The notes under the pieces: generated by a model | Database searches by the model: none | The model's input: the letters and a program-made list of their open reading frames with translations, nothing else | What the model was told of the DNA's origin: nothing | Shown here: in pieces, positions 1-64,000 of the stretch | How the letters are laid out: each line of letters opens with the position of its first letter | How positions within the stretch are numbered: the stretch's first letter is position 1 | Position numbers and translations under genes: made by a program | NCBI GenBank assembly: GCA_973895155.1 | Contig: OZ316899.1 | Span: 1,449,573-1,513,572 of the forward strand | Direction of reading: 5' to 3' | Origin: Marsupella aquatica | Lineage: Eukaryota > Plantae > Marchantiophyta | Length of the DNA: 64,000 nt

Positions 1-437
1 ACCTTGATGAGTTCTCCTCCTAAGAAGGCAGACTTCTGCAGCTCCCACAGTCGAGCGAGCTCCTGCTGTTCTCGAGCTGCTCTCTCTGATTCTTCGTCCT
101 TGTAAGTTCCAATGTACTCAGTTGCCCGTTTGAACAGGCATCCCCAAAAATGTGCCGCTTGATTGACGTTGCTCATACCCTCCTTGACTCGATCGTTGGT
201 ATCTGTTCCCACCCAGAGTGCTTGCCTAAGCAGCTGACAGTATTTGGCCTCCCGTAGTCGTCTGCTCAGTTTGTGCTTGCAAATGAGCCACAATTCCTCG
301 CGAGCGGTCCTTACCCCTCTCCTCCTCTGGTCTTCCCTCCCGTTGGTCACCCCTAGCCGCCGATGCTTAGCGCGCCCTAACCCTAATCGTGTTCTCTCCC
401 CCGGCGTCCTTACTTCCAGCCTCGGCCCGGGTTCCAT
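1..437 (-). CDS. Uninterrupted 5' part of the LTR-borne accessory ORF (145 codons, runs off the window)
   Basis: Manual translation from the ATG at 437 gives MEPGPRLEVRTPGERTRLGLGRAKHRRL...LWELQKSAFLGGELIK with no stop. It is missing from the ORF track because no stop lies inside the window. It is homologous to the frameshifted ORF at 57199-58892. Confidence 0.6.
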   Translation of the reverse strand, partial: MEPGPRLEVRTPGERTRLGLGRAKHRRLGVTNGREDQRRRGVRTAREELWLICKHKLSRRLREAKYCQLLRQALWVGTDTNDRVKEGMSNVNQAAHFWGCLFKRATEYIGTYKDEESERAAREQQELARLWELQKSAFLGGELIK

Positions 438-551
438 AGTCACCCTTAATTGTTTATATTTTTCTTGTCTTGTTACTATACTAAGGTGTTTCCAGGGTAC
501 ACTCCTGCTTTTACCATGTAAACCGGCCTAGTGATTCCTGGCTAGACAACA
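1..551 (-). mobile_element. Terminal 551 bp of an Athila/Tat-like LTR (same family as 57085-60424), cut by the window edge
   Basis: The reverse complement matches 57085-57613 closely (about 85-90% by eye). Both copies begin at the same point (TGTTGTCTAGCC vs TGATGCCTAGCC) with unrelated flanks, so this is a true element terminus. Confidence 0.8.
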
Positions 552-2874
552 CAGAAGCATTGCATAGTGACCTTAAAACACTTAAACTATCAATTGTTGC
601 GGAACACACTAAGGGGGACCTGCTTGATTATGTGGATGTAGAGGATGCACTTCATGCAGCGGAGTTAGAAGAAGCGCATTACGGCATAAGGCTTGCAAGG
701 GTGAGATGGTTGGGGGAAGGTGATGAGCCATCCAAATTTTGCAACAACCAGGGCTAAGCGCACGCGCGAGGCAATGGTGCGACTAGTAGTGGAGGATGGA
801 CAGGAGATTACTGACCGTGCTCGTATCATTATAGAATTAGTTAAGTGTTGTGAGGAGCTCTATGCTCCGATGGACGCATCTGGGTCAGAACAGGTGGACA
901 TCTTAAGAGCACGGCAGAAATTATTAGCCCATACGGAGGTGGCATTATCTACGGGAGAACTTGCCTGGCTGGAAGGACTCCCAAACGGGTTGGAAATAAA
1001 AGAAGTGCTATGGATGCTGCCCCAGGATAAAGCTCCGGGCCCGGACGGACTGACGGCTGAGGTGTACCGTGCTTGCTAGGACTTTGTTCAGGTGGATATG
1101 ATCCACATGGTACAAGAATTCTGGTTGACAGGTTGCATTGCAGCAAGGATTAAGGATAGAATAATCAAATTTATCCCTAAGAGGCCTGATAAGAGATTTC
1201 TGAAGGACTGGTGTCCTTTGACGATGCTTAATACTATATACAAGTTGATAGCTAAGATGCTGGCATTGAGGTTGAAGCTGATTCTGCCCAAATTGATAAG
1301 TCCGCAACAAACTGGATTTATTCTAGGCAGAAATATTCTAGAGAATATCTCCCTGGCCTGGCTTACTAGTGATTGGGTTAGGAATCGTAGACAAGAATCA
1401 CTTTTTTTATATAATTTAAAGGGGAAATCTATGAAACCCCACAGAAAGGGAAGAGTCAGTCACAATAGTTGAACCCAAGATCTATTAGTCACTACTTAAG
1501 TGAGCTACCACAAAGTCATGCCTCTCTGGGTTTAGGGTTTAGGGAATCACTTTTTTTGAAGCTGGAATTTGAAAAAGCATTTGACCGGGTGAACCACATG
1601 TACATCTGGGAAACGATGCATTTGCTTGGCATCAGTAGGCATTTTATTTCATTGGTGCGAGCTTTACTGGGGGATGCCACCTCATAGGTGTATGTAAATG
1701 GGATGCTTTTGAGAGACATTGGTCCGAGACGAGGCGTCCGGCAGGGCTGTCCACTATCACCATTACTTTTTGTAATATCTACCCAGCCCCTAATGGATTT
1801 TATGGATGAAGAGTTGGCAGGAGGCCGACTTATGGGGATACAAATCTCTGCGGTGCTTACGATATGCTATCGACTATTTGCTGACAATTTGGGAATGTTT
1901 ATTCCAGCTACTGAGATTGGCTTCCAACTAGCAACTGCTATATTGAATTGCTATGAAACTGCTACCGGAGCCAGGTTGAATTTACAAAAATTGGTGGTGA
2001 TTCCAATGGCAATGGAGAGTATGCCAGATTGGTTGAGGGCGACTGGCTATATGATCAGTGCTAGGGGAGAGCTACAAAAATATATGGGGGCTCCGCTAGG
2101 AATAGATCTAAAGACTTAACAGCTTCACCAGTTATGTCTGGATAAGATTGGTTCCAGACTCTCCTCATGGGCTAACAAGTTACTTTCATTCACTGGGAGA
2201 TCCCTTTTAGTTAGACATGTTCTACAAGCAATCCCAATTTACCACACTATGTTTCTGAAGGCCTCCACTGGACTGGCAAGAAAACTAACGGCACTGTGCA
2301 GGGACTTTCTATGGAGGTACAATCCGGAAGGGGGAAGGAAGGTTCCTTTGGTATCTTGGGCTAGAATGGCTTGGCCTCGAATGGAAGGTGGACTTGGGTT
2401 CAAGGATTTTAGGAGTCACTCAAATGCCTTGTTGTCGAAGTTGTCACACGTACGTTGGACTGTCCAACATCAGAATGGGCTCGCCTGTTTGAAGCTAACT
2501 TGAATCTGATAAGTTGGGAGAGCTACAAAGTGATATGCAAGAACCAATATACTTTTAAGGATAAATATGGTTGTGCACCTCACGTTTGCTGCAAGGACTA
2601 TCATATACGGGTGGATTATGGAGGGCCTGGGCTGAACTACGTTCTCACCTGATTTTTGTGCCCAAGGGGAGGATTCCAGGCAGATGGAGTATAGGGTACA
2701 CTTTACGATGCTTGAAAGGATGTCAAGCTTGGTCCAATGATGACTTTAGGATAGTAGTGGAGATATGTGGCAGGTTAGGAATAAAGTGCATGAATCTATG
2801 TCCTCACTCAATCACACCCCACACACTTAGCTATCAATTGTTGGACATGAGTGTGCATACCACACCACCAATAT
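552..2874 (+). mobile_element. Degenerate L1-like LINE, ORF2 reverse-transcriptase region
   Basis: Motifs seen in broken frames: KAPGPDG, LISPQQTGFILGRNILEN, LKLEFEKAFDRVNH, RGVRQGCPLSPLLF, LFADN, EGGLGFKD. Multiple stops and frameshifts. Confidence 0.9.
1409..1543. other. 135-bp insertion in the LINE, flanked by a 14-bp TSD and ending in telomeric repeats
   Basis: GAATCACTTTTTTT occurs at 1395-1408 and 1544-1557. Removing the insert and one copy restores RRQESLFLKLEFEKAFDRV. The insert ends ...CTGGG-TTTAGGG-TTTAGG(G). Confidence 0.85.
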
Positions 2875-2934
2875 AGTGGATCTGTGGAGTACTTTGGGAG
2901 TTCCACAGAGGATCAAAGGATCAAAGGATCAAAC

Positions 2935-5900
2935 GAGTCCACAGATCCACTGCATGCTAGAACCCAACAAAGGAAGGTAGATGCATGTCATCCTAACACC
3001 ATCTCCTTATCTGACTCATCATGCCATTTGGCTCGAGTCTCACCCTCCTGACTGGTACATGGATTGCGGCCCAATCCATCTGCATCCAAGTTCACTTTAC
3101 CAGGCCTATGCACCACCTGGAAATCATACTCCTGTAACAACAACGCCCATTGTGCAAGCTTCCCTGTAAACTTGTCACACTCCATTAACCATTTGAGAGG
3201 CTAATGATCAATGATCAAGGTGAAGGGGTTACCAAACAAGTAGCAACGGAAGTGTGCTACAGCCCACACTACTGCCAGACACTCTCCCTCATAAGAGCTA
3301 TACTTAGCCTCTGCTAAATTGTTTGATCTACTGGCATAAGCCACAACAAACTCATCCCCCTCATCATCCTTTTGAGTCAGCACTGCTCCAAGTCCTACTC
3401 CACTCCAATCAGTGTATAGCTAAAATGGTCTCCACGAAATGGGTCTTCTCAAAATAGGGGATGATGCCAATCTTTCTTTCAACTCCTAAAAGGCATGCTC
3501 CTTGTCATCACCCCAAATCCACTCTTGATCCAACTTAGTGAGTATGGTTAAAGGTTTAGCAAGTTGGCTAAATCCTTTAACGTACCTCTTGTAGTAGCTC
3601 GCCAATCCCAAGAATGCACAAACTCTACTCACATCGTAGGACAAGGAATCTATGTAATGACCTCCACCTTAGTCTACTGCACACCCAATCCCCCTAGGTA
3701 GATGGTGTGCCCAAATACTCAATCTGGTCTTGGAAGAACTCACACTTGCCAGGATGGAGTTTCAACCCATGTTCTCTCAATCTCTCCAACATAATCTGCA
3801 AGTGCTATTGATGTTCTTCCACAGTGGAAGAATAGACCAAAATATCATCAATGTAACATCTGACAAAATCCAAACCTGCAAGAATTTGATCCATGACTCT
3901 ATGGAATTCAGCTGGTGCATTTTTCAACCCAAATGGTAAGAACAACCACTGATACAAACGATCCTTGCCATACAAATCAATTCCCCAAAATACTATCTTG
4001 GACCTGTCAAAATGTTTGATTCAAAGTTGATGGTACCCTACCCTCAGATTCAATGAACTAAAAACCTTTGCATGCCCCATTGCATCAAAGATCTCCTCAG
4101 GTGTGGGCATGACATATCAATCAGATTTTGTCTAACGATTAATAGGTCGGTAATCACCACACATTTGCCTATTCGTGTAATTGCCATGCACACCCTTCTT
4201 GGCTGGCATCATTGTGGCAAATGCATACTCTCCGTATGAGATCTCCACCAAACCAGCCTCCAACAAATTCTAAGTTCTGCTATGAATCAAAGCTCTTTCC
4301 ATGTCATTGGAATGGTATGGTCTACAAAAGATTGACGCATCACTAGCCAATTCAATCTGAGTACCAAGGCCCTTCAATATCCCCAAATCCTTCATACCAA
4401 ATGCAAAAACAATTATAGTAACTCTTTAGGAATTGATGCATGCGATGTCTCTCCTCCCCTGTCAACTTAGAACCAATCTGTGGCTCCCAACTCTCCACAA
4501 AATCTTTGATGTCTTTTTGTAGGGTAGAAGAAATAGTTGATGATTGCTATTTAGCAGTAGTTTGAGCAGCTCCTTCCTACTCAACAATCTGTCCTGCCTT
4601 GGCCAATCCTGCCATAGGTTCATGGACTATCTGCTCGTCCTCAATTGTGGCCACTACTATCTCAGTAGGCCATGAGCTCACCAATGGATGATCTGTAACA
4701 CTAGCAGAGCGCATCCAAATTTTCTCTACTGCTCCCAAGCTGACAATCCAAGTCCAACAATTCAAATCCATGGCTTGGCCAAGGACCTGGCGATGTGAAC
4801 TCTCTAATACATATGCAACTACAGTTGTACCTGTGGAGAATCCCATCCGCTCTTTCTCATCAGCAGTGGACTCTACTAACTGTTGTAGAGCTGTATCCCA
4901 CACAAGTCCAGGGCCACATGCGCTGAAAGCATATGAAGCAAAGTGGCTCACAAAAGTGAGTAATGCACAATGTGGGCGCCCAACCACATTGACCATGGCC
5001 AATGGAGATCTGTCAGGCTGGGTCACACCCTATGAACGTCACCCTGGATCCAAAATATCATCCACTACCAAGGCTCGTGAGTGAGGAATGTTGTCAAATG
5101 CTCACTTCAACACCTCACCTGGTAACAAATTAGTCCACCACAAGCGTGGACGATGTGCAAGAGAACCCACATGTGCAGCATCCAATAACACAGCAGGTCC
5201 AATCCAAGACCTCACTTGATGAACATTGGCAACAATCCGCTGATGATGTTCACCCAAGAGTGACACATTCTCCAAAATGTAGGTTGGAGGCTGCGTGTGA
5301 TACAATTGGAGATGACGCAACACCCATAACATAACCCAAAATAATGCAGATTGTGGATCATGAAGTCCATGTCCAACTCCAGCTCTAGATTGGTCCTGAC
5401 ATGGCCAACCAACAATCACCAAATCAATAGGGCCAATGCAATCCAAATGATCCGCCCCCAACAATGAAATATCATTATGCAGTGCATGCTGATAGCCACA
5501 AACAACATCCACTGGCAATAACTATGGATAACGATCCACCAACATAGCCACATGGCACAATGAGACTCTCTGTGCTGTCTCATCTATCTTCACATACAAG
5601 TAACGACGCGCAGGAATTCTTGCCTGAAGAACAATAGCCAATCTAGTGCTAATCCCACCAAATAAATCCAACAAACAAATACCCTCCGGTGGATATTGCC
5701 ATGCAATGGGAGTTGTATCCAATGGTGAAAGAGCCATCGGCCCACCTGCAAGAGACTGCTCTGCTCCAAGTTGTGGTGTAAAAGTATGACACCATGCATC
5801 ATGTACCAATCGTACTGCTGTCTGTGGCAAGGCCTGGCTAGTGCCCCACACTGGTGGCACAACATTACCAATAGGTAACCCATGCATGACTTGCTCCTCA

Positions 5901-6246
5901 TGTGACTCCTCCATTGTTGAAACATCTATTGCATGTGCGTTACCCTCCATAAAATCATCAGGATCAGTGATCATACCATTGAATGTTGCCAAAGACAATG
6001 GTGTAGATTTAGGGCCTCCCACAGGTCCACTAAATTGCATTGGCAATCTGCTCAATCTAGCATCTCCTGATTGCCAATCAAGTCGGTATGAAATTGATTC
6101 ATCCCAAAAAATCAAGAATAAATCCCATGGGGTACAGTACTATACATCCCACCAACACATCATAGGACTCTGTCTTAGTCAAAATAGCTTGTGTCTGTAT
6201 GTGGGAGCTATCCTTCGCATGACCCTCCTAAATCCAAACAATAAGT
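2935..6246 (-). mobile_element. Ty3/Gypsy copy 1 (internal fragment): protease C-terminus - DNA methyltransferase - RT - RNase H
   Basis: RT N-terminus FCRPY...LLEAGLVEIS, RT LPFGLKNAPAEF...CYIDDIL and RNase H VVAYASRS...GECLAVVWAVAHFRCYL are all present. About 90% similar to copy 2 (18300-19980) where they overlap. Confidence 0.9.
4735..5680 (-). pseudogene. DNMT3-like C5 DNA cytosine methyltransferase domain inside Gypsy pol (frame intact, four in-frame stops)
   Basis: Motifs in canonical order: I ICLLDLFGGIST; IV IDLVIVGWPCQDQSRAG; VI YILENV; VIII LDAAHVGSLAHRPRLWWTNL; IX EKERMGFSTGTT; X HRQVLGQAMD. ORFs 5522-6115, 5102-5518 and 4577-5026 share one frame. Confidence 0.9.
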
Positions 6247-6278
6247 TGTGAAAGCTTGTGTGGACACAAGGTGTGATA

Positions 6279-6957
6279 AGAACCTGCCAGTTAAGCGCTC
6301 GCGGCCAGAAATAGCCCCGGGATGGGTGACCTTGTACTTCATCTTGCGCTCGCGACTCAAAATAGTTCCAGGATGGGTGACCTCGCAATTTGCCTTATGC
6401 GTGCACAAACAAAAGTTGTTGGGCTCAGAAATGGCAACATTTGCGACTCGGAAGTGGCAACTTCCTTCACAAAAATGCCATCCAATAGCACACACAATTT
6501 GGCAACATCGGCCCTCAGTCCCTTCACAAAAAATGCAGCTTCGGGATCATCGACGATTCATGATTGTTGATAATTCACTATTGCACCTCCATTGTCGGTG
6601 CCACTATGAATCCAACAACATTTGTGAATGTTTCTTCCTGAAAACAACAAATCTATGCAGGAACATAGTCAAACATCCCCAATTGGGTTTCGCAGATCAA
6701 CAATCTGCTTTCAGAGTTGGCAACATCCAAAATTGCGTGATCAATCTGATTGAGGCTTCGAGGCAACTCGTGGTTACTCGGGATGAGGGGCATGAGGGCG
6801 GAGTAGGGGTAGGTGGGCCAGCAAGCCAGCTTGCTGGTACGTGAGGAGAATTGCAAGTGCTACCATTTTGGAGTGGCACATTTGGTGCATAATGACAAGT
6901 GAGAGGTCACCCATCCCAAAGCTATTCCTCCCCTCATGCGCTTAACTAGCAAGTTCC
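6279..6957. mobile_element. 679-bp non-autonomous TIR element with TA target duplication
   Basis: Imperfect ~55-bp TIRs (AGAACCTGCCAGTTAAGCGC...GGATGGGTGACCT and AGGTCACCCATCC...GCGCTTAACTAGCAAGTTCC). TA at 6277-6278 and 6958-6959. Confidence 0.7.
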
Positions 6958-8205
6958 TATGTGGTGCATTGTACATGCTTCCTTCCACACTTGGTGTCCA
7001 AGGAATGAGGCCCTAGGGGTTTTATGCACTTTTGAATTCATCTAGATACTTTGTTTTAGCTAGTTTGCGATGGATTCTTGAATATTTGACGCGGGATTCT
7101 TGAGGCCTATTATGAAGGCCCTACATTGAACTATATGCACATTATTTTCATGTATTTCTGATTGATTGGTGTGGAGAGTTGTGGTAAATCCTCTTCTTGT
7201 TGTTGGATACTCTTCACACATGCTTCTTGTTTATGCGCCATGTTGGTTTGGCGTGAGCGCTTGATTCTATAGGAGTGATCCGGGTTTGCAACCGGACATT
7301 CTAGTTGTGCTACGTATTTCTCTCCTGGTGATGTTCACTAGTAGAAATACCCCCTATTTTTGACCATAAAATACGACTGACTATGACTAAAATCGGTCAT
7401 CTATGACATTAAACACTAACGTCGTTCTTGCAACTAGTAGTCGTAAAAGTGGTGACTTGGATTGACTTAGTCATATTATTGACTAGTGTCAATAGTCTTT
7501 TTAGTGACTAGAGGCTCAAGTATTTAGATCTATACATCAGTCAAACATAAGTGTTTAGAATGACTTAGTTCGAGTCATATAGGGTTTTCCATGAGTGATT
7601 GGTAACACTGATTTGACCGCACTAGTTTCCGTAGACAATGATGTCATTCATATTCGAGACTAAGTCATTCATGCCACAAAAGCACCAATCCAACTAACAA
7701 TGGCATAATAACAGAGTAAAAATATGAGCAATCCATCAAAAAATAGAGTATACTTGAGGATTGAGAGAGAGAGAATTCTGCAGCAGAGAAGATGATGGTG
7801 AGCAAAGACAAACAAACAGAGTACTGACAAAGTGGAGAGAGACACACGGATGGAGAGAGAGCAAGGAGAGAATTAAGCAAGGAGAAAATTCTGCTCAGTG
7901 TTGAAGTAGTCAAACCAAAGCTGGTACAGACGTGCGAGAAGACCCAGGACTCTAAGATTGGACACTCGATTGCTAATCCTGAAAGATTGTGTAGAATAAA
8001 AGTGGACAATTGTTGGGCTAGCATTTTCACAGTTGAATAAAGGAATTCACAAGTCAAAGAACCCAATAGAACTTAGTTGTAGAGTAGCATATTGAAGCAA
8101 ACATGCGAGTCTACAAGCAGCAAATTAAAATATTGGCAATGGCAGCACAAACGCCCGACCCTGAGACTGTTGGGTATTTACTCTTACGTCTAGGTTAGGT
8201 ATGAC

Positions 8206-8384
8206 GTGGTTGGTACAACAACGTGGGTTGGTACAACTACGTGGTTAGGTACAACTACGTGGTTAGGTACAACTACGTGATTAGGTACAACTACGTGATT
8301 AGGTACAACTACGTGATTAGGTACAACTATGTGGTTAGGTACAACTATGTGGTTAGGTACAACTATGTGGTTAGGTACAACTAT
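8206..8384 (+). repeat. 18-bp tandem array (GTGGTTAGGTACAACTAC) in the 5' LTR U3, 10 units
   Basis: Units counted directly. The 3' LTR has 9, which explains the 475 vs 457 bp LTR lengths. Confidence 0.95.
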
Positions 8385-9158
8385 GTTGCACACTATATCA
8401 TAAGAGGCATGTGTGCTTGGAGAGGTAGAACCAAGGCTCATTGTTATGGAGCCACTTGAGAGATAGGGAGAGCTTACACTGTGGAGACTCGGTATAGCCG
8501 ACGGGCTTAGAGTTTAGTAAAGCTCTCTTGTGTGTTCCCGTGGACGTAGCCTCAAGGAGGTGAACCACGTATCTCTTGTGTCGACTATTATGCGTTGGAT
8601 GGTTCATGGGCTTGCCGTTGCGATCGTCGTCTATGCTCAACAATTGGTATCAGAGCATGCTTGGGAGGTGACGTGTGTTCGTGACGGGATTTCATGACGG
8701 TTTTTCCAGCGTTGAGTGTTGGTGGATTTTCCAGAGTTCCATCGCATGGAACTTGGAGTTTATGGGCTCAACGGATAGATCAGGGCAAGAGCTTTCTAAC
8801 GGTGTGAAGAAATCGTTGAACGGAGCTCGTGGTGCAGAGAGATCTAAGTTTTCGTCGTTCTGGATTTTGTGAAGAAAGTTGGCAATCGACTCGGAGGGAG
8901 AAGCGTCAAGTGTTTTGACTCAACGGAGAGATTGAGGCAAGACGATTGTTTTTGAGTCCGGGATTGGCTCTTTGATGCAAAGAGGAAGGCTAAGCAAAAT
9001 CAATTACCTTGTTGGACTTGGTGACGGCACCAAGTGCAATTGATCAACATTCGTTGTTGACAAGTATTGGACTCCTAGCTTTGTGGGCTACGCGGCGGTG
9101 TTGAGTTTCGAGTTTTTTGAGAAGTTGTGAAAAACAACATTTTTTGTGACTTTCTCAT

Positions 9159-10193
9159 ATGAGTGATTCGGAGGAGTTTTTCGAAGACGTGGAACTTGAA
9201 GCACGAGGATCACCGCGGAGGTTTCAGGGGCAGAGAGAGGAGCAGGAGGAAGAGCACGTGACACCGATACCATCACTGGTGCGGCGTGTGGTGGAGGAAG
9301 CAGTACTACTACCGGAGCTCACGGTAAAGAAGAAGATGGGGACTTTCAAGCTTGGGGGACCCAAGTATGAAGTGACAAAGTATGATGGGCGCTCTGACTA
9401 CTTGCTATGGGAGAAGCAGGTGAAGGGAGTGCTTTATGCGTCAGGGATGGGCCAACTGCTGAGCCCTCGTGAAGACGATGTTGATGAGAAACAATAGGAC
9501 CGCATGCAGGAGCAGGGAGTGTGGTGTGTTACACTCTATCTCATGCCTCCCATCATCAAGCAGTTAGGTGCACATAAGGATTGCATGTCCTTGTTTGCGG
9601 AATTGCAGAGCAAGTATCACCGCAAGGAGTTGTCGAACCGGCTCTACACTTCCTACAAACTGATGAGTTTCAGGATGAAGGAATCTGGTACGAAGTTGCA
9701 AGACCATGTGGATGCTTTCAACGACATGGTCGTTGACTTGGAAAACCTTGGGGAGACTTTGAATGATGAGACGAAGGCTCTGCAGCTTCTTAGTTCATTG
9801 CCTCCATCTTACCAGTCCCTATCACGAGTGTTGTTGCATCGTGATAGGGATACCATTTCATACAATGACGTGGTAAGTTCTCTGCTTAGTGATGATCTTC
9901 AGCAGAAGATGCACATCACGTCACAGCCTTCATCATCTGGTGCTGCCCTCAATGTTAACCGTGGGAGGAGTATGCAGCGACCAACTGGGGACCGTAGAAC
10001 CCAGTTTAGATCTAAATCCAGATCTAAGTCCAAGGGTAAATCCCCTCAGAGGAGGCAGGTGACATGTTGGAAGTGCAACCAAGTTGGACACTTCAAGCGA
10101 GACTGTAAGGGAAAGGCAGCGGAAACTTCATCGGCAAATGTGGCTAGGGCTGATGGAGAAGCTGATTTACTCAATGATGAGTATGTTTTATGA
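9159..10193 (+). CDS. gag: Copia A gag (one premature TAG at 9495-9497)
   Basis: KYDGRSDYLLWEKQV, UBN2-type capsid region, CWKCNQVGHFKRDC zinc knuckle. Confidence 0.9.
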
Positions 10194-13100
10194 AGCCGGG
10201 GGTATGCCCTGTGCACGTCATCTAGGAGAGCAGATGATGTGTGGATTCTTGATTGTGCTTGCTCTTTTCATATTTGTTACATTCGTGAGTTTTTCAGTTC
10301 TTACTCTGTTTCAAACGGTTCAGTTCTGATGGGAAATGATCACTCCTGTCAAATTGAGGGAATTGGGTCTGTGAAGATTCAAATGTTTGATGGCGCTGTG
10401 CGCATAGTGTCCGGAGTCAGGTATGTACCTGGCATGCGTAAGAATCTGATTTCACTCGGTGTGTTGGATTCAAATGGTCATCAATGGAGCGTTATTGATG
10501 GTGAACTTCAAGTCAGGTCGGGAGAGACAGTGATTTTGAAGGGGAGTAGACAAAAGAATTTGTATGTGTTACAGGGCAATACTGTATGTGGAGAGGCCAA
10601 TGTAACCAAGTCTCACGAGGAGATGACTCAACTGTGGCATTCACGGCTAGGCCACATGAGTGAGAAGGGTTTGGCTATCTTACGGAAGAATGGACTCATT
10701 TCTGATTTGCAATCTTGTAAATTAGAGTTTTGTGAGCATTGCATTCTTGGAAAGCAGCATCGTCGTGCTTTTGGTGTTGGAACTCATCGTTCCAAAGCGG
10801 TTCTTGAGTACATACATAGTGACGTGTGGGGTCCATCCCCGACTCCCTCACACTCTGGAAAGTTGTACTATATATCATTTATTGATGATTACTCAAGATT
10901 TGTGTGGATTTATTTCATGACGCATAAGTCTGATGTCTTGTCCATTTTTAAGAAGTGGAAGGCCCAGGTGGAGAATCAGACTGGAAACACGATCAAGTGT
11001 TTGGATACAAGGGTGAAGAGTCTGAGGTCAGACAACGGCGGGGAGTACACTTCAATGGAATTTGAAGAGTACTGTTCAGAACAGGGGATAACTCGCCATC
11101 TCACCACAGTTTATACTCCGCAGCAGAATGGTGTCGCTGAGAGGCTCAATCGGACACTGTTGGAGCGGTCACGGAGTATGTTGAGCCAATCAGGTTTACC
11201 ACAAGAATTTTGGGCAGAAGCTGTCAATACCGCAGCTTATTTGGTAAATCTTTCTCCTTCTAGTGCTATCAATTTCAAAACGCCGTTTGAGATGCGCTAT
11301 AAGCGGCAAGCAGACTATCATGGCTTGGTAATTTTTGGAAGTGATGCATATGCTCTCACACCAAAGCAGAATAGGACCAAGTTGGATCCTACCTCCAGGA
11401 AATGTGTTTTTCTTGGGTACCAGAGTGGTGTGAAAGCCTATAGGCTATGGGATCCTATTGCCTGTAAGCTCGTTGTCAGTAGGGATGTTTCCTTCAATGA
11501 ATCCAGATTATTGAAGGAGGGGGAGAATACTCAGGTCTCCCGTACTGACAAAAGAAAATCTCCTATCCCGGATCTCGTTGAGGGGGAGATTGGTTATGAG
11601 GTGCATGACCGGAGAGAAGGAGTTGCTCCAATTATGGAGCTGGTTCCTGTGCCAGAGGAACCAGAGGAGTTTGTTGATGCTGGTGAGCAGCAAGTGGATG
11701 CTGTTGAGCTTCAAATTGTACCAGCACACGCAGATCAACCGGAGTCATCGGCTAGAAGAACATCTGGTCGCACTGTACGCGCTCCATCAAGGTATGGACA
11801 GTGGGTTGATTCATCTCAACTGCAAGAGGATGATTTTACAGCTGATGATGAGGGTGATGCGTTAATTTTGGAAGAAGGAGAACCTTCTTCATTTCATGAG
11901 GCAAGTGCTTCAAAGGAGAAGCAAAAGTGGACTGCAGCAATGCAAACAGAGATGCAGTCACTAAAGGACAACAAAACTTGGGAGCTTGTTAAGCTGCCTA
12001 AGGGTCAGCAAGTGGTGGACAGCAAGTGGATTTACAAGCTGAAGGATAATTCCATAGGAGGTGGATCGAAGGTCTACAAGGCTAGATTGGTAGCAAAGGG
12101 ATTCACACAAGAGAAAGGTGTGGATTACAATGAGGTCTTCTCACCAGTTGCTAAGTACTCTACAATACGACTATTGTGTGTACTTGTTGTAATGTTTGGT
12201 CTGCTCCTAGATCAGATGGATGTTGTCACAGCTTTCCTCTATGGCACATTGGAAGAGGTGATCTTCATGAGACAACCGCTAGGTTTTGTGAAGAGAGGAC
12301 AGGAGGAATTGGTTTGCAGATTGCTGAAATCCTTGTATGGGTTGAAGCAGTCACCAAGACAGTGGAACAAGCGGTTTGACGATTGGATTCGGTCACAAGG
12401 TTTTCACAGAAGTGTATTTGACCCTTGTGTGTATTTGAAACCGGTGAAGAATGTTGTCTTTGGGTTCATTGTTTTAGTACTTTATGTGGATGACATGCTA
12501 ATTGCAGCCAAGGATAGGTCTGAGATTGTTAAGCTCAAGGCACTGCTTAGTGCAGAGTTTAAGATGAAGGACTTAGGGCCAGCTAAGAGGATTTTGGGTA
12601 TGGAGATCACTAGGGACTTGGAGGCTGGCAAGCTATGGTTGACGCAGAGCAGTTATGCGAGGAAGGTAATTGCAAGGTTCAACATGGAGAATAGCAAGCC
12701 AGTAAGTACCCCGTTGGCTCCACACTTCAAGTTATCATCAGCGTTCTGTCCTACGGATGACACAGAGAAGGGGTTGATGTCAAAGGTTCCATATGACAAG
12801 GCAGTGGGGAGTCTCATGTATTTGATGACTTGCACTAGACCTGATCTTGCCATGGCTATGGGCAAGGTGAGCAGGTACATGTCGAATCCAGGGAAGGTAC
12901 ACTGGGAAGCAGTGAAGTGGATTATCAGGTACTTGAAGGGTACCGTGGATCATGGTCTTTTATTTGATGCGAATGCAAAGAATGCTAGATCATTGATTGG
13001 CTATGTAGATTCTGACTATGGACAAGATTTGGACCGAAGGAGATCAACAACAGGATACGTGTTCACACTTGGCGGTGGATGCATAAGTTGGAGGTCTACT

Positions 13101-13466
13101 TTGCAGAAGTGTATTGCTCAGTCTACTACAGAAGCGGAGTATGTTGCAGCTGCGGAAGCAGCAAAGGAAGCGATTTGGTTGGATAGACTTATCACTGAAA
13201 TGGGATTGCCACAGGGGAATGTGAAGCTCCATTGTGATAGTCAAAGTGCGCTCCACCTTGCTGTGAACCAGGTGATGGACAGCAGAGTGAAGCACATTGA
13301 CGTCAGGTACCATTTTATCAGGCAGGCTGTGTCTGATAAATTGTTTGAGCTAGTCAAGATTGATGGTAAACTCAACCCGGCTGACGCATTTACCAAAGTG
13401 ATTCCTTTGGAGAGTTTCTCTAGACACCGTGACGTATTGCAGATTTTGCAATTGCATCACAAGTAG
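10194..13466 (+). CDS. pol: Copia A pol (protease, GAG-pre-integrase, integrase, RT, RNase H), open frame
   Basis: WILDC, LWHSRLGH, HSDVWGP, LRSDNGGEY, YKARLVAKG, LYVDDML, GYVDSD. In frame with gag after the TGA at 10191-10193. Confidence 0.95.
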   Translation, partial: SRGYALCTSSRRADDVWILDCACSFHICYIREFFSSYSVSNGSVLMGNDHSCQIEGIGSVKIQMFDGAVRIVSGVRYVPGMRKNLISLGVLDSNGHQWSVIDGELQVRSGETVILKGSRQKNLYVLQGNTVCGEANVTKSHEEMTQLWHSRLGHMSEKGLAILRKNGLISDLQSCKLEFCEHCILGKQHRRAFGVGTHRSKAVLEYIHSDVWGPSPTPSHSGKLYYISFIDDYSRFVWIYFMTHKSDVLSIFKKWKAQVENQTGNTIKCLDTRVKSLRSDNGGEYTSMEFEEYCSEQGITRHLTTVYTPQQNGVAERLNRTLLERSRSMLSQSGLPQEFWAEAVNTAAYLVNLSPSSAINFKTPFEMRYKRQADYHGLVIFGSDAYALTPKQNRTKLDPTSRKCVFLGYQSGVKAYRLWDPIACKLVVSRDVSFNESRLLKEGENTQVSRTDKRKSPIPDLVEGEIGYEVHDRREGVAPIMELVPVPEEPEEFVDAGEQQVDAVELQIVPAHADQPESSARRTSGRTVRAPSRYGQWVDSSQLQEDDFTADDEGDALILEEGEPSSFHEASASKEKQKWTAAMQTEMQSLKDNKTWELVKLPKGQQVVDSKWIYKLKDNSIGGGSKVYKARLVAKGFTQEKGVDYNEVFSPVAKYSTIRLLCVLVVMFGLLLDQMDVVTAFLYGTLEEVIFMRQPLGFVKRGQEELVCRLLKSLYGLKQSPRQWNKRFDDWIRSQGFHRSVFDPCVYLKPVKNVVFGFIVLVLYVDDMLIAAKDRSEIVKLKALLSAEFKMKDLGPAKRILGMEITRDLEAGKLWLTQSSYARKVIARFNMENSKPVSTPLAPHFKLSSAFCPTDDTEKGLMSKVPYDKAVGSLMYLMTCTRPDLAMAMGKVSRYMSNPGKVHWEAVKWIIRYLKGTVDHGLLFDANAKNARSLIGYVDSDYGQDLDRRRSTTGYVFTLGGGCISWRSTLQKCIAQSTTEAEYVAAAEAAKEAIWLDRLITEMGLPQGNVKLHCDSQSALHLAVNQVMDSRVKHIDVRYHFIRQAVSDKLFELVKIDGKLNPADAFTKVIPLESFSRHRDVLQILQLHHK

Positions 13467-13695
13467 AGTTTTCTTAAACATTCATTGTAATTACTGATAT
13501 ATGCTCTTCCTCATTCCTATGTATTAGGCTACGGCTTAGTTCTGGTTTGCTCTAGTTAGAGAGGGAAACCGGTTTGGTTTCTGTCCAGAACTTCCCGCTG
13601 ATGGATCATATACATTGGCAGTATTACTCTCCCCTAGACCAGAGTCAAGGGGAAGATTGTTGGGTATTTACTCTTACGTCTAGGTTAGGTATGAC

Positions 13696-13856
13696 GTGGT
13701 TGGTACAACAACGTGGGTTGGTACAACTACGTGGTTAGGTACAACTACGTGGTTAGGTACAACTACGTGATTAGGTACAACTACGTGATTAGGTACAACT
13801 ATGTGATTAGGTACAACTATGTGGTTAGGTACAACTATGTGGTTAGGTACAACTAA
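13696..13856 (+). repeat. 18-bp tandem array in the 3' LTR, 9 units
   Basis: Same unit as 8206-8384. Confidence 0.95.
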
Positions 13857-15441
13857 GTTGCACACTATATCATAAGAGGCATGTGTGCTTGGAGAGGTAG
13901 AACCAAGGCTCATTGTTATGGAGCCACTTGAGAGATAGGGAGAGCTTACACTGTGGAGACTCGGTATAGCCGACGGGCTTAGAGTTCAGTAAAGCTCTCT
14001 TGTGTGTTCCCGTGGACGTAGCCTCAAGGAGGTGAACCACGTATCTCTTGTGTCGACTATTATGCGTTGGATGGTTCATGGGCTTGCCGTTGCGATCGTC
14101 GTCTATGCTCAACAGAGACCACCAATGAAGACAAAGCAATGACAATGCAGAGGGCTCTGAGTGATTGCAGACCTCAAGAGTTGAGAAACCCTGGAATGAT
14201 TTCTTTGTGCCTAGCTTGGCAAAAGAGAAAGCTCTCGAACGGGTGGAAAATTGATCTGCAAGTGCCACAGACAGAGTGTGGCTCATCAATTCTGTGGCTC
14301 ATCCGTTGTCCATGGAGGAGTACATTATAGAGTATCACATTTGACTAATGTCCTATACATGGAATACAGGACCGTTGAGTTGAAATCGTAGCTCAGCAAA
14401 GGCAAAGAAAAACCCCCCGCACCCCACCTTAGTTCTGCACAACACTTCCGCACACTAGAATACTAGTGTATAAGGATGGTGGGGATTCAAGCTTCACAGC
14501 CAAAGCAGAATGAAAGTGCCGACAATATACTTTGATCTACATTTCCATAGTGAAATCCAAGTTTGACCCCGGCCCCGACCTCAGATTGCTATAGTGATGG
14601 GCGTGCATAAGAGAGGGAGAGATTTTGTACGTACTTGAGGATCGCGAGTGAGAAAAATCTGCAGGAGAGAGGACAATGGAGAGCGGAGACGATGGACGAG
14701 CGAGACCGAGAGAGAGGGCAAGAGAGAGCGAGGAGAGAATTGAGCAAGAGAGGAAACCCTGTAGAACTCAGGGAACCCAGTAGAACTTAGCCCTACCGTA
14801 GCATATCAAAGAGAAAGAAAGCAAGGCAATAGCAGCAATTAGACCCTACCGAGAGACGGAGATGACCAGCACCGCAGCTCAACTTTGTAGAGGTGTTGGA
14901 TGACTACCATGACCACAGCAAGGCTTCGCGCAAGGCAAAAAGTAAGTCTAGGGCACATTTACGCATTGTCACTTTCTACCGAGAGCAAGCATTGTGATAG
15001 CAGACATGCAAAGCTCCATTCCAATGCTGCGCATGGCAAAGTCAGAGGTAAGTACTTACAAAGCAGATGGCGGAAGATGGACCCCCACACCACAAACTTA
15101 TGCCCCGACCCTAAAATAACTGACCGCAATGCCCCCGCAATGCCTTCGGGGAGCACTTGCTCTCGCACTTAGCACTCGACTGAAAATCGCTGCCGTTGCG
15201 CTTCAAGTGTGGTCGTAAACACTTCCGCCTTCCTAAAAGCTCTAGTAAGAGTGGTAGCGAGAAGAAATCCCGACACACTCCTCATTTGCTCCTCCTCCCT
15301 CCTTGATCAATCGACTATCGACTATCGATAGTCACCTCATTCGCTCCTCCTCCCCTTCCCTCCCCTCGCTAAACCCTCTCTGCTGACGAAGACCTTAAAC
15401 TTTCGCTCCCGCGCACAAGGGTGGAGAGTACTAATGTACTC

Positions 15442-15600
15442 AGCCAGTGACATGTAAGGGAGCCAGTTACATGCAAGGGGCTCATGTAACGGAGCCAATG
15501 ACATGTAAGGGGCTGATGTAAAGGACCCAATGACATGTAAGGGAGCCAGTGACATGCAAGGGGCTCATGTAAAGGAGCCAGTGACATGTAAGGGGCTCAC
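15442..15600. repeat. Minisatellite in the CACTA subterminal region (AGCCAGTGACATGTAAGGG-type units)
   Basis: Repeated GACATGTAAGGG and CTCATGTAAAGG blocks. Confidence 0.8.
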
Positions 15601-16261
15601 CTAATGGGGTACCTCTACTATTTGAGACTTTCTCACATTAAAAGCTTGAATGTTTGGCAATTGGTGATTAGCACTCACTCACATAAGTACTTAGCACTAA
15701 GACATTTGGCTTGGATAGTGGACCTGCCATTTTCCTTATGAAGGAGTCGCAACAAATGAGTGGATAGTTTGTAGAAGTGATACTTAAGACATATGTAGTG
15801 ATAACTCCCTAAACTTTCATAACCTTGTCACATTAGTCAATAGTGGTTTGGTCAAAAATAGGGGGTATTTCTACTAGTGGTTGGAGTGATGCCCAACACA
15901 CCATGGTGAGTGCTTGTGTTGCTGACAGGGACAGATTGCCCTTAGGGTTAGCATATAGATTAGGTTGGTCACCATGGATTCTTCTGGTGCTGTTGGGTTA
16001 CCCGATGGACGACGGACCGGTTTCACTCGGAGTGGGGCGCAGTTTTGGCCAACGACATTGGTAGCAGTCAACAGCACAGCTTCAGACAGTGATTCTGACG
16101 AGGACTTTGTGAGCAGTTCTCCTCGTCATCAGGTGATTGCACCTTTGTTGTGGGATATGGAAGAGATGTACGAGGCTACGAAGGGCCCACGATGATACTC
16201 TGGTGCAGTTGGCACAATTGATCTGGATGACTTCATCCAGGAGTTTGATACGTGGTGCGAT

Positions 16262-17596
16262 ATGCAGACATTGCATAATGCCACATTGTTTACCCCTTTC
16301 ATGGCATGGAAGGGATTATTTCAGCATTTGGAGGGGCCACCCATGGATGACTACCATGAGTTTTGGAAGGCTCATTTGGTTGAGATTGAGGCATGGAGGC
16401 AGCATTGGTCGCCTAATTCCGTGTCCATCACCTATGGCACTAGTGCGGCTGCCCAACCCATTGCCACAGATGTTGCTTCTTCTAGCAGCACTAGCCAGAG
16501 TGGCACACCATCCACCAGCAGCACTCTAGCAGCATCCACCACTACTCCTGCCGGTGTGATTGCGACAGGGACTGGAGCTGCGCCAACATTTAACCTTGTG
16601 GTGGAATTCTTTGAGGTACTGAAGCAGAACTATCAGGGTGTGAGAACTGATAAGTTGAAGGGTCTCCAGGAGTTTTAGCGCAAGACTGGAGAGAGTCTGC
16701 GTGAGGCATACACTTGTATGCGCAGATTGATCACTGTCACCAAGGAAGTGACAGAGGCTCAAGCAGTCCAGTTTTGGTATGCAATTCTGGATAGAGAGTT
16801 GCGACGCAGAGTGAGAGATGTCACTCTACTTAGGGATGCAGATCCCACATTAGCAGTTGTTTTTACCCTTTATGAGCGCATTGAGCTCAATATGGTGAAT
16901 GAGAAGGTGGTGACTTCCGGATTTGCCAAGGAAGCACCAAAGGCTGCATCTACATCCACACCACAGCCTACTACACAAAAGAGCCAGAGGGAGAAGCCTA
17001 CTGCACGAGAGTCTACCAGCCAGAGACCTGTACCCTCTTATGCTGGACAACAGTCAGGATATTGGACCTGTGGTGGGGATCATGGACAGAGATATTGCCC
17101 AGATCATAGAGGATCAGGGGGAGCATCAGCGCCTGATCAGCGACAGTGTGATCACTGTGGAGCTCCTGGACACAAGGATAGGTGTTTCTCACTCCATCCT
17201 GAGTTACGGATAGGAGGATCCCGTACACATGATCAGGGAAGAGGAGGAGGTAGAGGTGGTGGACGTGATCGTGGCATGCCACATGCAGGGAGACAGGGAG
17301 GTGACGCTGCCCTTGCTGTAACCATAGATCCAAAGGATGCTAAGATTGCTCAATTGGAGCAACAGCTAGCTGCCATGGCTACTTCCCAGGTGAGACCTAC
17401 TTCTGGTGATGGGGCATCTACATCCTATGGACCTTCCACATCCCATGGTCCTTCCATATCTTATGGAGCTGATGGAGACCTTGCCACCATGGGATTCATG
17501 TGTGGCACTGCACATATTGATGCATCAGTAGCTTTGACACGTGGGGCAGCCAAAGCTCTTGAGCCCCGAGGAGCAGTAGTGGAGCTAGATCCATAG
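16262..17596 (+). pseudogene. gag: Gypsy copy 2 gag with zinc-knuckle-like motifs, interrupted by a stop
   Basis: GESLREAYTCMRRLI-type capsid segment, TCGGDHGQRYC and CDHCGAPGHKDRC. Confidence 0.75.
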
Positions 17597-18059
17597 AGGG
17601 GGGATGCACGTCGGCAGACAAAGCTTCCTCAGTCTTTTACATTGTTAGAGACAGTTCAGACTGCCTCTATGAACCCGGTTCGGACAAACCCTGGCGTGGG
17701 TAAGTTGGCAGAATCAGGTAGTGATGCAGCAGGGATGACAGGTACCTTGCTGGGGGCGGCTACTGCCATGGTACGTGCCCCATTATTTTCAGCGACAGAC
17801 ATGCTGAACTTGGGAGTTGGTCTTGCAGAAGTGTTTAGATTGGCAGCTACACTCTATGAGGACACTCTAGTGGTTTCTTCCCATGCAAAAGCAGCTTGCA
17901 GTGTTGAAGCAGTGAAGGCCATGCCACCTACTGCTACTAGTGAGACATGGCATGCAACAACAGCGAGATTGGTGGATTTACCAGCACGCCCTGCATTTGA
18001 GAGGACTAGGTTTAAACCTAGTGTTGTGTCATTGGATAATTGAAGTGGTATCTTTTGAT

Positions 18060-21000
18060 TAGTTAGGCCTTCTGGGGCAATATACCAGCCAGAGAGAGTG
18101 TTACTGGATACTGGCGCTTAGCCCTTGATGTTGGGTAAGTCTGCCATACGTGGATTGGGATTGCATCCAGAGGATTTGGAGGATTGTCCCTTTCCCATTT
18201 AGACTTCATTGGGGGGACCTACACCTACACAACACATTACCAGGAGACCTCTTGATTTGAGGATTCAGGAAGGTCATACCATAGATAGCTCACAGATATA
18301 GGTGCGAGCTATTTTGACTAAGGCAGAGTCATATGATGTGTTGGTGGGATGTACAGTGCTCTACCCCATGGGATTTATTCTTGATTTTTGGGAGGAATCA
18401 GTGTCATATAGACCTGATTGGCAGTCAGGAGATGCTCGATTGAGAAAATTGTCAGTGAGATTTAGTGGACCTGTGGGAGGCCCTAAATCCACACCATTGT
18501 CTTTGGCAGCATTCAGTGGTCTAATTGCTGGACCTGATGATTTGATTGAGGGTAATGCGCATGCAGCAGATGTTCCACCATTGGAGGAGTCTCATGAGGA
18601 GCACATCATGCGAGGATTACCTGTTGGCAGTGTTGTGCCACCAGTGTGGGGCACTGCACAGGCCTTACCATAGGCAACAGCATGATTGGTACATGATGCA
18701 TGGCGTCATGCTTTTACACCACAGTCAGGACCAGAGCAGTCTCTTGCTGATGGACCTGTGACTCTTTCACCATTGGATACCACTCCTATTGCTTGGCAAT
18801 ATCCACTGGAGGGTATTTGTTTGTTGGATCTTTTTGGTGGGATTAGCACTAGATTGGCTGTTATTCTTCAAGCAGGAATTCCTATGCGTTGTTATTTGTA
18901 TGTGGAGACAGATGAGACAGCACTGAGGGTCTCATTGCGACATGTGGCTATGTTGGTGGATAGATATCTACAATTGTTGCTAGTGGATGCTATTTGTGGT
19001 GCTGACAGGTCCAAGACAGCATTGGATCGAATCCTTGCAGGTTTGGATTTTGTCAAATGTTATATTGATGATATTTTGGTCTATTCTTCTACTGTGGAAG
19101 AACATTAGCAGCACTTGCAGATTGTGTTTGAGAGATTGAGAGCACATGGGTTGAAGCTCCATCCTAGCAAGTGTAAATTTTTCCAAGACCAGATTGAGTA
19201 TTTGGGCCACACTATATACCCAGGGGGATTGGGTGTACAACAAACTAAAGTGGAGGCCATTACACAGATTCCTTGTCCTACTGATGTGAGTAGAGTTCGT
19301 GCATTCTTGGGATTGGCAAGCTACTACAGGAGGTATGTTAAAGGATTTAGCCAGCTTGCTAAACCTTTGACCATACTCACTAAGTTGGATCATGAATGGA
19401 TTTGGGGTGATGACCAAGAGCATGCCTTTCAGGAGTTGAAGCAAAGGTTGGCATCATCCCCTATTTTGAGAAGACCCATTTCAGGCAGACCATTTCAGCT
19501 ACACACTGATTGGAGTGGAGTAGGACTTGGAGCAGTGTTGACTCAAAAGGATGATGAGGGGAATGAGTTTGTTGTGGCTTATGCCAGTAGATCAAACAAT
19601 TTAGCAGAGGCTAAGTATAGCTCGTATGAAGGAGAGTGTTTGGCAGTAGTGTGGGCTGTTGCACACTTTCGTTGCTACTTGTTTGGTAACCCCTTCACCT
19701 TCATCACTGATCATCAGCCTCTTAAGTGGTTAATGGAGTGTGACAAGTTTACAAGGAAGCTTGCACGATGGGCATTGTTGTTACAGGAGTATGATTTCTA
19801 GGTGGTGCATAGGCCTGGAAAAGTGAACTTGGATGCAAATGGATTAAGCCGCAATCCATGTACCAGTCAGTAGGATGAGACTGGAGCCAGATGGCATGAT
19901 GAGTCAGATAAGGAGATGGTGCTAGGATGGCATGCATCTGCCTTTCTTTGTTGGGTGCTAGCATACAGTGGATCTGTGGACTCTACCTCATTGGATGGAG
20001 TGGATGAGGAGTCTTCAGATGTGGATGTTGGTGAGGTAACTTTTGGACAGCAAGATATTCACAATGATGTGAGAGTGTTGGAATATCTGCGTAGTGGTTC
20101 TATTGTTGGCAGTGTTGATGCCAAAGAACGTGACAGGGTTCTACAGAGAGCCAAGAGGTTTCGATGGGAGGGAAACCATGTCTTGAGAGTACTGCATGAT
20201 GGTAGGGTGTTGGTGGTACCAAAACCATCACAACGAGTACATTTGGTGCGACATGCACATGAGAAGTTGGGGCACTTTGGTGTGAAGCGCACTTATAGTT
20301 TGCTGCAAACACAGTATTGGTGGCGTGGTATGCACATTCATGTCCAGCAATTGATAGCTAAGTGTGTGGTATGTGATAGAGTGAGAGCATCATTTAATGC
20401 TCCCACTCCCCAGTTGCACCCGTTGCCGATCATGGGTTTGGGATATCGTTGGAGTTTGGATTTTTCTGGTCCATTACCTCTTACCCAACGTCATAATCGA
20501 TATGTTTTGGTCATGGTGGAGCACTTCTCCAAGTGGATTGAGCCAGTGGCGTTGCCCGATAAAGCTAGTGGAGGAGTTGCTGCTACATTTTTGGATTGTG
20601 CACTCAGTCATTTTGGAGCACCAGCTGAGGCGTTGACTGATCAGGGAACTGAGTTCCGTGGAGAGTTTGAGAGTTTGTGTGAACAAGCTCTGATTGATCA
20701 TCGTACTACCTCTCGTGATCATCCTAAGGCAGATGGATTAGCTGAGAGAGTTGTGCAAACTATGAAGAGAGGATTGCACAAGTATGGCTTGCAGGTTGGT
20801 CATTTGGGAGATTGGGATCTCCAGCTACCTTGGTTAGCTATGGGCTACCGTTTCAGTCAGCAAGCATCACTTGCATCCTTCTCACCTTACTTTTTGCTCT
20901 ATGGTAGAGAGCCAGATTTGCCAGCAGCTATTCGTCGTGATGTTGCACCAATTGTGAACTTGGATGATCCTGATGTTTGGATCAAGGTGTGTTCAAAGAG

Positions 21001-21496
21001 AGCACGGGTATTTTAGAGAGTGATGCCCATGGCTTTTGACAACCTTGCCATTGCCCAACATCGTGATACTTTGAGGTATGCCACTATTCGTGGAGGAGGT
21101 TACCGTGCAAGCATTCGATGATTTCATCCTGGTGATTATGTTTATTTGCAGCAGACAGCACCCATGACACTTGATGTGACCGCATGCCGGACAATCTTAC
21201 GTGTGCGTGAAGTGTTGCCTTCTGGTGTCCTGATGTTGGAGGGACGCGATGGTATGGTTTGGAAGGATCATGTGCGCAACTGTGCATCATGTCACCTTCC
21301 CAACATTGATGGTATAATAGATCCAAGCTTGGCACATGTTCGTGCTGGCTTGAAATGTATGTTGTGTGGATCTGCTCAGGGAGCAGCTACTATGTTGATT
21401 TGTGATAAGTGTTCTAGAGGATGACACATGCCATGTTTGACACCACCATTGCAAGTGATTCCTAGTGGATCATGGTTGTGTCCTCGGTGTCAGTGA
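18060..21496 (+). pseudogene. pol: Gypsy copy 2 pol: protease - MTase N-terminus (internally deleted) - RT C-terminus - RNase H - integrase - PHD
   Basis: VLLDTGA at about 18100; LLDLFGGIST at about 18820; YIDD at about 19060; HTDWS...AYASRS; HAHEKLGH...CVVC, WSLDFSGP, LTDQGTEF, AERVV. Many in-frame stops. Confidence 0.92.
21356..21496 (+). CDS. PHD finger (C4-H-C3) at the integrase C-terminus
   Basis: CMLCGSAQGAATMLICDKCSRG*HMPCLTPPLQVIPSGSWLCPRCQ-stop. The internal * (TGA 21422-21424) is most simply a TGG-to-TGA change. Confidence 0.9.
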
Positions 21497-21671
21497 AGCC
21501 GACTAGTTATCATTTGTGTTCTCTTGGCAGATATGGATTGCAGGTAGGTGATCGATGGGGCTCACTTGCACCCGGCCTCCTGATCTTCACACCTAAAAAG
21601 GTGTATATCAACCTTGTAGAACTCATGGCTAGCTAGAGTTAGGGGACCTTACTCCCAGCTAGGGGGGCAAT

Positions 21672-22502
21672 TGTGGGTTTTGGACATGTGTGGACATGAG
21701 TTCCACTTGTATTCCATTCTCTTGTGTTTGTGATGTGGCAGTGTGACTATGTTTGGATGTATGTGACAAGTGATGTATGTTGTGTAGCGATGTGTATGTG
21801 CACGACAGCTGTCACACCATTCTAGGTAGTGTTAGAGTGTATCGTACTATCTAGATCCGTATATTTGGTATGTGTGCTATATGAGCTGATAAGGTTCCGT
21901 TAGGTTTGTGTGAGAGGGTACTTCTCACTTGTGAGGCATTGAAAGGTCATCTTTCAATGTTGAGCCTTGGAGAGGGGAGCTTGTGTGATGGCTATGGTGG
22001 TTGAGAGCTCTCTCTCTATGTAGCATGGATTCCTTGAGTGCAAGGTGCATTGGCTCGACATACATGTGTGATCGGATCGGACAGGATTGAGTGCGTATTG
22101 TTGGCGTCGATCGTTGTGCCGATTGTATTGAGATTATTGTGGGTTTTGGACATGTGTGGACATGAGTTCCACTTGTATTCCATTCTCTTGTGTTTGTGAT
22201 GTGGTAGTGTGACTATGTTTGGATGTATGTGACAAGCGATGTATGTTGTGTAGCGATGTATATGCGCACGACATATGTCAAGCCAACGCACCTTGCACTC
22301 AAGGAATCCACGCTACATAGAAGGAGCTCTCAGCCACCATAGCCACCACACAAGTTTCCCTCTCCAAGGCTCAACAGTGAAAGGTAACCTTTCAATGCCT
22401 CACAAACGTGAACTGAACCCTATCGGCTCGTATAGCACACATATGAAACATATAAACCTAGATAGCATGATACACTCTAATACTACCTAGAATGGTGTGA
22501 CA
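21672..22502. repeat. Rearranged LTR-like block: A-B(+)-C-A-B(-)
   Basis: A = 21672-21807 and 22138-22273 (near identical). B = 21810-22060 and an inverted, more diverged copy at 22276-22502, both with TGTCA...GACA ends. Confidence 0.8.
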
Positions 22503-23318
22503 ATGAAGGGATTCCTTTGCCAAAATGTTTTGGCATGACACTGTATCTCATGCGCCAAATGTTTGTTGCGCATGAAGTAAAATTTCCTTAGCCTTGGGCC
22601 CAAGAGGAGATTTCACTCATTCAAGCCCTCTGAACTCAAAGTCTGTCTAGGGGTCCGGACGATTCGCCCTATGCCCGATCAGTTCAATCCTAGTCTAAGT
22701 CCTTAGTGTGCATCACCTGCTTAGCAGCTTGCTCATGCTAGTGCAATGTCTCATTGCCCACTAGTCACCCCATACTTAGTCCCCATTGGATGGCCTTTCT
22801 AGAGGCCTGAACACTAGAGGAGCTTGGCGCCAGAGTCAACAACGTCAGAGCTAAGTGTTAGGGTAGCTGAGTTCCATAACTCATCAAAGCCATTTACTTT
22901 CCCAACTCATGTAGAGCAATGTTTCTACATTCCATACCCCTTGGACCTAGAGTGGTCGCTTGTCATCACATATGTGCCATGGTCTCGTTCTATTGTTTAA
23001 GAAAACCTAGATATAAATGTTGTCAAACCTAGATGACCCTGAAGGTGAGGACCAAGTGTGAGGGACTGCACATGGGTCCCGACTTGGGTCCAAGTCTAGA
23101 CTATTGATTATGTTATATTTTTTGGTTTGTTATATACAGACATATCTATATGTCCATTTGACAGTTCAATTTCAAATGACATACACATGAAACATATTTG
23201 GATTGTTGTTTTGTGCTTATTTCTCACTATGTAACTTTCACATACACCCACCCTTGTTTTCTCCCTCATTCCCCCCCTTCCACCAATATGACCCTAACCA
23301 TTTTTTCTCCCTCCTCCG

Positions 23319-23666
23319 TGTTGAGTAGAAACAACATTCACAAGGGTAAGCCCATGACACGTATCCAATGCACAAGTGGCCAACACAAGAGTTACGTGGT
23401 TCACCTTCTCGAGGCTACGTCCACGGGAACACACAAGAGAGCTTTACTGAACTCTAAGCCCGTCGGCCATACTGAGTCTCCACAGTGTAAGCTCTCCTTA
23501 TCTCTCTAGTGGCTCTATAACATGAGCCTTAGTTCCACTTATCCAAGCAAACACCGCTTAGGATACAGTGTGCAACTTAGTTAACCTAACCACGTCTTTG
23601 ACTACGGTAACTAGTATAACTATGGTTACATGGCATAACCCTAGACCTGAGACTAAATACCTAAAA
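23319..23666 (-). mobile_element. Diverged solo LTR of the Copia A/B family
   Basis: Shares GGCTACGTCCACGGGAACACACAAGAGAGCTTTACTGAACTCTAAGCCCGTCGGC with the LTRs at 24552 and 31171. No clear TSD. Confidence 0.8.
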
Positions 23667-23946
23667 CTTTGCATCCTTGTAGCCCCCTTCCTTCCTCCCT
23701 CCCTTATCCCTCCTCCATCCACTAATATAACCCTACCCATTCTTTCTCTATCCTCCACATCTTTGTACCCACCTCTTCATCCCTTCCTCTTCCCTCCTCC
23801 ATCCACCAATATGACGCTTGTCATTTTCCCTCCTCCATATCCTTGCAACCCCGTACTCCTCCCTCCTTCGTCTCTCCTCCCTCCTCCATCCCACCATTCC
23901 ACCTTCTCGATGTTTTACCTTAAAAAAAACAGGTTTAAAGTTTGCA

Positions 23947-23974
23947 AGGGTTTAGGGTTTAGGGTTTAGGGTTT
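23947..23974 (+). repeat. Short interstitial telomeric repeat (TTTAGGG)3
   Basis: AGGG-TTTAGGG-TTTAGGG-TTTAGGG-TTT. Confidence 0.9.
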
Positions 23975-24551
23975 ATATACCCCCATCTCAACGTCTACAC
24001 AAAGTAAAATGTTACACACTTTTTCCATACAACTTGTTTCTCTAAATTGCGAAAACCATAACATCTCACTTTTTCTATTTAAAATGATTCCCAAAATACC
24101 CAGATTATTAGATTCGTAACTTATCAATACTATTTGTTTGGTAAAACAACCATCATAAAATTTTCGTAAATATTTTGAAGTTATAACTTTTGCAACTATG
24201 CCATTCAAACACCATCATAATCTTAATGAAGTAGAAACTCTTGCAATGTATTTGCCATACAAAATATTTTGCAATTGTAGATGCAAATTGTTTTGGATGT
24301 GCGGAGCGATCATGACGCCTTCTTATGCAATATTTTCATCTGTGTAGTTTTGCTAATTATTACAATGCAATGAAACTTGCAAATTATTTGCAAAGATATT
24401 GGATTTGGAATGTAGTGTTGTGATGAATTCAGGATGGCAAAGTATGAAGCATGTTGTTTTGCCATAGTTGCAGTGCACTCTCCATGGCAAATCTCCAAGG
24501 GACAAAGAAACCACCTTCGCAAAATGGCCAAATATGTAGTAGTGCATGTTT

Positions 24552-27500
24552 TGTTGAGCATAGACGATACTCGTAACGGTAAGCACATGACACATCCAAC
24601 GCGCAAGTAGTCGACACAAGAGATACGTGGTTCACCTCCTCGAGGCTACGTCCACGGGAACACACAAGAGAGCTTTACTGAACTCTAAGCCCGTCGGCTA
24701 TACCAAGTCTCCACAGTGTAAGCTCTCCTCATCTCTCAAATGGCTCCATAACAATGAGCCTAAGTTCCACTTATCCAAGCAAACACCGCTTGGCATATAG
24801 TGTGCATCCTAGTTAACCTAACCACGTCTCCGACTACGGTTAGTCTAACTATGGTTACATGTCGTAACCCTAGACCTTGAGTAAATACCTAACAATCTCC
24901 CCCTTGACTCTGGTCTAGGGGAGGGTAATACTGCTAACCTATATGATTCCTCAGCGGGAAGTTCTGGACGAAAACCAACATGGTTTCTCCTCTCTAACTA
25001 GAGCAAACCAGAACTAAGCCGTAGCCTATTACTAGGAGTGAAGAAGAGCATATATCAGTAATTACAGCGAATGTTAAGAAAAACCCTTACTTGTGATGCA
25101 ATTGCAAAACCTGCAGCATGTCACGATGTCTAGAAAAACTTTCCGAAGGAATCACTTTGGTAAATGCATCAGCTGGGTTGAGTTTACCGTCTATCTTGAC
25201 TAGCTCAAACAAATTATCAGACACAGCCTGCCTGATAAAATGGTACCTGATGTCTATGTGCTTCACTCTACTGTCCATCACCTGGTTCACAGCAAGGTGG
25301 AGCGCACTTTGACTATCACAATGGAGCTTCACATTCCCCTGTGGCAATCCCATTTCAGTGATAAGTCTATCCAACCAAATCGCTTCCTTCGTTGCTTCCG
25401 CTACTGCAACATACTCCGCTTCTGTAGTAGACTGAGCAATACACTTTTGCAAAGTAGACCTCCAACTTATGCATCCACCGCCAAGTGTGAACACGTACCC
25501 TGTTGTTGATCTCCTTTGGTCCAGATCTTGTCCATAGTCAGAATCTACATAGCCAATCAATGATCTTGCATTCTTTGCATTTGCATCAAATAAAAGACCA
25601 TGATCCACGGTACCCTTCAAGTACCTGATAATCCACTTCACTGCTTCCCAGTGTACCTTCCCTGGATTTGACATGTACCTGCTCACCTTGCCCATAGCCA
25701 TGGCAAGATCAGGTCTAGTGCAAGTCATCAAATACATGAGACTTCCCACTGCCTTATCATAAGGAACCTTTGACATCAGCCCCTTCTTTGTCGCATCTAT
25801 GGGACAAAAAGTTGATGACAATTTGAAGTGTGCAGCCAAAGGGGTACTTACTGGCTTGCTATCCCCCATGTTGAACCTAGGAATTACTTTCCTCGCATAA
25901 CTGCTTTGTGTCAACCATAGCTTACCAGCCTCCAAGTCCCTAGTGATCTCCATACCCAAAATCCTCTTAGCTGGCCCTAGGTCCTTCATCTTAAACTCTG
26001 CACTTAGCAGTGCCTTAAGCTTAACAATCTCAGACCTATCCTTGGCCGCAATAAGCATGTCATCCACATAAAGTACTAAAACAATAAACCCAAAGACAAC
26101 ATTCTTCACCGGTTTCAAATATACACAAGGGTCAAACACACTCCTGTGAAAACCTTGTGACCGAATCCAATCGTCAAACCGCTTGTTCCACCATCTTGGT
26201 GACTGCTTCAACCCATACAAGGATTTCAGCAATCTGCAAACCAATTCCTCTTGTCCTCTCTTCACAAAACCTAGCGGCTGTCTCATGAAGATCACCTCTT
26301 CCAAGGTGCCATAGAGGAAAGCTGTGACAACATCCATCTGATCTAGCAGCAAACCAAACATTACAACAAGTACACACAATAGCCGTATTGTAGAGTACTT
26401 AGCAACTGGTGAGAAGACCTCATTGTAATCCACACCTTTTTCCTGTGTGAATCCCTTGGCTACCAACCTAGCCTTGTAGACCTTTGATCCACCTCCCGTA
26501 GACTGATCCTTCAGTTTGTATATCCATTTACTGTCCACCACTTGCTGACCCTTAGGTAGCTTAACAAGCTCCCAAGTTTTGTTGTCCTTCAATGACTGCA
26601 TCTCCATTTGCATTGCTGCAGTCCACTTTTGCTTCTCCTTTGAAGCACTTGCCTCATGAAATGAAGAAGGTTCCCCTTCTTCCAAAATTAACGCATCACC
26701 CTCATCATCAGCTGAAAAATTGTCCTCTTGCAGTTGAGATGAATCAACCCACTGTCCATACCTAGGAGGAGCGCGTACAATGCAACCAGATGTTCTTCTA
26801 GCCAATGACTCCAGTTGAATTGCGTCTACTGGTACAATTTGAAGCTCAGCAGCATCCACTTGCTGTTCACCAGCATCAACAAACTCCTCTTGTTCCTCTG
26901 GCATAGGAACCAGCTCCATGCTTGGAGCACCTCCTTCTCTCCAATCATGCACTTCATGATCAATCTCCCCCTCAATGAGATCTGGGATAGGAGATTTCCT
27001 TTTGTTAGTACGGGAGACCTGAGTATTCTCTCCCTCCTTCAATAATCTGGATTCATTGAAGGAAACATCCCTACTGACAACAAGCTTACAGGCAATAGGA
27101 TCCCATAGCCTGTAGGCCTTCACACCACTCTGATACCCAAGAAAAATACATTTCTTGGACGTAGGATCCAACTTGGTCCTATTCTGTTTTGGGGTGAGAG
27201 CATATGCATCACTTCCAAAAACTACCAAGCCATGATAGTCTGCTTGCCGCTTATAACGCATTTCAAACGGCGTTTTGAAATTGATTGCACTAGAAAGAGA
27301 AAGATTTACCAAATAAGCTGCAGTATTGACAGCTTCTGCCCAAAATTCCTGTGATAAACCTGATTGGCTCAACATACTCCGTGACCGCTCCAATAGTGTT
27401 CGATTGAGCCTCTTAGCGACACCATTCTGCTGCGGAGTATAAACTGTGGTGAGATGACGAGTTATCCCCTGTTCTGCACAATACTCTTCAAATTCTATTG

Positions 27501-30500
27501 AAGTGTACTCCCCGCCGTTATCTGACCTCAGACTCTTCACCCTGGTATCCAAACACTTAACCGTGTTTCCCATCTGATTCTCCACTTGGGCCTTCCACTT
27601 TGTAAAAATCGACAAGACATCAGACTTATGCGTCATAAAATAAATTCATACAAATCTTGAGTAATCGTCAATGAAGGATACATAGTACAATTTTCCAGAT
27701 TGTGAGGGAGTCGGAGATGGTCCCCACACATCACTATGTATGTACTCAAGAACCGCTTTGGAACAATGAGTTCCAACACCGAAAGCACGACGATGCTGCT
27801 TTCCAAGAATGCAATGTTCACAGAACTCTAATTTACAAGATTGCAAATTAGAAATGAGTCCATTCTTCCGTAAGATAGCCAAACCCTTTTCACTCATGTG
27901 GCCTAGCCGTGAATGCCACAGTTGAGTCATTTCCTCGTGAGACTTGGTTACATTGGCCTCTCCATATACTGTATTGCCCTGCAACACATACAAATTCTTC
28001 TGTTTGCTCCCCTTCAAAATCACTGTCTCTCCCGACATGACTTAAAGTTCACCATCAATTACTCGCCATTGATGACCATTTGTATCCAACACACCGAGTG
28101 AAATCAAATTCTTACGCATGCCATGTACAAACCTGACTCCGGACACTATGCGCACAATGCCATCAAACATTTGAATCTTTACAGATCCAATACCCTCAAC
28201 TCGACAGGAGTGATCATTTCCCATCAAAACTGAACCGTTTGACACAGAATAAGAATTGAAATACTCGTGAATGTAACAAATATGAAAAGAGCAAGCACAA
28301 TCAAGAATCCACACATCATTTTCTCTCCTAGATGATGTGCACAGGGCATACTCCTGACTTCATAAAACATACTCATCATTGAGTAAATCAACTTCTCCAT
28401 CAGCACTAGCCACATTGGCTGATGAAGATTCAACTGCCTTACCCTTACAATCCCTCTTAACGTGACCAACCTTGTGACACTTCCAGCAGACTACTGGCTT
28501 TCTCTCCTGGGACTTCCCCCTTGAAGCAAATCTTGTCCTAGATTTACTTCGTCCCTTGCCATTTGTGCGCTGCTCGGGACGCCGCTGTGACCTCCCACAA
28601 TTCACATTCCAGGCAGCACCAGATGATGATGCTGTTTGGGCTTGACCCAACTTCTTCTGTGCATCATCTGACAGCAAAGAGCTTACCACCTCATCGTATG
28701 AAATAGACTTCAAGTCTCTATACAAGAGAACCTGCTTCAAACCCTGATAAGATGAGGGTAAGGAGCTGAGAAGAAGCAAGGCCTTGTTCTCTTCTTCAAC
28801 GCCCTTACCGAGATTAGACAAATCAATAGCTAGGCTATCAAATTCATCCAAGTGATCCTGGAGATTGTTCCCCTCTTTGAGCCGAAGGCTCATTAAGAGA
28901 GACTTCTTGTACAATCGATCTGATGCATCCTCCCGATAGTACTTCTCCCTTAGGGCTTTGAATAGAGATGCACCATCTGCGTAGTCATCCAACTTCTTGA
29001 TGATATGCGGCTTCAGATAAAGCATCACCGCATTCACTGCAATTACTTGTTCCTGCCTTCACCTCTTTAGTGGAATCTCCTCCTCATCATCATACATCTC
29101 TCGTGTAGAGAGAAGATGATCTAGGCCCATAGCGCGAAGAACTCCTTTCACTTGCTTCTCCTAGAGCAAGTAGTCCGTATGCCCATCATATTTTTCCACC
29201 TCAAACTTGACACCTCCGAACCTGGATGCCATCTGTTTTTCCTTCACAATCCCTTCTACTCGCTGCATCGGTGATTGTACCGGTGTCACGTGCGCTTCCT
29301 CCTGCTCCTCTCTCTCCTCCTCAAACCGTCGTGGTGATCCTCGTGCTTCAAGATCCACTTCTTCAAAAATCTCCTCCGAATCACTCATGTCAGAATGCAA
29401 GAAAAAATGATGTTTTTTCAACTTCTTCAAAAAACTCAAAACTCATCACCGCCGCGTAGCCCACAAGCCTAGCTCTCCAATGCTGAAAACCAAAATCAAA
29501 AACGAACTCCGATGTAAAAGTTATTCACTTTTTGGTCGGGGTGGGTAAAACTTGGAATTCTCCCCCGTTTTGACCACCTTGGGGAATAACCAAAAAGTGA
29601 ACTAGTACCCAACATCGGAAATGCAATTCAATTTGTGCACCGCGTTGGCAACTCCGATGGCTAGCAACTTGCCAAAGACGAACGAAAAAAATTACCTTTC
29701 GGCGGACGGAATCTTTGACGGACGGCCAAAAACACGCTCTCTATTTTTCAGGAATATTCCTGCACAGAGCAGCAGGGCTCATAGGGGGCCGTTCCCCCTG
29801 TCCAAGCGGTTAAAGTAGAGGGCGGCAGGTCCCGGGATGTGGCAGCCAATCAGAAGGGAGGAAAAAGAAAAAAGAAAAAAGGGTCTAAAGGGGGTTGGGG
29901 ACCCCTTTTTAAATCAGGCGTATAAGGCCAGGGTATGCGCAGGGGTATCGCGCGGCAGCGGCATACCGGCAGGCAGGATCGGGAGGCAAGGGCGGGCCGG
30001 CGAGGGTGCAGCCGGGAAACGGCTGCCGGGAGCTTAGGGTGTGCAAGGGCAGCCCGCGGGCTATGAGGGTCCGACAGGGTTGGGGAGGGCACGGGGCAGA
30101 CGGCCGGCGCTGCGTGGCCGTGGTCGGGGTGTGGTGTACGTGGGGAGGGTGAAGGGGGGGGAACGTGTCGACGGCAGGGAGGGGCGAGGTAAGGTGTGTA
30201 TACACACCCGCACTTTGTGTGTATACACACAAAGTGCCAATAAATGCCCCTTATAGCCCCTCAACAATACAAAGGATTTAACCCCAAAGAAGTCAAATTC
30301 AGACGCACCACCGGTAAGGGTCCGAAAAAAAAATCAAAAAATTCTCTCCAATGTGGAACGGAGGTCTCTAGAGAGAGAGAGAGTCGTAAATGGAGTATTT
30401 TTTGAATAAAAAATTAGCCCGTAAGAAATCCAAAAAACCTTGTGGAAATCAAACGAGAAGAGCTTGCACCTTGTAACGTTCGGATTATGGTGAGGAATCA

Positions 30501-31513
30501 GAAACCAATGTTGGTGGGTTGGAAAGATTTGCGCACCCGCATCGTTTGCTGGTCAATCAGTGGCAAAAACTCAGAACTCCTTCCTCCCGTGGGCAAAATC
30601 ATCAATCTTGGACTCAAAACGATCACCTCTTCGTGATCTATCCGTTTAGCCCAAGCACTTCACGTCTCTCCCTCCGAGTCGAGCGCAATGATGAGAAACC
30701 CCGCTCAGGCAAAAGAGGACTCCATAGCCGGTCAGAAAATCAGAATGCTTCTTTTGCTCATTGCGATGCACTCGTTACACACTCGGCGACAAACCATCTA
30801 CCAAAACGATCAGCTCGTCCCGATCTACAAGCAGAGCTACAGCATGTGACGCCTCCTTCGCCGTAGAGCTTACACCGTCGGGAAAACAAACTCTGGTCGC
30901 TCTCCAAAAAACCGTCGAACACGAATGTTGCCAACTTTCTTCATAAATTCCAGAACGATAAAAACTTAGATCTCTCCGCCCCACGATCTCCGTTCAACGA
31001 TTTCTTTGCACCGTTAGAAAGCCCTTGCCCCGATCTATCCGCTGAGCCTATAAACTCCAAGTTCCATACAACGGAACTCCGGGAAATCCACCGACACTCA
31101 ACGCTGAAAAAAACAGTCACAAAATCCCGTCACGAACAATGTCACCTCCCAGGCATGCTCTGATACCAATTGTTGAGCATAGACGATACTCGTAACGGTA
31201 AGCACATGACACATCCAATGCGCAAGTAGTCGACACAAGAGATACGTGGTTCACCTCCTCGAGGCTACGTCCACGGGAACACACAAGAGAGCTTTACTGA
31301 ACTCTAAGCCCGTCGGCTATACCAAGTCTCCACAGTGTAAGCTCTCCTCATCTCTCAAGTGGCTCCATAACAATGAGCCTAAGTTCCACTTATCCAAGCA
31401 AACACTGCTTGGCATATAGTGTGCATCCTAGTTAACCTAACCACGTCTCCGACTACGGTTAGTCTAACTATGGTTACATGTCGTAACCCTAGACCTTGAG
31501 TAAATACCTAACA
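24552..31513 (-). mobile_element. Full-length Ty1/Copia element B with long 5' leader
   Basis: 343-bp LTRs 24552-24894 and 31171-31513, TSD TGTTT, iMet PBS at about 31157-31168, gag 28360-29400, pol 25087-28359 with a few stops. Confidence 0.97.
25087..29400 (-). pseudogene. gag-pol: Copia B gag-pol with premature stops
   Basis: ORF segments 29161-29439, 28360-29037, 28042-28314, 27646-28038 and 25087-27636. Pol is highly similar to Copia A. Confidence 0.93.
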
Positions 31514-32677
31514 TGTTTCACATTTTCTGTCTAGTTAGAACTGACAATTTCTTACAATGACTTTGCATTTTCATTTTTTTTACTTGCAAGGGGTTGTGTT
31601 CAAATATTGGCTTTGTGCTTGAATTTGGCCTTGTTATATGACTCATGAATTTTGTACAGTTTGTGCTCAATACGGAACACTTTAGGGTCAAAACTCATAC
31701 ACAATGCCAACATTCAAACACAATGCCTGGGCATTGTGTCTAAAACGTTGTGTTCAAGTTAAAATGTCTTTTTTGCCATGGGACCTCAAAATTTCCATTT
31801 TTGGGCCATTTTCAAACACAATGCCACGGCGCTGTGTTTGGTGGAAGACGGTAGGCAAAACATATGTGCACACATTTGATACCAACACCTTCCATGCCTT
31901 CCAAATATTTTCAGTCTGTAAACTTCTCAGAACCTCTGTAAGTTGTTGAGGTCAAAAGGTATGTTGACAGGAACAAACGTTGGCCCAGGTTAAATAAGGG
32001 ACCAAGGAATGGAATGGTAAATCTTACAAGAGTAAGTGAAGCAGGGGCCAAAAAAGGGAGAGACAAATTAGCTGGAGTAACCCAAATGAAAAAATATGAT
32101 TGCTCAATCTATGTAAAACATTGCTTGATGGAAAAAAATTGAAGGTCAATATAGTTGAATAGGGGGTGCATTTCCGAGGGAGGTCATTTTGCATCTTGAA
32201 AGTGGTCTGCGGCGTTTAAAAATGTTGAATACTACAGTAGATTAAAGTCTGGTTTAATGTGCAATAGACAAACTACGGTGGTTGCTATTTTGCCATCTCT
32301 CCGATAACGTGAGAAATTCCCAGAAAATCCTTTCCCGGAATGCCATGTGTACGTTGGGCTCGGTCATTTATGAACTCTGTGGTACGGTAATATGCACCCA
32401 AGGTGGCAGCAGCAGACCGGGTGGGCTGTTGTGCCACGGCGCTAAAGTGAGCATTGAAGGGAGGGATTCGTTCTGAGCTACGGGCTAGAGCGGGTAGGGA
32501 CGAGAAACCAGCAGTGCGGCGGGAGCAGCGAACAAGGGGGTTTGCGACGGCGAAAGGAAGTATTGAATACGGGCTGGGTTGAGTGGAATTATTGGTGAAA
32601 GGATTAAATTAGGGGCGGCATAGCGAGGGGTTCCATAAATACTTGCATTTTGGAGAGGCATTGCAGCCAATCACGCG

Positions 32678-35599
32678 ATGCAGAAGGCTCCTGTGTTTGG
32701 GGCTCTAGAGGTGATGACCGAGGTGCAGATGACATGTGCTGCGGCCTTTGTCGAAGGAGGCGTGCAGGACGCATGCGATGATTCGTGCTCTATCTGTCTA
32801 GAAAACTTCAGCGAGAATGATCCTGCCACGGTTTTGTGTTCTCAACTTCGCTGCCCTTTTTGTTAAAGAGAAATAGCTCGTGCGAGGTTGACGAATTTTG
32901 TCAAGCTGAACACTCATCGGATTTTGGTGTAATATCATCACTTATCTATCATGGAGATAATATCACCAGACCTGAGTCTAGGGAAAGTTTCTAAATCCAT
33001 TTACATGTCATTTTACCAAGTCTCAGTGGTTTCGTACGTGGTTAGTCCTGTCCCGGTTGAGTGCAGAATGCCTTTTTGAAATCAGGTATTGCCCTTCATT
33101 TTTCGTATCCGGCACGATTTGATATAGTGATTGAGCCTGCTAAAGTACGGTCTCGGTCAAAGTTACTATCGTTTGCTGTTCTGGTCAGTTGCTCCGTACT
33201 TGTATTTTGTCACTTGATAACCCTGGCCCCGTCTTAGAACAGAGGAGTGAGTGCATTGTTGTAGAGTGCTTCAATATGCGTTGTGTCCCTTCGGACCTCC
33301 TCTATGCCCGACCTGAGGTGTGGTCTTCTCTGTTTGAAGATCTGTGGATGTTGAATTTCTTGTTTATGAGGGACTGGCTTTTTGGTGGATGTCTTAATTC
33401 AGTTAGGGTGGCTAACGGTCAAATCTTTGACTTATTAGCAGATTACTGTTTGCAAGCATGAGTACCATCTTCAGTGTATTCTCGAATGGTAAGTTTTCCT
33501 GTCGGGAGTGTACTACGCTATCTCTATGAGTTCAAAACATAATTTCAAATGGCAGGTAGCTTGTTTGGAATCATTTAGACGACGACCTTCAGTGTATCCT
33601 CGAGTGATAAGTTTTCCTGTCCGGATTGCACCACACTATCTCTTCATGTGGCTTTCGACACGTAGCTTGTTTGGAATCATTTAGATAAGCGACCATTAGA
33701 GGGCCTTTTGTTATTAAAGGTAATTAGCGTTCCTGTGATTTGTATCCAATCATGCTAGTTTGCGAGATTACGGTTCTTTGTGGTACTGGAGAGTTGGTCC
33801 TCTCGGGTATTTAATCGTGGCGGGATACTGGCCCTCTGTTTTTGCTGGGATTTGGTGAGTAGGTCTCAACGAAGCAAGGAATGTCCGATGTGCTGGCAGC
33901 CTCTATGCTTCAAGGATCAAGACAGGTGGTTAGTTTATTGCAATAATTGAGCACTTCGTTGTAATGAATCCTTTCTTATTTGGAAGCCTAGCACTGTCCA
34001 GCGCTTCGCGTGGATTTCAGTACAGATAAGCTGTGCTAGACGTCGTGTGCTTGGCGGTAATTATGGTGATTTGCTCATGCAGCCAGTTGCTTCTAGCTGC
34101 CTCCGAGCAGGAGAGGGCGCTGCGACATGAGAGATCTTCTCCTTTTCATCAATACTCAACACGTGACATGGAATTCCACCGGGTGCGGGATGTTTCAGCT
34201 TCTCCTCTGGTTGGAAACGCTTGCTTTTAAACTTAGCAGATATATTGCCGTCCTTAGAGAGGGTCATGAGTGAGATTTTCTTAATAGGTTGATTTATTCG
34301 CCTAGACAAATTACAGGTCAGGATTGCACGTTGATGCCATCTATTTTGCTGGGTTTTCGTGCTACTTGTGCCGGCGTGGATCTGACAACATGGTCGGCAT
34401 ATTGGATGCAGTTTGGCTCCTCTTTCACAGAGGACGCAGACTTAGAGGATCGAATAATGCATCATCTTGCAGCTGCAGCTATGGGCAGAGCGCAGCAGTT
34501 AAGCAGAAGAGGGGAGTCGTTAAGAATCAGACCGTCCCCAGGTCAGGGGCACTCACACTGCACAATGGTACCTGTCGATTCCAATGCGTCTTCCTCCCAC
34601 CTGTCAAGTACAATGGTTTCAGCTGCAGGCAACCTCTTCTTACGATCTAGCTCTTCAAATGGCGATGTAGACAGTTCGGGAGTTGGCAGAGCTCAACTGG
34701 CCCCTCCTCATAGTACATCAGGCACTTTGGTATCAGAACCACTGGGGGGAGGAAGAATCTTGGACAGTGGTTCAACGGAGGCTTATTCATTGAGGTTTGT
34801 TGCAACTATATTACCTATGACCCAAAACCTGAGCTGGTGCTTTGGGTCTGTTGGCTTCGCTTCGTGGACTTGTGACCTTCGAAGAACAACCTTACTTCTG
34901 ATCATTGAAGGATTCTGTGATTCACAGCTAGTTTGTGACCTTCTTGTCTTTATTGGCACAGACGGCAGGTGTTAGTGGACCCTGTACAGAGTCAACAAGG
35001 AACATCCTCGTCAGATTTGTCCCTGTCAGAGTCATTGAAATCTCGACTGGTAGCTGCTTCTTCAAGGTTTGTCTGTGAACTGAATATTGCGGAGTAGGAA
35101 TTTTAATGTTTGAGGTGTTTTCCCAGGTTGTACTTTTGGATGGCTGCCAGGATGCCAAAATTCCTAAATTACCCAGTCTTCGTAGTCTTATTTGCTTCTG
35201 CACTGCAGGTACAGAGAGTCTCTAACAAGAAGTACTAGAAGTTTTAGAGATCGACTGCGTGCCCGCAATGGTGCAATTGCAGAGTTGGGGACCCGGGCCC
35301 GTGAAGTTAGTGCTGGGGTGGTGCGAGCTTTGGAACGAATGTCACTTGAGTCACCTGATAATCATCGAGACAGCACCAGTACCCCCAATTCGAGTCCTGA
35401 TGAAGACCTGCGCGTAGGCCCCGTGTTGGTCCAGCCAGGACTCTCTCATGTGCCAGAGTGGATGGAAGGGACAAAGTGCTCCCCACACTCTTTTGGAGAT
35501 ACTGAGTACACTGGTGATGGGACTGCAAGCTCGAGCACAAACGCTCTTCATCAAGGCGGGCTTGCATCTTCGCATAAATTAGCAATGTCTCCTTCTGAT
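32678..35599 (+). CDS. RHF2A: RING-H2 E3 ubiquitin ligase, RHF2A-like (host gene). Exons 32678-32830, 33442-33488, 33863-33925, 34083-34182, 34412-34794, 34962-35066, 35209-35599; a possible small last exon at ~36014-36031
   Basis: GT-AG junctions with consistent phases join AAAFVEGGVQDACDDSCSICLE...CKHEYHLQCILEWSQRSKECPMCWQ (RING-H2), EDRIMHHLAAAAMGRA, SESLKSRL and RYRESLTRSTRSFRDRL...REVSAG. These blocks match my recollection of Arabidopsis RHF2A. The start codon and last exon are uncertain. Confidence 0.88.
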
Positions 35600-38500
35600 G
35601 TAAGTTGCCACCAATCTGTTTTTTATCGCTGTGTTATCTTATCGTCTTTTATAGGTACTTTGAGAACTGACATGTAGACAGGTATTTGAGTAGTTGTTCC
35701 GGTGCAGGCGTGGACTTGCCTTTTTTGCCTTGTGGTGTGAGTTCCAGTTTCAATGTTATGCCTGCGATATTAAGGTCGCGTTCCGAAAATTTGGTTGGTT
35801 GGTCGGTGGCCAGGAAGGCTAACGAAGTGCTATGTTCCGACTGCTTGTTACTTCCAAGGGAGGCCACGGGCTAATTTAAGTTATGAACAGTTGTGTATAA
35901 GTTTGCTAGCAATTAAAGATATACTGTCTGATCTACATAAGACAGCATTATGCTGCAACTTAGACAAGTACGGACAGTGCTTTCTAAATTAGGTGACTTG
36001 TTTATGCTATCAGGTGAGGAGGGTAGGATAGGTTACTGCAGCAGACACTGTGCCCCTTGCTCTGCCTCTATTTGCATCTAAATTTCAGCACTGTACATAG
36101 ATGCCAGACTCAATTGAGTCCTACGGGAATGTCAACATACTATACACGCCAGCAACAGGCCTTAGGAAGACAGCTGAATGGGGCAAGAAGTATTCTTTTG
36201 CGGGAATATTCGTGTTGACTTTCTTGGATGCTTGCCAGATTTCCGTACTAATGCCTTCAGACCACCTTGTGAAATGACATTCACATCGTGCAAAGTAGTT
36301 AAAGTATGCGACTCACCTTGAAGGTGGTCTCTGTAGGGTCATGTCTGACCTGAAGGTGCAAGGTGAGGGCATCATTACCGTGCATCTCCTGCCATCTAGA
36401 AAGATCTCGTGACAGTTCCCACATTAAGCATGCCACTAGCCTTCGAATATTTGTCCCGGCTCCCTTGTTAATTGTGACATGACTTCGTAGAAGTTATCCT
36501 TGAATCCGGTAGTCTCAGACCTCTCACCGGTTGTGGTCTTGTTCAGGGTTAGTCCTCTAAGTGGAAATAAAGATGCTTGAATATCTTGATAGCAAGACTT
36601 CCGGAGGACGAGTTGTGGGGCTCCTACCTCGTTGTGTTCCTGGATATCTTTTTACCTGTAAATAAGCTAGACCTGGTAGCTCACACCTCTCAACTTCCCC
36701 GTACTGCAATTTACGTCAATAGAGACCAGCTGATGCTCTTTGGTACTACTGCAATTTGACGTGGGGTTGGTGTACAGATGGCCTCTGGATTCCGTTTTAC
36801 ATAGTGAACCCCAGTTAGGCATACACGGTGGTCGGTTCTGGTGATAATTTTGTTCCGTGTAAAGGTTGAGTGCTCTTCCGCACAAGAGATCTCCTGAAAA
36901 TGGATCACTGGAAGATCTGGGCTCAACTCCTTTCAGATGGTTCAAGTAAGTGTCTTCATGCTGTGTTCCAAGTTCCCAAGGTTGTAAGCAAGTGATGCAT
37001 TTCCTCATATTCTTGGAGTACATCTTTGGTACCTTTGTCTTGCTCTTTGGAAAGCTTAAATTGATCTCTCTGGTGGGTGGTCCCCATTACCTTGTACTAG
37101 CATAGTACCCTACAGAACCACTCCCTAACACAATAAAGACAAATCGAGTTGAAGAAAACTATTGCTTATTCGTGGATCAGTAGCCCGGTACTGGACCCAT
37201 TATAATTGGACCCATACTTTAACCTTACAGCTTTCAACTTGATAGAATACAATATCTTTTTTTCTTTACATGTTATATTCCTTTAGAATCTCTCCCCTCC
37301 ATGCGTGATACAGCTGGAAACTTGTGTCAACAATCCACTTCACTTCATGATGAAGCATGTGTTACCGGTACCTTATGAGTTTCTAACTTGAATGATTGTG
37401 TGTATATTCATTTATAATAAAGATATTCCCTCGACACTATGGTATGACTTCTGCATGTGCTGTGTGTGGATAGTATGTTCTTGACATAGCCTTGACTGGT
37501 TGTTAATCTTGCTACTTTACATGATCTCTCTCTCGTAAGGGGGACATAAAAAATGTAAAATCTGGATCGGGAGCTCTTCCCTCGTTCCATGACCCTTGAC
37601 TGTATTGGGTGTATGTTGACCCTGTTTACAGTGTACTATGGTGTCAGCTGGTGTTAGCTTTACCTAAGCATTGCCTACCCGTTTCAGTTGTTTAGTGGCT
37701 GGTGCTCTGTGTTGTACTTTTATGCTGTGCTGATCTTTTTCTAAGTTCATATGCCAAAGGAGGAATATTTGTTGGAAGCCATGCAGTATCACTTTATGAG
37801 GACACAACTCCCTTTACCCCAGCCCAGGTCTCCGTGTAGCAGTCTGGACACCGCTACAGAAACTTGGGACATGAAAAGGTGTTTTAAAACATTTCTTCCG
37901 TTCGTTGATGGGGCTGAATGAAGGACCCGGCTTAGTGGATTGCTTTTGTCTTGTAATCCTGGGGGATAAGCTATGGTCTATGCCCGACATGTCACAGACT
38001 GCATTCTAGAGGCACACTGTCTGTCCTCACAGGCTCAATATGTAACTTGCATATTTGACCCGGAAAATGGATCTAGATAATTTTTGTATGCAATCGCTGT
38101 ACTTACCCATATATGTATGGTGGTAAGGTGTGAACGATCACGTATGTTTGATGATAAGCAAGGTATGGATGGTTTGTATATATTATATGTCTGAAGAAGT
38201 CATATCTATGATTACAGAAGAACCACGGAAGGTATTGGGAACGGCTATCTGAATAAAATATATTGGCTGTTTGGGTTGATGATTCTATCCATATCAGCAT
38301 GGTTGGAAGAATCTCCGAAGAAAGTCAGGTCGCAGAGCTGCGTTTAGAGTAAACCTTGTACGGACTGGACAGCACTGAAGTAGCTTCGATAGTTTATCGA
38401 ACCAGATTTATTCCCTGTTGCTATGTTCTAGACAATTCAGCTGAAGACTAGATCCAGAAATGTGCTGATGGCGTCCATTTAGCTCTTTGGGCAAGTCTTC

Positions 38501-40585
38501 TTTGCGGGGGCTGGTGAGGCTGGGAGTTTAGATAAGCCTTTTGTCCAGATTGACCGGGTTACACGCAGTTCAAACTTTGGGATATAGAGTCTCATAGTCA
38601 TGTTAATAATAGGGAATCTCTTACTTCATATTAAGGATTGTGTGAGCTGGGTTACACGCTGTTGAACCTGAAATCTGTCTCCTTCGATAGAAGAGTTTCC
38701 TTAAAGAGGTTCGGGTCTTACTGATGCCAGCATTGTTGACACTTATTTTTCAGTCGAAAGAATTGAACACGAAGGCTGCTGTATTCCTTACATATGTGGT
38801 GTCCACACCTAATCCATGGGCATTTCACCAATGCGAAGGTTTAATGGAAAACACTGCGAATATGCATATGTAATACCGCCTGGCCCTTTGACAAAGCCGA
38901 CATGTACTCGGAAAAGAATTCATGAAAGGATTTAGCTTATTAGACCACCTCAAGACCGTCATAACCGTAATCGAAGTCTGAAAGCAGGTACCCTGAATAC
39001 ATGATTCTGCTAGTTCGTTGATTTCCCAAAACCTGAGGGGAATGGCTTAAGCAATGGGGATCTTGGAAGCACGTATGACTGTCCGCTATCACCAACCCTC
39101 CTTGACAGTCGGAAGGCAAGCTGACTTTTGAAGTCCCAGATGCTCCCTCTCTTTGGATTACTTCAGCTCTATCCTCTAATTTATTGATTGCTCGTCATTT
39201 AAACAGTGGTATAAGTCTCCAGTAATGTTGAGAGATATTTTTTAGAAGTTGTTGGCTAAATCAATTGTCGTTTGAGGTTGTTCATAGATACATTTATCTA
39301 TGGGCTAGATTACCCCTACAGAAGACACAAATCGGTACGCAGGAAGAACCAACTAAGGCATTGTAGGCATGAGACTACTCAACCTCAGGTGATACAATTG
39401 CAATTATCGAACGGTGGCGCATTCTAACAGAGTCCCGTGTGAGATACAGCTGACCTAGTTTGGAGAGCTTATCTGCTCTTAACATCTGCTCTTAACATCT
39501 TTATCAGCTCCTGGGCAAGCCGGACCGATTTAAATTAGGATAATAGGGCATGGCTCGTGAATTAGAAAAATGAAAGAATAGCCCTAAACCAGCGCAATCT
39601 CTGTAATACAGCAGCACGTAGATGATAAGAGATATCTCTGGTCTTAATGCAGTTTTGAGGAGAATGAGAGTGCTGTACGAGTCATTGGGGTCTCAATAGA
39701 GTTTAACCCTGTCCAAAGACTACTTTTGGTCAAATTTTGATTGGAAATATGTTGGGCACTTCAGTAGAAATCGAATGGAGATGAGAAGTCGATTTGTCAT
39801 CTAGTTAAATTTGTGGTATTTGCTGCCCACCTTCTCTCTCGTCACGACGTCCAAGCTTTCTTCTTCTGTCATTCCTTGGACTGCCCCACTTCCTCTAATA
39901 ATGTTCTAATGCTATCATTTAATGGCTACAGCTGCGGCGTCTCTTGATGGCATGGAATTATATCTGACGACCTGCTTAAGCCTGCTCTTAAAGAGTTCAT
40001 TCGCAACTGCCAGATGTAGTCTCATCTTCATGTTCCATGGCCCTCTTAATGCCCTTTCTGTGAATGGGTGGTTCGATGACGAGCGCAAGCAAAATACATA
40101 GGAATTACGTAGATGTCTGAAGCTATATCTTAAATCTTAAGGACAACCACATGGTGACCATGGGGAATGAAATGCTTGACTTCTCTCACCGTTGATCCTC
40201 AATCGAGCTAATCAGATCCTAATCGCTCCTAATCGCTCAGGAGTTATAGTTACGATGCTCACGAGCGCCATGCCTGTGCGTTACAATTGGGTGAGTCAGA
40301 AAGCGAGGGTGTGGCAGAAGTCTCATGGGCACTGGTCAGGTTGCATACCGGCTCCACTCTTGGGCACTGGGCAGCATGACGTACATCAATTATGAGGGAG
40401 GGAGTAGTGGGCAGTCGGGCGTACCCCTGCCTCAGAGGCCCGACGTGAGGACGGAGTACCCTTGCCTCACCTCTATTTGTATTCAAGGGCCCTCTTTTGG
40501 CATTGAACGGTTAGGGGAAAAGTGCAAAAAAATCCAACGGCTGCTGATCATTTCCACCTAGAAGTGTTTTTGTAAACAGACCATG

Positions 40586-40986
40586 ACTACTTATGAAATT
40601 TGGCAGGATTGGGTATTATAGTTGTCGATGTGAGATGACCACTTATGAAATTTGGTGGGATTGAGTATTATAGTTGTAGATGTGAATATAGGTCACACCA
40701 TTCTGCAGAACAAACAGAATGGGGAAAAAGCTACAGGTGACCGAAATTTGGCAGGATTGGGTATTATACTTGTATAGTTGTAGATGTGAGACGACCACTT
40801 ATGAAATTTGTTGGGATTGGGTATTATGGTTGTATAGTTGTAGATGTGAGACGACCACTTATGAAATTTGGCGGGATTGAGTATTATAGTTGTAGATGTG
40901 AATACAGGTCACATTATTTTGCAGAACAAACAGAATGGGGAAAGCTACAGGTGACTGAAATTTGGCGGGATTGGGTATTATAGTTG
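40586..40986. repeat. Higher-order tandem repeat: six GAAATTT-core units in two larger blocks
   Basis: Unit GAAATTTGGCAGGATTGGGTATTATAGTTGTAGATGTGAGACGACCACTTAT. The spacer GCAGAACAAACAGAATGGGG..GCTACAGGTGAC occurs twice. Confidence 0.85.
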
Positions 40987-41399
40987 TCTCATTAATTAAT
41001 TCATGACATTATCAGATTCCTGTCTAGGTTCTAGTTTAGTGTACTAGATTCGACTAGGCGACCCTTCCCACTTGAAGAGACATGTTCAATAGCACACGGA
41101 TTGAGTGACAGTGAATTGACACATTTGAAAGGACACACATTCTTGTGTTATCCCGTTCACAGACCTCGCAAATCTTACCACTCAGCTAATTAAAGAAGGA
41201 ACATATGACCGTATGATCAATTCAATCAATTCCCTATGCTAAGCATGCAATTTCTCTCTCTTCTCTCTCTAAAAGTTACATAAGATAAAGTCTGTATCTG
41301 CTCTATACATCCACTATAAGAGAAAATTATTGGCTTCGCAACACTTCGAAGTATTGTCTTGGTGAGTAACTTCTGAAGAGTGTAAACTAGTTTGAAAAG

Positions 41400-43700
41400 A
41401 TGCCGAAGGTCAAGCGTCTTTGCTGCAGGAAGCCTGGGCATGTCGCTAAGGATGTTTGAGTTCAATTGAAGAAGGATCCGTTCGACATCCCAAAGTATGC
41501 TGCTGACTACAGGCTACGTGTTATTTCCTTCTTGAAGGCAGGAGTACAGGATGTCTCCTGGGACATTGTTAGAGGTGGTACCCAGCTTACGGCCCAGAGT
41601 AGGGCCAGATAGTATTGGTTATCCTGACATAAGTGATGCTTGTTGTATCTATCTTAGGATAAAACCACTTAAAGATTAACATTATGGAGTTGTTCCAATG
41701 AAATTCTAGAAGTTGTTAATTTGCCTGATCTTACGTAGATTAATCTTATGTATGAATAGTTTGTCGCGAACAGAGTCTGGTCAGAATCGATGTTTTTGCA
41801 TAAGGTTGTCAAATCGAGGACTACCTTTCGAATGCTATGCTGCGAATAGACCATATCTGTTAGGTACGCCTAATTGAGGCAGTGTCTACTTTGACACGAA
41901 GAAACCTCAATCTAAAATACCGCAGGTTGTGCAACTTCAGCTACAAATGATGCAGCAGAAAAGGAAGACGGTGACAAGTATGCCTCATTTTGTCTTTAAA
42001 CTGGAGCTTACTTTTAGAGTCTGCGTGCAGGCTAAATCAGCTAGGAAGGCATTTTCTAAAGGTGGCGCTGGGGCCACAGATCTTCATTGTATTTTACACT
42101 CTGTGGTCCTGGAAACTATGAACACTTCATAGGTTGAAGTTCGTCACATTCCCAGTCTTCACAGTAGTCCCTTGTCAGTAGAATATGTTTCAAGCAAGAG
42201 TTGCAAACGGCATCTTTCTACAATACCCTGACGAATCTTATGGCCAACAGAGCCATTAGAAGAAGTCGCTGAAATTACATATATTGCAGAGATGTATGAT
42301 TCACGAAAGTGGTAATTTTGACCTAACATTTTCACCAGATCATTCTGATGAAAATGAGCTGACCTGAACTTTCTCTTGAGCCACTACCTCTATCTGCATG
42401 ACCAAGACCCAGTTTGAATGGGAGTGAAGCTATCTCCAGTTCGACCTCAGACACCTCCATGAGAAAGGACCTTAATCTTCTTTTGTATAACCAAAAAAGA
42501 TACCAAGCAAAATGAACTGCATTTTGCTTGGTCTAACTGGAAAAACAAAATTCGATTTACCACTGACAGACCTTGAAGATGCTCGTGACAAGGAGCAGTA
42601 CGCGGTTACAAAAGCAAGAACGGTTATTTGATTGTCTGCTAACTGCTACACTTCCCCGTACGGCAGGGCCACAGGCTAGTCAAAGGACTTCATGGCCGTG
42701 ATGTGTATTTTGGAAGAAGGCATTAGAGGAATCGACATCTATAGAAAAACATTATACTTGGTAAATTATTTTGCTTCCTTTTGGAAGTTGTGAGCACTCC
42801 TTTAAAATAAAATCCAACCTAGAAGCAATTGTGCTAAGGTAGAAGGCAAGGCTTGTTTGTGGAGTCCCTGGAGTTGATTATACTGAACATATTGTCGTGA
42901 GCAAGACTTCTTTGAGAGTTGGTGTGGCTTTAGCTATGCAATTTACTTGGTTCCAATATAGGGAAATGTGAAGAGAGCCGTGAATGACGTTTTGTATAGA
43001 TCAAGTCATATGAAAGCGAATGAATTCTTTGTCAAGTCCCACCAACCACATCGTGTGTTCGTATAGAGAAGGCGTACAAGGAGTCAATCCTCTGGTCCTG
43101 CTATGTAGGGGATTCCTGATAGCTGTGGATTATATGTTGCGTTTGCTAACAAACAGTTACGTTTAACGTGAAAGACAATATGAGATGCCTGATGACAACG
43201 TGGGGCACTGCGGTGGTATCTATATCACCAGTGGCTGGAAAGGGGCAAATCAGGAATTTTCAGGAGCATGATATTTTTATAAGCTGCCTAGCTTTTTATG
43301 AGTGATCGAAAACGTGTTTGCACTTCTGTTCAAGTTTTGACCTAAGCTGTTGATACTTCGAACTCATGCGCATCAAGGCTGTGCTGGGCTGCCAGAGACA
43401 GATTTTGACATCCAGGAACCTTGATGACAAGGAAATAAGGTCAAGTCAATTTCATGAATCTGGGTAATGTCTAGTCACAAATCTTGCCAAATATCATTTC
43501 GATTAGGTTACTGGCTTCCGCCCTGGGTAAATTCAGTGAAACTTAGGTCTAATTCTAAGTGGTAAAGTGAAGCTCATCTTCAATGCATGCTGTCAATAGT
43601 TAAGTTTCTGGGAATTGGCTGGCTGTATGGGGGCATGAGCTATGAAGCTGAAGATGCGGAAAAAAGACATTTAACTTTTAGCCATTCTAGAACTTATATG
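41400..43700 (+). mobile_element. Highly eroded Copia-like remnant
   Basis: CCRKPGHVAKD knuckle remnant at about 41425 and a KARLV...PGVDYTE...SLRVGVALA RT remnant at about 42845-42940. Confidence 0.5.
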
Positions 43701-46700
43701 GAACAGATTTTGTGCTCGTAGCAGGCATTTGCTACTAGCCTGACCCAACATGTCTAGGTGAGACCACAGCTGTTCGGCATAGATGCCACATTGTCCACTC
43801 AGCTACACCGTTTTGGTTTAGGGTGGCAGGGTTTCTGAGTTGGAGAAGCCATTACTCTTCCAGAAATGAGAAGTTAAGGACTTGTACTCACCATCATAAG
43901 ACGAGTGGAGAACAGGAAAGTTGTAGCCAGTCTGGTTTGAGAGAATATGGCGCGGACTGTTTGAACCGAGATAGGACTTCTATCTTGAAGCATAGAAGGT
44001 CAATGAAAGTTTACCTTCTGGATCATTAATGAAATGCCAAAGCAGTGGAAGCCACCGTGTATTGGATTGCATAGGTGTCAGAGTGTGCTAATACAAGAGG
44101 ACGTGGAGCGGGTTCCTCCCTCGAGGAAAATGGATCCTCTTCTGTATGCCATCCAAGCAGGCGGGGCAGACTGGAGATGGTCTCATGTCAAATTTGTGAA
44201 GTCCGATTGCTATTTGATTGTCAAGTAAGGTCTGCATGCAGAATTTACTTATGTCGTGGAGTTGCCATTGCCAGAATATTTTACAGAGAGATATCTGCGC
44301 CGCGGGAATTGGAGCTGCATGTTGGGAAAAGTGACAGACTGCCAAATGCCAAAACCTTCAGGGCAGCTAGCTATCAGGTTCTCTTGTCATCACTATTGTT
44401 TTGAAAAGAAAGAGAACCCTGGGTTTTGCTTGGCTGGAAGGCAGAGGGCAGGTTTTTATAGAAACATGGCACGTGGATTACACCTGATAAGGTAAGTTCA
44501 GCCCATCCAGTAGCCAAGCTTGACAGAAACGCTGCCATGCCTCATTATTACTCATGAGGAGCCAGCAGCCAGATAAACTTGGTGTCGCTGTGGACAGCTT
44601 TCATAAATAAGAAAGCATGTCCTCAGGTGAGTCCTTAGCTGTGAAGCAGGTCTGTCAGCTTACGATCTAGGGTCTCTGCCGGCAACCCAAGTGCGTATCT
44701 ATTGCTCTTCGAAAAACTTACTTGCCGAAAAAGTCGTTCTTCAGATGCTATGCGCTTCAGACACATTTTAATGGGGTGCCCCAACTAATGGTACGAGTTA
44801 CACTTGATGGGAGGGAGCACAGAAACAGCAATCCTCCATAATCGGAAACTTTGTAGGATGATCCGCCAGAAAGTCTTTGCGCTTAGTTTCTTCTTAGGAA
44901 ACGTTTTGTTCAAAGCTGGAGAATAAACCCGCCCACGTTCCATGACAGCTTCTTCATTTAGAACTGAAACTGGCTTAGCAAAATTGCGTATCAGGAGGGC
45001 CGGATTGGCCTCCTAATCTCTTGGTGCTTGGTGTTCCGGCAGCGGTAGCGGCAAGCTGGTCGATTAGGGAGCGTATGATGTAGACATCGTCATGGATGTT
45101 CCCCATCTCTCATCTAAAAAGTCATCAGGCTGTCCTTGAGATGCATCTGGGTGACGTCATAACTTCCCTGAAGCATCTTAGACAAATACTTCCAAGCCAG
45201 ATGGGCAGAATGGAAGCGGCAGGCACGAGGTGCAATATTATTTGAGAACTAATCATAATTAACAAGGGCAGTGATGTTGTGCCGGTCCGAGAGCAAGGCT
45301 GCCCAGACCTGAGCAGGTAATCAGGAGGTATTTATTTGGCACAAGACAGAGGAGACTAGAGTAATGTATTTTCTGCTCAGGCTATGCATCATGGCCTGGG
45401 AAGGGTTGTCCCTTGCCACGAGGCAATACACTCTAGGTAGAGCAGATGGATTACGTTGGTGTCTTGTGTTGTTCAGTATAGGATCCTAATTCTAATAGAT
45501 TTTGATTGCTCCTATATCTCGCTTTAAAAAGGCTATCTCCGCACATGTTTCTGACAGGGTTGGCTATACAGAGCAAGCAACAGGACGATTCAAGGGTCCC
45601 TTCCTTGGTCCGACTTGCAGCTGATGCACCTCTAAATTGTCTGATTTAGACAACGTTTCATCAGAAACTGTGTTACATGACTGTCAGATGTGTTTGGGGC
45701 CATCTGACCTATGTCTATTGCTTTATATTGCTTTATCCTATCTGACTTTAGTATAAGACTACTGTTTTATTGGACATACTTCTAAGATGTAGAGTCTAGC
45801 ATATTCTGATCGTTTTAGCTCCACAAACATGGATCTATGAGTTTGGACGTGGATGCCGACAACATCCATGCTCTTCATGTAAGTTTCATGTCAATCATAA
45901 CTGCTAGAGCATTGGACTGATGACAAGCAGTTGTACGGTCGTGTGCAGGGGGAAGGCAATGATGATGGCAGTAGCTGCAGTCATGATCACCAGCGGCCTC
46001 CTGTTTCCCCCTTGGCCGTATGAGTAAGGATTGAGTTACTGCTCCTGTCAGTTTGGTAGACAAACAGCTCCTCATTCGGTTTGGAGAAGCACGGACCTAG
46101 GCTGGTTCAAAGCGTCGAGGGCATTGTCCTTGCTTTAGTGGACAAACAGCTCCTCATTCAGCGTGGAGAAGCATCAACCTATGCTGTTCCAAGCGTGGAA
46201 CGCGTTGTCCTTGGTTTCAATAACATTCGAATCGTAATAAATGTAGGAGTGAAATGTAAAGTTCAGGCTTGTTCTTGCGCAGTGAAGATGTCATTCTTTG
46301 CTTCTTATGTGCGTAGTCTAAGCATACCATCGCGTACATATTTCTGGGCTGTGTCCTTGAATAGTAGGGACAAGGCAGACTTTGGTGAATGTCTGAGTAA
46401 GCATTCGTGGAAGACTTTAAGGAGATTGGCAGGAGATTGGCCGTGTAAGCTTTCGTTGAAGACTTGGGAAAAGTGGCAAGTGGCAGTCTAGTCAGAGAGG
46501 ATTTATTTGCTTGATGTTTGGTTGTAAGTCAACCAGAACCGGGCCAGCAGTGAAGTTGGCTTTATTTTAGAATCATTGTCGAAGTGACCAATATGTCATT
46601 GTTTAAAGCATCTTCTTTATCAGGCGCAACATGTCTTGCAGACACCTGTGGGTTTTGCCTTCTTCAAGGTATTCAACTAGACTGTGTTACTGCGTGGCCA

Positions 46701-47220
46701 TAATGCAAAGATCGAGTCTCACTTCAATATTATTGATAAGTTAAGCTACATGGATTACACAAATGATATCATCTTAGCATGACAGTTGCACTTTGGTATA
46801 ACTTACACTAGACACATTCTGATTTAGGAAGCTTTTCAACGGGCAGGCAAATTTAAGGTTTGTTTAAGGAATGGAGGGAGAGTGGAATGTGGAAAACCAG
46901 AAGCATTTGACGCGTCCCCTTTGTATGGCCTGTGGTGGTTTTTCTCATGTTCTCAAGTATCAATACCTTCAGAATACACCAAAATCGTGTCATCAATAAA
47001 CTCTACAATAAGGCTATATGGTATCCAAGGATGTCTGAAATGCTCAGATGGCACAATTTGGAAGGAATCTCAAAGAACATTTAAGTATGCAATTGTAATA
47101 AGGAATTCATACATTCCAGCCTGAGTGATCTGAGATGTGTTTCCATTGCAGGTTATCAAACTACCTTAGATATTTGGGGAGCACATTTTCCCCAATTACT
47201 AGAGTCAATTTGAGCAAAGT

Positions 47221-47280
47221 CTAAAGATCCGCCCTGGTATCTAAAGATCCGCCCTGGTATCTAAAGATCTGCCCTGGTAG
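47221..47280. repeat. 20-bp tandem repeat x3
   Basis: CTAAAGATCCGCCCTGGTAT repeated three times (third copy has 2 changes). Confidence 0.95.
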
Positions 47281-47378
47281 CTGAGCCTGAAATTTAGCTG
47301 TTGGTGAACTGTTGTATTGCCTGCTCTGCTTAGACATAGCCTGGTCTTGTCATTAGTGGGAGAGCAAGTTATTGGAGT

Positions 47379-47577
47379 GGTGATAGGTATCTAAGGTTGT
47401 CATGTGATGTGAGGACTATTCTGAATTATTTTTGTGACTGTCGGTAACAAAGATTACATTTACAATGACCCTTATAAAAACTTGTAAATATAGTCTTTGT
47501 TCAACCTTAAACTGACAGTCACAAAAATAATTTAGAATAATTCTCAGATCACATGATAACCTTGGATACCTATCACC
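47379..47577. repeat. Long fold-back (inverted repeat); MITE or MIR-like hairpin
   Basis: ~64-bp outer arms (GGTGATAGGTAT...GTGACTGTC and GACAGTCAC...ATACCTATCACC) plus a ~20-bp inner stem (AACAAAGATTACATTTACAA and TTGTAAATATAGTCTTTGTT). Confidence 0.9.
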
Positions 47578-48699
47578 GTTCCCAAAATAACCTACTCTTT
47601 GACAATGGTTTTTTTGTTTTTTTGTTTTTTTGTTTCACGACCATAGGTGATCTTGGTAAGGTCCTCACCAATCCTAGCACTCATGTTTAAGTGCCTTTGG
47701 TACACGAAAGTTTCCACATAATATCTTGAGCAAGTAACCTGATGCCCCTTGTATTGTCTACGGTTCTTCCAATACCCTGTTATACTTGATCTCCAACACG
47801 ACCGTTACTCAACGGTCTTCATTGCCTACACAAACAACCAAGCGTCTCGATAAATAACTCATTAGGATCTAGATCTCTTAAATTTAAGATCTTAACTCAA
47901 ACTCATCAGACATTACTAAATAAGTTAACGATAGATCATCTCGATGTCATAAGTCGGAACCAGAACCAACACCCATTGTTGTCCAGAACAAGTCCTTTCT
48001 AGGGTGCAGCCCGGGTTCCCTCTCGTTCCTATTCATCACCAATTGACTGCTCTGTCCCTAGGACATGCTCACCCAAATATCGTAGCTTAGCCTAAAGCTT
48101 GTCCTAACACGTCGGGACCAGAATGACCCCGACTCTAGCAACCAATTCTCGGTTCTCGTCCCACTGATGGTCTAGGGGCCAAGTGCTTTGGAACTCCTTC
48201 ATGCCTATTTGGTCTTGCCTCAACGCAAACTTCCTTGAAAGATTGAACGCGATTTGGCTATTGTTTCGACAGGATTTGGCAAGCAGACGAAATGGCCCCC
48301 CGCAAACCCTGAGAACCTATGGCACCCCCAAAACCAATTGAGCTCAAAATGACATAGCTCTCCTCGAGAGCTTTCCAACGCACCCAAGAAGTCCTCAAAA
48401 AAATGAATGGTGGAAGATTGAGTCAAAACGATTTTTCTTTTTTGCAAGATTTTACCAAGACATTCACAATCAGTGGGTGTCATCAATCAATCTTTTCATT
48501 CCCTTCTGGGTTGTAGGCAATAGTAATTTGAGCTTGATGTTGAACTAGTCAAAAAAAAAATTGTGTTGAGTTTGCTCTGAATCAAACAGAGTAAATTTGA
48601 CTCAGAGCAAACTTCAAAATTTAACATGTTTAATTCTCACAAAACTTAACATAAAATTTAACATCCATATACATGTCTAATTACCAATATCATTTTTGA

Positions 48700-49740
48700 A
48701 CCCGCTCATAGGTAGCTTTAATGCCTCGGTGTCTTGCTTCAACAGCATCATGAGAGTCTCTTCTTATCTTCATCTATATCAAAATCTCTACAAGGAACAT
48801 GTCTTTTCTTCAAAGATCTTCTCCATAAAATATCATTATTTAGTATGAACTTGCAAACATTCTTCTGTAATTGTTGATAATTTTTTTTTATCATTTTAAC
48901 AAGTTTTTGAAGAGTTAAGATACCTTCCAATTAAAAACAACTCTTCAAAATAGAGGTCCTATCAAAATGTTAAGACCTCAAACTCTTCATTCATCATTTG
49001 ATCCCTCTCCACTTTGTTCTGATCATATCGGGCTCTTGAAAGCATCTTTGTTACTGGATTATCTTTTAGCAATGTGTTGAAGCCCAGGATTGATCATCCT
49101 AATAAAAACTATCCAACATAGCATAGCAATCTCTAGAGTGTCACAGTTAACAATTATCCTTAAAAGTGATAAATAATCAGTCTCAAGAATGACTTGTGCT
49201 TCTATCAAATAGACTTTTTCTTCACACAAGACTATCTTTACGCCTCACAACTCTTGCTTGATTTGAGGGTAGTGCATTTGTCTTCCTGAAAACTTCTTAA
49301 CTCCAAACTTTATTGTAAATCTCTTCTCCTCCTCATCATCCTGTCCTATTGTCCATCCAGCAACATCAAGACTTGAATCTATAGTAACAATGATGGGTCT
49401 TCCATCATAGCATAAGGAACGTAAAACAAAGCGGCTAAGTAAGGTCTCCTTTAACCTTTGCATAGTCTCCTTATGTGTCTCTGTCCAAACAAAGTGCATA
49501 TTTTTTCTCAATAATCCGTACAAAGGATCAGTAATATGTACAAAATGGGGAATCCAAATTTTGTAGAACAAGCAAGCGTCAAGGAACCTTCGCACCTTCA
49601 AAGTTGTCTAGTAGTCTTTTATCTGATTGATTGCATCTACCTTTCTTTCATTTCATGTTCTTCCATCAACTCCACAAATTCATCTTACAATTAGGATTTC
49701 ATGAAGCCCAAACAATTATTTTTTACCAGAAAGAGTGAGT
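48700..49740 (-). mobile_element. Degenerate Ty3/Gypsy RT C-terminus - RNase H - integrase N-terminus
   Basis: VRRFLDACLFYKIWIPHF...PLYGLLRK...FVW, RPIIVTIDSS...GWTIGQ, and an eroded H2C2-like region near 48850. Confidence 0.75.
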
Positions 49741-52254
49741 TCAACCTGGAGAGGTAGAATTGAATGATGATGGTCGGTAACTGATGAGTGTAGCTGCGTG
49801 TAGTATGGCATGGCCCCATGCCGAAAGTGGTAGGTTGGTTTGCATAAGAAGTGGTCTAGCTATGGTTTGTAGCCTTTTGATGAGGGATTCAGCGATCCCA
49901 TTCTGAAAATGGACGTGGGCGACCGGATATTGTATCTCTATGCCGGCTGATTCGTAGAACTCTTCAAAGGTCTTGGAGGTAAATTCTCCAGCATTATCTA
50001 CTCGAAGGGTTCTTATTGGAAAGTCGGGGAATTGAGCTTTGAGTCTCAGTATGTGCGCCAGGAGTCGGGGGAATACCATGTTTCTCGTGGATAATAGTGA
50101 GACTCTTGACCATTTAGATGATGCACAGATAATGGCCAGGAAGAAGTGGAATGGTCCGCTTGTGGGTTCAATTGGACCGCACACATGCGTGGAGCCGCTC
50201 TACAAAATTGGGTATTCTTGTTTCAGTGGTAGGTGGGGATGGACGTAGGATCAGTTTTCCTTTGGAGCAGGCTAGGCAAGGGTTCTTCATAGCTGTTGGA
50301 TGTACTGTTTGTGGTATGCCTCGGGTGTCTCTCAGTATTCGCTGGAACATTGTGGTCCCAGGGTGGCCAAGCCTCCTATGCCATATATCTGTAATGGTTT
50401 CCTTATGTGGTTCTATATGGCAGGTATGGGCTTTGGTGATATAGAATCCCAGTGGGAGGGCTGTAAACGTTTCCTTTATCCCCGTTTGTTTGGGTGTATT
50501 TGAGGTAATGTGCAGGACTTCCCTATTGTTCTCTATGCCCGTCTGTATATGTAAGTTATTTGCTCTAATGTCTTTAAAGCTCAAGAGGTTTCTCGTTGCC
50601 CTTGGGGCATAGATAGCCGATTGAATGTATATAACTGTGCCTCTGGACAGGATGACTATTGCGGGTCCAAAGCCTTCCTCGATCTGGTGCTGGCCCATTA
50701 TGGTCGTTATCTTGCGTTGTGATGGTATAATATATTTGAAGTATACTTTGTTTTGTAATATTGAGTGCAAGGTACCACTGTCTATAATGCAGTGGTTTAG
50801 TTCATTTATTGGTGGTTGGCTTCCCGAAGTGATCATATGTATTTCTGGTAATATTTCCACTGATTCAAGAAAGGTGCCATATGTTTCTGATTCGTTTGCA
50901 GTAAGGCTTTTCTTGTATAGATCTACCAAGTGTGCTGGGGCTCTACATGTTCTTTGTGTGTGCCCTTTAGTGCCATAGCGGAAACAAATTGGTGGGTTTT
51001 CAGCGTTATCTGATTGTGATCGTTGGCTGCTGTTGTTGCGTTGCCAAGTAGGTCTCCAGTTGTATTGGCGGGGTCGTCCGTAGCCTCCTCCCCAGGATCC
51101 ATTGTTGCTACCGCCTCGTCGAGGGCCACTTCCCCGACCTCTGAATGGTCCTCATTTTCTGAATGATCCGCGGCCTCTGGAGTTGCCTCTTAAACTTCCG
51201 CTGCCTCAGGGGTAAGTTCCTTGTTCTTGATTTGGGGCGTTGTAGTGCGCTTTGGATGGTGGCTGAGGTGGGAGAGTTCCTGGAGGTCGTTGTTGGGTAT
51301 TTTGTAGGAGAAGTAGTTGGTGCTTCTCGGCTAATAGCATGTGTGCTATTAGCTCCGAGTATTTGGTAAACAGCATATTCCTGTATTGCGTTGATAGGAC
51401 GAGATTGGATGAATGAAGTGTCGACAGAGTTTTCTCAATTTGTTCCTCATCAGTGACTGGTTGGCCGCAGATTGCCAACTGCGCCACTATCCAGAAAAAC
51501 TCGTTGTTGTAATCGGCAATGGACTTATGATCCTGTACACGGAGGTTCACCCAGTCATGCCTGGCTGCTGGCAAGAAAATCGTCCGTGTGTGGTCAAATC
51601 TGGAAAGGAGTTCTTCCCATAGAACCCGGGGGTTGAATTCATTCATGTATTGTCTCTTGAGTGAATCCGCTAGGTGGTGCCGAATTAGAATGAGAGCTTT
51701 GGCTTTTTGCTGTAGCGTTGGGCCCACATCCGTTATGACTGTATCCTGAAGGTCCTTGGTGGCCAGGTGTGCCTCCACATCGAGGGACCAAGAGAGATAG
51801 TTTGATCCGTCGATGTGTAGAGCCAGGAACAATAATTTCTCGATTGAGTTTGTGGATGTCGACATGCTCCAATATAAGTTTAATAAAGTTGCAATTTGCA
51901 ATCCCCTATTTTGTGCAAGAACTTCGCTCTTGGTCGTCCCTCTTTGTCAGTTTCTCCCTCGTCGGATTGCTACTTCCGATCGTCCGAATTGTGGATCGTC
52001 CAAATTGTGGATCAGAAAGAGAAATCTTGTCCGCTGTCCCTTTGACTGACGACTTGATCGGGAGGAAAAAAATGTGTGGAGCGCATCATGCTGATAATTA
52101 ACGTGTTGTATTCTCCATAGAATCAATCCTTCAATTCCATCTCCGAGGTGTTACATAGTGTGTCCCTAAGGACTTGGTAGTTAGGCAATTATTCCTGCCC
52201 CTAGTAGACTAGACATAACCGTGGGTTATACTAGGTCTAACTAGGGTTATAACA
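49741..52254 (-). mobile_element. Bianca-like Ty1/Copia, 3'-truncated in integrase
   Basis: 151-bp LTR 52104-52254 (TGTTGTA...TATAACA); TTATCAGCATGA half-tRNA-type PBS at 52086-52097; gag LALHIDGSNYLSWSLDVEAHL; CIIDSG protease; WHRRLGHPG; SLLSTRN...LRVDNAGEF integrase. Confidence 0.88.
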
Positions 52255-52340
52255 AAGACCAAATTTTAAATCTATATTTCCACCCCTCTTGAGACATATC
52301 CAAAATGACTATAAATGTAACATTGGTGGTATGTGGCACG

Positions 52341-55300
52341 TGTTAGATTGCTCTAGTCTTGTGACTCATGAGCTAACCACAATTAGTCTAACTTGGGTTA
52401 GGACTTAGCTAATGTTAGCGGTAGTGCTGGTGTGCATATAGCCAGGGCTGATGCCAGACCCTGGTGGAACTTAGGCTCATTGTTACGAAGCTAGTTGAGA
52501 GATAGGAGAGCTTGTGTTGTGGATGCTTGGTATGGCCGGTCGGCCTAGAGTGCAGTAAAGCTCTTGTGTGTTCCCGTGGACGTAACCTCATGTGGAGGTG
52601 AACCACGTATCTCTCTATGTTGACTATTGTGCGTTGGATGGTTCATGGGCTTGCCGTTGCGAATGTCGTCTATGCTCAACAAGTGGTATCAGAGCATGCA
52701 TGGGAGGTGACGAGGTGTTTTCATGACAGGTTTTTCCAGCGTTCACTATCGATGGTACATTTGGAGTTTCGTCGCATGAAACTTGAATGTGTGTGACTGT
52801 ACGGATAGGTTAGTGAGAGGGCTTTCTAACGGTGGTTAGAACTCGCTGATCGGTATCCGTGGTGCGGAGGAATTGAAGTTTGCGTTGTTCAAGTTTTATT
52901 TGTGTTCAACGGGTTTTCGGGGGAGACCAGAGTTTGCTTTTTTCAACGGTGTGAGTTGTGCAGTGCAGAAAGGATCGCACATTATAGCTCAAGTTGAAGG
53001 TTGAAGCGAGCTGGTCATTTTGGTACCTGGTTTGTTGGCGTTTGTGGAGCGAGTGCTCGTGATGAGTGAATGTTGAGTTCTGGTTTTTTGACAAGCTATT
53101 ATGGTGCTTGTTTTTTCCTGAACCGGATTACTCGTCGTGACGCTTGACTTGGTGGAAGAAACGCGAAGTGCTACGGCTCAACAATTTGATTGCGGCGAAG
53201 CGGTCATTTTGAGCCCGGGATTGGCACTTGACGCGGAGTGAAGGCAACATGGCGGAAGTTTTTACAGTGCTGGAGTTGCAGACTGTGCCGGTGCAATTTG
53301 GCAACATTTCCCATCGGCGGCATTCACTTTCTTGGTTTCAAATAGCAGCGTTTAAGGTGTGTTATCGGCTTTTTAGGTTAAGGCTTAAATTTTTGTTTTA
53401 AGGGGCCTTTTAAAAAAATCCCTTTGGTGTGTACACACACCCGAGCTCCCCCATCCTCCCCGATACTCCTCGATACTCCCCCCGGTTCCCCTACCGCATT
53501 TTTTGCTACAGCGGCGAGCTGCGCAGCGCCAGCCGGCGCGTTTGCAGCCGCAGCTGGCCGCCCTCCCTGGTTTATTCCTCCCCCCACTGCCTCAGTCCTT
53601 GTTAAGCCCCTACCGCCTCATTCTCGCAACCCGGCTTTCTGCCGGTCGCTCGCCCTCCCCCTTAGCGCCCCATGCCTCCTTACGGCCGGCCCTTTGCCTC
53701 GCCGGTACGCCGCACTCCCGAGCCCACGTGTTCCCGCACCCCCGCGCTCCCTCCTCGCTTTCTCCTCCGGCCGGCAGCCAGCGTATACCCTGCGTACCAA
53801 GCCGCATTTGGCCTTGTATGCTCCTGTATACTATGCGCGTACCCTATACCTTGCCTGGCCCGCCTTGCATATGCGTATTTTTGAGCATATTTTGTGCTTT
53901 AGGGGCGTTTGGACCCCCTTTAGGCCCCATTTTTAGCGTTTTTCTTTCTCCCCTTTGATCTCCTTGTGCCGGGACCTGCCGCCCTCCGTTTTAACCGCTC
54001 CAATAGGGGGAACGACCCCCTATGAGACCTGCCGGACTGTGTGGGAATATTCCCAAAAAATAGAGAGCTGTTTTTTGACCGTCCGACAAAGATTCTGTTC
54101 GCCAAACGGTAACTTTTTTGGTTCTTTTTTGGTGAGGACGTTGCCACTAGAGTTAGCAACGCGGCGCACCAATCACATTGCGATTCCGACGACAGGTTGT
54201 ACTTGGTATTTTGGTTATTCTCCGAGGTGGTCAAAACGGGGGAGTTTCCCAAGGTTTTACCCACCCCGACCGAAATTTGAATAACTTTTCCATCAAATTT
54301 TGATTTTGATTTCGGCTTTTAGTATTGGACTCCTAGCTTTGTTGGCTACACGGCGATGTTGATTTTTGAGTTTTATGAGAAGTTTCAAGAAAATATGTTT
54401 TTTCGTGATTGTTTCATATGAGTGACTCGGAGGATACTGGAAGAATTGGCGTCAGTGGAGCTTCAGGATTGCGACGGTCAAACGGTGAGTCTGAGGAGGA
54501 GCTGCTACGGTTTGAGGAGGAACTTGTGACACCGATACAATCACCGGTGCAGCATGTAGTGGAGGAAACTGTGTTACTACCAAAGTTGTTGGTAGTGCGG
54601 AAGAAGAGGGAGATGGCTAGATTCGGAGGAGTGAAGTTTGAGGTAGAGAAGTACGATGGTCGTACTGATTACTTGCTATGGGATAAGCAAGTGAAGGGTG
54701 TTCTACGGGCCATGGGCTTAGCTCATCTGCTTTCATTGCAAGAGCAGTATGATGGAGAGGAGGAGATTTCTATGAGACAACGGAGATAGGAGCAGGTGAT
54801 TGTTGTCAACGCAGTGATGCTATATCTCAAGCCGTACATCATCAAGCAGCTGGATGATTATGCGGATTGCGCGTCACTATTCAAGACTCTAAGAGAGAAG
54901 TACTACCGGGAAGATGCTTCAGACCGACTGTACAAGAAGTCTCTCTTGATGAGCCTCAGGCTCAAGGAAGGGAGCAAGATGCAGGATCACCTGGATGAGT
55001 TTGACAATCTAGCAGTGGATCTGTCAAACCTGGGAAAAGGAGTTGAAGATGAGGATAAGGCCTTGCTTCTGCTAAGCTCCTTACCGCCGTCATATCAGGG
55101 CTTGAAACAAGTGCTCTTGTATAGAGATCTGAAGTCCATTTTGTATAATGAGGTGGTGAGCTCCTTGTTGTCTGATGATGCTCAGAAGAAGCTGGGTCAA
55201 TCATAGACAACATCTTCTTCTGGCACTGCGCTGAATGTGAACCGTGGGAGAGCAGCGCAACGCTTAAATGAGCATAACAGGTTAAAATCTAAATCTAGAG

Positions 55301-57084
55301 GGAAATTGCAAGAGAGAAAGCCTCTTGCATGTTGGAATTGTGGCAAGCCTGACCACATGAAAAGGGATTGTCGAGTAAAGGTCCCTACTGCATCTGCTAA
55401 CGCGGCATCAAGCTTGCATGAGGTAGATTTACTCGATGATGATGACATATTGTGATGTCAAGGTTATGCTCTCAACGTAGTGTCAAATCCAGGTAGTGAT
55501 GACTGAATTCTAGATAGTGCATGTACTTTTCACATTTGATCTAGGAGAGATTTTTTCAATTCTTACACGGTTTCTAACGGGTCAGTGTTGATGGGAAATG
55601 GAATCCCATGTCAAGTAGTTGGACTTGGATCTGTTAGATTTCAGATGTTTGATGATGCTGTGAGAACGTTGAGGAATGTGAGACATATTCTCAGCATGAT
55701 GAAAAATCTCATTTCAGTTGGAGTTTTAGAAGCAAATGGCCATCAGTGGAGTTCTGCTAATGGTGTCCTTCAGGTTTCAACTGGTACTAAAGTTGTATTG
55801 AAGGGAAAGAGACATTGCAATCTATATGTTTTGGAGGGCAGAGTAGTATGTGATGAAGCCAATGTAACCTTATCTCATGAGGAGACGGCCCGGCTGTGGC
55901 ACTTCCGTTTGGGCCACATGAGTGAAAAAGGTTTGGTTATTCTTTAGAAGAAATGATTACTTTCTAATTTGCAATCTTGTAAGTTGGAATTTTGTGAGCA
56001 TTGTGTGCTTGGGAAGCAGCACAAGAAACCCTTCGGAGTTGGAACTCACACTAGCAAGGAGGTACTTGAGTATGTACATAGTGATGTGTGGGGTCCAACC
56101 CCTACTCCCTCACATTCTGGACGGTTATACTATGTCACGTTCATTGACGATTACTCAAGGTATGTGTGGATATACTTTCTACACAGTAAGTCTGATGTTT
56201 TTGCCACTTTTAAGGAGTGGAAAGCCCAAGTTGAGAATCAGACTGGTAATAAGGTGAGATATCTACGATCGGATAACGGCGGTGAATACAGTTCTGGTGA
56301 ATTTAGAACGTATTGTAAGGAGCAGGGGATTACCCGCCATCTCACAACAAGTTATACTCCTCAATAGAATGGTGTTTCTGAGAGACTCAACCAAACACTA
56401 TTGGACCGCTCGAGGAGTATGTTGAGTCAATCATGCTTACCACATGAGTTTTGGGCTAAAGCTGTAAACACTACAGCTTATTTGGTAAATTTTTCTCCAT
56501 CCAGTTCTATCGGATTCAAGATGCCATTTGAAATAAGGTACGGGCGTCCAGCAGATTACTCACATCTGAGGATTTTTGAATGTGATGCTTATGTGCTTAC
56601 ACCTTCCCAGCTTCGATCCAAGCTGGAGTCCAAGTCAAAGAAGTGCATTTTCCTTGGCTAACAGAAAGGTGTGAAAGGTTATAGGTGGGATCCAGTAACC
56701 TGTAAACTAATTGTCAGTAGAGATGTGTCCTTTAATGAGTCCAGATCATCAAAGGAGGGGGAGAGTTCTCAGGACTCCCATACTGACAAGGGGAAATCTC
56801 TCATCCCGGACGGGATTGAGGGGGAGATTAGTCATGATAATGTTCATGACAGGAGAGATGGAGAAGCTCCGGGCTTGGAGCTGGTTCCTCTGATGGAACA
56901 AGAGGAGCAGATTGTTGTTGGGGTACCTCAAATTCAACCAGCAGCAGCAGTAGATCAGCCTGAGTCATCTACTTGAAGAACTTCCAGTCGTTCTACTAGA
57001 ACTCCTACCAGGTATGGTCAATGGGCAGACTCATCTAAGCTAGATGATATTGACATTGCACCTGATGATGATGGCATGGCTTTG
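52341..57084 (+). mobile_element. Ty1/Copia element C (5' LTR, long leader, gag, PR, INT), interrupted at 57085
   Basis: LTR about 52341-52681, iMet PBS 52684-52695, gag 54418-55455, integrase HSDVWGP and LRSDNGGEY. Many stops. Confidence 0.9.
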
Positions 57085-60000
57085 TGATGCCTAGCCAGGA
57101 ATCACTAGGCCAGTTAAGTGGGGAAAACGGAGGTGTACCCTATAAACACATTAGTATAGTAACAAAAACAAAGAAAATATAAACAATTAAGGGTGACTAT
57201 GGAACCCGGGCCGAGGCCGGAGGAAGGACGTTGGGGGAGAGAACACAATTAGGGTTAGGGCGCGCTAAGCATCGGCGGCTAGGGGTAACCAACGGGAGGA
57301 AAGACCAGAGGAGGAGAGGGGTAAGGACCGCTCGCAAGGAATGGTGGCTCAATTGCAAGCACAAACTGGGCAGATGACTACGGAAGGCCAACTACTATTA
57401 GCTGCTTAGGCAAGCACTCTGGGCGGGAGCAGATACCAATGATCGAGTCAAGGAGGGTATGAGCAACGTCAATCAAGTGGCACATTTTTGGGGATGCCTG
57501 TTCAAACGGGCAACTGAGTACATTAGGACTTACGAGAACAAAGAATCGGAGAGAGCAGCTCGAGACTGTGGGAGCTGCAAAAGTCTGCCTTCTTAGGAGG
57601 AGAACTCATCAAGGCCAAGTTCTTGTGGACTCCTACTGCCAATCAGCTTGATGACCTTCTATTTTGCGAAGACAAAATTGTCGGCATTCAAGAAGCCATC
57701 AACCGCTGCAACGATGCGCACTGGGAGTTGAAGGGTAGCACGGAGGGGTGGACAAAGGCAACTATGCTAGGAGAAACATCCACGGCAGCCGAGATGAAGA
57801 GGAAAGGAAACAACAACGAAGAGGCCACCCCGGCAAAAAGAACGAGGTCGGCGGCACCAAGGAAGCCAGTAGAGCAGCAGAACAGGAGGCAGGGAGAAGC
57901 CGAAGAGGAGGAGGTCGATCCCATCAATGCCATTCCAACAAAGGATCACACCTGGAAAGGCTGGGCGGCGACCCTACCAGAGGAAGTGCAATTACATTTT
58001 GCACGGGAGGAGGATGCATGCTTTACGGCCATGCAGACCAAGAAGTACCAGGGCTTCATGGCCGGATCTGGCTTGGAAGCCTTTGTAAGATTACCATGGC
58101 TGAAGCCGAAGGTGCCGGACTCAGACTTATTAGAATTCGTGGGATCATGGGAACCCGAGACCAATTCCACGAGGGTGTATGGGAAGGATTTCTATCTCAC
58201 TCCCCGGGTGATTGCCGATGGGTAATAAGACCAAGGTTGATACCAAGAAGACCTTACCTGACAAGGAGTTCCGGTCGTTCCCAGGACCATCAACGAACAA
58301 TGGCTTCTTCCGGAACACCTGCACCAACCCGCACATCGGAGAGATGATCAATTTCTTGCGGGTGACCATGCATTGTAACTTGCCGAGGGTAGAGATCGGC
58401 AAGGCTCAGGTCTACCTGACAAAAAGGCCAGACCCAAGCCAGGATTACAACGGGTACCTCCTCAACCAACTGAAGAAGATCTTGAAGGAGGAACAGCAGG
58501 TGATCGCCGTGGGAAGTGTGTCCCTGCTTGGCTATCACATGCCGTTGTTGTGCCGGTATGCCAGAAGTCAAATCTTTGCCCCAGTACTTCCCCTATCGGC
58601 AAGGGCACCGGAGGAGGTTCCGGAGCAGAGGCCGGCAACAGAAGAGCCCAACCAGCCTGCCAGTCCTATGATTGAGCAGGTATTTCGGCCAAGGAAAGAA
58701 GACTGGCCGATGCAGCAATCAGGCATGCAGAATCTGCTGAAATTGCTAGAGAAGGAGAGAACGGCACCGGCAACGGCAACGGCACCGGTACAGGACACTG
58801 CCCCAGAGGCCGGCTTAAGCCAACTCAGGAGGGAAAACCCCTTTACCGGAGCCAACGAGAGAAGGAGGCCGGAACACAAGCCAGGAGTTTGAATGTATGT
58901 GGGAGCCTCAAGCCCCAAATTGGAGGCAGAGCAACCTAAGGCTCCTTCCCGCGGAAAACAGAGGGAGAGGACAGCCTGGAAACCAGAGGAGGAACAAGAG
59001 CCCGTGATCTGTGAGGCTGTTTTCACGGTAGGACTGTGGTATGGGTGTCCCTGCAATTTTTTCTGGAAACTTGTTTATTTTTAGCATATCACAAGATTTA
59101 CTTACACTTTAGACACCTTCCGGCCAACATTTACTTGTTCTGGACACTTATAGAAATATTTGACATCTCCGGCTTTCCTGACGATTCCTAGTGTACTTTG
59201 CCCGACGCTGTGACCAGCGCCCGTTTCTTTTACTCAAGACGCTGCGGAAGCGTCCAACCTCCTCATGACGCTTTTGGCAGTGCCCGACCGCCACCAAGAC
59301 TCTATGAGGATTTCGACCGACGCTGTGGAAAGCGTCAGCTTCAACACACGACGCTGTGAGCAGCGTCCACCCTAGTATTGACGCTGTGAGCAGTGTGAGC
59401 AGCGTCCGTTGGTTTTACTTAAGACGCTTCTAGCAGCGTCCAGATTCTCCTGACGCTTCTAGCAGCGTCCGCTCAACACTTAGTTTTTGAAGTAGATTAC
59501 TAGTAAAGTAGTATTCTACCACCCTTGTTGAAGTACTTATGCTGTGCTTCTCCCTTGTTTAGTTTTAAGCTTGGAAAGGCACGACTGTTCTTACCTCCTC
59601 CATTTTAGGATTCCAGCACTTATAAGACAGAGTAGAATGCTCATTTGAAGTAGAGAGAAATAGAGTTAATACTGTATTCAGAATTGAGTCTTCTGAATAG
59701 TTTTCTCCTCCTTCCATTGTAACAAGGCATGCTGTGAGTGTTTTGTATGGAAGTAAAGCTATATTGATTGAAGTTAAGATTGAATTCAAGAGATTCCTGT
59801 GGTGATTGAATTCAGTTGCAGATTTCTGAAACTCGTATTGAATTCACTGCTAGGCTTGCTTGCAGAGTCGGGATTCGCTAGCCAATTCAAGAATAGTTAA
59901 TGATAAATGAGAAGTAAATTCTGATTCTCAGAGTAGTTAGTACTGTTGCTTTGATTCTGGAATATGGTTTAGAGTTTGACTGAATTGCGTATCGCTGATG

Positions 60001-60424
60001 TCAAACCATGTTGACGGCATTTTAAATCATATCATTCATTTGCAATCAGAAAGCTTCTGCTTCATCAGATTGAGAATTCCATTATCATTAACCTTTGTGT
60101 TTTGAAGAGTGAGATGGATGAATTATGAGATAGATTTCATGTCTATACTGAGCCCAAATCCTTTCTGAAGGAGTGGCAGTAGCAGTTTGTAGTCTCTAAA
60201 TCCTTACTCATTTCTTCTCTAATTCATAAATCAGAAGTTCAGTTACTTTGTTGTTTGTTTATTCGATTTTTTTATTGAGAAGTGAAGTCAACATAGAGCT
60301 CAAGACTCTAAATCACTCGGAGTGATAAAAGTTATACAATTCATTCTGAAATCTGTTCTTAAAGGGATCGAAACCCTGGTTTTAGGTGAGGAGAGTCACT
60401 TTTGATACTTAGCACTATACGACA
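57085..60424 (+). repeat. Putative 3.3-kb 5' LTR
   Basis: The family terminus TGTTGTCTAG (as read in the 1-551 copy) pairs 8/10 with the end CTATACGACA. The PBS follows. No internal PBS or PPT seen. The 3' LTR is outside the window. Confidence 0.6.
57199..58892 (+). pseudogene. Accessory ORF within the putative LTR (three frameshifts); resembles plant retroelement accessory / putative plant transposon proteins
   Basis: Joining 57199-57620, 57623-58225 and 58212-58892 gives about 560 codons. The segment LLEFVGSWEPETNSTRVYGKDFYLTPRVIAD..LPMG resembles, from memory, the EFYA...VRG..I...LGLP motif of Athila env-like / Transposase_32 proteins. Confidence 0.55.
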
Positions 60425-60430
60425 TCTTTT

Positions 60431-60447
60431 TGGCGCCGCTGCCGGGG
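60431..60447 (+). promoter_or_regulatory. Primer-binding site, tRNA-Asp type (Athila-like)
   Basis: TGGCGCCGCTGCCGGGG, preceded by a T-run after the LTR-terminal CA. Confidence 0.9.
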
Positions 60448-61642
60448 AACGAATTTAAGATTGAATTGACGTACAGGCAGTGTATGCCAGAAGGAGCTAG
60501 ACGGGAGAGGAATTCACGTTCTACTATAATTGTGAAGATGCGTCATCACTCCAGTTAAAAAGATGAAGAGCTTCCATTTCGAGGTGATGCCGTACTCTAT
60601 CCAAAGCGCCCCGGAAGCTCTCTTAAGAGTATTGGAAAAATTTGTGGTGCCAAACTTAAGAGAAGAAACCGCCCTTCCACCAGAAAAGGCCTCACAGAGA
60701 GGAGCTGTTGCTCGTCAAGTTGCTTTGGAGATAGTCGAAGACACCAAAGACACTTTGAGTGACAAGTGAAGTTATTCTAACGTTGCTCGGGACGTATGAT
60801 TTGTAAAATTGTCCAACCATCCTGGTTCGTGTGACCGATGCCACCTATCCGATCTTTGGGAACATTAAGAATTAGGAATTTGAGGAATCGTTATGTTAAT
60901 TCTTGGGTTCTGAGCCTGAGAGGGAGGAATGGCATACATTGGTTAACTATCACCTGGTGGGAAGATGAAAGTTTGCATTTAGTAATATTAAGGCTGAATG
61001 GTAGGATCACACAGGAGTGATATCTAGTCATTTCCATTCGGGAGTTAGCGGAAAGAATCATGCACCAGGAATTGCGTAGAAGATTAGGAAGGAGTTAGAC
61101 GTCTGATTAGTAGGATGGCCTAGTGTAGCGTACCATGTGGTAAAGAAATTTCAGGGTGAAGGAAGTCGGAGATTATGGGGAACGCCCGGTTCCAGTAATC
61201 GCCACCGTAAAGGAGATAAGGAAGGACGCCGCGAAGAGCGTCCAATGCGATTCGTCCCAGAAGATTCCGCAAGTCAGGACGCTTCGAGTAGCGTCCGATC
61301 CCAGTGGACGCTGTGAGCAGCGTCCGGTGGAATCTGTGACGAACCAACGTGCGCGACGCTTCTGGTGTGCCTTTCCGCGTCTCAACCTGAAGGACGCACC
61401 AGAGAAAACGAGGTTTTAGAATCTCGGCTGGTCACTGAAGGGAAGTATTAGCTACGGGATAGCAAGGGGGAGGAATCATGCAAGGGATGTTGAACGACGC
61501 TACGGGAAGTCACTTTGAGGAAGCAGGTTCATATCTCCCGGAGTGGGGTGATAACGTCGCACCTAAATGGTGACTCCTTGCATAAAGACTCCTGAGGAGC
61601 GGGTCTGGTGTCTCAAAATCACCCGTGCTTGGAGAATGAGGG

Positions 61643-64000
61643 ATGTCTGAGGGAGATCCACCGAATAAAAGAAAACCTACCAAGACCTCCAGTAATTCGG
61701 ATGCTGCAAAATTAGTAGTGACCCCTCGCACATTGTTACCCGAATTCCAGTCACCAGGAGCACCTGCACCGGGTAGTGTGTGGAAACAAGTGGGATCTAT
61801 TCAAGAGGCAAGTGGCTCTTTGGAAAGGCCCACGTCGACCCGACCCCTGTTTGTAAATCTTCGTTCAGGTCCAAAACTTATTGGTTCTCAAAAGACCAAG
61901 CTCCGCCAGCAGACAGTACGTTCGGTGAACCAAATTGACTCTGGTGTGGATAGAACCACTGAGAGGGCCTTATCTCATACCGAAGGAAGAAATTTGGGTT
62001 TGCCCGAGAATACAGTTGCAGAATCGCTGGCCCAAGATAATTCTGTCGATCTTTCACAATTGGATAATCCAGAACCACTGAGTGAAGCCGGTGGTTCGTC
62101 TTCTAGTGAGACAAGCAGCAGTTCAGGCTTGGGCAGCCCAAACCCATTTGCTACCCGATCAGCTCTTCCTTTCGTTACCCTCCTAGCTCCAACCACGATG
62201 GCTCGAAATAATGTGAGGTACGACCGGTTCTTCGGTACTTCCAAGGAGGATGCAGAGGTGTATTTGAAAGAATTTGAAGCTGCAGCTGCATCCAATGGAC
62301 AGAGTCAAGACGCTGAAAAAGCCAATCTGTTTGGTGGTCTAATGAAAAAGGGTGCTCAGAAATGGTATGACCGTTTTCCGGACAAGCAGGATTGGGGGAA
62401 ATTGAAGGCTGCTTTCTTGGCCAAATATAAAGAAGAAGGAGCAGCTGCGCGTGCCTTTGCCCGAATCTCACATCTGCACATGAAGAAACATGGGTCTGTG
62501 AGGAAATATGCCGACAAATTATTGGATTTGGTAGATCAATATAATCCAGCTACCTCGAAATCTACTATCAAGGACTGGTTTATTAACGGTTTACCCTCCA
62601 GGATTGCTCGTTACGTGAGACGAGAAGGTGGCACCACTTTGGAAGAAGTACAAGAGGCAGCCCAGAAGTACGTAGACTCGGAGATTTCAGAGAGAAAACG
62701 AGTTAAGAAGGACCTGAAGAAAGACAAAAGAAAGAAGAAGAAAACGTCCAGGTCTAAATCTGACTCGGAGACGGAATCAAGTGAAAGTAGCACTAGTGAG
62801 GAGGACGAGAGTACAAATTCGAGCACTAGTGATAGTTCAAGCTCAAGTTCCGACTCAGAATCCGTTGCTCCTAAAAAGAAGAAATCCTCTGTAAAAGGGA
62901 ATAATAAAGTTCCCAACCAGAAGAAGATGGATCGCATGATGGAAGAACTCTCTGGCCAATTGTCCAAGTTGAATGTCAATATCGCCGCGGTAAAACCAGT
63001 ACGAAGGTTGCCTGCTCCCATGAGAATGAACGTATGGTGCACCCGATGCAGTCAGCAGGGCCATTACCCGAACGAGTGCCCCACATTACGAACCCCGGTG
63101 AATTATGTAGATGGTCAAGAAGAGGCTGAGGAGTATGAGTACGATCCCACGTATACCGTCCAAACAGCACCCCCTGGACAGTATTTCCCACCACCTCCTG
63201 CTTCCAGACCGACTTGGGGACCACCTAAGCCCACTTTCAATAAACCAACGTCAAGACCACCCATGGGACCCCCGGGAGGATACCCACCACGAGGAATGCC
63301 GCGTCAAAAAGGGGCTTGTTGGAATTGTGGCCAACCTGATCATTATTCACCCCAGTGCCCTTATCCCAAACAGGAGGTGGGGTATACACCTGTCTGTGGG
63401 AACTGTGGAAAAGAAGGACACTTACCGGTGGAATGCCCGAATCCGGCTAAGCCTAGGCTGATGGTTCGATTTGCTCAAGAGCCAGTTAAAGAAGCAAGTC
63501 GACCTGAAGCCAAGATTCGGATGGTTTATTCTGAAGAGATGGAGCAATGCAGCTTCATTCAACATATGGATGTAAATCGGGTGGAATTAAAGCCAGATTC
63601 ACTTTTTCATCAACCAGTATCCGGGGTGGTGCCTGATGTCTTGGTAAGTCATTTAGTGAAACCTGAAGTAGTTGGTATGCCGAATGATCGAGTTCAGAAT
63701 CGGGATAAAGTTCTGACTAATATTTACGCAACTACTCGTTCGAAGAAAAAGGAGACCAAGAAGCACGAGCATCAGAAGGTCGCGAAAGCTCCCAAGGATG
63801 AAGGGCGCAAGCCATGTAAGGAAGGCCTCGACAAAGAAGACGACCCTGCTTATGACCGATATGACCCAAAATACTTCTTGCCCGACATCTCTTTGGAAGT
63901 GAAAGACCATCTGGAAGAGCTAGTTAAGGAGCAAGTGCAATCTCCTAACCCACCAGTAGTAGTCAAAGCTAAAGAGCCACTGAAAAATCCAGGTTATGAT
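61643..64000 (+). CDS. gag: Gag, open for 786 codons to the window edge, three CCHC knuckles
   Basis: Manual translation from the ATG at 61643 finds no stop. Capsid YDRFFGTSKEDAEVYLKEFE...WFINGL; knuckles CTRCSQQGHYPNEC, CWNCGQPDHYSPQC, CGNCGKEGHLPVEC. Confidence 0.92.
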   Translation, partial: MSEGDPPNKRKPTKTSSNSDAAKLVVTPRTLLPEFQSPGAPAPGSVWKQVGSIQEASGSLERPTSTRPLFVNLRSGPKLIGSQKTKLRQQTVRSVNQIDSGVDRTTERALSHTEGRNLGLPENTVAESLAQDNSVDLSQLDNPEPLSEAGGSSSSETSSSSGLGSPNPFATRSALPFVTLLAPTTMARNNVRYDRFFGTSKEDAEVYLKEFEAAAASNGQSQDAEKANLFGGLMKKGAQKWYDRFPDKQDWGKLKAAFLAKYKEEGAAARAFARISHLHMKKHGSVRKYADKLLDLVDQYNPATSKSTIKDWFINGLPSRIARYVRREGGTTLEEVQEAAQKYVDSEISERKRVKKDLKKDKRKKKKTSRSKSDSETESSESSTSEEDESTNSSTSDSSSSSSDSESVAPKKKKSSVKGNNKVPNQKKMDRMMEELSGQLSKLNVNIAAVKPVRRLPAPMRMNVWCTRCSQQGHYPNECPTLRTPVNYVDGQEEAEEYEYDPTYTVQTAPPGQYFPPPPASRPTWGPPKPTFNKPTSRPPMGPPGGYPPRGMPRQKGACWNCGQPDHYSPQCPYPKQEVGYTPVCGNCGKEGHLPVECPNPAKPRLMVRFAQEPVKEASRPEAKIRMVYSEEMEQCSFIQHMDVNRVELKPDSLFHQPVSGVVPDVLVSHLVKPEVVGMPNDRVQNRDKVLTNIYATTRSKKKETKKHEHQKVAKAPKDEGRKPCKEGLDKEDDPAYDRYDPKYFLPDISLEVKDHLEELVKEQVQSPNPPVVVKAKEPLKNPGYD

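Follow-up and report, generated by a model that had tools for sequence, protein, structure and literature searches.

A DNMT3-like methyltransferase domain ahead of a conserved stop in a bryophyte family of Ty3/gypsy retrotransposons

What a retrotransposon gains from a cytosine methyltransferase of its own has been an open question since 2018, because the known hosts of such elements are hard to manipulate. The question returns with a 64,000-nucleotide stretch of the Marsupella aquatica genome (hereafter the window), in which a first-pass annotation had noticed a DNMT3-like domain inside the pol region of a Gypsy element. Intact open reading frames (ORFs) of the same family lie in the Marchantia polymorpha reference genome, annotated as 'hypothetical proteins'; Mp4g09160 and Mp8g17980 are examples with a naturally intact methyltransferase domain. 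Marchantia offers CRISPR, methylation mutants and methylomes, so that a question from algae becomes testable there. Here we describe the domain, the family that carries it and the expression and integration strategy that its anatomy suggests.

A methyltransferase domain in two decayed copies

The DNMT3-like C5 methyltransferase domain is confirmed and lies on the minus strand, a strand that the first-pass annotation had not given. Six-frame translation recovers all six of its proposed motifs, unpermuted and in a single frame: LDLFGG (5671–5654), GWPCQD (5410–5393), ENV (5272–5264), AHRPRLWWTNL (5158–5126), ERMGF (4852–4838) and VLGQAMD (4786–4766). With X at its stops, this frame matches PF00145 above the cut-off of 22 (E 8.4e-10, 39 bits), the check that had been proposed for it. 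When the window's domain was aligned with 17 relatives and the 18 sequences were turned into a profile, the best match among solved structures was DNMT3A (E 2.5e-21), together with DNMT3B and DNMT3C, followed by DRM2 (7e-10) and then by bacterial enzymes (HhaI, 1e-5). DNMT3A is again the best Foldseek match (E 1.3e-18) when an intact natural relative is modelled with AlphaFold (pLDDT 89, pTM 0.88). The suggested likeness to DNMT3 thus holds in both searches; motifs I, IV, VI, VIII, IX and X in unpermuted order and the DNMT3 fold agree with the DNMT3 clade, and the modelled fold is that of a complete DNMT3 catalytic domain. A phage origin, also considered, is unsupported, as the best phage and viral matches share 22–34% identity with the domain.

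Both copies in the window are dead. Copy 1 is truncated at both ends, its RT is frameshifted and its methyltransferase frame carries four premature stops (5524, 5104, 5041 and 5032). Copy 2, on the plus strand at about 16157–22273, shares the N terminus of the domain as had been claimed (LDLFGG at 18824) and then suffers a deletion from about 19003 into the RT. In both copies the second conserved glycine of motif I has become arginine, a residue found there in 0 of 67 other motif-matching proteins.

The remaining parts (Table 1) identify a Ty3/gypsy element: the nearest solved reverse transcriptase (RT) is that of Ty3, and protease (PR), RT, RNase H (RH) and a DDE integrase (IN) follow one another in the order typical of that group. 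The family gives no tyrosine recombinase match, as DIRS, PAT or Ngaro elements would, and rve and H2C2 matches are found instead; copy 2 gives no chromodomain match, as a Tcn1-type element would, and ends in a PHD finger. The solved structures nearest to this finger are those of CHD4, DPF3, PHF21A, ATXR5 and KDM5B (KDM5B PHD1), among which PHF21A, CHD4 and KDM5B PHD1 are readers of unmethylated H3K4. The first-pass view of an intronless Gypsy element stands in outline; the split repeats and the PHD finger had escaped it, and it did not state the premature stops or the motif I arginine. The window also contains TTTAGGG repeats, consistent with a green plant.

Table 1 Features of the two retrotransposon copies in the window
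Feature	Position	Strand	Remarks
DNMT3-like C5 cytosine methyltransferase domain, copy 1	4735..5680	-	motifs I–X unpermuted; four premature stops
C-terminal half of aspartic protease, copy 1	6032..6224	-	gag and active site lost upstream
Reverse transcriptase and RNase H, copy 1	2991..4215	-	frameshifted
Integrase fragment, copy 1	2733..2873	-	truncated
Stop TAG followed by CAA TCA, end of ORF1, copy 1	4541..4549	-	family-conserved, in frame; CAR-YYA read-through context
Gag region and protease, copy 2	16157..18463	+	LLDTGA at 18101
Methyltransferase N terminus, copy 2	18686..19003	+	joined to mid-RT by internal deletion
Remaining RT (YIDD), RNase H and DDE integrase (WSLDFS, LTDQG, GLAER), copy 2	19013..21112	+	
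C-terminal PHD finger, copy 2	21353..21493	+	PF00628, E 1.4e-10
Polypurine tract, copy 2	21659..21670	+	directly ahead of repeat B1
Split repeat B1, copy 2	21671..21807	+	CACGACA at its end
Palindromic B–A junction GACA-GC-TGTC	21804..21813	.	ends of integrated copies head to tail; putative integrase cut site on a circle
Split repeat A2, copy 2	21810..22136	+	TGTCA at its start
Split repeat B2, copy 2	22137..22273	+	right end of copy 2

Range and history of the family

One explanation of the domain is that it is a neutral passenger, or a one-off capture of a host gene in the window's genome, and both broken copies would fit such a view. Database relatives tell otherwise. We found 22 longer sequences and 110 of similar length, including one from Calypogeia fissa (63% identity), many Marchantia polymorpha genes (51–65%) and others from M. 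paleacea, Riccia sorocarpa, five Sphagnum species, Closterium and Cymbomonas; those from Marchantia, Calypogeia, Riccia and Sphagnum sit in long-contig or chromosome-scale assemblies, several on contigs of 5–49 Mb. Among the relatives with an assigned organism, a minority of the whole, none comes from a vascular plant or from Klebsormidium. The first-pass expectation that other copies would carry the domain is thus borne out in Marchantia, Calypogeia, Riccia and Sphagnum.

The position of the domain is equally constant. In 80 metagenome loci collected through the motif IV pattern, the order Gag-PR-DNMT-RT-RH-IN-PHD holds throughout, wherever the contig reaches; relatives without a DNMT are invisible in this sample because it was collected through a DNMT motif, and, as many loci are near-copies of one lineage, it represents about six or seven independent lineages. 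Contigs from four sequencing runs leave none of the 30 bins between protease and RNase H uncovered, with 1053–5295 pieces per run. A search of sequencing runs listed no RNA data set with the element, which carries no information on its expression. In run X3, a few joints of low depth skip the domain (for example 3963–5666) and resemble the deletion of copy 2.

Between lineages, dN/dS is 0.18–0.21 for the DNMT, at near-saturated dS, and 0.07–0.18 for RT-RH, values that indicate purifying selection. The DNMT range, inflated by decay after insertion, compares with the Ka/Ks of below about 0.2 that marks the Klebsormidium element KnitGypsy-Dnmt3. Close copies show 0.44–0.82, which the passenger explanation could claim, but high values are expected there from decay after insertion. 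Liverworts and Sphagnum share one position of the domain, Closterium, Cymbomonas and Haematococcus also have relatives, and the between-lineage ratio is about 0.19; taxon spread, constant domain order and dN/dS largely refute a passenger or one-off capture, which we consider very improbable. The data support the domain as a trait of the family in land plants.

The wider clade is large, comprising 269 clusters at 50% identity (E below 1e-30; 1.84 billion representatives searched), with two domain orders and a reach into chlorophyte algae. Among 313 proteins, 78 have RT or RNase H ahead of the DNMT (RT-RH-DNMT-IN-PHD; Cymbomonas and Haematococcus are members), 52 have gag or protease ahead of it and no RT in that ORF, and 15 have the DNMT ahead of RT in one predicted ORF, six of them Marchantia or Sphagnum gene models. 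A FastTree analysis took in 121 domains, 196 near-complete ones having been reduced for redundancy and 11 phage enzymes added, and groups the window's domain with those of Calypogeia, Marchantia and Sphagnum (support 99). It includes one animal DNMT3 and one Symbiodinium sequence, both on long branches; by identity (22–34%), phage methyltransferases are about as distant. The RT-RH-DNMT-IN-PHD order forms a single clade in the DNMT tree (98) and in the RT tree (100), the latter built without named Ty3 references. Since the two orders split alike in both trees, we suggest one old capture of the DNMT followed by a relocation of the domain, on trees with weak roots and without plant DNMT3, DRM or Klebsormidium sequences.

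The conserved stop and the split repeats

The first-pass annotation had put the domain inside pol. It does lie between protease and RT, as described, but it closes the first ORF: an in-frame stop (4549–4547 in copy 1) separates it from RT-RH-IN-PHD, and this stop is conserved. Among the 80 loci, 56 extend through the end of the DNMT and 400 bases or more past it, leaving 42 sequences, the window included, after collapse at 97%. In the 41 junctions that are ungapped at the homologous codon, 39 have a stop there, against a next-highest frequency of 0.19 at any of 193 codons. The two exceptions are L014, which carries a deletion, and L076, which is misaligned and reads TGA CAA TCA in the DNMT frame; in L008, gapped at that codon, the stop stands behind an insertion. 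The ORFs of Marchantia, Calypogeia and P0002 likewise end 78–100 residues past motif X, P0002 at the window's position. P0002, the closest relative (77% identical), is the one sequence that represents the host's own copies at this codon, and the stop position is absent among the 40 of 449 run differences that were listed. A conserved in-frame stop after the methyltransferase makes ORF1 a Gag-protease-DNMT frame, separate from RT-RNaseH-integrase-PHD.

The context of the stop recalls the CAR-YYA read-through signal of tobacco mosaic virus (TMV), about 10% efficient in vivo (PMC2754532), and stop-codon read-through is also described for MuLV and SIRE1 (PMC2194720). The window has TAG CAA TCA; TAR CAA CCC is found in 32 of the 42 sequences, all matching Sphagnum proteins, and CAA CCA in L017 and L026, the distant loci L074 and L079 have TAA CAA TTA and TAG CAA TTA, L076 has TGA CAA TCA, and L050 has TAG TAG CCA. 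Among 35,787 stop triplets of the same DNA, CARYY follows 0.8% and CARYYA 0.25%.

The RT-IN frame could instead be expressed by splicing, re-initiation or an internal promoter, the stop being the mere end of ORF1. An AUG does follow the stop by two codons in the commonest, Sphagnum-type context, CAA CCC, which also lacks the final A of the TMV consensus, and another follows it in L050; some Marchantia gene models (P0007, P0011 and P0013) fuse the DNMT to RT; and the gag-pol junction of Tca2 illustrates that such signals can mislead (PMC2194720). These gene models, however, join the two parts at differing places, the window, L026, L074 and L079 lack any AUG from the stop up to the conserved WEP motif, the reading frame is kept despite linkers whose length varies with lineage, and the YY positions vary only among pyrimidines. 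With an AUG past the stop in two lineages and none in four others, we take read-through as the best reading and consider a route independent of it unlikely. RT-RNaseH-integrase-PHD is thus likely made by read-through of the conserved stop, which would set the DNMT at the abundance of Gag, that is, of the capsid.

The ends of the element are as unusual as its coding plan. Instead of two complete, identical terminal LTRs, the family has split repeats in the layout A-internal-B-A-B (L041, L048, L065, L013 and, as far as its contig goes, L005), of which the 3′ end of copy 2 retains B-A-B; a further 12 unique 3′ ends stop after B, giving A-internal-B. Integrated copies begin with TGTCA, the start of A, and finish with CGACA, the end of B. 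These TG...CA termini, the polypurine tract and target-site duplications (TSDs) of 4 bp agree with Ty3/gypsy elements, for which 4–6 bp is expected; the TSDs vary in sequence and flank all 6 loci that were tested, with a single mismatch in one of them and none in the other five, and L032 adds a further case judged by eye. Finders that look for paired LTRs would likely miss elements built in this way.

At the B–A junction, which contains CG and CAG/CTG sites, the palindrome GACA-GC-TGTC is common to the window and the Sphagnum-type lineage. In the latter, a 14-base stretch after A1 can pair with bases of A that lie about 28 nucleotides below a TATA-like box, a duplex that resembles the self-priming of reverse transcription known from Tf1. 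Reverse transcription begun in this way should yield the repeat unit B+A, yet copies start inside that unit, and a staggered cut within the palindrome would leave the observed ends with loss of GC. We infer that the DDE integrase acts on a circular form of the element, an intermediate that the repeat layout predicts. Integration from circles was long rejected as the normal route for retroviruses; biochemical precedent for cleavage of palindromic circle junctions by an integrase is reported for foamy virus (PMC1180852).

How the circle would form is constrained by the 5′ ends. A simple, symmetric two-LTR-circle route, by joining the ends of linear cDNA, predicts that about 29% of copies begin A-B-A; 0 of 17 unique ends do (p about 0.003), and we rejected this route. 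In a DIRS/PAT-like route B1-A2 splints the circle, which would explain the asymmetry, the A-internal-B forms arising by B-to-B template switching or recombination. A seemingly fixed difference between B1 and B2 in three copies vanished when more copies were included.

A candidate mechanism and its known counterparts

Our starting points are observed features: the order of domains, the conserved stop with its CAR-YY context in several lineages, the split repeats, the 4-bp TSDs and purifying selection. At the TMV value, leaky termination of about 10% would yield DNMT and Gag in equal numbers and RT and IN at about a tenth of that level, and the protease would free the DNMT inside the particle, a step in which we have good confidence. 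Reverse transcription, probably self-primed, would end as a circle, in which the DDE integrase would cut CA-GC-TG to give TG...CA ends; this too we judge fairly probable. Less firmly, with evenly divided confidence, we propose that this plentiful DNMT acts on the new cDNA or circle before or upon insertion and methylates it, with CG the most likely target, so that the new copy resembles host repeats, with the PHD finger likely steering it to chromatin unmethylated at H3K4. Activity of related enzymes is mixed: in the published text, SymbioDIRS-Dnmt3 enzymes perform de novo CG methylation in yeast and KnitGypsy-Dnmt3 of Klebsormidium, the only Gypsy-type DNMT to have been assayed, gives no methylation there, a result that its authors deem inconclusive (PMC5890265).

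CpG depletion was considered as a footprint of self-methylation and set aside. The ratio of observed to expected CpG is 0.25 and 0.30 in the window copies against 0.40–0.48 in neighbouring Copia and LINE elements, but 0.56–0.78 in L005, L048 and L050, and such a difference between copies leaves no consistent footprint.

The DNMT might instead act on chromatin, at the target site or at resident copies, as self-limitation or site marking, arriving with the PHD-carrying integrase in the way that DNMT3A is guided by its ADD domain. PHD and DNMT do co-occur whichever order the domains take, over a range from green algae to bryophytes, the nearest solved PHD fingers include the H3K4 readers named above, and the option is listed by de Mendoza et al. 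in the text of PMC5890265. The stop, however, separates the DNMT from IN-PHD and couples it to Gag, as would suit an enzyme that works within the particle or on cDNA, and we regard a chromatin role as improbable.

A second possibility is that the element retains the domain for a non-catalytic or RNA-directed function, for instance to bind or shield nucleic acid within the particle, or to select the B–A junction that is cut. Abundance at the level of Gag would far exceed the need for catalysis on one cDNA, motif IV reads EC instead of PC in 35 of 142 matches, the asymmetry of integrated forms is without explanation, and the inactivity of the Klebsormidium enzyme in yeast (PMC5890265) points the same way. 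Yet the catalytic cysteine, the glutamate of ENV and the motif VIII arginines are invariant in alignment A2, and the model predicts a complete DNMT3 catalytic fold; we think it rather doubtful that catalysis has been given up.

Methylation of the element's own cDNA is the reading that we prefer. As a whole, our account of the window, a decayed bryophyte-type Ty3/gypsy copy with a Gag-protease-DNMT ORF1, likely read-through, a packaged DNMT likely methylating the element's own cDNA and presumed integration from a circle, has about an even chance of being right. Its sharpest form, an active DNMT at Gag stoichiometry through a TMV-like leaky stop, acting on circular cDNA whose palindrome is cut by a PHD-aimed DDE integrase, is more tentative. 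If true, a retroelement would write its own epigenetic state before insertion and integrate from a circle. A read-through stop implies a specific, unusual stoichiometry, and DNMT domains of this family may confound counts of bryophyte DNA methyltransferases.

Retrotransposons that carry a DNMT3 have been described before (de Mendoza 2018; PMC5890265). From the described features, and with no Klebsormidium sequence in our trees, KnitGypsy-Dnmt3 of Klebsormidium nitens is the closest known element, sharing Gypsy domains, an intronless, unpermuted Dnmt3-related domain, purifying selection and DIRS-like split repeats (PMC5890265). Its DNMT, though, shares an ORF with RT and RNase H, whereas that of the bryophyte family stands in the Gag-protease ORF and is in frame with RT-RNase H only by read-through; the hosts here are land plants, and the main and supplementary text of PMC5890265 makes no mention of a PHD finger. 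SymbioDIRS-Dnmt3 also combines a DNMT3-type domain with A-B-A-B repeats, but it uses a tyrosine recombinase (PMC5890265); the bryophyte elements have a DDE integrase and 4-bp TSDs of varying sequence. The EpiLTRs of Cymbomonas and Euglena are Ty3-like and join a cytosine methyltransferase to a chromatin reader; in them a DNMT sister to DNMT4 accompanies DAM and a chromodomain, and their authors set them apart from streptophyte Gypsy-DNMT3 (bioRxiv 10.64898/2026.05.21.726589), which is mentioned without species there and in PMC12344493, as far as the accessible text of each goes.

Host enzymes offer a further comparison: fold and motifs are nearest to animal DNMT3A/B, but the family domain differs from host DNMT3 and DRM in having no introns, no PWWP or ADD, no DRM-fashion rearrangement and a family-specific insertion of about 40 residues ahead of motif IV. 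TMV, SIRE1 and MuLV likewise set a protein ratio by a single in-frame stop in a CAR-YYA-type context, whereas the bryophyte stop sits after protease and methyltransferase and would put the enzyme at capsid level (PMC2754532, PMC2194720). The chromovirus Tcn1 has a chromodomain after its integrase and self-priming (PMC6317226), where our family has a PHD finger and, in the Sphagnum-type lineage, a self-priming-like duplex; Phygy prefers NCGN for insertion, which fits 0 of 7 TSDs of the bryophyte family. In the literature searched, with most subscription papers and figures outside it, we found no report from land plants and no read-through signal for this element family, nor a land-plant example in the accessible text of 10.1101/363937, PMC11982613, PMC6317226 or PMC4157794. 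Set beside these systems, what is new, as far as searched, is the land-plant range, the placement of the DNMT at Gag level behind a leaky stop, its pairing with a PHD finger and the circle-junction anatomy.

Insertion history around the two copies

Copy 2, one of the two decayed members of the methyltransferase-bearing Ty3/gypsy family in the window, is directly adjoined at its end by a partial, inverted repeat A (22274-22502), part of the family's split terminal repeats. This arrangement suggests that copy 2 landed within the repeat A of a different member of the family, which may have been copy 1.

Both copies lie among other mobile sequences. The two are separated by a CACTA-type element. 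Copy 1 breaks off at a hAT-like insertion, and a decayed LINE-like region lies where it is truncated. Short, interstitial telomere-type repeats (TTTAGGG) occur at 1531 and 23951.

Mobile elements neighbouring the two family copies in the window
Element	Position	Strand	Characteristics
LINE-like reverse transcriptase region	560-2700	plus	decayed; recognised by eye
Insertion of ~690 bp	6276-6960		terminal inverted repeats, imperfect; resembles hAT on visual inspection
CACTA-type element	7336-15880		terminal inverted repeats; 3-bp GTT duplication
Ty1/copia element	8208-14115		young; nested within the CACTA-type element

The gag-pol stop of the Ty1/copia element

The LTRs of the Ty1/copia element are ~98% alike and contain an 18-bp tandem array. 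Its gag is closed by a TGA (10191-10193), with a 1090-codon pol directly in frame, and because gag ends at the same residue in a related copy (28360-29058), this TGA may represent another read-through site.

Variation among relatives

Among relatives of the methyltransferase domain, 35 of 142 matches to catalytic motif IV show EC where PC canonically precedes Gln; P0129, P0148, P0158, P0174 and their kin are of this type, and so is the Closterium protein. Another relative, P0149, in which the domains are ordered RH-DNMT-IN-PHD, has an additional C-terminal Tudor domain resembling that of PTM/DIR17. Within repeat A, a hairpin (window 21933-21970) that overlaps the predicted transcription start is also found in the repeat A of the metagenome locus L048; between the window lineage and the Sphagnum-type lineage of the family, its structure is retained whereas its sequence differs.

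Follow-up and report, generated by a model that had tools for sequence, protein, structure and literature searches.

What does a histone reader do at the end of a retrotransposon integrase when the family of that element also encodes a DNA methyltransferase? The question is raised by a decayed Ty3/gypsy copy in a 64-kb stretch of Marsupella aquatica DNA (the window, taken at its full length), in which the last domain of the integrase is a PHD finger of the C4HC3 type (21356 to 21493, forward strand, 46 codons), recognized by translation, by Pfam, and by a six-frame pattern scan. Retrotransposons with chromatin readers show how mobile DNA picks its landing sites, and those with DNA methyltransferases show how host silencing might be manipulated; the Gypsy-DNMT3 lineage, which spans charophyte algae, mosses, and liverworts, holds both a reader and a writer. 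The element in the window belongs to this streptophyte lineage, in which a DNMT3-like cytosine methyltransferase (DNMT) lies between the protease (PR) and the reverse transcriptase (RT). At a probability of roughly 0.6, we read the segment as the C-terminal integrase PHD of a Gypsy-DNMT3 element that would tether integration to nucleosomes unmethylated at H3K4. Such integration targeting is plausible and, judging from sequence and from a structural model, would be the likeliest role of the finger; a coupling of reader and writer is unsupported.

The finger and the decayed element that carries it

The frame from 21146 to 21499 on the forward strand translates as ...LKCMLCGSAQGAATMLICDKCSRG*HMPCLTPPLQVIPSGSWLCPRCQ*, and within it, counted from Cys1 at codon 21356 to 21358, all eight zinc ligands are present in the canonical spacing C-x2-C-x11-C-x2-C-x4-H-x2-C-x15-C-x2-C. 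The second of the two stops (TGA, 21494 to 21496) is the natural stop of the pol frame, close relatives ending zero to four residues past the last Cys. The first (TGA, 21422 to 21424) lies in frame inside the finger, in the column of the aromatic residue preceding the zinc-binding His, which among 28 family fingers is occupied by W in 22, by Y or F in four, and by C in one. The PHD cannot be produced from the window copy because the codon of this aromatic residue is TGA and the frame is not open.

Throughout the analysis the broken codon was kept as X, and no repaired or consensus sequence was used, nor is one needed given the natural, intact copy in Marchantia. The original prediction had proposed a complete C4-H-C3 PHD, to be checked with a Pfam PF00628 search, and that search bears it out: the finger (48 residues, X at the stop) scores 47.9 bits (E 1.3e-12) against a curated cut-off of 24 bits and covers the full profile (positions 1 to 47 of 47). 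Recognition needs the X to be read through, as the first half of the finger alone (92 aa) gives no Pfam match at E 0.01 and the second half alone reaches 19.4 bits only. A C4HC3 regular expression run over the six frames of the window returned a single match, at 21356 to 21493, and had no matches in 200 first-order Markov simulations of the window. Together with the Pfam score, these simulations rule out a chance zinc-finger-like pattern, and the finger in the window is a bona fide PHD. Two other domains were considered for this place and rejected, namely an ADD domain, as the finger is a plain PF00628 PHD, and a chromodomain, as Pfam gives PHD and no Chromo; no Pfam match to Chromo was found in the integrase region of the window or in L011, a related element of Marchantia polymorpha.

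The copy that holds the finger has the Ty3/gypsy order PR-RT-RH-IN on the forward strand. Its gag with CCHC knuckles (about 16152 to 17596) was recognized from ORF translations and by blastn to the first ORF of L011 (81% and 74% identity), and its aspartic protease region (18032 to 18589) by tblastn with the protease segment of L003, a relative from an ENA assembly (E 1.7e-31). There follows a remnant of a C5 DNA methyltransferase with motif I (LLDLFGGIS, 18809 to 19000), of which tblastn with the L003 DNMT covers 64 aa only. The C-terminal part of the RT, from YIDD onward, and the RNase H (19023 to 19801) are colinear with L011 from its position 12481; Pfam gives 124 bits for RT_RNaseH, and the RVT_1 profile is covered at positions 170 to 205 only. 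An internal deletion of 1.6 to 1.7 kb, placed by blastn to a second copy in the window and to L011, has removed most of the methyltransferase and the first half of the RT, with its junction at about 18945 to 19023.

Downstream, an ORF (19916 to 21016) holds the N-terminal zinc domain and the catalytic core of the integrase (Pfam Integrase_H2C2 58.8 bits, rve 50.3 bits) and is 73 to 79% identical to liverwort proteins that combine rve and PHD. The C-terminal tail of the integrase, a region of the SH3-like beta-barrel type (21050 to 21355), aligns with the L003 integrase tail in tblastn (63.5% identity, E 2e-60), and the PHD continues the frame of the integrase ORF. Within integrase and tail, three stops stand in frame, at 21014 to 21016, 21119 to 21121, and 21422 to 21424. 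The PHD thus occupies the C-terminus of the integrase, past the SH3-like barrel, the place at which chromoviruses carry a chromodomain, as had been suggested from the sequence at the outset.

Of the terminal repeats, the window copy has a 3' B-A-B block only (21670 to 22285), in which direct repeats at 21670 to 21819 and 22136 to 22285 flank an 'A' segment; the homology to L011 stops where the B repeat of L011 begins. No 5' terminal repeat (the partner of A) was found in 14115 to 16100 or elsewhere in the window. A copia element (8226 to 14114) adjoins the 5' side of the gypsy copy. The gypsy copy is dead and non-functional.

The second, truncated copy of the same gypsy family lies on the reverse strand (2803 to 6235) and keeps the DNMT, a TAG-CAA stop, the RT, and the RNase H. 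Its DNMT (5695 to 4736, reverse strand) retains motifs I, IV (PCQ), VI (ENV), and VIII, and nearly all of the integrase and the PHD are gone.

Relatives that carry the finger together with a methyltransferase

The integrase ORF, used as the query of a word search, gave 192 proteins, and among the 120 of these matches that were listed, at least 27 are integrase homologues with both rve and PF00628. Among their sources are a liverwort (Calypogeia fissa), a moss (Sphagnum fallax), and a charophyte (Klebsormidium nitens), whose protein P0056 is 51% identical over the integrase and encoded by a gene at a contig start. A word search for the DNMT, within the permitted length range, gave no K. nitens protein. 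In relatives the finger scores 33 to 49 bits on Pfam PHD, and it is held at the integrase C-terminus from Klebsormidium to mosses and liverworts.

Several relatives are complete enough for the upstream part to be read. In L003 and L008, both from ENA assemblies, consecutive ORFs encode gag; PR and DNA_methylase (PF00145, 43 bits); RT-RNaseH; and IN-PHD. When the modules of L003 were used in tblastn, DNMT and integrase tail with PHD were found together in L002 (Calypogeia), L005/L006, L007 (Sphagnum), L008, and L009/L010. The clearest case is L011 (AP019869.1, gene Mp_4g09160), whose first ORF is an uninterrupted 1346 aa encoding gag-PR-DNMT (PF00145, motifs I, IV, VI, and VIII kept), and whose second ORF, likewise uninterrupted (1043 aa), encodes RVT_1, RNase H, Integrase_H2C2, rve, and a PHD (41.7 bits). 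The two ORFs are in the same frame with one TAG between them, the SH3-like region and the PHD lie at 14550 to 14972, and the terminal repeats are 99 to 100% identical, so that L011 is apparently an intact, young copy. A terminal-repeat layout of the A-coding-B-A-B type is clear in L007 and L011, and a full C5 methyltransferase domain lies inside the coding region of L002, L003, L007, L008, L011, and the second copy of the window.

The PHD accompanies a methyltransferase in every relative with a readable upstream part. The element had originally been assigned to a methyltransferase-carrying gypsy family, with the absence of the PHD from intact methyltransferase-bearing copies named as the finding that would speak against the proposal. 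The assignment holds, and as the intact or near-intact copies (L011, L003, L008, L007, and L002) all carry PHD and methyltransferase, the attempt to refute the proposal on this point fails. Marchantia polymorpha is a genetically tractable model plant, and the apparently intact, young L011 thereby turns integration steered by a PHD and cooperation of reader and writer into directly testable questions.

Selection on the finger was judged from an alignment of 28 family fingers, 24 of which span the whole domain. Of these 24, 18 retain the full set of eight zinc ligands, and the remaining six show single Cys-to-Tyr or Cys-to-Ser changes, as expected for decayed copies. In an alignment of 21 sequences, the columns without variation include those of the Asp after Cys3, of the His and the Gly two residues ahead of it, and of the Pro of PxGxW, while the Gly and Trp of PxGxW and a Met three residues before Cys3 are at least 90% conserved. 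The dN/dS of the PHD, where it can be estimated, is mostly about 0.2 to 0.4, a rough figure as dS is saturated in most pairs; the integrase tail before the PHD gives 0.06 to 0.09 in the closest pairs. The finger evolves faster than the adjacent tail: compared with the intact Marchantia copy, the PHD of the window is identical at 31 of 45 residues (69%) and the tail at 78 of 91 (86%), and dN is 0.2 to 0.27 for the PHD vs 0.08 to 0.15 for the tail. The conservation of the ligands and the dN/dS values indicate that the finger is kept by selection despite its faster change.

This pattern also bears on the proposal that the finger is a structural zinc module, which would serve integrase folding, multimerization, or particle assembly and read no chromatin. 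That strict conservation is limited to the ligands and the hydrophobic core, and that surface residues vary, would suit such a module. However, the Asp after Cys3 is invariant, as is the Pro of PxGxW, whose Gly and Trp are conserved to 90% or more, and these are positions that contact the peptide in complexes of H3K4me0-type PHDs. The integrase C-terminus moreover holds targeting domains in other gypsy lineages, and a purely structural role seems very unlikely.

The histone tail as the probable ligand

Which class of PHD reader the finger belongs to was approached by sequence and by predicted fold. Its best PDB sequence matches are CHD4 PHD1/2, MLL3, PHF12, KDM5B/KDM5A PHD1, DPF3/DPF2 PHD2, PHF21A/BHC80, ATXR5, UHRF1, AIRE, and BAZ2A/B, and the matches to PHD fingers that read H3K4me0 or unmodified H3 have E values of 1e-18 to 1e-8. 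An AlphaFold2 model was obtained for the tail of P0012, a homologue with an intact finger and 79% identity to the window over the integrase; the model describes this relative and not the window copy. Its overall confidence is moderate (mean pLDDT 67), and in it an SH3-like barrel of five strands precedes the PHD, whose pLDDT is about 76 to 83. In Foldseek, the P0012 finger superimposes on DPF3b, UHRF1, ATXR5, BAZ2A/B, BHC80, and KDM5B PHD1 at 0.6 to 1.5 A, and against solved PHDs it reaches a TM score of up to 0.88 at 33 to 48% identity. Several of the matched structures were solved with unmodified H3 peptides.

The nearest solved PHDs bind residues 1 to 4 of H3 and are blocked by methylation of K4 (in UHRF1, by methylation of R2). 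H3K4me3 readers of the BPTF/ING type, by contrast, depend on a cage Trp at the second position ahead of the His, as in BPTF and ING2. In 26 of the 28 family members, the window copy included, the residue there is Gly. The family shares with H3K4me0-type PHDs (BHC80, AIRE PHD1, CHD4, KDM5A/B, DPF3 PHD2, BAZ2A/B, UHRF1, ATXR5) the pattern LLxCDxCxxx(aromatic)HxxCLxPPLxxxPxGxWxCPxC, without a cage Trp, and the Asp after Cys3 and the PxGxW positions are those that contact the peptide in complexes of this type. On these grounds the family PHD is likely to be of the H3K4me0 reader class, and the kinship with readers of unmodified H3 that the original prediction had noted in the signature is borne out by the nearest relatives in sequence as well as in predicted fold.

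The family differs from those readers in that its finger sits on a retrotransposon integrase, is a predicted reader, and, in the liverwort and moss sub-lineage, lacks the acidic residue before Cys1. In BHC80 and AIRE, this acidic residue contacts the unmethylated Lys4. Its absence, already remarked on for the window, is confirmed there and extends to the sub-lineage, where the residues leading up to Cys1 read G-L-K/R-C; an Asp at position -3 is found in nine of the 28 members, all of them more distant and Klebsormidium among them. The specificity in the liverwort and moss sub-lineage could differ as a consequence.

The missing acidic residue lends some weight to a reading in which the PHD would tether the integrase to something else, such as H3R2, H3K9, acylated H3K14, H3.1/H3.3, a host chromatin protein, or DNA, for target choice or nuclear retention. 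Some of the nearest structures do have different or further preferences: UHRF1 prefers R2, DPF3 reads K14ac with its first PHD, and ATXR5 acts beside an H3.1-specific SET domain. The top Foldseek matches of the P0012 model are the Tudor-PHD cassettes of PHF1 and MTF2 and the TTD-PHD of UHRF1, a hint at joint reading by the SH3-like barrel and the PHD; at an rmsd of 14 to 16 A, however, these matches reflect the domain order and not a shared cassette. The single-domain structural matches, on the other hand, all read H3 residues 1 to 4, and a different ligand appears rather unlikely.

Under the preferred reading, that of integration tethered to H3K4-unmethylated nucleosomes, the element would make gag-PR-DNMT as its main product, and read-through of a conserved UAG-CAA stop would add RT-RH-IN-PHD. 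Processing by the protease would then leave an integrase with SH3-like barrel and PHD, the PHD would bind the N-terminal tail of histone H3 with Lys4 unmethylated, and this binding would tether the integration complex to nucleosomes that lie at a distance from active promoters, comparable to the chromodomain of chromoviruses. The methyltransferase would form another module of the element, physically separate from this one.

Finger, methyltransferase, and known elements

The separation of the two modules is visible in the coding sequence. An in-frame TAG-CAA stop stands between DNMT and RT in L002 (at 8013), L003 (3849), L007 (8474), L011 (11835), and the second copy of the window (4549 to 4547, reverse strand), and L008 has TGA-CGG at the same place. 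The sequence TAG-CAA-TCA fits the CARYYA read-through context of plant viruses. Read-through of the TAG is inferred from the conserved stop and its context, and a conserved in-frame stop would likely yield gag-PR-DNMT in abundance and, more rarely, a read-through product extended by RT-RH-IN-PHD. Beyond the stop, more than 1000 residues (RT, RNase H, and integrase) lie between DNMT and PHD. Only the unprocessed read-through form would hold writer and reader in one polypeptide, and cleavage by the element's own protease should part them. The description as one polyprotein accordingly applies only after read-through, the conserved TAG-CAA (TGA-CGG in L008) otherwise dividing the two modules.

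It had further been suggested that the element couples histone-guided integration with its own DNA methylation, with animal DNMT3 as the parallel. In such a reader-writer coupling, the PHD would guide or activate the element's own methyltransferase as ADD does, and methylation would be laid down at H3K4-unmethylated sites. Several observations are compatible with this: every relative whose upstream sequence can be read has both PHD and DNMT, the two are in one reading frame in the Marchantia element, both would be present in an unprocessed read-through polyprotein, and the class of the PHD matches the H3K4me0 logic of ADD. Against it, the conserved stop codon splits the PHD from the DNMT, the enzymes of reverse transcription and integration intervene, the protease of the same polyprotein is expected to cut the modules apart, the main DNMT product would be without a PHD, and the finger is a plain PF00628 domain and not ADD. 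In animal DNMT3, ADD (a GATA-like and a PHD-like part) abuts and regulates the catalytic domain, whereas here a stop, RT, RH, and IN come in between; the likeness to that arrangement does not hold up, since a PHD that sits on the integrase at such a distance is not placed to regulate the enzyme. We regard a guiding or activating role as decidedly improbable. The notion of a reader-writer pair survives in the sense that intact relatives carry both domains, and not for the window copy, in which some 64 codons of the methyltransferase are left and the PHD is broken. That PHD and DNMT occur together is a matter of observation, and a functional coupling of the two a matter of inference only.

In a further reading, the Gypsy-DNMT3 lineage might be a self-contained epigenetic module, in which the PHD-integrase would target H3K4-unmethylated chromatin and the DNMT3-like enzyme, made in excess through the leaky stop, would methylate the cDNA or the new insertion. 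This idea is speculative, and we hold it to be quite unlikely; if true, the module would be a convergent rebuild of the 'read H3K4me0, write 5mC' principle of animal DNMT3, by which an element controls its own chromatin fate.

PHD fingers have reportedly been captured by other retrotransposons as well, among them CR1-like LINEs (said to have been described by Kapitonov and Jurka in 2003) and Chlamydomonas REM1 (by Perez-Alegre in 2005). Chlamys PLEs also carry a PHD (PMC8557442), and captures of PHDs by mobile elements are generally read as chromatin targeting (bioRxiv 10.1101/2021.11.30.470311; PMC8557442). In CR1 LINEs, REM1, and Chlamys, as here, the PHD is a captured accessory domain, but the element classes and the position in the protein differ, and no description of a PHD paired with a DNMT3-like enzyme was found in the texts consulted on these other retrotransposon-borne PHDs. 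Fusions of PHD or Chromo with retrotransposons are widespread (PMC6673714; bioRxiv 10.1101/2021.11.30.470311), and chromodomains are reported to direct gypsy integration, that of chromoviruses being steered to H3K9me chromatin (Gao et al. 2008, cited by PMC6673714 and bioRxiv 10.1101/2021.11.30.470311). With chromoviruses such as MAGGY and Tf1, the family shares a histone reader at the integrase C-terminus past an SH3-like region and a presumed tethering to a chromatin state; it differs in that its reader is a PHD and not a chromodomain, with unmethylated H3K4 instead of H3K9me as the expected ligand.

The Gypsy-DNMT3 kind of element is already known from Klebsormidium. Gypsy retrotransposons that combine a DNMT3-like enzyme with repeats of the A-coding-B-A-B type have been described in Klebsormidium nitens (de Mendoza et al. 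2018, PMC5890265). KnitGypsy-Dnmt3 agrees with the elements studied here in being Ty3/gypsy, in having a DNMT3-like methyltransferase in the coding region, and in its unusual repeat layout (seen in L007 and L011), and differs in its host, the present copies coming from liverworts and mosses; the word PHD is absent from the text, the legends, and the supplements consulted (PMC5890265). A limited literature search, which cannot prove novelty, found no paper on the family in bryophytes or on the pairing of DNMT and PHD. EpiLTRs, LTR elements with DAM, DNMT, and chromodomain reported in 2026 (bioRxiv 10.64898/2026.05.21.726589), likewise pair DNA-methyltransferase 'writers' with a chromatin 'reader' on an LTR retrotransposon, but their hosts are Euglena and Collodictyon, their enzyme is of a DNMT4-like clade, and their reader is Chromo and not PHD, an independent assembly.

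The window copy itself adds nothing functional, and its value is that of a pointer to the family. Thousands of contigs in two sequencing runs (X1 and X2) cover 19916 to 21700 at 85% likeness, and at many positions nearly every contig shows a transition relative to the window (such as C>T at 21431), by which the window copy is recognized as one decayed member of a family that is very abundant. Sequence words of the same segment are found in sequencing runs of several organisms and in air metagenomes, and among the listed runs that contain the segment none is recorded as RNA. The window is plant DNA by its TTTAGGG repeats at about 1530, and nested copia elements crowd it.

Coding organization of the family

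An in-frame stop codon between the methyltransferase and RT is conserved over six loci of the Gypsy-DNMT3 family. In five of these it is a TAG followed by CAA, namely in the truncated second member of the window (4549-4547, minus strand), L002 from Calypogeia (8013-8015), L003 from an ENA assembly (3849-3851), L007 from Sphagnum (8474-8476), and L011 from Marchantia polymorpha (11835-11837); the exception is L008, another ENA assembly, with TGA-CGG at 7244-7246. Judged by its sequence, the conserved stop looks like a programmed read-through site that would set the ratio of gag-PR-DNMT to RT-IN-PHD.

In two JGI metagenome loci (L005, 8283-11815, and L006, 3-2821), a diverged DNMT-like ORF lies immediately upstream of the IN-PHD ORF. 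It is 42% identical to the L003 DNMT and has no Pfam match, and no RT was detected in the interval between the two ORFs. These loci may represent a rearranged or derived family member, with the writer adjoining the reader.

Terminal repeats and neighbouring elements

In the copies L011 (repeat pairs 4845-5122/15268-15545 and 15134-15246/15545-15657) and L007 (3135-3434/11881-12180 and 11763-11826/12219-12282), the terminal repeats are ordered A-coding-B-A-B rather than LTR-coding-LTR, an order also noted for KnitGypsy-Dnmt3 (de Mendoza 2018, PMC5890265). In the Marchantia polymorpha element L011 (AP019869.1:10225128-10244964), both ORFs are long and uninterrupted, and the terminal repeats are 99-100% identical. 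This element is apparently intact and young, and the family may therefore still be active in this model liverwort.

The PHD-bearing window copy shows the 3' B-A-B part of this layout, with its B pair at 21670-21819/22136-22285, and has inverted arms at 21810-21901/22411-22502 and 21922-22015/22319-22412. An overlapping repeat block at 15444-15607, 5' of gag, with units of ~32 and ~51 bp (CCAGTGACATGTAAGGG...), may be a portion of its 5' untranslated region. On its 5' side, the copy is adjoined by a Ty1/copia element (8226-14114, plus strand) with an open pol ORF of 1075 aa (10239-13466). Another lies at 24551-31469 (minus strand), and the LTR pairs of both are 98-99% identical.

Fold neighbours of the integrase tail

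The best Foldseek matches to the AF2 model of the tail of P0012, a relative with an intact finger (m604b6ae43520, residues 250-391), are the Tudor-PHD cassettes of PHF1, MTF2, and UHRF1 (TTD-PHD). They top the list because the SH3-like barrel of the integrase precedes the PHD, and since the rmsd is 14-16 Å, the likeness is limited to domain order.

Abundance and taxonomic spread

Among the sequencing runs X1, X2, and X6-X9, the family is extremely abundant in those of two organisms, and parts of it also occur in air metagenomes, perhaps derived from bryophyte spores or fragments. A word search retrieved the DNMT-RT relatives P0156 and P0157 from the zygnematophyte Closterium sp. NIES-53, and the lineage range thus comprises Klebsormidium, Zygnematophyceae, mosses, and liverworts.
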